Positions 1 through 64,000 of a stretch of 64,000 bases of DNA are shown here, piece by piece. The DNA lies in contig CM114271.1 in the NCBI GenBank assembly GCA_050084515.1, positions 39,122,001-39,186,000 on the forward strand, read 5' to 3'. Numbering within the stretch: the stretch's first letter is position 1; each line of letters opens with the position of its first letter. This DNA comes from Blasia pusilla (Eukaryota). Below the pieces are notes generated by a model that saw nothing but the letters and a program-made list of their open reading frames with translations, was not told the DNA's origin and did not search any database. The position numbers and the translations under genes were made by a program.

Positions 1-1445
1 CAGGCACGGAGGGCGATGGGAGAAGCGAGTGCGATGACTCCTATTGTTGATGCTCAGGAGGGACATGTGTCGAGCACATTGTTGGGGGCGGCCACCGTTG
101 TGTACCGCACTCCTTTATTTTCTTCTTCCGATGTTATGACATTGGGGGTACGCCCGCCGAGGCTTTTCGGCTGGCCGCGTCGCTATGTGAGCGCAGAGTC
201 GGAGTTCCTGCATCACGTTCAGAGGTGATTGCAGAGGAGGTGATGGACCTGCCCTTGGAGCGGATGCTCGGATCGTCCACGTCAGATTCATGGCAGGCTA
301 CGGCTGCTAGAATGGCGGAGATGCCTGCTAGACCCGCGATAGAGCGTGCCATGGCTTCTCCTGGTATTGTGTTGCTGGATATCTGAGGAGAGGTCTTGGT
401 GAGTCTTGGAGGTAGAGCTTTTAGTCGGCAGCGTGTCTTGTTGGATTCAGGACCGCAACCCCTGATGTTGGGGAAAGCATCATTCAGAGGATTGGGCTTG
501 ACGAGAGCCGATGTGGAGCGTTTTCCATTCCGGATACAGACATCCTTGGGTGGAGCGAGTACCACACAGTATATCACCCGACATGAGGTCGTGGTGAGGA
601 TTCGCTCGGGACATCCTACTGATGAGTCTGTGGTGCGCGCCAAGGCGATAGTGATTGATGTAGAGTCCTACGACGTCTTGGTTGGTGGAGCAGTGTTATA
701 CCCAATGGGGTTTTCCCTAGATTACTGGGAGAAGTCAACGTCCTACAGACCAGGATGGCAGTCAGGTGATGGGCGCCTTAGCTCATTACCCGTTCGATTC
801 ACAAGTGCAGTGATCGAGCAACGGCCAGGAGAGATGGCCACCTTAGCAGCATTTAGCAGTGCCATCACTTGGCCTAGTGATTTGATTGAGGGACATGTCC
901 ATGCAGAGGATACTCCCGTTCCTGACATTTCTATGGAAAGGAGTGTTATGGTAGGTGCATCATTCTATGGAGGAGAGGTGCTGATGTGGGGCTCGATTGA
1001 GGAGCTTCGACGATTGGCAGATGAGCACGTGCAGACCGCGTGGAGCGAGGCGTTTGCACCAAAACGTGACGGGTCTGAGGAACCGGAGGTAGCAGGGAGT
1101 GCAACGATGACACCCTTGGATACCACACCCATTGTGTGGTGTACCCCGGAGGAGGGTATTCAAGTGTTAGATCTCTTTGGAGGGATTAGCATCGGGTTAG
1201 CCGTTGTTTTGCACGTAGGAGTGCGAGTACAACAGTACCTGTATGTGGAGAGTGATGATGTTGCAAGGCGCGTCTCACTACGACATGTGGCGCAGTTACG
1301 CCTACGTTTTCCCGACTTTTTGTCTGCGTCCGCAGTATAGGGGTACCACAGTTCCCTACCGAGGGATATTTCGTTGTTGGGGGCGCAGGACTTAGAGCGG
1401 GTAGGGACCATTGATTTGGTCATTTCCGGTTGGCCATGTCAGGGC
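1..1445 (+). mobile_element. Decayed Ty3/gypsy-like LTR retrotransposon, copy A: gag-PR linker, aspartic protease and N-terminal half of a C5 cytosine DNA methyltransferase
   Basis: ORF 396-1340 carries the retroviral-type protease motif RVLLDSG...YDVLVG, then DNMT motif I (VLDLFGGI, ~1164-1187) and motif II (YLYVE). Reading through one TAG at 1338-1340 in the same frame gives LPRDIS...IDLVISGWPCQG (catalytic motif IV, PCQ at 1434-1442). Homology stops abruptly at ~1445. No LTR or RT is visible for this copy. Confidence 0.85.
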
Positions 1446-1596
1446 CGATTGAGTGATGGACGAGGATTTTGGTACTTTCTTTCCCTGAAAGTACCAAAAT
1501 AAACAATGTAAGAAGTACTAACAACACCTCCTCAAGAAATCAGATGATCAAAGTCACTTGATAGCCTTGGCCTAGGAAGTATAAATGAGTAGTGTC

Positions 1597-2112
1597 TCAG
1601 TCATCAGAGGACTCTTCAGATATCATATCTGAATATGAATTGATGGTCATGTCTTCTATAAGAGCAGATTGAGATGTTTTTGAAGCCACAACACTTTCTG
1701 CAATTGTAAGAGTAGTAGCACCCTCTAAAGATACTTCCACATTTTCTATATCTATACTTGAGTGAGGTCTAAATCCACATAAATCAAGTTGATCATAAGA
1801 ATCTTGGTCAAGACCACCACAAACCACTCTTCTACCTCGAGCTTGCTTTTCGAGCACTATTTTCCATCCTGGTTTTTCTTCCACATCTGCAAAGAAGACT
1901 TGCTCTACTTGACTAGGAAATACAAATGGCTCTTGTCCAAGAGGTAAGCACCTACAAAAATTTGCCAATAAAAACCCATGCTCATCAAGTACCATGCTTG
2001 GGTCACTACCATTCCATTGTGATTGGACCCACTTCCCCCTCATGAGGATCACTGGTTGGTCTCTAATACCATAGTCCAAAACCAAAATATTACTTAATAT
2101 CCCAACATAAGC

Positions 2113-2115
<3 letters not shown>
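1597..2115 (-). pseudogene. CACTA/En-Spm transposase C-terminal fragment (DUF4216-like)
   Basis: YVGILSNILVLDYG...KWV...DEHGFLLANF...EPFVFPSQVEQVFFAD...GWKIVL is the typical CACTA TnpD C-terminal signature. The N-terminal part is replaced by a (GA)n tract. Confidence 0.8.

Positions 2116-2174
<59 letters not shown>
2116..2174. repeat. (CT)n/(GA)n microsatellite
   Basis: Direct read; one single-base interruption. Confidence 0.98.
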
Positions 2175-3119
2175 GTGCCATTGATTCCATGGCAAAAAAG
2201 AGAAGCATACGCTTTACGTTACACGAGAGAAATGCGTTCACGTCTCACAAATGACCCGCAAATGCTATGGAGAAATTGAAGTAGTAAGGACGTGGGATGA
2301 TTTCAGATGCATTGACGGATCCCATCCTTGAAAATGAGGACCACCATGGTGAAGGTCTAGAGTAGTCTACTTCAACGTGGAAACAGGAAGCCACTGGAAC
2401 GTTGTTCTTCCTTGCCTTAACTTTTCGAATGATCCACCTCCATGCTCCATTTATCCTTCTGGCCGTGCTCCCGCCCACTCAATTCAACGACTCTGAACAC
2501 CTCCATGTCCCACTATCCTTCTGGCTGTGCTTGCGCCCACTCAATTCAGCTACTCTGAGCTTCGGAATCCTAGTTACCATAGCAGCCGCAACAAGATTCA
2601 GGTCAGCAATCCATCCTGAGATCCATCCCAGATTTCCGTTTTGGTTCCAAGGTACCAATCCATCTCACTCCCAAGTTTTCAACAAAGAAGCATTGAGTTT
2701 CAAGCAGACGATCAATCTCAGGTCTCAATGCAACAGATCCGCATGGAGTTTCAATTCAACTCAATTGGAATCCACTGTTGCTGCGTTGCCCACTCCACCT
2801 CAGCCTTGAAGCAATCTCGTCGGATAAAAGAGCATCTAAAGCTTGTGTTGATGCCGATACGCTGAGGACGATGTGTCTCAAGATTCTTCAACAACCTCAC
2901 TTCTAAAAAATGAATGAGGCTAGCGGAATTGAGAGCAAGAATACATGAGAGTAAACAATGGAGAGTGCATGAGAGTAGGGTTTTGCACGTAGGCTTTGTT
3001 GGGGGTCACGATGAGCCTCTTCTTTAAACTTGCACATATTTGACTCCCGCGTATCTCTACAGGGGTACCGGCCACTTGGATCTTCTCTTCTTTCTAGTTA
3101 TATCTTTTCGTTTCGGATT

Positions 3120-3508
3120 ATGACTACGCCTAGTACTTTTATTTCCACCTAATTTATATACTTATTAGTTAAATATTAACCGATTTATCATTATTCTTAG
3201 GTTTTACACGTCATGTACTTCGTTAGTCTATTAGTTATAAAAATTAACTACATTTAGTTAAGAGGACTAGATTTAGTTAACTTCATTTCCTCATAAAATG
3301 TAATATAAAATCATGTAATTTATATAATAATTTTTTATTGCTACTAACAAATTTTAAATTACACGTCATACTTAGTGACTATGTTTAGTGACATACTAAG
3401 ACTATTTGATTACATGTTAGTAATCTTAGGATTTCTAGTTGTAAAACTAGTGCCATAGGACCTAGTTATAAATACTCTAGTTCTAAAATCACCTATTTCC
3501 TTCTAGTG
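3120..3508 (-). mobile_element. CACTA terminal inverted repeat and AT-rich subterminal region (end of the element carrying the 1597-2115 fragment)
   Basis: ...cctatttccttctagtg ends at 3508 and reads CACTAGAAGGAAATAGG on the minus strand. It is preceded by repeated actag/ctagt motifs. Confidence 0.7.
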
Positions 3509-4039
3509 AACTTCAAGTTGTGAGCTTGGATTCTATGGGGATCATTGATGTCCCATCTAATTTGTGAGGTAGATGGGATCCCCATGTTTGCACCCTAAAC
3601 CCAAAAAAAACAAAACAAAACAAAATAGGGCTTAAAATTCCTCCAAAACATCCAAAGTTAAAACTTTAAATGGTTTGTTCTTCAATGTTCTTATTATAGC
3701 CCATTTACAATTGGCATGCCTACCCATAGATGCCCAATATTTACTCAAATACTAACCTTGTGGCTATGAATGTTTGGTTCTACCTCCTTATACCAGGCGA
3801 AGGTAGAACTTGATCACAAATAAATGAAAGTTTTCACTGTCAACAAGTAAATGAAAGTTTTCACTCACCTTGTTAAGGTCGCTCACTGAATTCTTCACTC
3901 ATTTTTGTGCACCATCATTTTCAATTGTTGAATATGATGGAGTTGGCCGCATGCCATCTTCCTCCACAATATTGAACACACAAACAGTTGATATAGTCTC
4001 TCCAAATGCAACCACACAAAAGAAAATCAGGGAGACAAA

Positions 4040-5150
4040 GGTCTCTCTCTCAGTCTCATATACCATCCAACCAAGGTGCAAGGTCTATGGGTACAAGGCT
4101 ACGATGGACACTACTTAATGAGTGCAGTCTCTCTTGACTGGATATCTTGAACAAGCACAATTGAAGAACTTTTTTTGGGGTACTAGTTGATTGGGAACCA
4201 TGCTTAAGTTTGAGTTCATAATGAGTGTTGTCTCCATGAACCACAAGAAAAGCAAGACTAGAACATAACTAAACTCTTGCACCTTGTGTAATGGATGGGA
4301 ATAAAAACTTCTTGCCACTACTTGATCTTGTGCATAAAATTCATGAAATTCATAAAACCCAAGGATAGAGCATATGCCTAACATTGCTAAGTGGCTAACA
4401 CCATAACTTTTCAAGACGTTCTACAACCAAGATTCATTGCCCAAAGTTGTTGAAAAGGTAAGTAGTGTGTATTGGGTATCCCAATGTGGTAAAGTATGGA
4501 GTGTTGTAAAGAGCTTCCTTGTTGAGTCTTGGATCGAAGAGCCATAGGATACATCCATCAACAAAAGACTAGCTAGCCCACTGCTCTTCTTCTTTGGGCA
4601 CTCATCCCAATCTCTAGCATTGTCCAAACAAAGCATGGGGTGTATGGTCGTAACGCTATGCTAGACACTACTTAGTGAAATAATTTGTTTGTCACTTTGA
4701 ACCTTTGCCACTTCTTCCCCTTTGTGCACCCATGCCAATCTCTATCATTGTCAAATGAGGCTATTGGTTGTCTGGTTGCAAGGCTATGATTACAGACATC
4801 AATTAATGAGAACTGGCTCTCTTGTGTGATGATGGGGATGAAACCTATAGACACTACCCTGTGTAAATTTCACAATGTTGAGCAACACCTTATGATGAAA
4901 TGTTGAGGCTAGTAACACCTAAAAGATCATCACATTTAGCAGCCTAGATTCATTTCTTAAAGCTACTTGAATGATAAGTAACATGTATTGGGGATCACAT
5001 TCAAGTTAGGTATATATTCTTGTACAGAGCTTCTTGAACTCCATTTGTGTACGTAGCCTCCAGAACACTATCACAAGTTACCTTCTCCACTTCTGCCACT
5101 CTCTACACCCAGCCCCCCCTCTCTAGCACTATCTAACCAAGGTACAAGTT
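4040..5150 (+). mobile_element. Tandem decayed 3' ends of a non-LTR retrotransposon (LINE ORF2 C-terminal CCHC region plus 3' UTR)
   Basis: Plus-frame remnants KFEF...NHKKS...SCTLCNG, LLCDDGDETYRHY and DSLPKVV...YW.SQ.GKV...VKSFLVESW. A shared 3' motif (caagg..caaggtctatgg...acactactta) recurs at ~4070, ~4630 and partly ~5135. Homologous to 14100-14680. Confidence 0.6.
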
Positions 5151-5792
5151 CTAAGAAGAGAGCAAGATTGTACTCATTTTAATCAATATTGCAGAACCTT
5201 TTTCATCGGTAGATATTTTTCTCATTGTACTTGTTTGTCTATGAATAAAACTTTCTTACCCAACCTATCTCAAGCGACAATCTGGACTTACGAAGCAGAA
5301 TTGAGATAGAGAGACCGGGAAAAAAATCCTAAGGGCAGAATAGTTGGAACTTTCAGCAGTCATGAAATATATCACATTACAATAATGTCAAGAGTTAGGC
5401 AAAGAAAGCAGGTTGCACATGGTTGAGACTTGTGTAATTTCTCATTCCTACAATACTACTGAATTTTGATTCACCACTTTGGAAGAGAGTCAATCAAAAT
5501 GCACAGGCAAACACTTCTCATTGCTTAACGAGGCACTCTAACTTGGCCAATTTTTGGCTATGTTTTGTCGACACACCTGAATCGCCCTTGTCTCAACTCT
5601 ACGTCTTAGACCATGAAGTATCCTTATACTAGATGCTACTTAATAATCTGAGTTCCTCTGCCAAAAGTGGTGTATTCAAGATCCGTATCCAAGAAAGACT
5701 CGCGTGATTTGGACATTCAAAGCCAAAAGGTTGGTCGTCATTGAGTTTGAATCGATCAAAAGAATTTGGCCTTCAAACACGGGTAATTGATG

Positions 5793-6004
<212 letters not shown>

Positions 6005-6439
6005 CTTGAAATCTTGACAACCACACATCTACATGTGTAATTTGAACTTGTTCACATAAACTTGGAACATGCTAAGGTTCTCGCATGTAAATATAATTCC
6101 ATACTTTCTCGCCATGCACTTGTGCCTTAGGACTTTCTCTATTTCTTGCTTGCATCTCTTGCATTCGTGATTCTCGTACTAGTTCCCCCGCTTTTCCTTG
6201 TCTTAGTCCTCCTGTGCTCTTGATGCCAAAACCCTAAAGAGAGAACGTTTGAATAATCAAAGTAGATTTTTTTTTATTACAGTTCAGTAATCTGAGATAG
6301 CTCGGTGATATGGCTTGCATTTGCGATCCTCTAGGTGCGACTTTGAATCCTAGAACCTTCATCTTTTTTGATAAATCATGTATAGTTATGTTGTTCATAA
6401 TTTGGCATGAATGCACTACCTTTGATGGGCATGAAAGGT

Positions 6440-6955
6440 TTTTTTAATATGGAGTCATAAATAATATGACTAGAAGGTAGGTTGAATATGACTACCTAAT
6501 TGCTTTGTTGGCACGTCTTATGCCAAGTCATTAGTGGCCTTTCAAAAAATGACTCCACTAGTTATGAGTCCGTGAATAATAAGACTACAAGGTAAGTTAG
6601 ATATGACTACCTAATTGCGACGTAGGCATGTCTCATGCCAAATCATCACTGGCCTTTCAAAAAATGACTTCACCAGTTGTGAGTCATGAATAGTATGACT
6701 ATGAGGTACGTTAAATATGACTAACTATATTTTTTAGATTATATTGCAATCATATTAATAATATTATAATTTATTTTTTTAATAAAAAATTATTTTTTAG
6801 GACTAAGATGGTCATCTAGTCATCTATGCATGACTCTTAGTAGGTATTATATGACTCTATATAGACTAAAAATTGCATATTTCCATTTGAGTCGTATAAT
6901 AAGTCAACACTTAGTCATTATATTGCTAGTCAAAAAACCAGCTTGTCTTCTACTG
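6440..6955 (-). mobile_element. CACTA subterminal repeats with degenerate TIR
   Basis: About 120-bp tandem units with ATGACT/AGTCAT motifs. Ends in cttctactg (CAGTAGAAG on the minus strand), one mismatch from the CACTAGAAG ends at 3508 and 8905. Confidence 0.6.
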
Positions 6956-7723
6956 AATTCCAAGTATTCCTATTAATGACAAAGGGAATTCAGTCATTGC
7001 ATTATCTCAAGGTAAGTCGGCATATGAACTTCTTTGTTGTTCTCCAAGATTTGAGCTTATATTCTATTAGTGCCATGGTAAGTACATCAACATTTTAATT
7101 CACTAAGTCTATATAATTTGCATAGATGCCCACAGGTAAGGAGAGGGGACTCAATAAAACTCCTGTTGTGTTAGAGCATACAAAGGGGTTTTCTGTTTTG
7201 TATTCCTCTTGTAAGTAATCAGTTGGAAAATTAAGTATTTCTTGTCTCTAAGAATTTTTTACAAGTGTATGAGTTATCTTGCTTTGTATATTTGGTTGTG
7301 ATATTGATCTCTTGGAATGTATCCCCTACATAGCTCAAGCTGTAGTGGACGTAGAGACCTCGCCAAAGATCAAGAAGAAGGGGAAGACGACTACTGAGGT
7401 GGCTGGATGTGTGGGTAGTGCTTCAAAGGGTGAACTAAAATCATTCAACACCAAGTAACAGAGAGTAAAGGCCTCTCACTTCTACATGGCTTGTTTCATC
7501 TTTTTTTTGGCAATATCTAACTCGCTGGTTTTATAGTTAGGAGAGTATTATAATGCAAGGATGCTATCTTATTTCTGATACCTAACCAGGTGGGAATGGT
7601 CAAATTTTCGCGGAATTTGCCAATAGGTGGATGGACCTTCACAAAGGTAATTAGTGAGTGTTTCAAATTCTACATTCCTTGTGAAAGAATATTCATATCT
7701 ATCTAAATCTTTTATATAAATAG

Positions 7724-8010
7724 GAATATTGCAACTACATTGGGGAGATGAAGTTCACCTTACACAACCAAAGCTTAGTCGGAATATCTTGGGATGAGGA
7801 TTAGTTTCAAGTCTGAGTGGTCGAGGCAAGTTCCACGGGAAAGAGATTTCTCTTGGCATGGATAGAGTCAAACTTAGGGATACTACCCACCACCAATACC
7901 AATTATGGGAGCCTAATACAAATGATGACCCTCCCCAATACACACTTGGAGATGCAATTGGATTTGCCATCATTTGGCCAAAGCTGAACTTAAAGAAAGT
8001 AGTTCATTAG
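7724..8010 (+). pseudogene. CACTA TnpA/Tnp1-like C-terminal exon, decayed
   Basis: After an AG acceptor: ...G*GLVSSLSGRGKFHGKEISLGMDRVKL...LWEPNTNDDPPQYTLGDAIGFAIIWPKLNL*, resembling the Tnp1/En/Spm-like domain (FHG...LGDA.G..I.WP). One internal stop. Confidence 0.6.
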
Positions 8011-8508
8011 TGCATGTTTTACATTTGATGACTTTTGTCTTTTTATTCTTTTCCATATTTTCCAAAATTCAGATCAAGGAATGTTCTAAAAATCCTCTTT
8101 GATGAGGAGGTAGTTGTTATGAATTATTTCCTTTTTGTCTCTATAAAGACATTTGTATGGTTTGAATTGTTATTAGAGTAGCCATATCCCAGATTTGGGC
8201 TTGAGTAGAAGTTACAAGTTTGAGAAGATATGATAATCTGATGCCTTGTAGTCCAAAGTGCTTAGTGTGAAAAGTTCTGAATGATTTTATATCCTTATTT
8301 GTTACCTCCTATAGGCCAACTATGCCAAGATTTGGATGGGGAGTATGAATTGACCAATGTCCTTTTAAAGGAAAAAATGTTAATAATTACAAGTGTTATA
8401 ACCACACATATGACTACCCAACAAGAGACATACAAATATATGACTGAAACAATCATATTAAATGACTCTAATATATGCCCATGACTACCAGAATCATAAA
8501 AATGACTA

Positions 8509-8904
8509 TGGGATGAGCAAGCACATACATTGTAACAATGGTGGAACCCAAAGCCGATGAGCGAGAACGAGCTATGGGATTCTCTACAGGTATGACGGAG
8601 GTGCCTTATGATGGTAGAGACATCCCACAGACACATATTGGATGAGGCTATGGACCTGAACTATCTTACTTGGGTGTTCAGTCTTGGTTTAGCTAAGTAG
8701 AGACGAATGCGAGAGGCGTGTGTGACATTAGTACATTACGTCCATCTTGCAGCGCAGCGTCTATCGGGACAGGTGAGACACTGGCTAGGGGTGCAATGGT
8801 AATGGGGAGGCATCCATGGACTCCATGGGATATGTCATGAGAGCACAGAGAGATGGGAGTTCACTTCGCTGATGCAGGACATAGTGGAGTGCCTAGAGAG
8901 TTGG
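8509..8904 (+). mobile_element. C-terminal part of the retrotransposon DNA methyltransferase (motifs IX-X); inverted piece of copy B
   Basis: WDEQAHT/MVEPKADERERAMGFSTGMT...RHILDEAMDLNYLTWV matches C5-MTase motif IX (E.ER.MGFP..yT) and motif X (lG.am), with frameshifts. Confidence 0.75.
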
Positions 8905-9900
8905 CACTAGAAGAAATCATGTAATATATGACTAGACTCAGTAAATGGTGGTAAATGATTGAGTGTGGCTCATTACCATTATAGTCATATCAACCAATAT
9001 ATATGACTAATGAGTCGGCATATATTGACACGCTGGCATCTTACGTGGCAATATGACTTCCACCTAGTTCGACACGTGTAATGACTAAGTCATAAAATCC
9101 TACACCATGATGACTAGGATGCAGTTGAACAAATGTTTGACTTACACGTGTCTCCATCCAAAATTGACATGTGGATTAAATGCAAGGTTACATATGGACA
9201 AAGTCCATGTCCGTGGACATATCCATGTCCATGTCCGTCCTATGGAAGGACTTGTCTATATGGGTCACACCTTTCCCTTCTTTCTCCTTCCCCTTACTTG
9301 CCTTCGTGTTCCATATTCCCCCGTTTCTTCCTCCCTCCACCTCCACTCCCTCCTCCCTCATTGCTCCGCTCATCCTTGCCTTGCCTTCCATCATGGGCTA
9401 TAAGTGTGGGTCCCTCCTCTTGGAACCCATGTCCGTCTTAAGGAAGGACTTGTCCATTTTTGTACAACCATGATTAAATGACTCAATCGTATATTCCATG
9501 TCAGATGATGACTAGGATTTTCATAGACAAACCATAAATTGCCATGTGGTATCTAATAATTACGTGACACGTGAAGGAAATGATCGAGTCGTATGTGCAG
9601 ACGAGGATTTTATTAAAACATGTATTTCTTTGACACGTGTCCCTTATTGAATATACCAGTAACTTGTAAAGTAATACGTATAACTCTGTCACTCATATGC
9701 ATGACTATGGTAGTTATATGTGGAACTCTGCCAGTCATACGCATTACTATGGTAGTCATATGTATGACTCTATCAGTCATATGCATGACCTCGAGAAGTC
9801 GCATCTATAACTCTACAAGTCATATGCATGAATGTGGAAGTCGCATGTATAACTCTGTGAGTCATATGCATACCTCGGCCAATCATACCAATAACTTTGT
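8905..9900 (+). mobile_element. CACTA end: TIR plus subterminal ATGACT-N5-AGTCAT repeats, inside the inverted segment
   Basis: CACTAGAAGAAATCATG at 8905, many ATGACT/AGTCAT motifs, and ~42-bp tandem units at 9660-9890. Interrupted by a MITE. Confidence 0.75.
9183..9472. mobile_element. hAT-type MITE with perfect 8-bp TSD
   Basis: TIRs caaggttacatatggacaaagtcc / ggacttgtccatttttgtacaaccatg; TSD attaaatg at 9175-9182 and 9473-9480. Confidence 0.9.
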
Positions 9901-12760
9901 TATCATGCCTTGTCCTCCTTGAAAAAAAACATGAGTTGACAGAAAACTCACAAATGTAGGGAATGTTGCCTTGTGCTGGCCAACCAGATTGGCCACTGCC
10001 AACAATGGTACATCATCACGAGTAACAACATGAGATTTCCGCACTGAATCCAACATCGCATCCACTGTAAGTAGTGATGGTCTCTAGACTCCATCATAAG
10101 CCCACCTCAGCAACTCGGATGGTAAAAGGTTCGTCCATCACAATCATGGACGGTGTGCGCGCGATCCAACACTCGCCGCATCCAACATCACCGTCGGTCC
10201 TATCCACGATCACACCTGATGTACACTCGCCATCACTTAGGCTCGAATATCACCTAACAATGGGAATTTCTCCAAAATGTAGGCCGAAGAACATCGTTGG
10301 GTAGTCTGCAAGTATCGAAGAACTCGCAACATCTCCCAAAATATGGCTGACCTCGGGTCTTGCAAACCAAGTCCCTGACCCGTCGAAGAATGATCCTGAC
10401 ATGGCCACCTTGCCACCACCAAGTGTATCACACCAACCCTATCTAGATCAAGTGCCCCCAACAACGAAATGTCGCTCATCAATACATGCTAATATCCCCT
10501 AACTACAAACATTGGCAATAACTCATGATACTGCTGGACTAGTCTCGACACATGATGTAATGAGACTCTACGTGTAGTCTCATCTCTCTCAACATACAAG
10601 TATTTTTTTGTACTCATACTCTGGCCTACGATACTGTATCTAACACTTTTCTAATCCCTCCAAAGAAATCTACTATACGTACACCCTCCTCTGGATACTG
10701 CCACACGATCATTGTGGTGTCCAAGGGTGTCAACGTATCCACTCCTAGAGCACGTGGTAACTCTATCCCTTCTCGCTCTAGAGCATAGGCTCGGATCCAC
10801 GCCTGCCTCACTAGCTCATCTGCTCTCCTTTCCAAATCGATGCTCGTTCCCCACAAAGCTAAAGAAGTATTGCCAATAGATGTAGCCATGCTCGTCATCG
10901 CATGACACTCCTCAGGCCTATCCTCTACAAGAATATCCTATGCATTGGCATTCCCCTCTAGTAAAATTTCTTGGCCAACATAATGTGCCACAATAAGCAG
11001 CAACTGTTGTGGTCGACTCTCGAAGTGAACCATCAAGTCTTCCTGCATACTGCACGTACGGGTAGCTGACTGGCTCGTCCCTCACTTGATTTCCAACCTA
11101 GTCCATAGGAGGCTGTCTCCTCCCAAAAGTCAATTTTGAACCCTAGAGTATACAATATGGTAGCCCCTACCAAAACTTCATAAGACTCGGTCGGTGGCAC
11201 AACCGCTCGCGTCCGCACCATTACACTATCCATAGAATGATCAAGCCGAATCCTCACTGCAATCTCATCGCGAGTCATGAAGTGTGTCGGGGATGTGCCT
11301 CCCAATGAAGTATGAATCTAGAATGGACATGGAGTAATCTCACACTTCCGCAATCCCATTGCTACACATGCCGCCTTCCCCAACATAAGGGGTTGTGCTC
11401 CTGAAATCAACTAGCACACGCTGCGGTTGATACACAACTCTGGATGGACCAACCAGCTAGAAAACTCCATCTCGGTTGTGCAAGACAACAACTCCTGGTG
11501 AGACGACAACACGCTCTATTGCTAGTCTAGTTGGCAACTCCGCCACTCTAGCCGCTGCTACATGCCAACTCTTTGTGGCCCTCGTCCTTAGCATATGCTC
11601 TAAGGGTCCATCAACTACATCTCCTGTGCAAGTCTCAACACAGGAAGAACCAAACTCATTGCTCTCAGAGAGCATCACCGCCAATCGGAAAACATCAGCT
11701 AGTCAACCTCCACATGTCAACAAATCTCTAGCCGCAAATAATGGGACCCTAGACAAATCCGTCGCCATCGCTTGTAACTTGCCAGTGCTAGGCCATGTCG
11801 AATGTTGCATAGGCCTTGTAGACGTACTCACCTCATGCGCTCCTCTAAGTGCATCGGCAACTGCAACAATAACACTCCTCAAAGGTCGTCTAGGGACCAT
11901 CGATGGGGTCCAAAGAGCCTCTCACAATGTAAAAGACTGGGGAAGTCTAGCTAGCCTACATGCTTCTCCCCTCTGGGCATCCAACTCCACATCGGATCCT
12001 TGTGGCTTAGAAGCTCTCACCGTGCTTCTCATAATCACTGCATCTGCATCCACCTATGAGGTGTTGCAAAAAAATCCCATACCTCCTAGATCTCCCGCCA
12101 TATCCTGACCTTGAGCAAATTTGGAAGTCAATGCGCCCATTGCACCTAATGTAGATGCTTGCTCGGCCATCATAGCCTGAAGGTGTTGCTCCAATTGAGC
12201 AGTCCTCGCCAAAGTTTCCTCTGATGCAAGTGTTGCACTCGCTTTGGCAGGTGGTAGGGTCCTGAATCCACCACGTCCTCGACCTCCGTCCTGTGCCACC
12301 TCTAGGTCCTCGACCTCCGTATAGGCGCAGCTCGGGGTGGAGCTCGAAACATCTCTCACGTGTGTGCCCATATCTTTGGCAATGATCACACAAAGGTAAG
12401 GGTGGCCTCCCTTGGGCCTCCTCATATACAGCTAATGGTGATGCTTGCACTCCACTCTGATGTCTACAATCTCGCTGACAATGTGATCGTCCAGCCCACG
12501 CTGCCCAACAAGAAATACCGAGCCCTCGGCCCCATAACTCTGTAGTGTGCAAAGATATGAGATAAACTCGTGGTGTCTCCCTCAAAGTGGCGCCTATTGT
12601 CAAAACTCTCTCCTCAAGTATGTTGAGCTCCTACGCTCCGCCAACAAAAATACTGATTTGAGAGTAGGCAAACCAACATGTAAGAGAGTTGCATCTTGCA
12701 CTCTCTTCCGCAACTCAGCGGTCTAGCATCGCATACCTAAATGAAGAGATAGGCCCTCAA
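9901..12760 (-). mobile_element. Decayed Ty3/gypsy-like LTR retrotransposon, copy B: gag (CCHC), aspartic protease and C5 DNA methyltransferase motifs I-VIII
   Basis: Gag remnant ELRKRVQDATL...PTLKSVFLLAER and zinc knuckle CDHCQRYGHTRERC. Protease RVLVD/SGAQPLMLG (frameshifted) and YEVLVG. DNMT: IVDFFGGI (I), LVVARWPCQDHS (IV), GLQDPRSAIFWE...AYILEK (VI), LDAASVGSRAHRP*L*WTN (VIII), then FPTFVSF...GGQGMI. Colinear and homologous with copy A. Confidence 0.85.
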
Positions 12761-12849
12761 GACTCTCTCCTGAGAGACCTGGAGAGAGACCAAGCACTAG
12801 CAAGGGCCTAAGAGGTCCTCAGAGCCAGATGAGTGTCTCCAGTCTTCAC

Positions 12850-13790
12850 ACTAAGAATTTAGCAATCTGAAGCTGATTCCGCCTAGCCATGAATGTGGGG
12901 ACCTTGGGAAGCAGGGTGATCAAAGAGATCCGGGAAGTCAAGCCTAATATGACTGTGAAAGGTGCAGTCGAAGAGGTAATGATGTTCATCATCAATAAGC
13001 CTCGAGTTGCAAAATCTACATAATCTGTCCTCCCTTTTCTTAAGTGAGAATTTTCCTTTCTGAATCTCAAGGTCACTTGAGCCACATCTGAATCTCGCTA
13101 ATGTATGACGTAACTTAGTGGGAGTGGGGGCAGAGATATAAGAGGCTTGCTACACGGATCTGTAGGTGTTCATGAGGGTGTGGTAGCGCCTCATTCTTTC
13201 ACCATTTTTGTGAGATGTATTCCCCCTGCTTTCACAGAGACGCTGGTGTCGGCCCCAATTGATGGCAATGTAATTGCTGTGTAATTGTTCAGCAAGGTCC
13301 TGGTGGATGGCCATAGGTAGGTCGTCGATGGAGATTCCCCATTCCACAAGTCACTCCTTGCAATCATAGTACCAGTTTTTAGCCCCAAGGGTGACAATAC
13401 TTTTTGAAATCACATAGGCCGTGGCGGATAGACAATTGGGATCGTCCTCAAAGATATCCTCAAGGTGTTGGAGAAATGTGATCAGATTTTTAACATCATG
13501 GATCTCAATTGGGACCTCCCCAAACTCAGCCACTATAATTTCTTGGGGAGTGGTTTTCCTAATGCCCAAACTTTGACGCATGAAGACTTTATGGGGACCT
13601 CAAGGCCCTCGGGCCACAAGAAGGTGAATGGACTGTTGTATTTCCTACATGGCCAGGGCATCACATCAGAAGTAAAGAGCCCTGTTTTTCTCCATACCAT
13701 TCATCCTTCATTGGAATATGGTGCATCAATGTGGGATGCCAACACCAAACAAAGATACAGGTTTGAAGCTTCCTCACGAACAACCAGAGT
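12850..13790 (-). mobile_element. Non-LTR retrotransposon (RTE/RTEX-like LINE) ORF2 C-terminal fragment
   Basis: LGIRKTTPQEIIVAEFGEVPIE (post-RT region) and the CCHC finger REDRLCRFCNSRLIDDEHHYLFDC at ~12961-13035; frameshifted. Confidence 0.75.
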
Positions 13791-14099
13791 TAGTGGGAGA
13801 TCAGAACTTGGAGAGGAACCCCTGGAGGATCAACATGATATTGCAAAGTAGAAATGGCGGAGGCACCTCTAGGCAATGGATTCTCATCCCTATCCTAAAG
13901 CAGCGGTGGGAAAATTTTGGACCCAAAGAAGCTCAGTAAAGCCAAATCTTGGACAAAAAGGTTTCAAGAGATTGTGCAAGCAACCAAGGTCTAGGGGGGC
14001 CTAAATAGTGGGAGCAAGATGAGAAACCCACTTCTTTGGTTATGGTATCCAAAAATTGTTAATCATAACCAAAAAAGTATCCAAAAGCTCACAGTAGAA

Positions 14100-14680
14100 C
14101 AGCAAAGAGGAGACCATGAAATTGGTTTCTCTCTTGATTGTATATCTTGTGCAAGCAAAACTGGAGAACTATTCATGGGGAACCCCTTGCTTGGGAACCT
14201 ATCTTAAGTTCAAGTTTAGGACATGAACCTTGAATCACAAGAAAAGTAGGATGGGAACGCAAGTAAATTGTTGCAGCTTGTGTGATGATGGGGATGATAT
14301 CTCTAGTCACTATGTGATCTCCTACAAAAATTCATAACACAGAGCAAGGGCACATGCTGATATTGCTAAGTTGGTAACAGATTCAACAAACTAGATTCAC
14401 TGCCCAAAGTTGTTGCACTGGTAATTTTTTTGTATTGAGGATCCCAATCAGGTAAGATAGATGATGTCATAAAGAGCTCTCTGGTTGACACTTGGAATCT
14501 CCTCAACACTACTCTATATGGGCGGCACCCACACTATATGAGAGTGTCTCCCTCCTCTCATATGGTATCTTCGTCATTTCTTCCTCTTTCTACACCTATC
14601 TCAATATCAAGCACTGTCCAAACAAGGCATGGAGTCTATGGTCACGAGGCTAGTGACTATCGCTACTTAACAAGTATAAT
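14100..14680 (+). mobile_element. LINE 3' end remnant, same family as 4040-5150
   Basis: LKFKFRT*TLNHKKSR...CCSLCDDGDDISSHY...DSLPKVV...VIKSSLVDTW plus the shared 3' motif; clear nucleotide similarity to 4125-4680. Confidence 0.6.
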
Positions 14681-17221
14681 CTCTGTAGCTATGTTGGTAA
14701 CAGAGTTTATCTTAGCAGATCTGAACCATAAAATATTGCAATCCTTCAAATATGACTAAATTGTAAAACCAATCTGTCAACCCATCAATAGCCAAGATTG
14801 ATGGGAAAGGGTTGTGAACATACCCATAAAAAAGTGTCGAGTATATTGTGATCAAAGATCTATAAAAGCCGCATTTGGTACTTTGATGGGATAAGTGAAT
14901 CCATTGTCAGAAATATTGCGGTCACCTGTATAGCCAGAAGGCACTCATTTGTCAAGATCGCCTCTAATTTCCATACCAATGTTCTCCATTCAACATGACA
15001 ACAATGTGTCTACAGCACCAACACTTAGCATAGATATACTTCATACCAATCAAAACTATAATAAGGTAACTTGAGATTTTGCAGAGCCCAAAGATGCTCA
15101 TTCATCAAATTTTGAAATCTAAATTTACTTCATAAACGTGTGTTCTCCATTCAACATGACAGCAAGGTGTTCAAAGCCTTGACACTCAGCATAGATATAC
15201 TTGATAAAACCTACAATGAGGTACCTCAAGTTTCTAAGCAAGCACAAAGAGCACATATGCAAGATTGCACTGCAAATGATGAAGACAAATGGTTAGAATT
15301 GGATAGTATGTGTAGAACCCCTCATGGATCAATTTCACAACCACACACTTGAAACATTTTCAGCTGACCCAATTAGGTTGGGCTCAAAATTGTCTTGCCA
15401 AATCGATGGAAAACACCACACTATCTAACAAGGAGTTGAATTGTAGGCAGTGCGACTTTAACCATAGTCACAACCAATGGCTACATATTTGCGAATACTA
15501 AAAGCCTCTGCGTCACAAATTTGTGATTATAAGACTCCCTGGAGGATTGAAGACTGTGAGTTGTTCCAACTCGATTATTCTTTGAATCCTATGAAACTCT
15601 TAATTACGATTGGAGGTACAAGGCAGCAAGTCTTCTTATGAACTCCTCTACCAAAAATTGTTAGGGTATTGGATAATATTTACAATGAGTAAATGTGCTA
15701 AAAAGCATTGCAAACACGGACCAAGGTTTCAGGGGAAGAGCTATTACTCACAAAATTTGATAATGATTCCAAATAATTGTGTAAGTGTGGAAATTGATAG
15801 TTAGATTGAACCATATCTTTATACGCTGCTCCCTACCGCCTGTACCATTCATGAAGAGATCCATATGCAAAGTGTATAGCTCATCTGTTTTAGCTTCTTC
15901 ATTCCTTGAGACTCACTCTCCCCACTGATTGTCTTCTCGAGCAAACAAAAGCGATTAAGAGCAGACACTCTGAGCAGGGAAGAAATTTTGTCTCAAAAAA
16001 TACATGGTACGTTCCAAAAGGATAAAAAAGGAACGAGTGCACTCCTGTAGCATATATCACATCATTGCTTCAACATTGCCAATATACTTTCGTTAGCACA
16101 TATGCAAGAAGAATCGAACACGCGTGAAGAAAGTTCAATCATAGGCACGAATTAGTATCTTCCAGCTTTGCAAGCATGGGTTCTGCACTCTTCTTTGGGG
16201 GATCTCACTCCACCCATTCCTAGTCAATTGTGTCGGTGATGTTTCTTGACTTCTTCAATGCGATTTGCTATTTTTTAAAGGACTTTTCCTATTCCCCCTT
16301 TATTCATGGATGTCTTCTCATATTTTTAGGATGCTATTCACCAAGACCAGTGAACAAGGAAGGAGTGGAAGTAGGATATTACAGGAGGGATAGTTCCCCT
16401 TTTAGTGTGTGTGATTGCGAAAGAGAGTGTTAGTGTAGAGTTCCTAGCTCTCCGCTAAGAAGCTCTTCACAATGCAATTAGCCATATCGGAATCAACTTC
16501 AGTAAAATTCTAATTGGTTGGGGCAGCAGGTGGCAAGTAATCATTTTGGTTACCGTGCTTGCAAAACAAATGTGGAAGAGAAGATATATCATACTCCTAG
16601 CATCGACATTGTAGGAGTTCATATGCAGACATAGCTTCTGGAACAAAACTTCTTAAAGGTAATGCGTTAAGAGAGGAACTGCTGTACTCGTCTTCAAGTG
16701 CGCTTCTTAAGGTTTCATACTTGTAAAGGTCAGCCTCCACAACCTGCATGCCCAGAAGCGATGATCATAGCATGCGACGATGGCTATTGAGGAACTTCAA
16801 CAATTCACAGAAACTGGAAAGTTTGTTTGTGTTGTGACCGCTTGTTGATAGCCGATCATGCCTAGACATAGTTCCTCTCTTAATGCAATTATGTCCACAT
16901 AATTGGTCTTAAGAGAGAAAAACTCTTCTTCATTATTTGTATAAAACCTACCGTTATGTGAGAAACTATATATTAACATATGAAATGATCCAAGGCCAAA
17001 AATATAAATAATATAAAGTTAGGTTGGTACATAATTTGCTAGCTTAAGCAACATTTAAAAAAGAATATATTGTTCACTCTACAAAAGGTAGTGTAGAAAG
17101 TAATAACATGCGTTAGAACATCTACCAACATACACGTATGATATTAGAACTAGTCTATTTTAGATTTGGTTTCCAAAGTTTCCTTAGGATTTTCAGACCA
17201 CTTTTAATGTTAGGAATTCCA

Positions 17222-18000
17222 TCTATATAATAATGGGCGACCACATATGCATAACACGACAAGATAGGGGATAATAAGACAAAATAGGAAACATCCTTGA
17301 ATTTTGTTGCTTAAGCCCTATTAGATGTGTAGAAATAGAACAAAGGAAACGAATAGGGATTTGAGTGGAATATATATTAATCAATTTAATATTATAATAG
17401 GTGATTATAAATATTAATAAATAACCAAATTTTATAATTTTTACCTCAATTAATATTTGATGGAAAAATGAAATAAAATTTTAATGGATGAGTAAATTTT
17501 TTAAAATTTATGGGAAGATAAAATTATTTAGGATATTTGGATATGATTTAAATTTGAATGGAGAATTGTAATTACTGAGAATAGTGAAAATGTTATTACT
17601 CTTCTAAGATTTTAGAAAAAAAATCATATTTAAAATAAATAACATGATCATTCTTTAAATAATTGTATTAATTCACATGTGATATTTTGGGAAAGGAAAA
17701 TGAATTTGAATGGAAAAGGAAAATGATTTCGTTCATTAATTTTGGTTAGTGAATGTTATTTTGGTAAGAAGGGGAAGAATAGTTTAGGGTTTGAACTTTT
17801 ATGGAGGAGTGAAACTATTTAGGGGAGATGGGTGTTATTTAAAGGTGAAATTTTCTTACTCTTTTTAAAATTTTAAAAAGTGGAAATAATACTTAAATTT
17901 TAAAATTAAATAAAAATTTAAAATTTAAACATAAATTTTAAAAACTATTATTGACACATGTTATGGACAAGAAGAAAAAAGTTTGAATTTATGTACAATA
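17222..18000 (+). mobile_element. AT-rich non-autonomous element, probably Helitron-derived
   Basis: Starts A|TCTATATAATAATGGG (Helitron-like 5' TC). Homologous in inverted orientation to 32480-33155. The 3' boundary is approximate. Confidence 0.5.
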
Positions 18001-19495
18001 TCATTAATCCTCTCACTAAAAAAAGTTCTTCAAACACTTTTTTACTTTGCATGCATCGCACATATACCTTACCAATAAATTATATTGCGTCATGATATTG
18101 CATCATGACGCAATGATGTAGATCATGTGATGACTTAAAATTACCTTTTAAATACTTTTGTTAGGTCATATGTATGGCTTGTAATCCATATTTTTTAGTA
18201 GAAAATCAGTTTACAAATTAATAATGGAGGTAAGTGGAGGTCCTCTTTATAAGGATTGTCTAGATATTCCAACTTAAGTTCAAAAATTTCATTTAATTTT
18301 TAGCACTATAGAATTTGAAATCATTCTAACCTAAAGGATGAATATTACCTTTTGACCATTTTCCCAATCTATACCATTTTCCCATACACCCATCTCACCT
18401 TTAAACATTACAAACATCAACAACTCAAATTTGCCACATATTGTGAGTTTGTCGATTCGAATTTGCTCTCTCCCATAGCACTTGCATTATATCCCCAAGT
18501 TGACTATTCCACTTCGTCACCACTTCCAACATTCAAATTGAATTAAGAATCAAAACATGAAATATGGATTGTTTTCATTTGAATGATCTTTCTTATGTGT
18601 TGATATGATGTTTGCAAGTGATTTCTCAGTAGGACCATTTGAGTATATATAGATTTTTAATGTCTTTGATATTTTGAGTTGTTTTATTAATATAATTAAG
18701 AGGTGCAAACCTCAATCTCGTCTATGCTACATACTATTAAGCAATAGTTTATATGCCATTAGAGACAAAATAGTTCCTAGATATTAAGAAAGGTCCTTTT
18801 AGGATTCTAACGGGGGTATTGCATTACGACAATTTTGGGAGTTGAATAAAGAGCCACCTCCCTCTCAATTTACAAATCCCATCCTTTAGGAGAGTTCCTC
18901 TCTCATGTAGCATCATTAGTTATTAGTAGTGTAGCACCATTAGTAGATACAAACTTATGTAATATAGGACCAACTTAATAAGGAAGAACATTCCATCTTC
19001 ACATTGTCTCTTCTTGAGAGGGAGAAAATCTCTTCACCGTTGTGGGAAGAGATTAAAATGATGGGTATTGCCGGAATAAAAATAAATAAATTTAAATCAT
19101 ATGTAACAATGTTTAAAATCCAAGATTTTATCAATCAAATTTACACTTCGGAAATAGTCAAAACACTAATGGTCACGTTCAATTCGTTCGGTGGCGCTAG
19201 TATTAAGCTACAAAATGAGATATACACAACATTTGTACAAAGGTCCATCACCGAGTTCCAAGCCTTATTTGTCTCGCCCACGTCTCTTCGCCATCTTTCT
19301 CAGAACTCCGGCACTCCTCGCGCCGCTACGTTCTTCCTTCATGACTAGTGCATTGGCGAAGTCACGGAGACGAGCAGCTGGCTCTCTTGGATCTTTCGAG
19401 ATTCATTTACCCAAGCTCCATAGCTTTCCGGCGTCTTCCTCAACTAGATTACCCGACCTCCATAGCTTGCCGGCGTCTTCCTCGTCACAAGATGT

Positions 19496-19576
19496 CTACA
19501 AGATGACGTACAATGCGTAGATGATACCGGGTATGTAACCCAAGATCGTCAGAACGACCGAGATCCAAAATTCCAC
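19496..19576 (-). CDS. RCI2: PMP3/RCI2 proteolipid, distal alternative last exon (2b)
   Basis: AG acceptor at 19578-19577, phase 0; VEFWISVVLTILGYIPGIIYALYVIL*. Joined to exon 1 it gives a 53-aa RCI2/BLT101-type protein. Confidence 0.88.
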   Translation of the reverse strand: MEFWISVVLTILGYIPGIIYALYVIL

Positions 19577-20800
19577 CTGTTTACAAAAAGAACAAGACGA
19601 TGTCTTAGTTGGACGTGCACGTTACTACGCACCATTCACATGAGTATGTCGGACAAGTCGAGAAAATCCTCGTCCACCCTCCACTGTCGACTCCGTGCGG
19701 CGTGAGAAGGAACTCGCAAACAATCTGAGGCGATGTAGTTGCCACAAAAAGTTCCTTGTTGGGACATGACATCGCTGCATGACTCTACAAGAGGATATAA
19801 CTCGTGTCTAGAATTGAGAGTCAAATAGTAGAATAGAAAGTTGCGTCGCAAGGCTAAGGAATTAAAGAATTTGTCTGTTCTGATCCCGAGAGCATAGAGT
19901 TCGAAAGGCGGCGGGGAAAGCGTGTGACAAGCCGGATGGCAATTCCCTCAAGCATATCTGCCAGCCCCGACATCATCCTCCACCTTTCGCCGGTACTGTA
20001 GCTTTGTTGTTGCGATATGCAAAGCCACGGCCAGGACCCATTCCGTTTCATTCTGGGTGTGTACGATATACTGGCCATCACCGTTTCGAGGCCATAGAAA
20101 CGATGAACCTTACAAAAAACACATGATGAAAACCCATCGGAAATAAAAAAAGAAGAGGGGGACTCAAAGAGTACGCGAAGGCCACAACCGGCCCTGTTTC
20201 GAGGTGGCTAATGAGTCCACATGATAGAAAGGTTGTCTCTAGCAGTAGGAGACAGAAGCGTACTGGTAACATACTTCTTAGCGTGGTCAATTCATTTACC
20301 TCATCTCATAATATGGCTAGGAAGAAATCCTCCCACTCGGAAAGATTTGAATCCAATTGAGTTTCTTCCAATATGCCGACATATGCGATAACTTTTTTAG
20401 CTTGTACACATGCGAGCTACTAAGCCAGAGAGAACGAGCCGCACTAAGATTGTTCGCAATGATTAGTCAATCTGTACTATATACCATAACAAACTCTCAT
20501 TGCAAGTACTGCGTCTGTCGCTGAAAGTTCGCAGTAGCGCCGTAATCAATCAAAAGCCATCACAGAAGACTAGAAACGAAGTGATAGGAATCTTTCGGTC
20601 GATACGAACTACACTTCTAAGCTCTCTGGTTTGGAAATCAAATCTCGCAAAGAGAGAGCCAAGCGATCAATGGTCGCACTAAAAAATTGGGTTAAAAATC
20701 TTCAGAGAAGTTTCAAACCAATAAAATTCCTTATGTCATAGATCTACGTTACTCGGATCGTTTTCAGCAAATCCGATAACCATATCCCGAACTATTTGTA

Positions 20801-20884
20801 CTACGACGTCAAGACGTAGATAGCATAAATAATCCCGGGAAGGTAACCGAAAATACTCAGCAACAGACATATCCAGAATTCCAC
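20801..20884 (-). CDS. RCI2: PMP3/RCI2 proteolipid, proximal alternative last exon (2a)
   Basis: AG acceptor at 20886-20885, phase 0; VEFWICLLLSIFGYLPGIIYAIYVLTS*. Joined to exon 1 it gives a 54-aa protein. Confidence 0.9.
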   Translation of the reverse strand: MEFWICLLLSIFGYLPGIIYAIYVLTS

Positions 20885-21815
20885 CTGTTCATAAAGCCAC
20901 AAACTTGAGGGTTGTGAATATCCGGCCTGACATCAGTGTGCAGAGCAAAACATGGGAAACCAACAGTGGCCAATATGAAACAAGCAACGATGACTCCATT
21001 CCAATATGTTCTCTATACCGACTATTCCATGGTATGAGTGAACTAGAGAGTCCTAGGAGTTTCATTCTCCCCAATTTTAGGACATGAGAGAAAATTCTCT
21101 GTGAAGCATGGCTAGGATAAAGTGGCGATGACTCTTGCATCCGTTAACGAATTTCTCTTCCACCAATGCCAGAGATGAGCAACTATGCATCGTAGGACGG
21201 CTGTGAAAGAGAGGCTAAGAGGGTAAACTTCAGAAGGAAATTTCAATCGGCTGCAGTGTAATGAGGAAATATGGACAACGACGAGACAGCAAACAGGACA
21301 GAGAGAGAAGAAGAAGGCTATGATCTTGTGAGCAAACTTTGCGCATATGGCTGAGGCAGACTCCTTAGATACACCTCTAGAGTGCGGCGAGAGCAAAAAC
21401 TCCCAAGATTACGTGTCCCATGTGTCACCTACACGCTTACACTAGTATATGACTCTGAACGGCTCAAGCTTCACCAACGTTTTGTTGGTATATTCGTGCG
21501 GCTAAGGAACCTCTCGAAACGAGGTACTAGAGGGAAATCATAAACTAAGTTGCTCGTGAGCCCCAAGCTCTCCCTCCCTCCTAGAGTGAAGGAACAGAGA
21601 CCGCGACCCTGTACGATAAAGACAGCAGACAAGAAATTTTCGTGGCGTTTGCTCAGAACCTGAAGCTCTCACGGACTGAGGCTTGCGTGCTACGGCGGAA
21701 TACTCAACGCCCAGCGTCCTCAAAGATGCAAAGCTTCGCAGAATAAGGGAATCGGTTCACATCAGAAACAAAATTCTCAGCTCTTGCTAGCGAGGGAGGG
21801 GCACGGATCACTCAC

Positions 21816-21896
21816 CGCGCAGCCAAATTTGAAGAACACTCCCAGAGGAGGCAGGAGGATGGCCAAAATGACATCGATGAAGGTCGCGGAACCCAT
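21816..21896 (-). CDS. RCI2: PMP3/RCI2 (low-temperature/salt-responsive membrane proteolipid) exon 1
   Basis: ATG at 21896; MGSATFIDVILAILLPPLGVFFKFGCA followed by a GTGAGT donor at the conserved RCI2 intron position. Confidence 0.95.
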
Positions 21897-22129
21897 GTTT
21901 TCAACGCTTCTCACTCACGAACAAGCACTTCCCGACCTGGACGAAGCCACCAGAACGATCAAGTGCTTATCTCCACTCGTTCTCACTGGCAGCAAAACTC
22001 CACCTCGTGCTGGCAAATTGAACCTCCGATCTCAATTGCCCCGCCAACACAATAAACGACCTCGTCTTCCCCGACAATAGATGCGCAACAAAAAACACCA
22101 ACGCAGTTTCTACCTGATCTGGAGGACTG

Positions 22130-22197
22130 CCATACATATACGGGAGAGTTCTCGACCTCCGACCCCACTCACGGCACCTTAAAATTCGACACGTGCC
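22130..22197 (-). promoter_or_regulatory. Putative RCI2 promoter: TATA-like element and ABRE/G-box
   Basis: TATATGTA-like motif at ~22133-22140 and CACGTGTC (ABRE) at 22188-22195 on the minus strand. Consistent with the stress inducibility known for RCI2 genes, but both motifs are short. Confidence 0.4.
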
Positions 22198-22417
22198 GAA
22201 GCTACTCCCCCCCCCCCGATAATTCGCATCGGAGATCCCGGCGGCCCAGAGCCGGGGTTGTTCAAGAGTAGCTGTCGAGGTCTGGTTGGTCCGCGGCCTT
22301 GACAGTCGGATATCTCCGGGAACCGATGGAAACGTATGTGAAGATATTTGAACTACGGTCATCTTTTAGGAATCGAGTTTTTCCCGTAAGGGGGAGGATT
22401 TATTCCGTGGAAGAGGT

Positions 22418-22445
22418 CTAGTGTGATGCCCGTGATATGCACGGA
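22418..22445 (-). mobile_element. Helitron 3' terminus (hairpin + CTAG)
   Basis: Minus strand reads ccgtg-catat-cacgg gcatcaca CTAG. The 5' end was not located. Confidence 0.55.
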
Positions 22446-24064
22446 TAATGGGAAAGATATTTAGACATTTGCTAAATTTGGTAGGTTAATTTATTTATTT
22501 TTTAAATCCACACCTGTAAATATTGGAGGAGGTTGAAAGGACATGTGTCAACATTAGAGGAGGGTTTCTCTAATTTCATCATCTTTTCATGATATCGATG
22601 AAGGATGAGTAAACTATCAAACAAACAATAACGAGAATTCCAAAGAGGGACTCCAACTCAAAAGGCTTATTACGACCAGTGAACTTAGGGGTGTCATCTG
22701 GAGATCCTACGGTCGTCCGACCAGTTCAACTTGAGGTTGATGGAAAATGACCGTCATGCCATACATGGTTCCTACTAAGGTATCCATCGTGACGGTATTG
22801 GCACTATCTCATGCCTTACTCGCACACTTTAGCATCCCGCGGCAAACGCACACAGGCCAGCCCAAAGTTGAGCCTCCTTTCCTATTGACTATCACTGGCC
22901 CAAACTTACAACCGGCCCGCCAAATTTTGTCATCCGCATTTGGGCTAGTTGGATGACACCCCCTATTTTCCTATTAAGCTATGCGGGAACTCTAATGTCG
23001 CAATAGGGGGAGTCAAAGAAGATGTTTCGCCTATGGGAGAAATGCCTAAATAAGGATGAGATATCTTATTCTTATTGCACGGTTTGGAAGTATATGAATG
23101 GCATCTTATGCATTGAAATCAATATATATGTGAATATATATCAACCTTAATTTAAAATGGATGCCCACTTTAGTAAAAAACACATTTCAAAAAAGGACTA
23201 AGAAAGGCAACAACATCCCAAAAGAGGAAGGATGCAAGAAAAGAAATGCAAAAAAAATGGAAACAAATCAAACACAAACATGAGCTCAATGAGCTACAAG
23301 ATAGATAGTTTGGAACCAATTTGACACAACCACCAGTAGTTGGTTCGATGTGAATGAAACGATGTGATGAGTGGTCACCGACTACTTCGACTCAACTTAT
23401 TAATCCCAATGCTTATGTACTTTGTAATGCCATTGAGATGCATTGTCGATAAAAAATTAGTGACAACGGAGAGAGAAAGACTACGAGAAGGGGTAAGTTG
23501 ATGATTCTTGAGAGAATGGTGGGCATATGTTTTCAAGGAAGTATCAAAAAACACATGTAAGTGCCAAAAAAAATCCATTGCAAGAGGGATAAAGCCATCG
23601 GTCGCAGTCTCAATACATAACTTAACTCCTTGATTCTTGATGTTGCATTAATCATGGAACCTGTACTGTGTTTAGTATGATACACCGAGAAATAACGTTT
23701 TGGATCAACAAACCACCATATCATCCACACTAGAGAAAATCCACCTCAACTCCTCTAAAACAACTAGGTTAATTTGTCAATGAGAGATTGCTTGTAAAGT
23801 AGAAGGTGGGACATACAGTTCCTCTTGCCCGATGGTATATCATACAATACAAGACAATTATACTATTGCCTCTCTAATCATATCATGAGTTGTCATTCAT
23901 TTTTCACCATATACACATCAGAGATGGTATATACCCTTTCTATCAATGGGCGTTAAGCGAATAGACGTAGAAGAGAAGGATGGGGAAATCCAATGTATAA
24001 GACAATTATACTATTGCCTCTCTAATCACACACATCATGAGTTGGCATGGAGAGATGGACTTTC

Positions 24065-24067
<3 letters not shown>

Positions 24068-24110
<43 letters not shown>
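24068..24110. repeat. (CT)n microsatellite
   Basis: Direct read. Confidence 0.97.
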
Positions 24111-24112
<2 letters not shown>

Positions 24113-25973
24113 ACTTATGCACACAGGTCATGCTCTTACCTCTTGACCAACAAGAGAAGGTTAAGAAAAACATTTGAAAGTAGAAATTCAACTAAGAAAA
24201 AAATAGAAAACTTATTAAAAATGGTAAGTTTCTCAAAATCGGTCCAAATAAGCCCAAAGCAAGGATAATTTATACACTTAAGTCAACCCTCCACCTTAAC
24301 AAATCATCCTTGACCTACTAACATTAACAACTAACCTCTCTAGCTATATCAGGTAAGCAATCTCTATGCTCCATTACCAAATGATGTGACACCCTCCTCA
24401 CTTCACTCATCCACTTTGCCTCTCTTCAATTTTTTGACATCTTTGAATCTTAATTTGTTTCAAGGTATTTTAAGTATGTCTTAATCATGTCATGAGTTCA
24501 CATGCTTTGAACAATGAATTCAAACTCTTTATTGGTTAAACATAGATGTGTAAGGAGAACCAATAACTTTGAGACATCCGATACTCTTGGCTACCTTATT
24601 TAATTTTTTACTTTTGCATGACATGCAAATACAGATATGACATGGAGGATTTAATAACTCATTCCCATGGATAAATGAGACATAATGAATAAGGACTCAA
24701 AAGACCAAATTTTATTTCCACAAGAATCCACAAATGTGTTTCATGGTTATTTTTAAAATTTTAAAATATAAACATTTTCGGACAAGGCCCTCTTCATGTG
24801 GATGAAGGTTAGGATCCCAAAGAGGATATTAGAATGCATCTAATAGGTGGCATTATCTCAAGAAGGTATCATTGCTAAAACTTATGAGGATTTGTGGGGA
24901 GTGGGGGAGGGGAAGGACTTATACACCAAAAATTATATATAAAGACAAATTTCCCTTATGTGATTTTATACCCTATGTTATTAACAGAATATCTAATTTT
25001 CATTCAAAAATCCTAATTTATGAATTACAAATCTTTATTCGTGCATATTCTACGTGTAAAGGATTTCAAAGCAAAACAACTATTATGAAGCCCGTGCAAA
25101 TCACATATTGATAACCACACCCTCCAAAAATGTGATTTCATATTAATCGTAAGACCTAAACCCTTGACAGCTAGAAATGATTCAATTTCGAATATAAGAC
25201 AAGGCCTCAAAAAAGACATGTCATGTCACGAAGAAAAGTGATAAAAAATCACGAAGCAGTGTGATAATAATACATATTGATTTGGATCGAGAAGAAAAGG
25301 AGTTTTTGGAATGAGGAAAAGTTTTTGGTTGGAAAGAAACTTAATTAAAGATCTATAAAAAATCAACAAAAATGAGACTTAAAAAATCGACAACTTCATG
25401 ACCACAGCCCGACGGTCTAATAAGTTTCTCTAATGTCTGGTGTAACCGGGAAATAGGCAATATTCATCGCGGTCGGACCGTGGGATGTAGTAGCTATTTA
25501 CCGACTCGCAGTCGGCCGTTTCCTTTCAACGGTATTTGCTCATGGATACCTTACTGAGCTTACGGTATTTCTTTCTGCGTCTCACAGCCCGACGGCACGT
25601 CCTCATTGACGTATTTCCCGAGTCTTCCGACGACTACCCGCACGAAGTCACATCACAGTTGCTTCCGCGTGCTTACGTGGTATACAAGGAAATCGCGTTT
25701 TACTTTTTCCCACCACCAACTTTTTTCGCCCAGCTGCCCTACTGCTAGCACCAGCCCGCCCGCCCGCTGGGCATATGCCTACCATAGGGACTAGGGAGTC
25801 TAGGACTGTAGGAGGGGGAGTAAGCACGTGAGTATCTGGTACCAACAATTGGGAATGTACTAATGCTTTGAATAGCGAGCATGTTAGAAGGAAGCGTGAG
25901 GTTTGAGTAGCTTGACGGAGCCTGGACCCCACTTCCGTGGGAACACGACACTGGCGGATGTAGAATTGTAGAG

Positions 25974-28900
25974 CAGGGTTCGGGAAGTTTTTTTTATTTG
26001 TCGGCCCAATACCGGGAAATGTCAAATTTCCCGGGTATTTTTTTTATACCGGCGGCGACCGGAAACCTTTTCAGTTACTGGTTTTTTCCCGAACTTTTTT
26101 CCCGGGCAGTTTAAATCTGGCAGGAATGTTTTTCCTTTCGGTCTATTTCTGATATTATTTTTTTCCAGCCACATTTCTGCCAACTTTTTTTGGCCTAGCC
26201 ACATTTCCGGTTCCATTTAAGCAACTTCAATTGCTTTTTTTTGTCACTAACATGAAGTTTCCTTCAAGTCTCCCCGGTACTCAACTTCCCAACCCTTTTC
26301 TCTGTCAGTAACTTCAAGTTTCCCTGGTACCCAACTTCCCAACCCTTTTCCCTTGGTTTCATTTCAGGTAACTCCTACTTCCAACTTCCTAACTTCCTAG
26401 TTCCTACATCATCATCCTTGGCAGGAGTTGAACCTGGCAAGCCTCCCACCCAGCCAAAGATCCTAAATTCCTAATTCCCTACAAAGGATTTTATCCTCAT
26501 CCTTGGCAGGAGTTGAACATGATTTCTCTCCCACCAGTTGGGAGCCAAGGATCCTACCCCTCTAGAATACTTGGAGCCTCACTGCTCCAAGCATTCTAGA
26601 AGGGTCCAACTCCTACTTCCTAAAATACAAAGGCTAAGATGTATCAGCAGCTTCCTCTTCCACAGCTTGGGAGACATATCTATGTGGATTTGCAAACAAG
26701 TACCTAAAATGAGCAGAATTCTTCCACAAGACCATAGACTCAGACAATATATCCTCATAATCAGAGGACGATCCTTCCAAGGCAATCCTCAAAATTGCAT
26801 CCAAGTACTTGGTGGTCAACTTGTTACGAGATTTAGTCTTGATCATATTGTGAATGGAAAATGCTCTCTCACTTATGGCAGTACTAACACACTGGACCCT
26901 AGCTACATTTGCCAAAATCAACAACTTAGAAAATTTACATTGTAGAGAGGGACTCCAACTCACCATAGCCCACAAGTCTCTGGAGTTGCGATCCTTCCAC
27001 TCAGTGGTAGCCATCAATTTGAAAGACTGAAACTCTTGCTTTATAAGTGGAGAATTAATGATTGCAGGTTGTAACTGACCTTGCAATGGCAACTGGGCTC
27101 CGAAAAAACCACACAAATCATCTAAATCTTTACATCCCCAGCTACTGAATCCCACTTGCCGTGATGGCATGTGCAAAGGATTAAGGATTTTCATTGCACC
27201 AACGAGGTTGTTGTCTCGAAATCAATCATGTAAAGCTGCACACACACTTTCAGCAAACCTTTTCTGAAAGAACAAGGCACCCTCTGAGTCACTTCCTGTC
27301 TGATCCCGAGACATACATATGCTATGAAATTTGTTTCCCCTGATCTAAGACTGTAAACGACGAAGATAACCACCAGGTGGCCCAAAGTCAAGAAGTATAT
27401 GGTAACATGTTTCTTCAAAGAAGGTTGAAGCATTCAATTCATGAGTTTCCATCACAAAATTCATGCTTATCCTAGCTACCTCAGAATTGACAATGCTCCC
27501 AATTGTGCTAACATCTACAAACTGGTACTGAAATATCTTACTCAAACTAGCAAGCATGGAAAGAATGTCAGCCAAAAATTATAATTGATAGATCATTTGG
27601 AATGATCTCAACTTGTTAAACAAGTTGGCAGCATTCCCATCATCCTCTGAAGAAGATATATCTCTGAAGTACGTTTTTACCGATTCTTAAGAATCACACA
27701 ATGTGGTCACAGCTTGCCAACGGGATAACCATCGAACCTTGTGGTATCTCTTCATGACTCGCTAGGGGTCATTGAATTTTTCTTGCAAGGATAACAAGAT
27801 TGTTTTCCTCTTGGAGGACCTTCTAAAGTAGCTAGCTACAGCATTGAGAATCCAGTCAACTTCAGAGGAGATTGACTTACAATCAGGAGCTTTGGCAGTT
27901 GATAAAGCGGCCAAATTTATTCTATGGACTACACAATGAATTGAAAGAATGTAGGGATTTACCTTCTGCCTCAATTGAGAGGCTACCCCTGTCTGGCTAT
28001 CTACCATTGTTGAGGCACCGTCAGAACCAAATGCAACCATTTTGGAGAATTCCAATCCTCCATCTTTCAGTAGTTGCAAAAAAAATTTGGTAATAGCATT
28101 AGATTATTTTGATTCGCAATGAATTAATCCTAGAAAACAGGATTTTTCTTGGCCCTCTTCAATGAAAGTAGTGAACATGACCAGATGCCCTGTTATGGAT
28201 ATGTCAATCGACTCATCGATCAAAATTCCAAAGAAAGGAGAGGCTTGAACTCTAGCAAGACTTCTACTAAGTAGGACTTGGCTAATGAAATAAGACATTT
28301 CACTGCAACTCTTCTCATCTTGGTATAGGTCTTTGGTAATGGGATCATTAATAGAGACTAACAACTTACAAAGACTGGAGAATTTGATAAATGGGATAGC
28401 CTCCTTCGCAAGGAAGTATGCACATTTAAACAATGTCATCAGAGCGGCTTCGCAGGTTCGATTGGTTGTGGCAATAGCCTTGGCCATGGACTTCTTACCC
28501 CCATTTTGCAGCCCATGCAAGCTTGATATGCTCATTAGACTTGGCATGATCAGTAAAGGCTGAAAACTTACAATTAATTGTACCATCCCTGGCAAAGACA
28601 CTCTTCCCCTTCCCCTTCCTACGAACTTTACAAAAGATTCTACCAAGGTCAAGAATCAAATTCAATCCAATCATACATTGAGTACCATACATCCTTCCAT
28701 GCAACACAAACTTTCTTAGGTAAAGCCCCAATCCTTCCTGATGGAGTTTGCTCTTCTTTTTCATCAGAAGAGCCAGATAATAAGATAATGTCTGGCCCTT
28801 TCTTTCCTTGTTCCTTACGTAGGAAAGCGGTCATAGTTTTTTGTCTCTTTGCCATCCTTGATCCGATACTCCGAGAATCCGAGGGAGACCAATGTCTCCA

Positions 28901-29768
28901 AGAAATTGAGAATCCCAAATTCCCAAGCACTCGGCGAAAAATCGAGAATTTCAGGAGCGAGCGAGCAGCAAGTGCTACGAGACTAGAGTCCCAGCGTTAG
29001 ATCAAGTAGGGTCCGAGCGAGCAAGCAAGCAAGGTCCGAGAAATGAGTGTCCGAGCAACGTCCCAACAACGTCCGACCGAGCAAGCAAGGTGAAAACAAG
29101 AACTGTGAAAAAACAAGGAAGGTCCGAGCGAGCAGCCAACGTCCCAGGGTCCCAGAGTCCCAGCGAGAAACGAGCGAGCAACGGGCGAGCCTCCGAGTAG
29201 CGATCGTCCGAGGGACCAAGACTCCGAGCTATACATGAAAAAATGAGGCAGTGTCTCCGCATCCAAGAGCGAGCGAGGAAGCAACGAGCGAGGAAGAGCG
29301 AGGAAGAATGAGGGCTCGGAGGGGCCAGCATGGGGTCTCCCCTCGGGGCCTCGACCCTCCGTGCTGAGCGTCCGATCGGGATCGGACGACTCAGAATGAA
29401 GATATAAAACGCCGGGGGTAAAACATATATTGGACGGTCCCGATACAGCCTCTCCTCCTCGACATCATCCGACCGTCCCTTCTACTAGCCAATCAGAGGC
29501 TACCAAAATTTTCCGGCTGCCAGAATATGACGTGGCCAAAAAATGACCATCGGAAACCTCTTTCCGGCTTAGAACCGGTAGCCCCTCCCGTCTGACGTCA
29601 GATTCCGGTATAGTTCTGCCGGAAAACAGTGAAATTTGGCAAACCCCCTGAAATCTGGTCAGCTACCGGAACCGTTGTAAACCCTACCGGAAACGTCAAA
29701 AGTAGATCGGAAAATCGGAAAATCAGCCGGCCAGCACAGCACGTAACCGCGGACCTCCCCGATCATTG
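25974..29768 (-). mobile_element. Full-length hAT DNA transposon (3.8 kb) with decayed transposase
   Basis: Perfect 8-bp TSD ttgtagag at 25966-25973 and 29769-29776. Imperfect TIRs CAGGGTTCGGGAAG / CAATGATCGGGGAG (10/14). CCGG-rich subterminal repeats at both ends. Confidence 0.92.
26634..28855 (-). pseudogene. hAT transposase (ZNF862-like: N-terminal Zn finger, DUF4371-like, DDE core, hATC dimerisation domain), with frameshifts and stops
   Basis: Fragments FGILIDESIDIS (D), AFGSDGASTM (D), SIHCVVHRINLA (CxxH), KVRWLSR and VSTAISERAFSIHNMIKTKSRNKL (E/dimerisation), spread over several frames. Confidence 0.88.
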
Positions 29769-32479
29769 TTGTAGAGAGGAAAGTTTTGAGCCTACAAGAC
29801 GCGAAGAAATTCGAAGAATCTTCCACCTGCCTCGTGGGATTTCCGAAAGTTGTGGTTCGGACATGTGGCTTCACTTTTATCCATACTAGTGTAGTATGGA
29901 TAAAAGACATGTAGCAAGAAAGTTAAATCAACTTTTTTCTAATTTTTTAGTATGAGAAATAGTTTTTTCTTCGTTTAGACAGGTCTTGTTTGTAAATAAG
30001 AAGGCATATTCCAATAATAATAAAATAGTAATAATGTAAATTTTTAATAAAATTTTCAAATAATAATTGAGATTAATTTTGAACGATTTTTTTAATTTAA
30101 AAGATATTAGTTTAGAAACTGGTCAATTGAAAATTCCAAGAGGAGAGAAATTTGCAACATGAAAGGGGACTATCTAATAGTAATACATATTACTAATGGA
30201 AACGGAAGTTCCTACTTAGCATCGTCTTCTAATTAAAAAATCGTAACTCTGAACTACCCCATACTTTTATGGGTTCCTTCATCCCTTTTTATTGATATAG
30301 ATAGTTCTCGAAAATTTAGTCCCATTTAAAGGTAAACCATTCTAACACACTATAAGGCAACCATGCTTTTTGCATGTATCAAACTTTATGCAAGAATAAT
30401 TGTGTTATCCCATTAGACACACTAGTAAAAATGTAAGAACACCTCGTGTTGTGCAATAGCACATTTTTCTACTTAGCACATTTTAATCAAATCCTAAGTC
30501 CACACAAATATTCATACAACAACTTTGCCACATCTTCCTCGAGACTCTAAAATTTATAAATTCAACTCTATGCCTCTTCAAACTTTGAATCTCACTCTTC
30601 AACTTTGTAAGAGAGTTCTTGGTTTGAGTTGATAGTAAAGCTCAAATACTAACAAAAATTTATATGAATGTTAGAGGAGGTTCAATCTTACAAAAAAGTT
30701 TATGCATAAATTGGATCCACCATAATCTTCTAGTTAAAATCTCTACAAGTGTAAACCTACTATTTTCAAAAGGATCTTCCTTTTCAAGAAGGACTTCACT
30801 ACTTTAGGAGAAAAAGAATATCCTAAAACAATATAATGTAGGAGGTCATATGGTATGAGAACACACAATTTCAGTTCGTTTACATAAGTTCATGCGTTGC
30901 AAGATCCAAAATGGACGGGGATGACTAAGAGATTTTCATCTTTTGGGGAATGAACTAAGAAAGATTGGGAAAATTGTTGGTCCAAAAAAAATCTTTTTCA
31001 CTTATAAGGAGTTTCAATCCCCCTCAAGTCTAATAAGCCTTATTTGGAATATCATTTTGATCAATACTTCTCAAGAGTTCGACGTGAAGGCATGTTGTGG
31101 GCATGAATGATTAATCATGTCCTAAGAGGTTTACAAATTGGGTTTTAAGAGTTATCAAATTAATGAGTATATTTTAGCATGATATAAATGTGAGTAAATT
31201 CTTCTTAAATACGTGGCTTTATTACAATCCTCTCCTAAAGAACCCAAGTTTGATCTAACAAAATAGTGTACATTGTATAGAGCCCAACTATATCAATTGG
31301 GAAATCTTGAGAATATTAAGGGAAGTATGTGGATCCATCTGGATTTAAATATGGTTTTGCTAGTAAATACTAAAATTTCTTCTCTCATTGTTGAATCTAT
31401 ACCCAACCTTTGGCCCTATATCTAACCACGGGTCTCTTCACCATAAGTGCGGGTTTGACTTGACTCTAATCTTCAAAAAATCATATAAAAGAATTTTCTT
31501 TCAGATTTGGGATGGAAGGATGAGAGAGGATTGTTGTGAGGACCAATCTTGGACATTTGGGAGTATTAGAGTGAAAGCTTTTCCCAAAAAAATTGAAATT
31601 TCTAGATTCGTAATTGTGTTTGAGATGCATCATGGGATAGTGCATTTTTTTGGTACTTGCTATTTTTTATTTTTACAAGTTTAATTGCAACCCGAAGTTT
31701 TCTTTTCTAAAATTCGGAAAATTTAAAGAAAACTAAATTTATCCCAAATAGAAAAAAAACAATCTTCAGACAGTTAGAAAATTTTCTATCTTGGAGTACC
31801 GACTTTGAAAACGGCAGGTTCTTCAGGCCCATAGAACCGGTCAAGAACCTCGTCTTCCCCGGGAAGGTGGAGTTCAAATAGTTCTGCGGGATTCCAATAC
31901 AGAGAACTCTGTTTCTTTCCACGTGGACCATGGTTCTATGCAAGCCCTTAAATCACCGACATTAGTTTCCGAAGAGGAGTAAACCGCCTTCCAGCTAGCG
32001 AACCTCAACTACGCATCAAGTGGGCCCAGGGGGAGGTGATTTGAGCTGTGGACAGGGCCGACAGGCATGAAATTCCGCCACGTGGTAGATGCAAACTTGG
32101 CTTCTGCTCAAGACGTACTGCTTCTACTACGTGTCATTACACGTGTCATTACACGTGTCCTTTCTGACGGTTGTCGAGTCTGCAATGCCTCTGCATGGGA
32201 TAGCCCTTAAGTGACGACGATTCCGATCATTGACGTATGTGGCACTGTTTATGGTGGAAGAGTTACCCAGTAGCCCACCTTCTACAAAAGTGAAATTAAT
32301 TGTCCCCCAATGTTTCAACTTCCATGTTTAACGCACGGTGCCCGATCACTAATGGTTCCCTCGGCATATTTGTCGTATGCCGAGGGAACCATTATGCATA
32401 AAAGTCATATATTCTGCAAATTCATTTTTATCTAAGTTTGCGGTCATTTTATATTTATGAATATGATTAGTTAGTATGT

Positions 32480-33155
32480 TCGTGATTGCCCAAGAAAATG
32501 ATTTTTCGATAATTAAAAAATATTTTTCAATTTAAAATTGAATGAGAATTTTCGTTTCCTACTTTTAAGAGAGTGATAAATTTTAATTTTTCAATTAATA
32601 TTTAAATAAATGATACCAAATCTCTTAAATAATTTCTTTCTACCACAAAAGTTTTAAAAAATTTACTGTTCCCATCAAATCGTGTGAGGCCTTTTCCCAC
32701 CCCTTCTCTCCGCAGAAAATCTGTATCTGAAAATACTTATAAAATGTTAGAAATAAATAAAAATCGCATTTTAAAATTAAAAATTTTATTTCAAAAAATA
32801 TCATAGTATTTGGGGCTGTGAAAATTTCACCCTTCCATAAAATTTAAACATTATATGCTCCTTCTCATTCAAATTCGTTTTGACTTCCATCAAGTATGAA
32901 TTATGGAAAAAATTATAAATTTTTTTATTGTTGTTTCTAATTATCCGATTTTTTTTATTGCTAGGATCACCAATTAAAATATTAAAATATATTTAATTAT
33001 TAATTAAGAATATTAATTTTCCTCTTCCATTAAAATTCATTTTCCCTACCCATCTAATATGGATCAAAGGACAAAATTCAAATATATTACTATATTGTCT
33101 CACCACCCACTACTTGTTCTTATTGTCCACATAGGATCTCCCATTATAATATAGA
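32480..33155 (-). mobile_element. AT-rich non-autonomous element, same family as 17222-18000
   Basis: Minus strand begins TCTATATTATAATGGG and aligns colinearly by eye with 17222-17640. Confidence 0.5.
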
Positions 33156-33719
33156 ATATAGATGAGGAAAAAATTTCTTCATCTTTGACCTTCTTAATTA
33201 AATTATTTTTAAATTTGATATGTGTCAAAAGTAGAAGAATTTTCAAAAGATAGGTATAAATAGCAAACGAATATTTCCCTAACGCTATCCTCTTAATCAA
33301 ACATCTGGTATATTATTTTCTATTGAGCAACACTTTTCATTTTGGCCTTCATCCATAATTTTTTTTTTCCTTAACAAGAGTAACTTTATGGCAAGTTACT
33401 CTTGTTAACTTCCTTAACAAGAGTAACTTTCATTTTGAACTTCACCTAAGTTTACATATGGGATTTAGTTATCCGTCTATTGTATATTATATGTTGTGTA
33501 TTGCACTCGAGATTGCACTATTACATCTTTAGTTTACTTGGTTTCGTGATCATTAATGGCATTGCTGATTTTTTTAAAAAGTTAGAAACATCTATTAAGA
33601 TTATGAAGCTCTTCATGGGAATGGAAGGTTAGACTTGTTCTAAGGAGCGAAGCATTCTTAAAAAATTACAAAAAAAGCTACAGAAAATGGTTGTTTGCGA
33701 ATCCAGGCAAGTAAATAAC

Positions 33720-33907
33720 CAAGGTTGCCAAAAAACGGACAAGTCCGGACACATCCATGGACATGCCGCTCAGGGACCCGCGGCCCGCATCTGAGCCCGC
33801 CATACTTGTCAAGCCCGCTTGGGTCTATGGATGCGCGCTGTGGGTACCCAGACCCGCATGGACATGGACATGTCCACAAACACAGACTTTGTTTGTGTAC
33901 AACCTTG
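33720..33907. mobile_element. hAT-type MITE
   Basis: TIRs caaggttgcc / tacaaccttg; TSD taaataac / tatataac (7/8). Confidence 0.85.
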
Positions 33908-35223
33908 TATATAACACCCACAGATAATATAGTAATAATAAAGGAAAATTTGTAAATATAAACCAAACAAAAAATTGTTAAAATTTTTCAATGGGAAAGT
34001 TTCTAAAAAAAATTTGGTGAAGAATTCCATCAATGTAAATATGATTGGAAATTTGAAGGAGATAGAAAAGTCCGAGGTCGTTAACCAAACAAGAAATACG
34101 AAAAATTATGAGTAAAAAGTAAAAATCTAAGGGAAAAAAATTAGCAATAGAAATATGGTTAGATGAAATTATGAGAGAAATCTTCATGGATGCTTTAAAA
34201 AATTGGAACATCCATACTCTATTTCGAGAAAGGGAGGGTTACTAGAAACAATGAGAGAAATTTCTTTAATTCTAAAGGAAAGTTCATGTAACAAATTACT
34301 TATTTATTTGGTGAAAGGAGTAAGCAAAGGAAAAAATGCAATTATACTTTTAGATTGTAAGACTACTTTAAGGATTGGAATCAAAATTATGTCCACACAT
34401 AGTAATGTAAGAATAGTGGAAGAGTTGATAGTGGCATACAATCTTGTAGTATTATCCATTTCTTATGATCCACAAATAAGATGATTTTTTGCTACTGAAT
34501 TTTTCTAAGTGAGCACAAATTTTTTGAGGTTAAATTTCAATAATCCAAATATTCAGAAAAAACTTGGAAAACATGAAATCTTTGTGAGGAAAAATTAAAA
34601 TTAACATAAATAGACTAGATATCACACAAATGATATAAATATTCCTTCAAAATTCCATATTTTTTGGGTGTGGATACAATTAAAACTTACATGAGTAGAT
34701 CCCATGATGGCCTTCCATACTACCAAGGATGCACATGGATAAAGTATGTGTCTGCAAATATTGATATGGTCTTTGGCTGTAAAATATTTAATAATGTACT
34801 GATTTGGAACATTAGTAACTTGATTTTTTGAAGTTTCCATTTCCTCGTTATCCGTTTAGGAGGCTTACATTAAGTATCTCAATCATAATGCATTGCCTTA
34901 TGCATTCTACAAATAGAAATATTGTCATTGTGTAAAATAATATCCCTATTTGATGTTTGAGTTAGACAAGGAATTCCTATTGCTATAACTTTCAAACTTT
35001 TCTTCTCTCTTGGAGATGCCTATTTGATACACTTCACTTATATCTTTACAATTTTTCCATATGTGTGAATCACAACATACAACCTTATGTATCCTACACA
35101 TGATAATGTCCCTATTGGGGCGTCTGAAATTATGGAATGTATGGTTGGATGTCAATGTATGTATTAAATTTTATGGTCTTTGTGCGTCTTTAGTGTCACG
35201 TGCCGGAGGAGGCTGCAAGGTGG

Positions 35224-35507
35224 CAAGGTTGCACATAGACAAAGATCGATTGCAAAGGCCCGCGGTTGGCTTGCGCAAGACCCTGCACACGCCCACCGTG
35301 GGCCCAGTGTGGGCAATGCGTGGACTTGATGCGGGCCAGGCGAGGGCTTGTAGCCCGCACACCCGTATAATCTCAGGCCACCTCCTTTAATCCGAGCCCA
35401 CACCCATTCCAACTTCCCACATCCCGAGCATGTGATGACGACCCGGGTACCAAAAAACCTCGAGCGAGGGACTTGTTGGGCATGTCCACACTTTTTGTGT
35501 AACTTTG
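35224..35507. mobile_element. hAT-type MITE
   Basis: TIRs caaggttgcaca / tgtgtaactttg; TSD caaggtgg / ggaggtgg (6/8). Confidence 0.75.
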
Positions 35508-36933
35508 GGAGGTGGATGGACTGAAAGTATGTCCTGAACGTCTAAACTGAGTACCGATCATTTAATGACGAGCTAATGAGAAGAAAGTCACTTTACAACG
35601 TAGTCACCCTCAAATGGAGAAGTAGGCCGTTTTTATTTTAGAAACAAATAGTGAAAATACCTCACGACCTCTACATCGCCCTATTGGATGTTTGAGTTGG
35701 AAGGGGAATTCCTGTATACAACCACAACTTACCCACCTATCCTCTCTCTTGGAAGTACCTATTTGATACACTTTAAGAGGATATCTCATGTTAACTAGTG
35801 TGCGGCCCTCGAGAGGGGGAGGGAGAAATTAGTTATTGAACTTGTGTGAAGGCATGTGGATAAGCTAGATGATGAAAAAACACACACGGAGTATATGTAA
35901 GGGCAAACGTCCGTAAGACCATAATTACATGGCCTTTCAACTAGAACTAAATTGGAAGGTCAAATTAGATCACAATAGTATTTTCCATCAATCAACTATA
36001 GCAAATTAATTTGTTTGGTATCATGGAATTTTCATATTTTACTTTTTGTACGCATATTGTATGCGGGAGGTGCTACTTGGACTAGTACCCTTTACAAGAA
36101 AACTTATCGACAGCTTTCTCTCTTTGATTCTTAAGAACCGATACGACAAGCAACCTTTGTTTCCCCGTGGTAAGCCATAAAAATCCTAAGAACCCGTATG
36201 ACACGTCCCATAACAAGATACCGAGTTCAAAATCCTACGCTGTAAACAGTCCAACGGCGTGAGGTAGTGAGCCCGTAGGATGAGTTTAGACAAGCAGATC
36301 GTCGCAGGCGTTTGCTGTCGGTCGGGAAACGAGCCGGCAAAAATCCACGGCGCCGTCGACCGACCGACCGACCGTGGGCTACCTGTCTTGCTGCCCTAGA
36401 GTCTAGAGGCCGTCCGAGTCCGCTTTACAGTGGAGCCCTCGCGCGCTCCCAAGCGTAGTGAGTTCGTGACTGCCAGGCTGTCGGCTCGTGGTTGGTCCTG
36501 GTGTTCCGTCAGGGCAGCATTTATGGTATTGATCCTTGTCTCTGACGTGGATTCTGACTGTCATGCAAAGCTGGCCACCTGGCCGCTGTGGGACACTTGG
36601 TGCAGAGCGGTGTCACTTCTTCTGTTTGAGCCCCAGCGCGCACTCGTTCTAGTGCGTCTAGGGCTTTCGTGGAGGCTTTCCCTTGTTACATTTCCCCTTC
36701 GTTAGCATACAACTTTCATGCCCTTTCGTTTTCACTTTTCATAGTTTGGGTTAATTGTTAGTTGAAAGGTGAAGGTGAGGACGTGTGAAATCTGATTGCT
36801 ACCTTGTCTACCTTATATCAGTTTAGTCGTACTTGGTGACTTCAAATTGGAGGACGGTGTATCTTGAGGTTATGCATGAGAGTGATGATATATTTCAAAT
36901 GTTATTAAGAGATGTTTATAAACTATGCCCTAA

Positions 36934-37089
36934 TCTATATTATTATAAGAGGATGGGGTTTGAGAAAACCCTTCCTCTCCTCACGGCACGCAAGCTTTTC
37001 AAGCCGCTTCCCCTTAGGACACGTGTCTAACAACACTTCAATTTCATTTTGGATGTTGTTCACCCATGCTGCGCACGGGCACCGACTAG
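36934..37089 (+). mobile_element. Mini (non-autonomous) Helitron, 156 bp
   Basis: A|TCTATATTATT...cccatgc-tgc-gcacggg caccga CTAG|T: canonical ends and A/T target site. Confidence 0.8.
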
Positions 37090-39954
37090 TAGTAGTAATA
37101 ATAATAGTAATAATGATAATAATTACTACGTTTGTGCTCCTACATTGCATTGGGATCCTCTTACCCTACAGAGAATGGCCATTCATTTTGATTCCTTTGG
37201 TCCTAGTTTGTAAGTCCTACCTCCCATAGACATCCCTTTATGGAGGAAAATGACGTCTCAAATAATGGGAAGTAAGTCCTTGGATGTCTCCGAGGATATT
37301 GACCGTAGAAGAAGGACGGTATTTCTCTAGGTCAGAGGGTACATCATTTTATATGTTCCGTAATTTTCACGTGACATGAAGTAAATAAAGGGGGAACATG
37401 TCTCTTCGTTCGATTGTTAGAGGCTGAACGTCTACCTCTTTCGGCACCCCGCACTTGACCTGACGTGAAGCCGTAAATAAAACCAAGGACAAGACATCCA
37501 AACTTACAGACACAAATTTGAGATGCCGTAATGGAGAGAGTTGGAGGACAATAAAGAAATTTCTTCTGGTCATCTCATCTCCCATGCCCCGACGAAATTT
37601 TATTCTTTATCTTTCCTCCCTCTCATTGAAAATTTAACATTTAAAAGTTTTTCCAATTTATAAACCATCTCTTGTTGAAAAATTTATCATTTTCTCTTCC
37701 TCTATTAAAAGTTAAAATTGATTTCTCTTCCCTTCCTCTCTTTAAAATAAAAATAAAAAATCCTTATAATTTCTTTTTTTGTGTGGAAAATTTATTATTT
37801 AAAAATTAATTTTATTTTTTGAAAATTGATTGCTTTCTCTCTTTCCCTTTCCTAATAAACATTCACGGTTATATCTATTCCCCTCATCTATTGAGAATAA
37901 AAAAGAAAATTCTTTATAAAGCTCCTCCTTGTCAAAAGTTTATTCTCCCCCTACTAGAAATTAAACCTTTTATCTACTCCCCTCGTCTATTAAAATTAAA
38001 AATAATCCTTTTTTTCAAGCCCTCTCTTATGATAAAATTATCTTTTTTCCCTCTCCTCTACCCCATTAAAAGCTTAAAATTCAACCATTTATCCCTTTCT
38101 TTACTCCTCTTGCATTTGAAAAATTTGGCCCTATGATCCTTATCTCTTCTCCCCTCATATATTGAAATAAAAATTTTAACACATGAAATTCTCCATTCTC
38201 GAAAATTTCTCCCTTTCTCTTTTCCTCTTTCCCATTCTCTCTTTATCTTTCTTCCTTGTCTCTATTGAAAATCAAAGCCTTTAGATAGTGTGAAGCTCCC
38301 ATTTGTGGAAAAAAAATCCTCCCTTTCCCCTCCTTTAAATAAAATTAATCATTTCCTTATGAATCATAGACATGTGTAATAAGAAGAAATTTTGCGATTG
38401 TATCAAGTGTTAATCAAGTTAATAAAATAGATGCAACATGTTGAGGAACTCATAGAGATTGATCGCCCTTACGTTTCTTAAGGGACATCAATATCTTTGT
38501 GAGAATTATGTTCATGATACTTTATAAAAAAATTTGCAATATTGAGCACCCCTCAATGCTTTCATAATCCCCTATCAGTTTTAGTCGGCTAGATCTACTA
38601 ACAATGTAGATCTAGACAAACATTATTTGGTGAGGCAATGGTGACACTTACCATATTTTTAGGGAGTTGATTTTTGGTGTTGTCAAATCTGTTTCGAAAG
38701 TTGACTTGGATTGGCAATGGAGCACAAGACATCCTCCATTCTACCTTGAATAGTAGTAGCAATCCTAAGTCAGGCATACTTCCTAACAACATCCAACTAT
38801 TTTGTTTTACTCTTGAAGTATGAACTTGTGGAGAGCTATTCCCACTATTCTATGCATGATACTCTCATATAGAAACTCGATCATAACTTCTGTCATAATG
38901 TGCTAAATCAATTTATTCTTAATATTGAAATTGTAGACTCTCAAACTGTTTTTAATAAATAAATAAATAAATAAATAAGTAAATAAAAATAAATATCATT
39001 TAATTGTAGGTATGAAACTTATGCATGACAAATCTAAGTCCCCTCCTTTCCACCAAAATTCATTGAAAATTCATCATCTCAGCTTCCGCTTCGAATACAA
39101 TAGCACAGCCTTCATGTAGCTATGAGTGATATCAACGAATTACTTTCATTTGCGATTTTGCTAGGTATCTAGGGTTGCAAATATCATACCTGGAGTCTAC
39201 TGTACTATTTGTGAGGATGTTGGCAAAACTCCTCATTTCTACAAAATGCATGCAACAAGAGCCGATTCATTCACAATTATCGAATGCAGTAGAGGTCGAC
39301 TAGACTCAGAAGTTTGCTAACCTGCAATTCTTGTGGGTCTGCAGAGCTTCCCTCGGGTGATGTATTGGAGAATCTATGACCATTGAGTGGGACACACCAA
39401 ATGGGTTGAGATTTGTTTCGAATTCACGAAGCTTTCACACACAGTAAGGCTCACCAGCGAAATGGCGGTACATATCACGAAGTTTCACACTGCAATCGGA
39501 ATTGAACTCCAGATTGTTACATTTCTGAGTTCATGGCGATGGGAAAGGTGAACTTACGTGTATCCTTCCCGAATCTGTCGAGTTCCATGCAATGAACGAC
39601 ACATAAATTCAGTCAGAAATCGGAAGACGCTTCTCTCTCAACACAACAACAAGCTTTGTTGTCGCCGTCCTAATGATTGCTGATCACTCTGACTGCTTAT
39701 AGAGGAAGTCGGAGAGAAACTTCAGTAAATGACTTCCCTCATCGAAATCTGGGGAGACTTGTAGGATATGAAGGCGAATGCATGCAACTGGGGTATGGTT
39801 CTGTGTAGCGTAAGGGATGAATGAAATAGGCGATTTGTTGTCCAGGGGGATCCAGAGAGGATCATGGGACTTTGATTTGCAAATTAGGCGATAATTGAGC
39901 AGGAAGAGCACAACACAGAGGACCTATGAAGTCATCTGGTCCAGGTGGTGCTCT

Positions 39955-40115
39955 CCAGCTTTCACATACCTGTGTCAGAATTTAGCCATGACGATAGGGC
40001 CTTTGAAAAAATCAGGGAACTCCACTCTGACGGCATCGTGCATATTGCAAGCGGAAAGAAAGTGCTCTTCATCATCCAGAATTTCTGAGCTACAATGTGT
40101 ACACAATCTATCGTA
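39955..40115 (-). mobile_element. LINE C-terminal CCHC finger remnant
   Basis: YDRLCTHCSSEILDDEEHFLSACNMHDAVR; same motif type as 12961-13035. Confidence 0.6.
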
Positions 40116-42639
40116 CCTTTTTGTTTGCGGAGGAGGAGGAAGAAGACTAAGATCATCTCTAGGTTTGGGAAGAGCAGGAGATCCTCCACAAGTCCACCGA
40201 AACCTATCCGACTTATAAGTCCCAGATGAGGGACGTTCACATCAAGAAACTGCCGGGACAGACCACAGTAAGGTCGACAATGTGACGAGATTCCTCCACT
40301 CCTACGCCATCACATCTGAACAAAATCTCTTTGTCATTATGCGCACAATGCGCACCTCACTAGAAAAGAAAAGACTCGAAGCTGTGAAGTTGAAAACATT
40401 TGCCACGAACTGCAAAGGTTGGAGCGCAAGCCAAATTTGGAGTGAATCCACTGGAGGATAGACGTGGACTCACCAAGTTGAAATGAAGGAAACATATCGA
40501 CGCAATGGTTCCCTATCGCAGCCATAAAGTGCTGGTAAGCACCATGTGGATCCAAAAGGAGGCCAGTGAAGCAGACCCCATCTTAGATTAAAAAGATCTA
40601 ACAGATTTTGAGTGCAACAAAGCTCCGCAGAATGCCTGAAGTATGGGCGAGAAATCAAGAGAAATAGTTTGTGGATACTGTAACTAAAGCAGGTGAAGAG
40701 CCCTCACAGCTTTGAGGAGACAACCATAAAAATGAGACCTTACTCTTCTGAAATGTGTGTCCGGAACCCACACAACAATCTATGGGGATCTCTTTGTTTG
40801 GGAACCAAGAGCAAATTCAGGTCAGGGGAGGTTCATTTAAACCAGAAAAAGAGCAGGATGGGAACAAAATCAAAGTCCTAAACACTATGACAGTTGGGAT
40901 GAACCCTTTCGCCATACGATCACCTATGCTAAAGTTCAGAGTAGAAAGAGAGACAAACTACGACTGAGAGTGGTAGGCTTCTACCACCAGAGCTGTTTGT
41001 CACATTCAGTAGCCTAGATTCACTGCCCACAGCTGACGCGTGACGTATTTTAGGCACCTCAATCAGGTAAGGTTGTAAAGCATTTCTTGACTTAAAAACT
41101 GGAGCAACACTCTGTCTGGTTAGCACTCACACCCTGTTACTAGCACCGTCAAAAGTAGATAATGCGTTACTCACTAAGACCCTACATCTACCTTGAGCAG
41201 CTGTTACCAAACGTGGTGTCCTCTGCCTACACCTCTATACTCTGTCCGCTTCTTGAACACATCTTCCCTACCATCGTAGCATCCAGAGTGTGCTGATTAG
41301 TGGGCTGGTGTAATTTCGCTGCCAACCATAGTTGGCTTATCCTACTCACTATGTACAGTTGCATAATGTTGCTTGGCGCAACATTCGGATTCATCTTCTT
41401 TCTCCTTCAGCGAAGCTGCAAAGTCGATCTATTCAATCAAATGAGGATTTCTGTCTTGCCTCGTAACATACTCGTACACCACAAGGCCCTTTCCTTCTAT
41501 CTCGGGTGCTCGCTACTTTTCCGGCGTCACTCTTCAAACAGTGAAAGAGACTGTTGTTCGTGATTGTTGCTGACACTTCGCTCAATGCTGTAAGTCCCGA
41601 ATCACGTCGCCGTGCGTTCAGCGAATCACGAATACGGTGGTTCCCTATCCCTTCACCAAATCGGACATTTGTCACTCTTCATGCACGTGTCAGGAATCCG
41701 AGTTTCCGCTACGGATCCTCAATAAGTTAGCCACCCGACATTGATCCATTTTGTAAAATTTATAAGAACTTCTTTGGATATCGCTGACTTTCGTGAATCG
41801 ATGGCCCTCTGGCCTGAGACTGTCAATCAGAATTCGTGTTTTCCGTCGCAATTCTTCCAGCGTGCTTTTCCTCGCTACCTCAACACATATCTTTGGCATT
41901 CCACTTCCGATCACCAATTTGAGATGATTAGAGGTATTGTAAAGGGAGTCCCGTGTGTGTATATTGTCAACTCGTCACGAGACATGAACTCAAGCAGTCA
42001 ACTCAAACTAATAGCACAGTGTCGGTACGCGGACGACCAATCCGTCCTTCCCACAATTACTCAAAAACGCGAAGGTAGTACCATTGACTTTCCTCGGCCG
42101 CCGCGTCGGATTCGATATATGCTGTAATGTTCTCATAACCGAAGCCCATAGTTTGTCCCGGAAACGCATTGAAGGCGCTCATAACCACATGAGATTCCTC
42201 CAAAATGTGCCATTGTACTCCCGACTTTCGATCTCCATATACCTCCGATCCAATTCAATCCAGGCAGGTCTGTTCACTTTCAGAATGCCAAAAGCATGGG
42301 TTGACTCGAATCTTCTCACTGCCTTCCTATTCACGCTCTCAGTTCCAATAGCGGAGAAGAATAGGAGACGTTTCCGTCGCGTAACCCCGTCCCCACCCCC
42401 ACCGTGTGTAGATAGGGCTGCGATTAGAATCTGTTATCCTATATGAAATCTCTCTCTCACGATTTCGTAAACCTCATTCGGAGGAACGGGTTAGTAAGTT
42501 AGAAGTGGAGGAGAGTTTTCGAACGATGGAAAGGATTGGTTGATGCCATACATGATAATTAGAGAAATTGATTCATAATGCTATGGTGGAATAAAGAAAA
42601 CCTTATTATATAATCATCATGTAGGAAATATAAGAGGCA

Positions 42640-44001
42640 TTGTTTTAGGTATAACAACACTATTATTATTAAACGGAGGGCGTATAACACACTCACGCTT
42701 CGGGATTCCTATGGATCTTGATGAAAATTCTTCTTGCGGAATACGTGTCAATAGTGACGCGACACGTGTGATATGAAAGATTCAACTTATTACATGGGAT
42801 GATGCACCTATGATTCATCGCCATGCGTTTGATGTCGTGAATCGTACCTTGAAAGATATTATGGAAGTGAGGGATGTGCTATTTGGGAATAAGTTCATTA
42901 TGTTTGGTGATGATTTTTGTTAAGTTTAACTTGTTATTTGTCATGAGGATTGTTCAAAAAATTATTCAAGCCACTTTAAAGAAATCATTCTTTGGGAGAT
43001 GATTTCATTCAACTATCGTTTGAGATGGTTCTTCGCAGTAATAATATAAATGATCTTATTGATATTATATATGGGACTCATCATCAACGGTTTCATAATA
43101 TCAAAATTTTGAGAGATACAACTATTCTCACACCGAGAAATAAAGATATTGATGATATAAATTCGGAAGTTTTGTCTCGATTTTATGGAGAGGCAATTAT
43201 CATTACTCTTAATGTTGATTCTTTTAATGATTATATATTACTTCAAGAAATAATCCTATTGAGGAGACTTTTTGGGACAATTTCCTCTAACAAGTATGTG
43301 TTATGTACAAGAGCATACTTACCTTAGCGTTGACACTCTTCCAAACGAGGGAATGAGCTATATTTATCCAACTGAATTCTTGAATACATGCTTACCTTCT
43401 AAAGTACCCCCACATTTTTTGAGTTTGAAGGTTGGTGCACCAATCAAGCTTCTATGAAACATGAACGGACAAGCAAATGACACTCGATTGATCATTCGTG
43501 AATTCATGCAACATATTATAGATGGTAAAATTATTACGAGGAAGAACATAAGAAATCGAGTTTTCATTCCGCGCATCCCATTGATTGCTTCCGACTCGGA
43601 CTTGTCTTTTGATTTACGTAGATTGCAATTCCTTATTTGTCTTGCTTTTGCCATGATTATTAATAAATCGCAAGGTTAGACTTTGCAAAAGGTTGGAATT
43701 TACTTACCTTCGTATGTATTTTCTCATGACTAACTATATATGTGGCATTATCTAGAGTAGGACAAAAGAATTCAATTCATATTATGATTGGCAATGATAC
43801 ACACTCAAATGAGAAAGATGACTACACCAAGAATGGAGTCTATAAGGAAATCCTTGCATGAAATAAACTACTCATTTTTTTAAATGACACGAGATGAAGA
43901 TATTTGAAAAAATGATATATTTTTTCAATTCTCAATTAATTCTAAAATTAATTTTCTAAAAAATATTTATATACCTGTGCATTGCACGAGCACCTTAATA
44001 G
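42640..44001 (+). mobile_element. Helitron 3' remnant: PIF1-type helicase pseudogene plus terminal hairpin
   Basis: GGRITHSRFGIP, LITWDDAPM, FGNKFIMFGDDF, ILTPRNKDIDDIN, PPHFLSLKVGAPIKLL, AFAMIINKSQG*TL..VGI and YVALSRV, with many stops and frameshifts. 3' end cctgtgc-att-gcacgag...ATAG|T at ~43974-44002. Confidence 0.88.
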
Positions 44002-44273
44002 TAAGACTGGAAAGTGGAGCCTCCCAGTCCTTTGGGGTCTCATGTTCTGCCATTCTTTCGCTCTATCGTTTAAAGCAATTATTTTTCTCAATTATGACTT
44101 TTTGTAATGATGTAATTTAAGATATAGTGCACCGATTCCTATTTAAATATTCAGATACAAATCTCTTTCCGCAAAGGAGGAGCATCCTCCACATTTATTA
44201 ATTTGGATTGGAAGGGATAATGGGACACACGGATCCTATAATGGCTCAGTATGACAAAAGTATTTCTTAGAAA

Positions 44274-44419
44274 CTAATTAGTGCCCGTACAAATATGCCC
44301 CCTCCCGTATGTATGCACGCCCGTGCATATACTCCCTTATAAAATATGTGATGGTTTAGGGTGACACGTGTCATGCTTTGCAGGTGTCGCCATGTCATAC
44401 TCGTCAATTATAGTATAGA
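44274..44419 (-). mobile_element. Mini Helitron
   Basis: Minus strand A|TCTATACTATAA...gtacgggcactaa TTAG|T. Confidence 0.55.
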
Positions 44420-44701
44420 TTTAGTGACACTTGTCACACCGAGGAGAATTGGAAAAAAATTGCATGCTCACATCAAGACCGTGCTCTCCACTGGGGTACC
44501 TAGCAATCTTATTGTGAGGATAGTAACAATACATCCTAGAGCATTTTCTTACGCACGTGATAGGGGTTATATGAAAAGTGCCCCTTGGAAAATTCCAAAT
44601 GAGAAATTTGTATGTTATGAAGAAAAAGACAAAAATATGTAACCCAATGACACTTGGCAGCCATTCAAAGTTTGAAGTAGAGAAGAGGTAAACACGAATA
44701 A

Positions 44702-44825
44702 TCCTCATAATAAAAAGAGGATTGGGTTTGAGGAAACCCTCCTTAGGTGTTGACACCCTTCCTCTAAGGGCTCCTACAATGTCTACGGAGTTGATTTAAG
44801 GAGAAATAATACGGGCACATGCTAA
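44702..44825 (+). mobile_element. Mini Helitron, family of 36934-37089
   Basis: A|TCCTCATAATAAAAAGAGGATTGGGTTTGAGGAAACCC matches the 5' end of the 36934 element; ends acgggcacatg CTAA|T. Confidence 0.6.
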
Positions 44826-44829
44826 TAGA

Positions 44830-45052
44830 TCTATATATATAGTTATGCAAGCATTCCCTCTCTCCATCCATTTAATTTGTCCACATGTCCTATTCACATG
44901 TTTTGTAATTCTTTTCTTCCCACCCTAGTCCAAGTGCCCCACACTGGTTTTAACCGCTCCTCTGTTTAAAAAATACACTGGGAATCATACGGGGATTGGT
45001 AATTGAAACCTGAATTAAACAGCGATCCGTGCATGACACGATAGCTCACTAA
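44830..45052 (+). mobile_element. Probable mini Helitron
   Basis: A|TCTATATATATAG start and ccgtg-catga-cacga...CTAA end. Confidence 0.45.
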
Positions 45053-47856
45053 CCTTGCCGATTAATCATTCAATTTCCGCACCACACACGAAGGTTCGAG
45101 GATGGGTTTCCCATTAAGAATTCATATATATGTATTATTATAACATAAAATTATAAAATAAAATGATATTACTATAGTACGACTTACAAGTATTTACAAT
45201 ATAAAACAATTCACCCTAATATTGTGTGCGAATCGGCGCGATGTGTCGGGTCCACTCGAGAGTATCCTTCTACTTCGTTGACTTAATACCAACCGAATAA
45301 AAGACGAAATTTTCCCCCACGCAGACACCACATGTGACTTGTTTTGCCACTTGATAAATAATGACCTTAAGGGACCGTGCGATCCACGGATCCCTTGTTG
45401 ATAGTTCAAGTTTAAACGCACCTCTCCTTACCAATCTTTATACGACCCCTTAAATGACCTAAAGTATTTGTCAAAGAAGTCCAATGACACGTACCCCCCA
45501 AAATAGCCAGACGACATGACATATCCTCTGGCTCGATCTTTTCTTCAGCAACTGCGAGGAAAGAAGGAAAGTGGGAGCTAATCTTTTCTGGTCTCGTTGT
45601 AGCCTTCAGGTTTCGACTCTTTGTACTTCCGATGGGTTTTCCATCACACGTTTTTTTCGAAGTGCATCATTATAAAAAAGCTAATCGCGCAGAAGGAGTG
45701 GGACGGAACATGAGACCCCAACGGACTGGGAGAGATTCCTCCAGAGCCTCCTTCATTATCTTGTCTACGTCTGCGAAAAACCGCTACATCTGCCAGAAAC
45801 ATGTGCCGATCAGTTCCTCTCGACTCGCGATCTCCCGATCGTGCACTACCTCCGATCCACTTCATTCAGAATGCCGATGCGATGGACTGACTCGAATCTC
45901 CTGATCGCCCTCCGATCCGCGCTCTCGCTACCAGAAGCAGGAGACAATACGAAGCGCTTCGGTCTTCCGTATTCTCTCGCGCTCAGGGCTCCATACAACC
46001 GATTTCCGTGATCTTGCCTTTCGGTGATCCTCACTCAATGTGTCCGGGCAATAACTCACGCCGTACATTCTCTCTCTGTCAGGATATCGTAAACGAGTCC
46101 AAACATATCGTATCGTACCCACAAATAACAATAATTCTGTCAGTCGGTGGCGGGGCTCAGTCCTCAGGAGTCTCGCAGTCTCACTGCGAAATTCACTCTT
46201 GCTATTCCTCATTATACATACACTCGTCACTTTTCGTCTTCTCATCTAGAGGTTAATCGAAGGGGGAGATCTTGGCTTTCGAGTAAATTTATGTGGTCAC
46301 GATAAAAAATTTCTCGAAAACATTTTCTTCTTGCATTCTTGAATACTCTTCTTTTGAGTTGTTATTATCTTTTTTTTCCTCTTCTCAAATTTCTTTTATA
46401 ATAAAGTGGATATATTTTTCTCTCTCAAAACTGTTGTCCATAGATGAGTTATTTCTTTGCAGATAATATCTGTGAAAGTTGTCTCGTAAGCCTAAACATG
46501 GCACCGGTGGTAGATTTCCCTTAAATAACATCCCCGTTAACCACAAGGGCTCTTAAGTGGACAGGTGTCAACAAAAGAATAGCCAAAAAGAAGGATAGAT
46601 GTTAACATTTGAAGAAGATCCTGTGTAATACTCATATATATTACAATTTCTGGCTGTAAGATACCCATATTATATAACGGTTATGGGGAAAAACTCCATT
46701 GACCCCCTGGGTACAAGTATCTAATTTCCGTGCATAAGCATCCACGTTGAGTTTAGATTGTTCTTCACCATTGAAGTTGATGTTAGGCCTTCAGCTTTGG
46801 CGGATTCATCATTACTGCTGGTTATTATCTATACGACTAGTTGGTGCCGTGCCATTCAAAATAGTGTATAATTTTGAATTATTCATCCAAAGTGTACAAT
46901 TTAATTTGAGCTATTCAATTGGCTTAAAAAATCAGTGATTCTATTGGTTGAAAAGGCATATGTCAAGAGGAGAGGTAATTTCAAAATGAAGAGGCACTCT
47001 CCAATAGTAAGATACATTATTGGGATTACCTCCTCTTTTAGTTTAACTCTAAATAGTCGCAAAGTATCTTGGATTTTGGGTTAGGTGAGTGTCCTCTTCT
47101 TATCGGGTTTCGTTCTAAATAAATTCCATAGTCCATTTGATTTGAGAAGCTTTCATAAATGAAAAAAAAGAATGGTGACTGATTTTTTTAAGTGTGAAAT
47201 TTTTGCAACATTAATATTTAAGGTGTTTGGTGCTCATTCGCATTGTAGGCAAGTTTTCAATAAGTTTGAAACGAGTGTCAAAAGATTAATCACAAGAAAA
47301 ATATTTATAGATAATTCTTAGTATCCTACTAACCAAAAAAAAAATGAATGCACAATTTAGTTACTTAGGATATGACATGGCTCTCTAGTTTGAAGCCTCC
47401 TTTATTAAATGAAAAAAAGCCTCACATCTTTAGAATATATGTTGTCAAGATAGTAAGGCTCTTCATGTGAATGGAAGTTCACACTCACTTAAAGAAGTGA
47501 AGCTTTCAAGAAGGTTTTTTTACATATACCATTAGATTTTATGAAAATCGATTGAGTGCATCTCACGGGCGGGAAAATATAGTATTATTTTGGGTAGATG
47601 CTTGTGGAGGAAACTCCATTTTAGACCTTAGAACCCAATGTATTTAAGGGCTACTGTTAATCTCCATTGAACTTCAATAACCGTTTCATGTAATGCTTCT
47701 TTTCTTTTCTTTCCAAGGTGTTGGAAGGTGATAGGACTATTCCATAGGAACCTCTTGTGAGAGTTATTTTTTTCATCTCTTTTTCTTTGGCGAGGAGTGA
47801 AAGTGGGAAGTTCTCCTCTAGGGAACTTTTCTTGTAACTTTTGCAAGTGTTAAGGG

Positions 47857-48165
47857 CAAGGTTTCATGTGGACAAAGTCAATGTCCGTGGACTTATGTGC
47901 GTCCTATGGAAGGACTTGTCCGTATGGGCCCCACCTTCCACTTCTTTCTCATTCCCCTTACTTGCCTTCGTGTTCCATAGTCCCCCGTTTCTTCCTCCCT
48001 TCACCTCCACTCCCTCCTCCCTCATTGCTCCCCTCATCCTTGCCTTGCCTTCCATCATGGACTAAAAGTGTGGGTCCCACCTCTTGGAACCCATGTCCGT
48101 GGACATGTCCAGACTTGTACGTTCATGTTTTTCCTAAGGAAGGACTTGTCAGTTTTTTGTCCTTG
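47857..48165. mobile_element. hAT-type MITE, same subfamily as 9183-9472
   Basis: Near-identical pyrimidine-rich interior (cttacttgccttcgtgttccata...cctccctcattgctcc). The right TIR is eroded and no TSD is recognisable. Confidence 0.8.
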
Positions 48166-50389
48166 GAGAATGAGGTTCTACAAAAGATCAAAATTTTGAG
48201 GCATGGACCATGCCTAACTTCACTCATCATATATGAGGTTGGAATGCTTGCCCTATGTTGGAGACTTTTATGTAGATTCTAGGGCAAACACTCCAACCTA
48301 GTTTGATGTATAGATCATCACTTTAGCAAGGTTGAGCATAATATTCAAGATGGAATTTCTGGGAAATTTTCAAAAAATAATCAAATATTTGGGTTTTCCG
48401 TTGCACGAAGGAAAATAATACTATAAATACATGTCATGTCAATGGTGACATGTCCAATATAAAATTCTAAATTGAATATTTGGGAGATTTTTGACAAAAA
48501 TTACGGAAGATTCACTCTATGAAAAATCTTGTATCTTAGAAAGTTAGTAATCCCCCTCCATCACCACCCTCATAACCAAACGTGTGGTGATGCAAAACAT
48601 CAAGACTCTAGTAGGCTCAGATTATGATGGATGTGCGTCAAAGAAGTCTCTTGAAGGAGACATGAGATGTGAGACGCGAGTAAGGTTGAGAGTTTCATGT
48701 GTGAACAATTGTGACTCGAGAAACCTATACCAAATGCAAACTAAAGAGGATGAGAACCTGAATTAGAATTTGACTAGTATTTGGAGTTTTATTTTGTTTT
48801 AGGTCATAAAAGACAGACCCAAGATGCATTTGGGACAAGAAGGTGATTTTGGAAAGCTTATGCAAAGTCAATTCCAACGCACCAACGATCTTGGCAAACG
48901 CATATGGACTGAGAAATTGCCAAATTGTTGGAAGGATAGTTGGGTTCACGGCCAAAAGGAGTGGCCCGAGAGTACTTTTCCAAAGGTAGGGGAAGGTAGG
49001 AGAACCCCTAAAGTATATAATAAAATTTAAATTCATGTATATTATCGTACATCCCTATTTAATTATTTCTCATTTCTAAATACAAGGTTTTTAGTAATAT
49101 TTCTTGAAGTGAGGGCCTATATAGATAGATTAGGAGCACAATTTTGCATCAACCAAATATTCAATATATTTTTCAAATGAATCCTAAATATTCAATCTCG
49201 AAGTTTCAAGTGGTTATCCCATCATTGATGGAACATATGGTATTTTAACCTATGTGACAATCAAAACCCAAATATTCCTTTTCTCTAAAAAATTATAAAA
49301 ATGTCATACCACATATTCTTCTAAACCTTATTAGGAGTATTAATTAATAACATGGCTTATGTGCAATGCACTAAGTTAGAGGGATGGAAAATTTAGGGTT
49401 GGATACTTCATAATCTAACTCAACAATTGAAGAACTACTATATGAAACCTTTGCATACATGTTGTAATTATTGTAACTTAGACATAAAGATCCCCTATTT
49501 TCAGGAAATAAACTCTTTTATCTATTGCTCCGAGAGCCAAAATCTTGTTTCTTTCCTTCTTGATTAGAGAAAAAGAAAATCTCCCTTCTCTTTTCCTGCA
49601 ACCATCGACTTATTCAAAAAAAAAGAGAAAATCACTCTTCTCATTTGGGAAAGAAACGGATTTTTTTTCCCACCATTTTCTTATTTTCCTTATCTTTGAC
49701 CCAACATTTTTTCCAAATATATAGTTAAAATTTCCTTATCCAAAAAATTAAAAATTAAAGATATGTAGAAGGTCCAAAAACTTAATGAATATTTGAGAAA
49801 AAATAATAAATTTAAATCCATACCATCAAGGGGTTTTAACATAAAAAATAATATAAGAATTAGCTAGTAGAGAAAAAATAAGTGAAAGAACTAAAAGTTA
49901 TAGTCCCTTTTTATCCTTTCCTTTCGCTTCCTAAATTAGGAAAGGGAAATAATTTTTTAAAGTTATTATAAGCTTGACTGTACAATGACATGCATAGAGA
50001 GTTATAGGTACCAAGGGGCATAACTTCTATCATTAATAATTTAATGATAGAAGTTCTTTTCTAGAAAAATAAGGATTCACATCTAGACTATAAAATATAA
50101 TTTATATTATTAATCAATTCAAGGGAGAATATTTTGGAAGTAGTGTTAAGAAAATAGAAAGGGATTTTATTTTGGATCCTCTATAATTTAAAATCCAATG
50201 GTTGAAGAAAATGAATTGCTGCAGATTTTATATAAAAAAATAATCTTGCATCAAATCCTTGTAGTAAATTTAATTAGAACTTTGGTTCTCATGGAGAGTT
50301 TTTCATTCAAAAACTTTCACAAGAAAATATTTTTAAAATATTAGAAGGAAAGACTTGGATGGATGGCGAGGGATTCCTTTTAAGGGAAA

Positions 50390-50569
50390 CTAGTCGGTGC
50401 TCGTGCTCCCCACGGGTGAAGAATGTCCGAACTGAAAAACACTACGCTATTGGAGTTAAATTCATTTAATTGTTTCTTACACATTTCATGAGGAGAAGAA
50501 ACTAAATTACACAAGTGCTGTCCCGGGAGGTGGTGGTTGTGAAACCCCGTCTTCTTTTAATAATATAGA
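50390..50569 (-). mobile_element. Mini Helitron, family of 36934-37089
   Basis: Minus strand A|TCTATATTATTAAAAGAAGACGGGGTTT...cccgtg-ggga-gcacgag caccga CTAG|T. Confidence 0.8.
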
Positions 50570-52613
50570 TAAAGGTTCGTATCCTCAAATTTTTCATTAA
50601 TATGGAGGATTTTTTAAATTTATGATTTCCTCCATAATGTAATTTTTTTGATAGATTCTGAAAATTTTAAACAACAGCCAATGGTTTAGGAAAATCTGAA
50701 GTGGGAAATTTTACAAAAATAAATAAATTTAATACTAAATTTAGAATATGACGTTAACTATAAATTAAATATCATTCTAGATGTTGTTTCTTTTTTAATT
50801 CAATATTCTGAAAAATGTTTTCTTGAAAAGATCTGCAGGCCTTTATGAAGGGACTAATAAAGTAATATTATGTGGATTTTTCAAGGAAATCTAACTTCAT
50901 ATAAAAATTAATAACAAAATGAAATTATGCGAGAAATTATTTCATTTTTATAATATCTGAAGAGTTTCAAATAAGATCTAAATCGTTTATAGACTCCATA
51001 GAAGTACTTTCGGCATTTATTTCTATAAAATTCACAAACCTTCTAATTTTTAACCTAAAACTTAAAAAAAATTTTTGCTTGTTAGTAATATGAGTTTAAT
51101 CTTAATGGTTTTGGTGGAAAATTAGTTATTCTCAAATTATAATTATGAAAAGAGATTGAGAGCCTATATCAATGGAATATGAGTACACTCATTTATTTTT
51201 GGGAGGGAAGAGAATTTAACATTCAAAATAACAAATAAAAAGTTATAAATGACTTTTTAATTAGATTTGGGAATTTAATAAAAGATGTCACGTCTTTTAG
51301 GATAGATCTGTGAGATCTAAAAGAGCGCCTTCGTGAGTAGTGGAAGACAAGCTCAGTAGGTTGAGGATGACCTGTTGAGGCCCCGGGAAACCTGAGAGAA
51401 CAAGTTTCCTCTTCGTTTCGGCTCATTTGTAGCCATATTGAGGAACTTACTATTTTAGGTAAATACCATTTTGAGTATATGATTGATTTTGTATTTTTTG
51501 GTAAAATCCCTTGACCTCCTACATCAGGTAAAGAGCCAAGGAGGTGACTTGGGAGCATAGGTTGCTATGGAAAGAGCTTGGGGGAAGGGAGGGGTATATC
51601 TAAAGGAGAGAGAGCTTGAGAGCTCATTCTCTCTTTGTTGAACCTCTTGGCATGAGGCGGCGGAGTTTATGGTCTTGCTTGCCTTGTGTGTGTAACCTTA
51701 GCCTCTCATTAGGAGAGTGGGTTTGGTTTGACATTGAGAGAGACATGTGAGAGTACAATGAATCATGAAAAGAAAAAGAAACCATAATTTTAACTATTTT
51801 TGTGCACATTACAATTATGTAATATCAAAATGACAAGCAAATATTGATATGGAACCACATCATAGGAAAGATCATCGGGTGAGATACCCCAAGTACCATT
51901 GGAAAAACATGGTATATCCATAATTTAAAAAGACCCAATTATATGATTGCTCATAAAGAATGGTTAGTTTATCAATGTGGAACCATTGAAGAATCCAATA
52001 ATTGTTATGATAGGAGATCATACATAATATCAATTTTTTTACATGGGTAAGTTCGTGTCTCTCTACCATCATCTAACATTGGTACTTTGGGGATGTTCAA
52101 TAATTACCTATTACTACTAGGAAATCTTGTGTATGTAGGAAAGATGGTAGAACATGATTATGAGGCAAGATCCAATTAATAAGCATGTTTTATTGAAAAT
52201 GTAATTACCAACTAGATAATAGAAGGGGGGGTTAGATTCAGTAGAATATTCAAATTAGATGCTACTATGTCTATTTTGGAATAAAAAAAATATGTATAGA
52301 ATGGTCCAAAGGTAGAAGATTTGGAGAGTTGCTATAAGAAGCTAGATATGACACACTAATTACCGATTATCAATATTCAAAAATATGCCAAACTTTTATC
52401 TGGTGGCAAGATTACCAACCTTTATTTCCTCTAGAACATTGAGAAGCTTCACTTGCCTACCAATTTGACTAGTAAGCGTATGAGCCTGCATCCAAAATAC
52501 TTGAGCTTGTACATATTACTACCTACAGATCTCTAGAGACTATCTCGATATGGTTTGAATGATAATGAGTATTTTTTTGTCATTTGTTGATGTCTCTAGA
52601 AGGACATGATGGG

Positions 52614-52919
52614 TAAGGTTGTACAGGAACAAAGTCCGTGTCTACGGATATGTCTATGTTCGCAGACTTATGTTCCTCGTAGGGACGAACATGTCCATGC
52701 AGACCCGAGTAATTATAGCCCGTACTTGAGCCCTCCATATAGACTCGGGTGGACTGAGCATGCACTCATTTTGTGGCCCACACGGCAGGCTCAAGGCCTG
52801 CCATGTGCAAGCGTGCCACAGGCTTGGCCTCCTTGGATCTATGCAACGAGCTCTGCAGGTACCCAAGCAGCATGTTCGTACGTCCCATGGACAAACTCGT
52901 TCATTTTCGTGCAACCTGA
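52614..52919. mobile_element. hAT-type MITE
   Basis: TIRs taaggttgtac / gtgcaacctga; TSD atgatggg / atgatgga (7/8). Confidence 0.82.
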
Positions 52920-53210
52920 ATGATGGATATACTTCAGAAATGAAAATTAAAATAGTAAGTATTTCAAATATTCCAAAACTTCAAGAATTTGGTCAGGAAG
53001 AGGTAAGTTTATCTTTGCTAAGTTTGATGCCTTCCCCTGACAATCAATCTGGAATCAAAGGGAAATTCTATATGGCTATATCCTAGAGTAGAATATGGAG
53101 GTTGTCCTACACATACACGTCGTTACACAATCCACATTATTGATCATATCTTTATAACACACATCATTGATCTTTCCAACACACGAGCACATCCACACAT
53201 AAAAAGATTA

Positions 53211-55000
53211 TAGTGTAGACCTCAAATGTATTTAGGTGAATCAAAGAAAATTGATATTCAAAAAAGGCATGTTGTAAGTGCAACAATAGTTGAGATTCTC
53301 ACTCATATTGATAAGTCTTGCTCATGCTCAAAAAAGTAGGACTTATCAATAGGGTTTATCCTCTCTTCCACTTTCTCTTGCTTTATCTTCTTGCATAGGA
53401 TCGCATCTTATCTCAATTTGGCCACAAAAATGAATAGCAAAATATCTCAATAAAATAGAAATCATTATGATCAAGAACGCGGTTGCACAAATGTTTTTAA
53501 GAGAATTGAGAAATAATCGTAAGATAAGCGGACTAAGCAAGAGCATTTTCCATCAAGAGAGAAACGTTGCACACGGCCAAAGTTCGTGTTTGTGGACATG
53601 CCCATGTCCGAAGACTTCAGGGTTGCACACAGAAAAAGTCAGTGTCCGTCCCTAGGATGGACATGTCAAACGGATCTGTATATCCGAGCCCGTCCGCAGG
53701 AGCCGGTAGCGGGCACCTGGGCTAGCCGAGCCTGAATCGGTTTTGTGGCCCCCAGACAGGTCCACATACAGCGGGTTGGGCAACCATTGGGTGGGCTAGG
53801 CCCACACACGGCGGTCCGTGATCCATAAAACCGGTGCGGGCTTAGGCAGCCCCGGTGCCCGCTTCTAGCTCTTCACGCGGGCTTGGATGCGGGCCGTGGG
53901 TACCCGGGCGGCATGTCCATGGACATGTCCGTCCCATGGATTGGCGTGTCTGTTTCCGTGCAACCTTGGCAGACTTATGTACATCCCTAAGACGGACATG
54001 TTCGCATGAGCGTAGATAAGTATGGAAGTCCATATTGAATCATGAATTTTACATACCTCAAGAAGTTGCTTATTAACTCTTAGAGAGTAGTGAATACAGT
54101 AGTACCTCAAGCAAGTAGTAACGAGGGTGAACTTTCGTGCTTTTCTTTACTATTATACTTAAGTCTACAATGCTTGTCTTAGACTTGAGCATTGAAAATG
54201 GAGCTTAAGATCATCTTCGACTATGAAATATAAAGCCTATCTAGTGTACACAGAAACATAATTTTTCCGTGTGCAACCCTGACTTCCGAGGTCACCCTTC
54301 AAGCGATTCTACCTCATACAAAAAGTATCTCAACTTTGCAACAAGCTCGAGCTCCAATGTGGAAGACAATCCATCTCCACTCTAGCCCCTTCAGCGGCTA
54401 TGAACATTGTTAAGTAGGTGCTCTACCAAAAAAACCTACAAATCTTGAGATCTCCTAATTGATAGGACTCGAGTTCAAGTCTTAAAAGGCTTATGTCAAC
54501 TCTTGGATGTGCACTTGCATATACCAATAGTGTAGAGCTAAGATGTATTTAGATGAATCAAACAAAATTTTTATTCAACAAAGGTATGTTTTAAGTGCAA
54601 CAATAGTTGAGATTCTCACTCTTCCACTTTCTCTCTCTTTATCTTCTTGCATAGGATCTTATCTCAAGTTTGGCCACAATAATGAATAGCAAAATATCTC
54701 AATAGAATAGAAATCATTATGAAGAAGGCTATCGCACAAAATTTTGTGAGAGATTAACGGACTAAGCAAACTTCAGGACTTTAAAAGAGCATTTTCCATC
54801 AAGAGAGCAAGGTTGCAAACGACCAAAATTCGTGTTCGTGGACATGCCCTTTCAACAGACTTCAAGATTGCACAAAGTATGTGTCCATCCCTAGGATGGA
54901 CATATCAATGCGAGTCTATATACGCTCTATATAGTGGGCATCCATATCGGCGTAGCTCATACCGGTTTTGTGGCTCGCGGCCAGACCCACACACGGCGGG
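53211..55000 (+). repeat. Local tandem duplication (~53211-53780 and ~54528-55000) including a MITE left end
   Basis: Colinear blocks (aagtgcaacaatagttgagattctcactc; aatgaatagcaaaatatctcaat; gagcattttccatcaagagag), each followed by a MITE TIR, at 53562 and 54808. Confidence 0.8.
53562..53968. mobile_element. hAT-type MITE
   Basis: aaacgttgcacacgg...ccgtgcaaccttg TIRs and internal ggacatgtcc motifs; no TSD found. Confidence 0.7.
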
Positions 55001-57548
55001 CTCGGCTTCGGGCTGCCGGGGGCAGGCTCAAATGCGATCCATGGACATCCGAGCGACATATTTTTCCCTAGGAGTGAGGTTACCCACAGTCTGTACCCAA
55101 TCTCAGAACTCGTCGCCTATTTTGTAGCATGTACTAGCCTACCCTAAGCCTACATAGGCCCGAGGTATGCCAACAGAAGGCAGGCTTGGGTAGGCTCAAG
55201 GCTGTGGCCCGCGTAGGCCAAGCTGTGGTTCCGCGGAGGGCGGGCCATGTGCGGGCCAATGTTAAGTGCAAGTCAAATGTAGAGCTTAGAGAAGAGGAGT
55301 CAATGCAAATTTGGCTAGCCAAGAGGGCAGTAATACAAGTAGAATGGTTTCATTTCAGAAGTCTTATGTGGTGTTTGATTGTTTAACTCATTTTAGGGGA
55401 GTATTGAAAGAATAGAGGAGAGGTAACTTCATGACATATCATTCACGTGATCTAACTCGAAGTTGTAGATTTCAATTCCATACCAGATTTTTTTCTATAA
55501 TTATTAATAAATAAAGTGCTCACTTCAGACTACCATTAATGATCACTGTAGAGATCGATCCAACATTCTCACAATCAACAACAACGACGAACATCTCGCT
55601 GTACCCCTCTACACCGATCCGGTGCTGCGGTGCTTGAATCCCGCCCGGAGCCGATCCTTTTCGCGAGCATTTTTCTCTACTCGCAACAGTCTCCGATCCT
55701 TGAAACGCGAGCGCGCACACGCGTACAATCCACGCGCGCCGACTCGATTGCAAGCGCACCCCTGTTATCGAGCATTGATTCAGGTGGATATTTCGTATTA
55801 TTAGGTGTCCCGGTCAATTGTGGCTAGGGCATCTTGAAAACTCTTGCTCGATCCCCTTCCGAGTCACCGTTTTATCGCCTGATTACTAATGTCCGGAACA
55901 TATTGCGCGCAGATCTCCAATTTTCTAAGGGTGGTGATCGCATCGCATCGGCGTTTGTCGCCACGCCCTCGCCCCCGCGGATTGGAACCACCCGTCCAAC
56001 TGAGAAGATCCATCCATCGACGTGATTAGAGGAACTCCGACCATCCGTATCCGGGATGTTGTACCTTCCGCGAGCGAGCTATGCATGCAGTAAACCGAGG
56101 TGCGCGCTAACAGTAGAGCTTTATGGAAATGCTCCGAGTGTGCAAATTTGGGGTATGCATTCGAAACTGCATCAATGCAATCCATGCTACAATATTGTGA
56201 AACGATTTTCGATAGGAGACAAAATAATCACGCTCCGAATTCTTTCATTTTTTAGTTGGAATTTGTAGATTTCGATGCTCAGTTTTGCAGGGGGAGTGGG
56301 TGCGACGCTCACCGGACCTAGTTAATTTGGGGAGGGGAGTGCGAGGTTATTTGTTTTTTGTCTGATGTCTGCACTGTGACTCGGACCATGAGTCGGAGCT
56401 TAATCAGATCGGGTCGGGAGCAATGCATTGCGATGAAGCATGGCCCGGAATTACAGTCGGACATTATCGCGCTAATGGTGCGCGGCGGTGCGCAGGCCCA
56501 AAAGCGAGCGCAGTCGTGATGGCAATGACCTGAGTTGACGACTGTAGAGATTGACCATCAGTTCTCGACGATGTTTCCGTACAGTAAGCAGGATTCGCGG
56601 CGGCATTGGCCTTGGCCGGATGTTGTCATCTGAGGATACAATGGCGGAGTAGAAAGAGAAGGGAAATGCTTTGTGGTTACGCGAGTGTCGGGGAGAGCCA
56701 GTACATGTGTGTCATGGGGGGGAAAAGCTAATCCGAGAGGTCTCCAACAGTGTGAGACAAGGCGAAGTTGGAGCTGAGAATCTGGGGCCGGCCGTTCATA
56801 TGGACGGGAGCTTCGGCGGCGCTCCTGAGCCCGGCAATGGGGACCGTGGTGGCCATATGCATCGTGCGTGCGCATGGCTAATATTCGGGGCACGGATGGA
56901 TTTCTCTGGAGCTGCTTTATATGTGCCGCAGTGATCTTCACATCAGCCCAAATAGATCTGGAAGAGTCCTCTGCCTGGTCGGCACACTTTTCTACGCTAT
57001 CTTCGAGCCTGGCTGCGCGCGCGGGTCCGTCTCCATTGCATGACCTTCCCTCTCACGTCCGGAACTGTGTGCATGCAACTCATCTGTTGCCCTTGGATTG
57101 TGCTCTAGACTAGCATTATATCCCATCATGGGCTTCATCTTCCCCTCTTCTTGCGCGGACCCGTTAATTAGCTAGCTTAGATAGAGTTATCCCAGCGCGC
57201 CAATAGATCTAGACTCCTCACCCGACGCTCTAGTTTACCCGCAAAGAGTCGCACCACCCAATCACGAATACAAAAGATCAACTTTCTGCACTTTGCAAAG
57301 TCTTGTGAACCTTCGTTGTCCGGAAATTTAAGCTCTCGTTCACAAGTGCGGTCACGTACCCTCACACTCTTGAAGAGCGCTAGTTTGAGTGTTCTCTCGT
57401 CTCGATCTCAAATCGAAGTTCGGAGATCGAGAGATGCAAATCAATTGCTGCTAAGAAGTTTCCTATGCATTTCGAGGGGCGGATTGATGAGCTGACCAAC
57501 TAACGAGCGCGTGCGCCGTGACTTTCTCCTTCGCGACCGTGCAGGAAG

Positions 57549-58943
57549 ATGAGCAGAATGAGCGGTATCAGATGGTCTCTTACGTTGATGTGCACCTTCT
57601 CTATGTGCACAATAGGCGTCCTCGGTAATGTTCCGGGAGTTCCCATCGGATGGAAGGCCTCGCACGCAACCTTCTACGGAGGTTCTAATGCCGAAGGCAC
57701 CATGGGTAAGCACACGTTCTGATGCTTGTTGAGCGAAGGAAGCGATTAAGCCATTCCCGTCCTGGTCTCCCAGTAGTTCGAACATGATATCATAATCCAG
57801 TGCACTTGAGTTACACATATTCAGAGTGAAAGAGTGTACCAGTAATCTTCGAGGTATGACTTGCGCTTTAGGGCGATCAATCATCAGTGAGGAATGGTGA
57901 AGTTGACTCTGCACGTTTGTACAGGTGGAGCTTGTGGATATGGAAACCTGTACAACACTGGATACGGCTTGCAAACAGCAGCCCTCAGTTCGACGCTATT
58001 CAACAATGGTTTGACCTGCGGAGCTTGCTTCGAGATGTACTGCAATTACCAGATGGAACCCCGTTGGTGCTACAAAGCTCGTCCTCACATCAAAGTGACG
58101 GCCACCAACTTGTGCCCAGCTAACTGGAACAGACCCACAAACAGGGGAGGTTGGTGCAACCCTCCCAGAACTCACTTCGATTTGCCTCAGGCCATGTTCA
58201 CTCGAATGGCGAGATATGTCGGCGGAATCGTCCCCGTCGTTTACAGAAGGTACCTATCGATTGCAGTCCAATTAAATCCACTCATCTGTGCTCAAGTTTC
58301 TCCTCGACATCGTGTACGTTCTGAGTTGGTCTCATCTACATCCACAATACTGCTCTCGCTCCATCGTAGGTTGATTTTAGTAACGTGCTTTACGAGCCAA
58401 AAATCTTTCTATGAAGGGAAACTTCAACGAGTTCGAAAGAGTGCATATATATGGGACTTAGTTTGAGTTGTTGTATTCATGAGCGGTGCTACCAGAGCTC
58501 TCACTCGAACTGACATGGAGTGCCAGGATGAATCTGAATATCTAGCATAGACTAACGAAATTGTGGAACTTCAAGTCGAAAATTTCAAAGATACAGTCTC
58601 ATTGAATTTGCTGGTCGTTGGCGATGGCAGAGTTCCGTGTGTGAAGGAAGGAGGAGTGAAGTTTAGCATGAGCGGCAACCCATGGTTCAACTTGATCCTC
58701 ATTAGCAACGTCGCGGGACCGGGAGATATCAGGACCGTGCACATAAAGGGATCCAAGTCGACCCGATGGTTGGCCATGAGGCAGAATTGGGGCCAGATGT
58801 GGGAGGCTAAAGCGAAGTTCCAGGGCCAATCGCTCTCATTCCGACTCACCTCAGGAAGCGGGAGAGTCCTCATCCTCTACAACGCCGTCCCGAAATGGTG
58901 GACGTTTGGGTCCACGTACCAGGCCAGAACCAACTGGAAATAG
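57549..58943 (+). CDS. EXPA: Alpha-expansin, 264 aa; exons 57549-57705, 57925-58249, 58631-58943
   Basis: Signal-peptide-like N-terminus, then [60 protein letters not shown], and C-terminal NVAGPGD...M.QNWGQMW...GQSLSFRLT...W.FG.TY. GT-AG introns fall at the two conserved EXPA positions and the frame closes (795 nt). Confidence 0.96.
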
Positions 58944-61900
58944 TCCTCCGCCGCTCACAGTGAATGAAGAGCTGCAATGATCAGCGATTAAACTGTGTGT
59001 TCGATCTCGAATTGAAGCTAGCATGCATATACACCGGCCACAGCGCGCACGCGTGCGTCGACGTCGTCGTCACCCTGCAGATCAGGGAGCAGGATTCGCA
59101 AGGGAGTCCTGAAACCTCGCAATTGCTTGCTTGCGCGCACGCACGCAACCCCGATCCATCAGATCGCAGGTATCAGTGATTGGCTTGCAGTCACTTTCTT
59201 TCATCTCAAGATCGAGGACCGGTCAGCCGACCAAGGCATCCGCGTCCAGAGGTTGAGAGATGGAGGAGACACGTCGGGGGGTTGGTTAACAAGAGATGCC
59301 AGTTTGTGGTTCATTTACTTAATTAGTTGTTCACGCATTTTTCATGAGTTGATTGCGACCTCTAGATCTTCCGCTTGCAAGCTTTAACTGCAGCCAACAG
59401 TTCTGCCAGAGACCGTGCCCATCCCGCCGCGATCGTTCCGACTTTAACTTCACCATCCCGAACATCGATCCTTTTTGATCTGTAATTTATAATGCTAGGC
59501 CCCGCCATATCAGCACAATTATTCTTGAAACCACTTTAACCGGTCGGTCCGCTTGGTCTCGTGTGTCTATCATGTACCCTAGTTCAAGTCCGATCCACAG
59601 CCATCCAGAATCACGCTAGCTCACCAGCAACATCTGCAGATGCTCTGTGCTATCCATCCGGACCTGGCTTTCCGAGAGTTTCAGTCGTGGACAGTCCGGA
59701 CGGATCGATGGGTCCGCTCGGCTCTACGTAGATCATTTCCTCCTGATCCAAATTAATAACTCGATGCTCTAGATCTAGTTTCGAAGCGAGCGAGCGATCG
59801 ATCGATGAAGCCGCCAACTCCACCTGTATGCTAGAAATAAGTATTCCACCAGTCCTCGAGCGATCGCACCTCCTGATCGCTATCGATGAGACTTTAAACC
59901 CTGAACCGGGTTACCGCACCAGACGAGCATCGCTGGGATGTAAAGTATGAGCTGCGCACGCGCTACTTCCATGATTCTCATTTCTGAGATTCATTGGCAT
60001 TAGCTAGTCTGCCTGGCAGCCTGCTCCCATGCCTGTATGCATTTTAGTCTCGCTATATATTTATACATACAAATACACATTTACTTCGTCGACATCTCGA
60101 TCTAGTCTGAGGGTACGACTCGCTGCAAGATCTATCCGTGTACTTAGTTTTCGGGTGGGCAGTAGCAAGCCAGCGCCGCATTGGAGTCGTATGGCGCAGT
60201 GCTGCTTTTTGAAGTATCATGGATACGACATGTATCGGTAAATCCGTCACATCGATGTCAATCCACTGCAAACGAATTCTTGATTAATTATAATCCGGGA
60301 TTGCAGAGAATTGAAGCTTGTCTAGGATTAAGGGTACGTATCATGCATCACACGATCAGTGTAGCAAGTTCGAAATGGTCTTTGCCTTTAGTTATGCAGG
60401 TCATATACTTGGAAGTGGATCCCTAAGCGACTCGCCAGTTTGCGAGTCGTACAATTCGTGGTTGACAATCTTCGATGGAGTCCTTTCGACAGAATAAAGT
60501 GACCCGTTTCCTTGTTTACCGTCATTGTGCGTACGATCAATCTTTCCATATCTCCACAAGCGCCAGCGACGTTTAGCGTGCAATTGTTGCGAATTCGAAG
60601 ATCAGAACCATGCCAGAACAAAAAGCCAGATAGAAAGAAGGGCTTCGACTGAACGCTTTCGGAGAAGAGTTCAGAGATTAGATGGGTTTGAACAGCAAGA
60701 TTTCTCACACCAACCTGAGTTTTCCCCTCCCCGAAAGCCGGGCTCATTCCGGATCGTCCTAACATCCAGACTCGGACTCACACTCTTCAATTCAGTGGAC
60801 ATGCTGTCCCCTGTGTGCCCTACTACGAGGTTTCAAGCTTCAACCTCCCGCTCCCGATGGACATTCACAAGAATCCGTTAGGCGTGCCGGATCGCACTAC
60901 ATGCATGCACATCGTCAACGATTATCGTCGATCCCGAACGGGAAGTATGATAATCCCGATCCCACCCACGGCCGAACATTCATCGATCCTGACTCGAGGG
61001 CAAGGTGCGTACTCCACGAGGCAGCGGTGAAAACTCTTGATTCTGTCGAATATTGCATGCGTAGACATTCTACACGTCTACACGCGTTACGACGCGATAC
61101 TTCACGTGAACTTCAATACCGAGAGTTCCATCGACGTCGTCGCGTCTTTGCATCAACTCCCGAGGTCTGTGAACGACTATCCCTCGTGTCGTTGGCATTG
61201 AATTGACGAGCACTGTTCGCAGATGGTCGGATGCATCGGAGCTCTTCGTTTGTTAGAAAGATCATTCTAAATCCGGTTCGATCTTCAAAGCGTATGCAGC
61301 GCTCAGACTTAAGGTTCAGCTCATGGACCTCGTAACGCGTAGGCCTATGCGCTGCACCGGTCGTCCTACTCGTGCTTAACTCCAGGCGATTGCCAGGAAC
61401 GTGTCTGCGGGGATCGTTCCGTCCAAGGGGCCGCATGAACTACCTGTTACAGCGACGGGACTTCTTTCAATGGAAGTTTCTCACCAATGGCCCACTTTGA
61501 AAAGGCCTCGTGTCGCCGGGAAACCCTAAAACGCACACAGGAAAACCGGATGCAAGGAAGAAAAGTCCCGGCCGAACGCATCAATGGCTCCGGCTTTGAA
61601 ATTCTAACTATTTATTTAATTTTTTTATTATCTTTTCTTAATTTAATTTCCTCTCTCAAAGTGGCATGTGTGGACATCATATGAGTCATGATAGGAAAGG
61701 TATTAACACATGAGGAGGTTTTCTCAAACCCATCCTCTTTTGAGAGTGGCTTCCATGTGCAGAGAGAGAGGCACTACTCCTTGCGGGATTCCCTCATTCG
61801 TGCCGATCTCTACATGACACGTGAGGCTGAGGTGGTTGTGGCGGACGTGGAAGGTAGATAACGCTGGGAGGCATGAGTGGTGAGCCCAAGTGGTGGCCCA

Positions 61901-62986
61901 AACAGGAGCCGGCGGCGGCGAAGAAGACCATATCTCTTCGACTACACGAGGACACATCTTCATCCCCCGGCCATAGAGATGTATGGGGCTATGGGGGAGA
62001 GGTTCGATTGTTCCACGGATGCGCCCATCATCTCCACTCGAGAAATGGGTTGTTCTTGCGATTCTCAGATTGTAGCGGCGGGTCTCCATAGCGTTGCAAC
62101 GTGCCCAAGGCTAATGGGATTTTGCGGCGGGACGCTAGAGGCCCACTTAGTAGTAGTCATATTGATATTGTCTCTGCTGTTGGTGAGTTTCGTCGTTAGG
62201 GGGAATGCCCCCTTCTTCCTTTTCTGGTCGTGTTGTGGCCTTCAGGTTTTGACTCTTTGAGTCCCCCTCTTTTGTACTTCCGATGGGTTTTCCATCACTC
62301 GTTTTTATCGAAGTGCATCTTTCTTTCTCTTTTAATCATATAGAGTATGGGAGAGCCATTGTAGGGTGTTCTTACATGAGCCGTCCCTTTCGACCTATAA
62401 TTAATTGACACATGTCGCTAGCCAAAGTACGCAAGCTTAAAGAGCACATTATCTCCTAAGCTTTCCGGAAAAAAAAAATTGGTCCTCCTTGGCATTATGC
62501 ACTCCTCTACACACTACCAAGTATGGACCCGCTTCGGTGGGTGTGGTTTAATTACAAACAAGATTGTTGTCGCATATCTTGGGTAGCTACTCCCCTGGGA
62601 TATGTATAAAGGTGGTTAATAACTACTTGCATAAAGAAGTGATAAAACATGTTTCTGAAAGATGAATAAAGGTGGAAAAGTAATGATATTATTTCTTTCT
62701 TAACAAACACGAATTTTTGTTAAACCATGTAGTGTAAATTTTTCTCGTAAATAGACTTTGGTTTGTTTAATATCTACTTAAACAAATATGTTGGGGATAT
62801 TCCCAATTGTCATATACATAAGTACTTGGGGTTATACATTGCATATGCTCATTTAACAACTCATCGATACAAATAGACCTCCTTAAGTAGGTTTTAACAC
62901 CAATGGTGCAATTTTTTTGGATTACAAATCTAAAGTACATGACTTATAGAGACTTCACACTTAGGAGTTTTAGGATTAGACATTAC

Positions 62987-63140
62987 CATGGTTGCACCTG
63001 GGTACTTGCGGCCCGCACCCGCAACCTGCCCTGGAGCCCGCCCAAAGACCCGGGTCTACGTGGCGGGCTATGGGCGGGCTCCAGTGCGGACCGGGCATGT
63101 CCGTTCCATGGATGCACTTGTCCATTTCTGTGCCATCTTG
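62987..63140. mobile_element. hAT-type MITE (short)
   Basis: TIRs catggttgcac / gtgccatcttg; TSD gacattac / gatattac (7/8). Confidence 0.8.
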
Positions 63141-63818
63141 GATATTACAAAGAAGTGATATCAATTGCCTCGGCACAACCATTTGTGAGCCCTTTCGTTA
63201 GAGAGTGGAGAGTACGTCATGATCTTCTACTAAATAAAGAAGGGGTTGGTAGAAAAATCATCTTATATCAATGATTGCGAGAGCTAGAAGATTCGCCCTT
63301 ACTTGAAGAAAGACTCTCGACAAGACAAATGGTATCGAGAGAAACGAATGGGAGAGTTTTAAGAACTCACTATAGATGCTTAGACGTCATGATTGAAAGG
63401 AGGAGAGTCAAAGAGAGCGGGCTTGGAGACGACCAAGGAAGTCACCAAGTCCTTGCTTATGATCTAGACTGCCTAAGGAAGAGCACAATGTAAGTGTGAA
63501 CCTTGATCTTAGCCCAAGCAAGGACGACATGGGAAGAAAATATTTGGAATCCATGTGATGATAAGGGCAAAGAAGGGCGTACCTTCCCTCCGCTAGATAA
63601 TTCCACCACTAGATAATTCCACCACTTTAGGAAGGCCCTTACCACCTCTTTTGTATCAGGCTAGTCCTTCATTCGACTCTATCACTCTCTGTAACACTTT
63701 AATCAATGGCATAACTATGGAAGATCTTGTTAAGGTATCCCACCTTTCTTGGAGGTCAGAAGGAAGAAGTAGATAATTTAATGTTGGAATTTTTTCAATG
63801 TGGTGAATGCTTATCAAG

Positions 63819-64000
63819 CTAGGTTACACACAGACAAAGTCCATGTCCACGTACTTATGTCCATCCTTAGGATAGACATATCCGTGCAGGCTTGCATACA
63901 TGCAACCCGCATCCAAGCCCGCCTTACTTGTAATATAGACCCCGGCTTGGCCAGCCTGCACTCGTTTCACAGCCTGCATCAAGCCCGCGGCAAGCCTGCA
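63819..64000. mobile_element. hAT-type MITE, left part (runs off the window)
   Basis: ctaggttacacacagacaaagtccatgtcc matches the family TIR. Confidence 0.75.

Follow-up and report, generated by a model that had tools for sequence, protein, structure and literature searches.

The window (the whole 64,000-nucleotide stretch of DNA that was analysed) opens on the forward strand inside a damaged retrotransposon reading frame, here called copy A (1-1445, +). Frame 3 of copy A is open from 387 to 1340 and continues beyond a single in-frame TAG (1338-1340, +) to 1499. A retropepsin-like aspartic protease domain (387-800, +), recognised by LLDSG (438-452), YDVLVGG (669-689) and alignment to the relative P0288, is followed by a protease-methyltransferase linker (801-1121, +), which is kept across the family in the alignment and matched no Pfam family, and by the N-terminal part, a third to a half, of a DNMT3-type C5 methyltransferase (1122-1445, +), placed by its motifs and by homologues with PF00145. 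The methyltransferase part contains motif I, DLFGG (1170-1184, +), YVES (1242-1253, +; YVE at 1242-1250), the TAG, and motif IV, GWPCQG (1428-1445, +), and nothing of the domain follows motif IV. The initial annotation had described one frame linking an LLDSG protease to C5-methyltransferase motif I, YVE and, past a TAG, motif IV, and all of these were located within 387-1445. The frame and motifs are real, and the polyprotein also spans a gag-to-protease stretch (1-386, +), traced by ORFs at 1-228 (frame 1) and 51-386 (frame 3) and by alignment to P0088, which is cut by the window start, shifts frame near 130-230 and is interrupted by an in-frame TGA (384-386). Over window positions 138-1481, the alignment with residues 537-998 of Marchantia protein P0088 showed 50% identity, and the frame and motifs of copy A are far beyond chance.

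At the downstream end of copy A lies a break point (1446-1520), where family homology stops and unrelated AT-rich DNA starts, coinciding with a shift in G+C content at about 1445-1520. Summed word depth in DNA run X1 was 3000-13000 over 1-1520 versus 0-13 over 1521-5700. Copy A is a dead fragment, truncated at both ends. Beyond the break, a DUF4216-like ORF was found at 1597-2244 (-) (E 4.8e-5, below its cut-off), and a microsatellite at 5795-6001; the window as a whole is a mosaic of transposon remains.

Searched alone, copy A had no Pfam match, even at E≤1. It had 85 homologues (best E 2.8e-101), as well as 20 longer ones (best E 5.7e-111), many of them with PF00145, and an ESM Atlas search with the DNMT part returned generic DNA_methylase clusters (one streptophyte, two viral). 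The identification of copy A as a methyltransferase comes from these relatives and from a PF00145 match in a second copy (ORF 10237-10488, -; E 2e-5, 24.7 bits against a cut-off of 22), such that the Pfam check proposed in the initial annotation failed on copy A itself and succeeded on the relatives and on the second copy.

This second copy, copy B (8523-12716), is more decayed and partly inverted. Its main part (9901-12716, -) comprises the C-terminal part of gag, a protease-like domain and the DNMT, colinear with residues 204-1140 of P0088, and includes a CCHC knuckle recognised by the string CX2CX4HX4C (12364-12390, -; no Pfam match), a protease-like LISGAQ that has lost the catalytic Asp (11393-11410, -), and DNMT motifs I (10656-10670, -), IV (10393-10410, -), VI, present as EKF (10264-10278, -), and VIII (10147-10164, -). 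Copy B contains many stops and frameshifts, and none of its pieces other than the 10237-10488 (-) ORF matched Pfam. The C-terminal end of a DNMT domain was located on the opposite strand (8523-8900, +), with motif IX, ADERERAMGF, at 8553-8582 and the motif X region at 8644-8673. In P0088 coordinates, residue 1140 lies at 9901 and residue 1148 at 8538, and since only 7 residues separate the two pieces, 8523-8900 (+) is most likely the tail of copy B, reversed by an inversion of about 8523-9900. Reading 8523-8900 as a simple continuation of copy A was rejected, as 150 residues would be absent. Copy B accordingly has the full motif set, damaged and with the last two motifs inverted; copies A and B are about 50% identical and have the same protease-DNMT junction. 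No RT, RNase H, integrase or PHD finger of the Gypsy-DNMT family was found within the 64-kb window, and no LTR could be assigned there, so the membership of copy A in a full element is drawn from its relatives.

Relatives at the DNA level were 74 metagenome loci (L-numbers). In these, the full element is about 9 kb long and reads gag(CCHC)-protease-DNMT3-RT-RNase H-integrase-PHD. Locus L007 contains it as a single 2163-codon frame interrupted by two TAGs (321-6809), and Pfam analysis of this ORF (P0107) gave zf-CCHC (387-403, E 5.4e-7; E 1.6e-8 over two stretches in a repeat run on L007:600-1800), DNA_methylase (1052-1161, E 6.8e-12), RVT_1 (1520-1676), RT_RNaseH (1739-1868), Integrase_H2C2 (2031-2086) and rve (2105-2162). 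The RT and RNase H of L007 were assigned by Pfam RVT_1, RT_RNaseH_2 and RT_RNaseH, and the Ty3/gypsy class by domain content and order. Domain order is colinear across many loci: of 43 testable loci, 39 have the protease upstream of the DNMT; of 37 loci with 1500 bp or more of spare sequence, 32 have RT downstream of the DNMT; RT was upstream in none; and in 18 loci the integrase is followed by a PHD finger (Pfam E 1e-8 to 1e-10). Marchantia protein P0095 has the same succession of DNA_methylase (460-529), RVT_1 (833-919) and RT_RNaseH (997-1098), and the protease-DNMT link recurs in proteins of Marchantia, Calypogeia, Sphagnum and Closterium. Most copies are dead: the loci include 30 DNMT domains of full length, and just 3 of these are free of stops.

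Terminal repeats were found in L066 (1679-2017 versus 10353-10691, 339 bp, 92%, TG...CA), L002 (6945-7251 versus 15692-15998, 307 bp, 94%) and L059 (159 bp, 91%). The initial annotation had called for a search for copies with LTRs, RT, RNase H and integrase, and among the relatives' metagenome loci LTRs are seen in L066, L002 and L059, and RT, RNase H and integrase in L007. An extra repeat, B, flanks the 3' LTR, A, on both sides, giving a full A-coding-B-A-B layout in L066, and the 3' part, B-A-B, was seen in L035, L025 and L072, where A shares 84-91% identity with the LTRs of L066 and L002. In total, 4 of 17 loci with enough DNA past the integrase had B-A-B at the 3' end, all from one subfamily.

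The ending of copy A straight after motif IV, adjoining unrelated DNA, in a window made up of mixed transposon remains, is what would be expected if a fragment of a host DNMT3 had come to lie beside a retrotransposon protease at one locus, by nested insertion or chimeric assembly. Against this stand the same in-frame junction in a second copy that is about 50% identical, its presence in proteins of four named genera and in nearly all testable metagenome loci, and the single frame from gag through integrase in L007; the L007 frame and the locus-wide domain order refute an accidental local link, to which we assign a negligible probability. The sequences instead support the protease-DNMT link as a conserved trait of a retrotransposon family, no accident of the window locus, in line with the proposal of the initial annotation that this genome hosts a family with its own DNMT. 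That the window's organism is a land plant is read from the position of the copy in the tree and from an expansin gene. We consider it very probable that copy A (1-1445) is the pseudogenised remnant of an LTR retrotransposon of Ty3/gypsy type whose Gag-Pol carries a DNMT3-type C5 methyltransferase between protease and RT.

Assignment of the protease is tentative and was made through relatives, as no Pfam match was obtained for the protease region of copy A. P0288 matched Asp_protease_2 at 763-849 (E 2.9e-6, 28.3 bits against a cut-off of 24.3), P0296 matched gag-asp_proteas (29.7 bits against a cut-off of 28.2), and P0287 was also above the Pfam cut-off for one of these two families, these above-cut-off relatives being at 33% identity. 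Residues 15-134 of P0001 align to residues 764-882 of P0288, a range covering both the P0288 protease match and the LLDSG region of copy A. The L007 protease remained below cut-off (E 0.012 and 0.033), a seven-sequence protease profile searched against PDB sequences gave matches at chance level only (E≥0.65), and a fold model from the seven sequences was too poor to use (pLDDT 40.8).

For the DNMT domain, a phmmer search of P0087 against PDB sequences ranked DNMT3A (3.6e-11), DNMT3C (3.8e-10) and DNMT3B (6.4e-8) first, followed at lower ranks by tobacco DRM (1.2e-6), HaeIII (4.5e-5), HhaI (0.012) and DNMT2 (1.3), with neither DNMT1 nor CMT among its 51 PDB-sequence matches. The AlphaFold model of the domain had a pLDDT of 85.8, and the 33 rows listed by Foldseek to rank 50, with similar chains omitted, were all DNMT3A/B/C (best 3.2e-20, target TM about 0.8). 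By sequence and by predicted fold, the domain matches DNMT3A/B/C best, the class being taken from these rankings.

Intact relatives have motifs I, IV (PCQ), VI (ENV), VIII (RxR), IX and X in the canonical, non-rearranged order. In an alignment of 12 members, with identities of 32-44% to the first sequence, no substitution was seen at the motif IV catalytic Cys, at the Glu and Asn of ENV or at either Arg of RxR, and SAM-binding motif I is kept in the aligned members. This conservation argues against the domain being a catalytically inactive pseudo-enzyme kept for a structural or binding role, for which a published result might be adduced: the domain of KnitGypsy-Dnmt3, the Gypsy-Dnmt3 element of the charophyte Klebsormidium nitens (de Mendoza et al. 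2018, PMC5890265), produced no methylation that could be detected in yeast. According to the text of that paper, the authors call the result inconclusive, and human DNMT3B was inactive in the same assay too, which makes the negative uninformative. Loss of catalysis is therefore judged distinctly unlikely.

Comparison of the L007 DNMT domain with nine other loci gave dN/dS values of 0.119-0.197, which are rough, as dS between sublineages was 1.7-2.4 and near saturation; pairs with L041 had pS>0.75, and no dS was obtained for them. Inside a close subfamily, dN/dS was 0.33-0.93 (40 of 55 locus pairs overall), as expected of post-insertion decay. Rough as they are, the ratios show the DNMT domain to be under purifying selection between sublineages.

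Purifying selection would also be seen if the gag-protease-DNMT part had been domesticated as an extra host de novo methyltransferase, with the window copies as decayed paralogues, and several Marchantia gene models, e.g. P0088 (1278 aa), consist of gag, protease and DNMT and end without RT. Gene models over repeats are often truncated, however, and at the DNA level RT does follow the DNMT in 32 of 37 loci. Reads were mapped over window 1-5700, thus covering copy A without copy B: DNA run X1 gave 2467 contig pieces, of which 767 matched at ≥99%, and RNA runs gave 35, 46 and 38 reads, mostly in the sense-RNA direction. In the window's organism, the subfamily to which copy A belongs has a high copy number, and near copies are transcribed at a low level. 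A host gene would not be expected to yield contig pieces by the thousand from a single DNA run, and both window copies are broken, making domestication very improbable.

If the DNMT belongs to a mobile element, as we favour, it would be made as part of Gag-Pol, freed by the element's own protease, and would travel with the replication complex to methylate newly made cDNA of the element itself or a recent insertion of it, and the integrase-linked PHD finger may read histone tails, thereby choosing or marking the insertion site. Alternatively, the enzyme might act mainly in trans on the host genome, disturbing or reinforcing host silencing, rather than on the element; a Pol-embedded domain would be expected in small amounts, staying with the particle, and we regard this target as unlikely. 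Observed/expected CpG was 0.82 for copy A, 0.64 for copy B, 0.71 for the whole window and 0.28 for the L007 ORF, and 0.56-0.59 for L066 and L002 versus 0.44-0.47 for their flanks, showing no consistent pattern of CpG depletion across these copies and flanks as a sign of self-methylation.

A second arrangement of the same domains, type II, is exemplified by the 'pol' of Scenedesmus sp. PABB004 (P0127), with the order RT-RNase H-DNMT-integrase-PHD. Its DNMT3-type domain is homologous to that of the present family, type I (35-42% identity, E about 1e-61), and the two types agree in the kinds of RT, RNase H and integrase that they carry and in ending with a PHD finger; the DNMT lies between RNase H and integrase in type II and between protease and RT in type I. 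In a FastTree of 160 DNMT domains, a single branch splits the type I from the type II arrangement, and all 38 type I rows fall in one clade of 50 (SH-like support 95).

Tentatively, and with slightly less than even confidence, we propose that DNMT3-carrying, PHD-tipped Gypsy elements form an old green-plant lineage that came onto land with bryophytes, that the DNMT moved once, from the RNase H-integrase to the protease-RT junction, and that the lineage is still high-copy and transcribed in at least one land plant. That the enzyme occupies two fixed positions in Pol and is accompanied by a PHD finger points to a 'writer plus reader' module of long standing. Hosts hold transposons in check chiefly by cytosine methylation, making a transposon with a de novo methyltransferase a paradox. 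Genetic tools are scarce for the alga Klebsormidium; Marchantia is a model that can be transformed and is routinely used for knock-outs, methylomes and transposition assays, and the presence of the family in Marchantia, if borne out, would allow a direct first test of the role of a transposon's own DNMT. For annotators, bryophyte 'DNA (cytosine-5-)-methyltransferase' gene models can be retrotransposon Pol fragments and call for caution. Searches of openly readable article text turned up no account of retrotransposons bearing a DNMT from bryophytes or any other land plant, and one paper states that such elements are absent from land plants; the present elements, if confirmed, would be the first transposon-encoded DNA methyltransferases in land plants, against that statement.

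The closest known system by traits is KnitGypsy-Dnmt3. The initial annotation had credited the finding of DNMT-bearing retrotransposons to de Mendoza et al. 2018, correctly so by the text of that paper (PMC5890265), which places the acquisition of KnitGypsy-Dnmt3 'in the K. nitens lineage'. As that text describes it, KnitGypsy-Dnmt3 shares with the present family a Gypsy-type domain content, a non-rearranged DNMT3-type domain within an intronless Pol ORF, a streptophyte host, low Ka/Ks (<0.2 published, against 0.12-0.20 between the present sublineages) and, from the legends of its Figs 1e and 4c, the A-coding-B-A-B layout, which is found in one present subfamily. The two differ in host, the present family occurring in Marchantia, Calypogeia, Sphagnum, the window's organism and Closterium, and KnitGypsy-Dnmt3 in K. 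nitens; for the latter, the text puts the DNMT inside Pol and leaves its exact place there unstated. The present family belongs with the Gypsy-Dnmt3 elements, a kinship drawn from shared traits, and it extends their distribution, so far a single charophyte, to liverworts, mosses and Closterium. No Klebsormidium relative appeared by name among the named matches or the 30 clusters looked up, most matches being nameless.

SymbioDIRS-Dnmt3 of Symbiodinium, whose domains methylated CG de novo in yeast according to the same text (PMC5890265), is like the present family in having a DNMT3-type domain in Pol and an A-coding-B-A-B layout, and differs in being a DIRS element with a tyrosine recombinase, whereas the present family pairs RT and RNase H of Gypsy type with a DDE integrase (rve). 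The catalytic domain of host DNMT3A/3B/3C is the best match by sequence and fold and has the same canonical motif order (I, IV, VI, VIII, IX, X), but identity is about 20-22%, and the present domain has no adjoining PWWP or ADD, being embedded in a retrotransposon polyprotein with the PHD finger distant, past the integrase. EpiLTRs, as described in the available text of a preprint (bioRxiv 10.64898/2026.05.21.726589), are likewise LTR elements with a DNA methyltransferase and a chromatin-reader domain; their modules are an adenine methylase resembling Dam, a DNMT related to DNMT4 and a chromodomain, in contrast to the single DNMT3-type enzyme and PHD finger of the present family, and the same text lists streptophyte Gypsy-DNMT3 as a separate acquisition.

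Frame 3 of the plus strand was open from 387 to 1340 and, past one in-frame TAG (1338–1340, ORF reading), to 1499, and motif search placed LLDSG at 438–452, DLFGG at 1170–1184, YVES at 1242–1253 and GWPCQG at 1428–1445 (all plus strand), so that the protease and C5-methyltransferase motifs described in the initial annotation are present in a single frame. Positions 1–386 are part of the same polyprotein (copy A, 1–1445) too, with a TGA at 384–386 and a frameshift near 130–230, and residues 537–998 of the Marchantia protein P0088 aligned with 138–1481 at 50% identity. After about 1445, G+C content dropped and homology ended. Downstream of this break lay unrelated DNA with a DUF4216-like ORF on the opposite strand (1597–2244, minus; E 4.8e-5, 24.3 bits, below the cut-off of 30.6), which adjoined the break, was broken up by a (GA)n run, and carries a domain presumably typical of CACTA-type plant transposons. 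Copy A on its own is a dead remnant; what makes it of interest is its family.

Searching the window with copy A by tblastn produced a minus-strand relative (copy B, 40–51% identity), colinear with P0088 residues 204–1140 from 12716 down to 9901, interrupted by many stops, and containing a CCHC knuckle, a protease-like stretch without its Asp, and DNA methyltransferase (DNMT) motifs I, IV, VI (as EKF) and VIII. A methyltransferase was recognised by profile in copy B, where the ORF at 10237–10488 (minus) matched PF00145 (E 2e-5, 24.7 bits, cut-off 22), and not in copy A alone, which had no Pfam match at E ≤ 1. Applied strictly to copy A by itself, the profile check named in the initial annotation would thus have gone against the methyltransferase reading; the case rests on copy B, on relatives and on loci examined as DNA. 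The final motifs IX and X were located at 8523–8900 (plus), starting at residue 1148, seven residues past the end of the minus-strand part, which is best explained by an inversion of about 8523–9900 within copy B. From 8900 to the break at 9900 (about 1 kb) the DNA is unrelated and contains many 'catatgac' repeats. Immediately 5′ of copy B, ORFs at 12846–13939 (minus) resemble what we take to be the zinc-binding C-terminal end of a LINE reverse transcriptase; two of them had no Pfam match.

No reverse transcriptase (RT), RNase H, integrase or PHD finger of the DNMT family was found within the window, which also held remains of other plant-type transposons. A hAT-type dimerisation domain (26634–27221 and 28104–28655, minus; 20.9 bits, cut-off 21.4; neighbouring ORF without a match) probably marks a decayed hAT transposase, and the plus-strand ORFs 9089–9473 and 47854–48282, which matched no Pfam family, had a common proline- and serine-rich translation, indicating another repeated element. 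Long (GA/CT)n microsatellites were present at 2100–2175 and 5795–6001. The sole clear host gene noticed was an expansin gene in two ORFs (57891–58943, plus; DPBB_1, E 3.3e-19; Expansin_C, E 1.2e-26) with an intron-like gap at about 58467–58550.

Window 1–5700 was compared with a DNA run (X1) of the window's organism, giving 2467 contig pieces, 767 of them at ≥99% identity. Summed word depth, which is not a copy number, was 3000–13000 over 1–1520 versus 0–13 beyond, and this contrast shows that the copy A subfamily is highly repeated and little diverged. Three RNA runs with the same species label gave 35, 46 and 38 reads on 1–5700, almost only on 1–1520; all but one were 95–99% alike to the window and so derive from other copies. 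First mates lay mostly on the minus strand, as expected of sense transcripts provided that the libraries follow the common stranded protocol.

Protein searches with copy A returned 85 homologues comparable to it in length (best E 2.8e-101, 48–52% identity) and 20 longer ones (best E 5.7e-111), the named hosts being Marchantia polymorpha, Calypogeia fissa and Sphagnum species, and Marchantia models P0095 and P0104 read DNA_methylase, RVT_1, RNase H in that order. Because chimeric gene models are a risk at repeats, the family was checked on DNA, using 74 loci from a scan of metagenome contigs. One locus, L007 (321–6809), could be read in one frame through 2163 codons, interrupted by two TAGs, and encoded zf-CCHC, DNA_methylase (E 6.8e-12), RVT_1, RT_RNaseH_2, RT_RNaseH, Integrase_H2C2 and the first part of rve, which is cut off by the contig end. 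DNMT and RT fell within single tblastn segments in several loci (L008, residues 306–2163, and L011, 170–2123, among them). RT followed the DNMT in 32 of the 37 loci with 1500 bp or more remaining (exceptions L026, L032, L052, L058 and L067), the protease region preceded it in 39 of 43 (exceptions L047, L050, L051 and L061), and RT lay upstream of the DNMT in none of the loci examined. The initial annotation had read copy A as part of a retrotransposon family with its own DNMT; the observation is confirmed, and this conserved order and the L007 frame, running from gag to integrase, support that interpretation.

After the integrase, a PHD finger was detected in 18 loci (Pfam E 1e-8 to 1e-10; L019:10661–10960, L011:6477–6776, L025:4311–4904 and 15 further loci), an arrangement that would pair a DNA methylation writer with a histone reader inside the same element. 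Eight loci had integrase and no PHD finger, and seven of these stop no further than 291 bp from the integrase match. L022 (956–1423 / 5488–5021) and L055 (9652–10119 / 14184–13717) had in common a 468-bp internal inverted duplication (92% identity) after RNase H, and appear to represent one and the same rearranged copy or subfamily.

Against PDB sequences, phmmer with family protein P0087 ranked DNMT3A first (3.6e-11), then 3C and 3B, followed by tobacco DRM (1.2e-6), HaeIII (4.5e-5), DRM2 and HhaI, with no DNMT1 or CMT among the 51 matches. An AlphaFold model of the L007 DNMT domain (pLDDT 85.8) was searched with Foldseek, and all 33 rows listed up to rank 50, with similar chains of listed entries omitted, were DNMT3A/B/C (best among those listed 3.2e-20; target TM about 0.8). 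The motifs follow the canonical order, in contrast to DRM. Across 12 sequences (32–44% identical to the first), the motif IV Cys was invariant, as were the Glu-Asn of ENV and both Arg of RxR. dN/dS of the domain (Nei-Gojobori) was 0.119–0.197 for L007 versus nine other loci, at dS of 1.66–2.42, near saturation; printed pairs within a close subfamily gave 0.33–0.93, as expected of copies decaying after insertion, and three of 30 full-length domains among the loci were stop-free.

For the protease, the closest relatives gave sub-threshold Pfam matches (E 0.012 and 0.033), and a seven-sequence profile of the region found no protease among PDB sequences. Two more distant members exceeded curated Pfam cut-offs (P0288, Asp_protease_2, 28.3 bits, cut-off 24.3; P0296, gag-asp_proteas, 29.7 bits, cut-off 28.2), and the copy A LLDSG region aligned to exactly the Asp_protease_2 stretch of P0288 (whole match 33% identical, E 9e-58). 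Through this transitive link a putative protease domain in copy A is accepted, as a weaker assignment than the rest.

Judged from sequence, the family carries a complete DNMT3-type domain whose catalytic residues are conserved and which is kept under selection in Pol, beside the putative protease and with a PHD finger at the far end. The DNMT may be translated as part of Gag-Pol, cut free by the element's protease, and then act on the cDNA of the element itself or on its new insertion, the last step having been proposed by de Mendoza et al. 2018 (PMC5890265); we judge this chain as a whole less likely than not. CpG depletion gave no consistent support for self-methylation, and the sole published assay of a Gypsy-Dnmt3 domain, as described in the text of that paper (PMC5890265), had an inconclusive outcome; alternatively, the DNMT could act on the host genome instead, or have a non-catalytic role.

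A HMMER search with the L007 DNMT domain yielded 4273 cluster representatives at E ≤ 1e-3 (237 at E ≤ 1e-30). Among the 68 listed with at least 900 residues, 61 placed the DNMT downstream of RT or RNase H and/or immediately upstream of integrase (type II), six had it after gag or protease (type I), and one had a DNMT alone. Type II polyproteins (P0115, P0120, P0121, P0127 and about 57 further representatives) form a larger, more diverse Gypsy-type set, in which a homologous DNMT3-type domain lies between RNase H and integrase; the domain order in P0120, P0121 and P0127 is RVT_1, RNase H, DNA_methylase, integrase, PHD, and the sole named host is the chlorophyte Scenedesmus (P0127, 'pol' of Scenedesmus sp. 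PABB004). Named type I representatives were from Closterium strains NIES-53, -65 and -68. In a quick FastTree of 160 DNMT domains, all 38 type I rows fell in one clade of 50 (SH-like support 95), with one change between layouts, of either direction in this tree without an outgroup. Copy B grouped in a clade of eight (support 100) with Marchantia and Calypogeia proteins, L007 and three unnamed proteins.

Direct repeats were present in L066 (339 bp, 1679–2017 and 10353–10691, 92%, TG...CA), L002 (307 bp, 94%) and L059 (159 bp, 91%). The 3′ repeat of L066 was flanked by a 105-bp direct repeat (10238–10342 and 10693–10797, 95%), and this B-A-B layout recurred in L035, L025 and L072, with a middle piece 84–91% identical to the L066 and L002 LTRs, making four of the 17 loci with enough DNA past the integrase, all of one subfamily. 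Figure legends of de Mendoza et al. 2018 (PMC5890265) give the repeats of SymbioDIRS-Dnmt3 as 'A-coding region-B-A-B', and assign KnitGypsy-Dnmt3, from the charophyte Klebsormidium nitens, a DIRS-element repeat structure with Gypsy domains. The odd layout is thus common to the L066 subfamily and KnitGypsy-Dnmt3, as the latter is portrayed in those legends; of our arguments that the family is related to the Klebsormidium element, this is the strongest. The paper places that acquisition 'in the K. nitens lineage', in a text where the words Marchantia, liverwort and moss are absent (PMC5890265). Later papers refer to 'streptophytes (Gypsy-DNMT3)' with land plants unnamed, one published statement has such elements absent from land plants, and the literature searched, a scope outside which subscription papers, Repbase and supplements lay, held no report of DNMT-carrying retrotransposons in bryophytes. 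Two details were not found described, namely the order protease-DNMT-RT as against RNase H-DNMT-integrase, and the terminal PHD finger. We file the copy A family under the Gypsy-Dnmt3 kind, which now reaches land plants.

Follow-up and report, generated by a model that had tools for sequence, protein, structure and literature searches.

Two decayed copies of a gag-protease-DNMT3-like cassette in a liverwort genome, probably from a Ty3/Gypsy retrotransposon lineage

Anatomy and damage of the two copies

The window analyzed here, a stretch of 64,000 nucleotides from contig CM114271.1 of the liverwort Blasia pusilla, holds two damaged copies, A and B, of one coding cassette (Table 1). Copy B runs on the minus strand (12630-9901) from gag with its CCHC knuckle through an aspartic protease (PR) and a linker into a cytosine methyltransferase domain (DNMT motifs I to VIII), and every motif that the original prediction had named for it (the CCHC, the protease, the linker, and motifs I, IV, VI, and VIII, together with motifs IX and X in an inverted piece) was found in its place. 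The knuckle region is matched in tblastn by the relative P0028 and by ORF1 of the metagenome locus L001, and at the position that corresponds to the copy B protease the Pfam models gag-asp_proteas and Asp_protease_2 score in relatives. Among eight ORF pieces from the window, Pfam at an E value of ≤1 returned no family for seven, including the 317-aa ORF of copy A and the gag and protease of copy B, while the motif IV-VI piece of copy B (10237-10488) was recognized as DNA_methylase (E = 2e-5, 24.7 bits, cutoff 22).

Table 1. Features of copies A and B in the window
Feature	Position	Strand	Remarks
Copy A	46-1466	+	gag end, protease, linker, DNMT motifs I-IV; upstream gag lies beyond the window start
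Copy A protease LLDSGPQPL	438-464	+	
Copy A GWQSGDGR	753-776	+	
Copy A PLDTTPIVW	1113-1139	+	
Copy A DNMT motif I LDLFGGI	1167-1187	+	
Copy A DNMT motif IV GWPCQG	1428-1445	+	
Copy B inverted continuation	8538-8894	+	motifs IX, X, and ORF1 tail; matches P0207 aa 700-797
Copy B motif IX ERERAMGF	8559-8582	+	inverted piece
Copy B motif X ILDEAMD	8635-8655	+	inverted piece; reached past a 1-nt frameshift
Non-family DNA between copy B halves	8895-9900	.	within the inverted segment
Copy B DNMT	9901-10727	-	motifs I, IV, VI, VIII and the bulk of the target-recognition region; abrupt end at 9901
Copy B DNMT motif VIII AHRP*L*WTN	10158-10129	-	
Copy B DNMT motif VI YILEKF	10281-10264	-	
Copy B DNMT motif IV RWPCQ	10410-10396	-	
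Copy B DNMT motif I VDFFGGI	10673-10653	-	
Copy B PLDTTMIVW	10727-10701	-	
Copy B linker, protease to DNMT	10728-11053	-	weak conservation; 2 frameshifts, 1 stop
Copy B aspartic protease	11054-11434	-	stops at 11459 and 11320
Copy B protease D-S-G	11420-11375	-	active site broken (D|SG) by a 1-nt frameshift at 11405
Copy B gag remnant	12007-12630	-	207-aa open frame with CCHC zinc knuckle; gag N-terminal part and 5' LTR absent
Copy B CCHC knuckle CDHCQRYGHTRERC	12390-12349	-	upstream of PR 11434-11054, same strand

Damage was counted in frameshift-aware alignments to the intact relative P0207 (827 aa), which is a closer guide for this purpose than L001. The main part of copy B (12008-9901) is 50.7% identical to it and contains 13 in-frame stops, eight of them in the DNMT part, and four frameshifts; the inverted piece adds one stop and two frameshifts. 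At catalytic motifs copy B carries EKF for ENV, an aspartate for the motif X glycine, and stops within motif VIII, and it is therefore not catalytically competent. It had been described as near-complete, which needs correction: copy B has 14 in-frame stops, six frameshifts, and an inversion of its own, with no long terminal repeat (LTR) and no reverse transcriptase (RT), RNase H (RH), or integrase (IN).

An inversion of approximately 8538-9900 has split the copy B DNMT between motifs VIII and IX. Homology of the main part to P0207 stops at aa 692 and resumes in the inverted piece at aa 700, with seven codons lost at the junction. In L011, L012, and L013 the counterpart of the inverted piece keeps the colinear arrangement, and 247 whole-genome shotgun (WGS) reads leave the copy B sequence before 8539 and continue as canonical upstream sequence; the inversion is private to copy B. 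Its tail aligns with L009 up to 8894, and family homology ends approximately 15 codons short of the position of the ORF1 stop in relatives. IG*GYGPE, read in frame 1 of the inverted piece, was ruled out as motif X, as ILDEAMD in the next frame is what aligns. The non-family DNA between the copy B halves contains a high-copy short repeat (9176-9471) that occurs a second time at 47850-48100, and WGS depth is approximately 760 over 9191-9471 versus 4 to 14 alongside. A 21/42-nt tandem array (9637-9896) abuts the inversion break.

Copy A aligns to aa 64-535 of P0207 and shares 55.9% identity with it; its frame is broken by a TGA at 384, a TAG at 1338, and a frameshift at 154. It ends immediately past motif IV, and next to it lies an ORF of a DUF4216-type transposon (DUF4216 at 1597-2244, minus strand). 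Two frameshifts and two stops that an L001-guided alignment placed in its linker are artefacts, the linker being one open frame (387-1340). In tblastn with the RT, RNase H, and integrase domains of L001, L012, and L013, the 64-kb window gave no match (E < 1), and none of the 608 HSPs obtained with 208 family proteins lay outside copies A and B. A search around copy B and across the whole window gave no LTR-like direct repeats around either copy, and neither an LTR, a primer-binding site, nor a target-site duplication was found for copy A or B, so that their mode of insertion is deduced from relatives only. The ORFs of a neighbouring repeat (12883-13851) obtained no Pfam score; at a guess, it is LINE-like.

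Intact relatives and abundance in the host

The original prediction had taken the cassette for a transposable element family and not a one-off fusion, and it was right in this, given 375 proteins at an E value of ≤1e-3 in a representative protein search, intact polyproteins with the same domain order, and a WGS depth over copy B about 100-fold that of the locus itself. In metagenome contigs, intact relatives encode gag-PR-DNMT, then an in-frame TAG, and then RT-RNaseH-integrase-PHD. ORF1 of L001 and L003 scores for an Asp protease and DNA_methylase, and their ORF2 for RVT_1, RT_RNaseH, Integrase_H2C2, rve, and PHD; ORF2 comes directly after ORF1 in L001, L002, and L003. Protease and DNMT form one open frame in L001 ORF1, P0005, P0073, and P0207. 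Elsewhere in the family ORF1 and ORF2 make up a single frame instead of being TAG separated, and the fused polyproteins P0168, P0171, and P0172 all contain PR, DNMT, RT, RH, and IN, with CCHC in P0171 and P0172 only and PHD in P0168; the Pfam model zf-CCHC scores in P0073, P0171, and P0172. The original prediction had missed that the gag-PR-DNMT cassette is just the first frame (ORF1) of a Ty3/Gypsy element, in which RT-RNaseH-integrase-PHD makes up ORF2. The window copies are fragments and not complete Ty3/Gypsy members, because protease is the only part of pol present in them and relatives have a full pol.

All three intact loci have TAG-CAG-TTA or TAG-CAA-TCA at the stop, which we take to be the leaky-stop context of plant viruses. 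Direct LTR-like repeats of at least 344 nt, 91 to 92% alike and 8.76 kb apart, enclose gag to IN in L013 (6666-7009 and 15424-15766). The L001 and L003 contigs have no direct terminal repeats, perhaps because they end inside the element.

Annotated family fragments exist in two other liverworts (Mp_3g12620 of Marchantia polymorpha and CAM6085511.1 of Calypogeia fissa), and relatives are present in Closterium and Coleochaete. A variant order, in which RNase H and integrase flank the DNMT, is found in chlorophyte pol proteins. No protein labelled Klebsormidium nitens was found among the minority of family matches that carry names.

In the host, WGS depth averages approximately 107 over the main part of copy B and reads at least 99% alike contribute approximately 0.8×, which places the total about 100-fold above the depth of the locus itself; 7,476 of the 10,322 mapped reads are less than 90% alike. 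This suggests roughly 100 family copy-equivalents in the host. RNA depth over 9753-11157 is 1 to 8, with 13 to 20 mismatches per read, and the first mate is + in almost all reads (the strand given is that of the mate). These low-level, one-stranded reads derive from other family members and not from the window copies, and they show transcription of relatives. Both copies are dead and the window locus is inert.

Class and selection of the methyltransferase domain

An alignment of seven family domains showed invariant F-x-G-x-G, C-Q (preceded by P or E), E-N, R-x-R, E-R-E-R, and L-G, in the non-permuted motif order I, IV, VI, VIII, IX, X, and this order is kept in the window copies. When the family profile was compared with all PDB sequences, 29 DNMT3A/B/C sequences scored best (E = 3.6e-20 to 3e-16), followed by DRM (6.6e-11 to 6e-10), HaeIII (3.6e-8), HhaI (approximately 7e-8), and DNMT2 (approximately 3e-4), while DNMT1 was absent at an E value of ≤10. 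DNMT3A/B/C were also at the top of a single-sequence PDB search, in which HaeIII and HhaI stood above DRM. These profile scores indicate that the family DNMT is DNMT3-related, as had been proposed from motif VIII, with bacterial enzymes reaching only ~1e-8. The Pfam DNA_methylase model missed the DNMT-like part of L007, although this part and P0005 share 39% identity across 329 residues.

The domain shares its fold and motifs I-IV-VI-VIII-IX-X with animal DNMT3A/3B/3C, plant DNMT3, and DRM, and its motif VIII, AHRPRxxWTN, resembles AHRARYFWGN of DNMT3. In contrast to cellular DNMT3, the element DNMT is free of PWWP/ADD and plant companion domains and sits in a Gag-Pol polyprotein. In the alignment to 2qrv_A its spacing is longer, with approximately 87 versus 62 residues separating the aligned segment that closes with motif VIII from the one that opens with motif IX. 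The motif order of DRM is rearranged, whereas that of the element DNMT is not.

Copies A and B are colinear and clearly diverged, as had been predicted, with protein identity of approximately 45 to 50% overall and 33 to 58% per segment; the match of copy A pieces to copy B (E = 5e-57 in tblastn) is far beyond chance. Over 92 codons of the DNMT part, the Nei-Gojobori method gave a pN of 0.284, a pS of 0.622, and a dN/dS of approximately 0.27 that is near saturation, and identity by codon position was 0.65/0.76/0.50. The linker gave approximately 0.59 versus 0.24 to 0.27 in the flanking domains; these values come from an alignment picked by protein similarity between copies that both decayed after insertion, and one segment had a pS of 0.76 with dS undefined while the remaining segments were near saturation. 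Intact relatives were therefore also used, and over 325 codons each the DNMT dN/dS was 0.131 (dS of 0.259) for L001 versus L002 and 0.114 for L001 versus L003. The predicted selection is borne out for the DNMT by these ratios, which are below 1 and not near it and show purifying selection on the domain within the family.

Origin of the fragments and known systems

Our results lead us to conclude that copies A and B are very probably two independent, long-dead fragments of a Ty3/Gypsy LTR lineage in which ORF1 encodes Gag (CCHC), protease, and a DNMT3-type C5 methyltransferase. An improbable alternative is that they belong to a non-autonomous family of ORF1-only (gag-PR-DNMT) derivatives mobilized in trans by full-length relatives. 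ORF2 sequence is indeed missing from both window copies, copy B homology and paralogous WGS depth end at approximately 8894-8910, no more than some 15 codons from where ORF1 stops in relatives, and L004 likewise has no ORF2 after the DNMT. However, L004 is the one such case among the 12 loci in which 500 nt or more lie downstream of the DNMT, and in the other 11, as in L001 to L003, ORF2-like sequence is present there on the same strand; the many database gene models that consist of gag-PR-DNMT only are accounted for by the in-frame TAG that ends ORF1. Moreover, copy A is cut within the DNMT and not at the ORF1 end, no 3' LTR follows position 8894, and copy B is also without the gag N terminus and both LTRs, which marks it as a generally eroded fragment.

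Less probable still is that the host has domesticated the gag-PR-DNMT frame and uses it as a transposon-derived de novo methyltransferase gene, in which case it would not be a transposon remnant. Purifying selection on the DNMT of relatives would fit such a gene, as would the listing of the Marchantia and Calypogeia fragments as hypothetical proteins, but the stops and frameshifts of copy B and those of copy A (two and one), the frameshifted protease active site of copy B, and a multicopy sequence most of whose reads are less than 90% alike speak against it; intact relatives are complete retrotransposons, and no single-copy, intact, syntenic orthologue with introns was seen. Finally, the view that A and B arose from one locus by segmental (inverted) duplication and not as separate insertions, to which their opposite orientation at a distance of approximately 8.4 kb and an 83-nt inverted match (71%; 1361-1443 versus 10395-10477) might point, is refuted, since their nucleotide similarity is confined to three coding patches of 46 to 201 nt (71 to 85%) between unrelated flanks, their protein identity per segment is low, each is closer to P0207 than to the other, their in-frame stops lie at different positions, and host reads indicate on the order of 100 more copies.

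For two independent fragments of a Ty3/Gypsy lineage, the following course of events may be envisaged. An LTR-driven transcript of the intact element would yield Gag-PR-DNMT and, by read-through of the TAG, the full polyprotein, whose parts the protease would free. The DNMT, made in Gag-like amounts and hypothetically active, would then methylate the element's own cDNA or new insertions, as hypothesized by de Mendoza et al. (2018, PMC5890265), and the PHD finger may guide integration. Neither window copy is capable of any of these steps. Copy A is cut after motif IV by another transposon, and copy B has lost its gag N terminus, its LTRs, and all of ORF2, and now carries the inversion, stops, and frameshifts.

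The window copies appear to be relics of the Gypsy-DNMT3 kind already published in 2018 from Klebsormidium nitens. KnitGypsy-Dnmt3 is an intronless, non-rearranged Dnmt3-type DNMT in an element of Gypsy composition, multicopy and silenced (de Mendoza et al. 2018, Nat Commun 9:1341, PMC5890265). As far as its description goes, it resembles the present family in having an intron-free DNMT in the coding direction of gag/pol, in a streptophyte, and in purifying selection, with a Ka/Ks of <0.2 versus 0.11 to 0.13 in our intact relatives. The host here is a land plant versus a charophyte alga, and the repeats of L013, the sole relative with terminal repeats, are ordinary and direct versus DIRS-like in that paper, whose main text mentions neither a PHD finger (0 occurrences) nor a stop between DNMT and RT and leaves domain order to figures and supplements.

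DNMT-carrying retrotransposons have so far been named from this one charophyte and from dinoflagellates, and our search of openly accessible literature found no report of one in a liverwort or other land plant. With the window locus and its relatives, the Gypsy lineage that bears a DNMT3 now reaches into land plants. Liverworts offer tractable genetics and published methylomes, and an intact, expressed liverwort copy would make the gain that a transposon draws from its own de novo methyltransferase testable; to this the two window copies add nothing functional. More tentatively, and with considerable doubt, we speculate that the liverwort still carries transcribed, possibly intact Gypsy-DNMT3-PHD elements of an old green-lineage family (chlorophytes, charophytes, and bryophytes), in which an active de novo methyltransferase, produced at Gag-like levels from a frame that precedes a leaky UAG, shapes the element's escape from or mimicry of host methylation.

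Other retrotransposons with captured cytosine DNMTs are SymbioDIRS-Dnmt3 and SymbioLINE-Dnmt of Symbiodinium, whose backbones (tyrosine-recombinase DIRS and LINE) and host kingdom are as described unlike those of the present family; the authors consider these acquisitions independent, and they proved de novo CG activity in yeast for the SymbioDIRS Dnmt3-type DNMT, while their yeast assay of the K. nitens domain gave no clear result (PMC5890265). Chromoviruses, the EpiLTRs, and other "epigenetic" LTR elements (bioRxiv 10.64898/2026.05.21.726589) are, like the present family, Ty3/Gypsy-type elements with chromatin or DNA methylation modules beside integrase. As that preprint describes it, the EpiLTR DNMT is sister to DNMT4 and is found, accompanied by an adenine methylase and a chromodomain, at the 3' end of pol, whereas ours is DNMT3-like and comes after the protease and before RT, and a PHD finger, not a chromodomain, closes the integrase.

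A retrotransposon family with a DNA methyltransferase module

The original prediction that the DNMT-bearing sequence at 8509-12760 belongs to a transposable element family, and is not a one-off fusion, is borne out by database and read searches. With the 317-aa ORF of copy A as query, HMMER gave 375 proteins at E<=1e-3; metagenome contigs contributed 52 loci, and host whole-genome shotgun (WGS) reads point to roughly 100 copy-equivalents. The long proteins among the 375 carry CCHC, aspartic protease, and DNA_methylase domains without reverse transcriptase (RT); named members, which belong to Closterium, Coleochaete, Marchantia polymorpha, and Calypogeia fissa, are annotated as hypothetical or unnamed.

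The full element is seen in relatives. In the contig loci L001 and L003, ORF1 (gag-PR-DNMT) closes with TAG and ORF2 begins at the next codon, with Pfam matches to RVT_1, RT_RNaseH, Integrase_H2C2, rve, and PHD; L002 has the same junction. The stop reads TAG-CAG-TTA or TAG-CAA-TCA in all three, matching the CAR-YYA context associated with leaky stops in plant viruses. At the junction position, L013 has a stop before QPMASS and L009 a tyrosine codon. In other relatives everything is fused into one polyprotein that contains PR, DNMT, RT, RNase H, and integrase, with a CCHC in P0171 and P0172 and a PHD in P0168. Twelve family loci extend 500 nt or more past the DNMT, and 11 of them have ORF2-like sequence there on the same strand (L004 is without it). 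The coding part of L013 is surrounded by direct repeats that are at least 344 nt long, 91 to 92% alike, and 8.76 kb apart. The family thus consists of Ty3/Gypsy LTR retrotransposons in which a DNMT has been inserted between protease and RT, and the predicted gag-PR-DNMT architecture makes up the first half of the element.

At the integrase C terminus, where chromoviruses have a chromodomain, L001 (8053-8187) carries a PHD finger, and P0168 and the L007 ORF each end in one as well (Pfam E 6e-11 to 2e-7). The metagenome contig L007 holds one 2,638-aa ORF (2-7915) with its DNMT module between RNase H and integrase; the module is 39% identical to the related protein P0005 over 329 residues, has WECQ in motif IV, and is of a variant missed by the Pfam DNA_methylase model. 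Proteins P0329-P0436 belong with this variant. When it was used as a query, 111 long pol proteins were returned; those with names belong to the chlorophytes Scenedesmus, Haematococcus, Monoraphidium, Cymbomonas, Enallax, and Hariotina. The Gypsy-DNMT-PHD lineage therefore seems to extend across the green lineage, with the module in one of two positions.

Two decayed copies in the window

All features predicted at 8509-12760 (gag CCHC, protease, linker, and DNMT motifs I, IV, VI, VIII, IX, and X) were found by three-frame translation of the minus strand and motif searches. Pfam DNA_methylase matched at 10237-10488 (E 2e-5), and the other seven window pieces tested matched no Pfam family.

Features of copies A and B and of the ORF1/ORF2 junction in relatives
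Feature	Position	Strand	Remark
Copy A	46-1466	+	protease, linker, DNMT motifs I-IV
Copy B gag	12630-12007	-	207-aa open frame
Copy B CCHC knuckle	12390-12349	-	within 207-aa frame
Copy B aspartic protease, active site	11420-11375	-	D-S-G
Copy B linker		-	between protease and DNMT; poor conservation
Copy B DNMT motif I	10673-10653	-
Copy B DNMT motif IV	10410-10396	-	RWPCQ
Copy B DNMT motif VI	10281-10264	-	ILEKF
Copy B DNMT motif VIII	10158-10129	-	AHRP*L*WTN
Inverted piece, motif IX	8559-8582	+	ERERAMGF
Inverted piece, motif X	8635-8655	+	ILDEAMD
L001 TAG	5083-5085		single, in frame, between ORF1 and ORF2
L002 TAG	2081-2083		same
L003 TAG	4661-4663		same

Both copies were aligned, with frameshifts tolerated, to P0207, their closest intact relative (827-aa ORF, ENA assembly, all motifs present). 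Copy A aligns to aa 64-535 (55.9% identity) with two in-frame stops (384 and 1338) and one frameshift, and ends just past motif IV, followed by a DUF4216-type ORF of another transposon (1597-2244). This ORF, on the minus strand and adjoining the truncation, falls under the Pfam cutoff (E 4.8e-5). The main part of copy B (12008-9901) aligns to aa 2-692 (50.7%) and contains 13 stops as well as 4 frameshifts, of which one falls within the protease active site. The plus-strand piece (8538-8834) aligns to aa 700-797 (58.3%) and contains 1 stop and 2 frameshifts. Tail homology to L009 reaches 8894, about 15 codons before the ORF1 end of relatives.

Four of the 13 stops in the main part of copy B stand opposite a guide arginine (three TGA, one TAA), and a fifth, TGA, is opposite tryptophan. 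Against paralogous WGS reads (8500-12700), transitions prevail (C>T 308, G>A 260, T>C 200, A>G 190; each transversion 36 to 78). The transition excess and the several TGA codons opposite arginine are the pattern expected from methylated-CpG deamination in silenced repeats.

A single inversion of about 8538-9900 with 7 codons lost explains the layout of copy B. Both parts are colinear in L011, L012, and L013, and 247 host WGS reads that match from 8539 on diverge before it into one consensus, which, read in phase with the codons that come after it, is LVWDDQVQR, the canonical sequence preceding LVEP in P0207; the break is therefore private to copy B. Between the halves lie a tandem array (9637-9896), which abuts the break, and an unrelated high-copy repeat (9176-9471). 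The latter is a very high-copy small element that recurs at 47850-48100 (88 to 93% alike), with WGS depth of about 760 versus about 0.8 for unique sequence and weak transcription.

Across the 64-kb window, no homology to RT, RNase H, or integrase was found, no further family fragment turned up (none of 608 HSPs from family proteins fell outside copies A and B), and no LTR-like repeats flank either copy.

Affinity, selection, and proposed mechanism

The DNMT domain of L001 as a single query first matched 29 distinct DNMT3A/B/C chains (7e-8 to 2e-5), then HaeIII, HhaI, and DRM. A profile built from seven family DNMT domains separated the classes more sharply: DNMT3A/B/C matched at E 3.6e-20 to 3e-16, DRM at 6.6e-11 to 6e-10, HaeIII at 3.6e-8, HhaI at about 7e-8, and DNMT2 at about 3e-4, with no match to DNMT1 at E<=10. 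The motifs keep their unrearranged order, and the alignment spans motifs I to VIII and IX to X. Both searches thus favor the predicted DNMT3-related enzyme.

The two copies are not a simple segmental duplication: nucleotide similarity is confined to three patches of 46 to 201 nt (71 to 85%), protein identity is 33 to 58% per segment, stops differ in position, and flanks are unrelated. Each copy is nearer to P0207 than to the other, and they represent old, separate subfamilies.

That the DNMT was kept under selection, as had been proposed, is seen most clearly in intact relatives, where its dN/dS over 325 codons is 0.131 for L001 versus L002 (dS 0.259) and 0.114 for L001 versus L003, as low as in the protease (0.115) and below linker and tail (0.37 to 0.54). 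Between copies A and B (Nei-Gojobori, 397 codon pairs from tblastn alignments), the DNMT ratio is about 0.27 on 92 codons (pN 0.284, pS 0.622), not near 1, with about 0.24 in the protease part (204 codons; pN 0.335, pS 0.684) and about 0.59 in the linker (101 codons), all values in which pS is near saturation, pairs were picked by protein similarity, and both copies have drifted since death. DNMT identity by codon position is 0.65/0.76/0.50.

Copies A and B are dead remnants of an element type that is already known, here in a host group that is new for it. De Mendoza et al. 2018 (PMC5890265) describe KnitGypsy-Dnmt3 of Klebsormidium nitens, with intronless Dnmt3-type domains in a Gypsy Pol ORF, Ka/Ks <0.2, a DIRS-like repeat structure, and an inconclusive yeast activity test. 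The word PHD is absent from the main text of that paper. A 2026 preprint mentions "streptophytes (Gypsy-DNMT3)" (10.64898/2026.05.21.726589) and a 2025 paper (PMC12344493) cites the same 2018 source. Full-text searches of main articles returned no such element in liverworts or in any other land plants.

What the data show directly is the anatomy, the selection, the DNMT3 affinity, the presence of many copies, and transcription of relatives. Beyond this, we infer a cycle in which the ORF1 stop would be read through, the protease would release the parts, the DNMT might methylate the element's own cDNA, and the PHD finger might guide integration. If the TAG context is truly leaky, DNMT would be produced in Gag-like amounts.

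Copy number, transcription, and neighboring sequence

Reads from one WGS run and from three RNA runs, all of a single organism, were mapped at >=80% likeness. Mean WGS depth over the main part of copy B is about 107 (range 29 to 225), the basis of the copy estimate, which misses subfamilies as distant as A; only 46 of 10,322 reads are at least 99% alike to the locus, which puts its own depth at about 0.8x. RNA coverage extends over 9753-11157 at depth 1 to 8, with the first mate almost only on the plus strand, which under the usual stranded protocol means RNA of copy B's sense. Each read has 13 to 20 mismatches, and these transcripts therefore come from other family members and not from copy B. 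Over the gag bins at 11439-12281, RNA is absent from all three runs, and bin 12282-12562 has 0.32 in one run only.

Next to the copy B gag, a repeat at 12563-14500 has RNA depth of about 100 to 400 on both strands in all three runs and WGS depth of about 160 to 220; its ORFs match no Pfam family, and from a CxxC...H....C motif our guess is that it might be LINE-like. A transposon remnant at 26634-27221 (-) holds a hAT dimerization-domain ORF just under the Pfam cutoff (E 3e-4). Long (GA)n microsatellites lie at 5756-6040 (about 285 nt) and about 2100-2160. The host is a liverwort-like land plant judging by the only clear host gene looked at, an expansin exon at 57891-58466 (+; Pfam DPBB_1, E 3e-19); over 57891-58300 it shares 87% identity with an expansin of Marchantia polymorpha and 71 to 72% with those of Riccia and M. 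paleacea.
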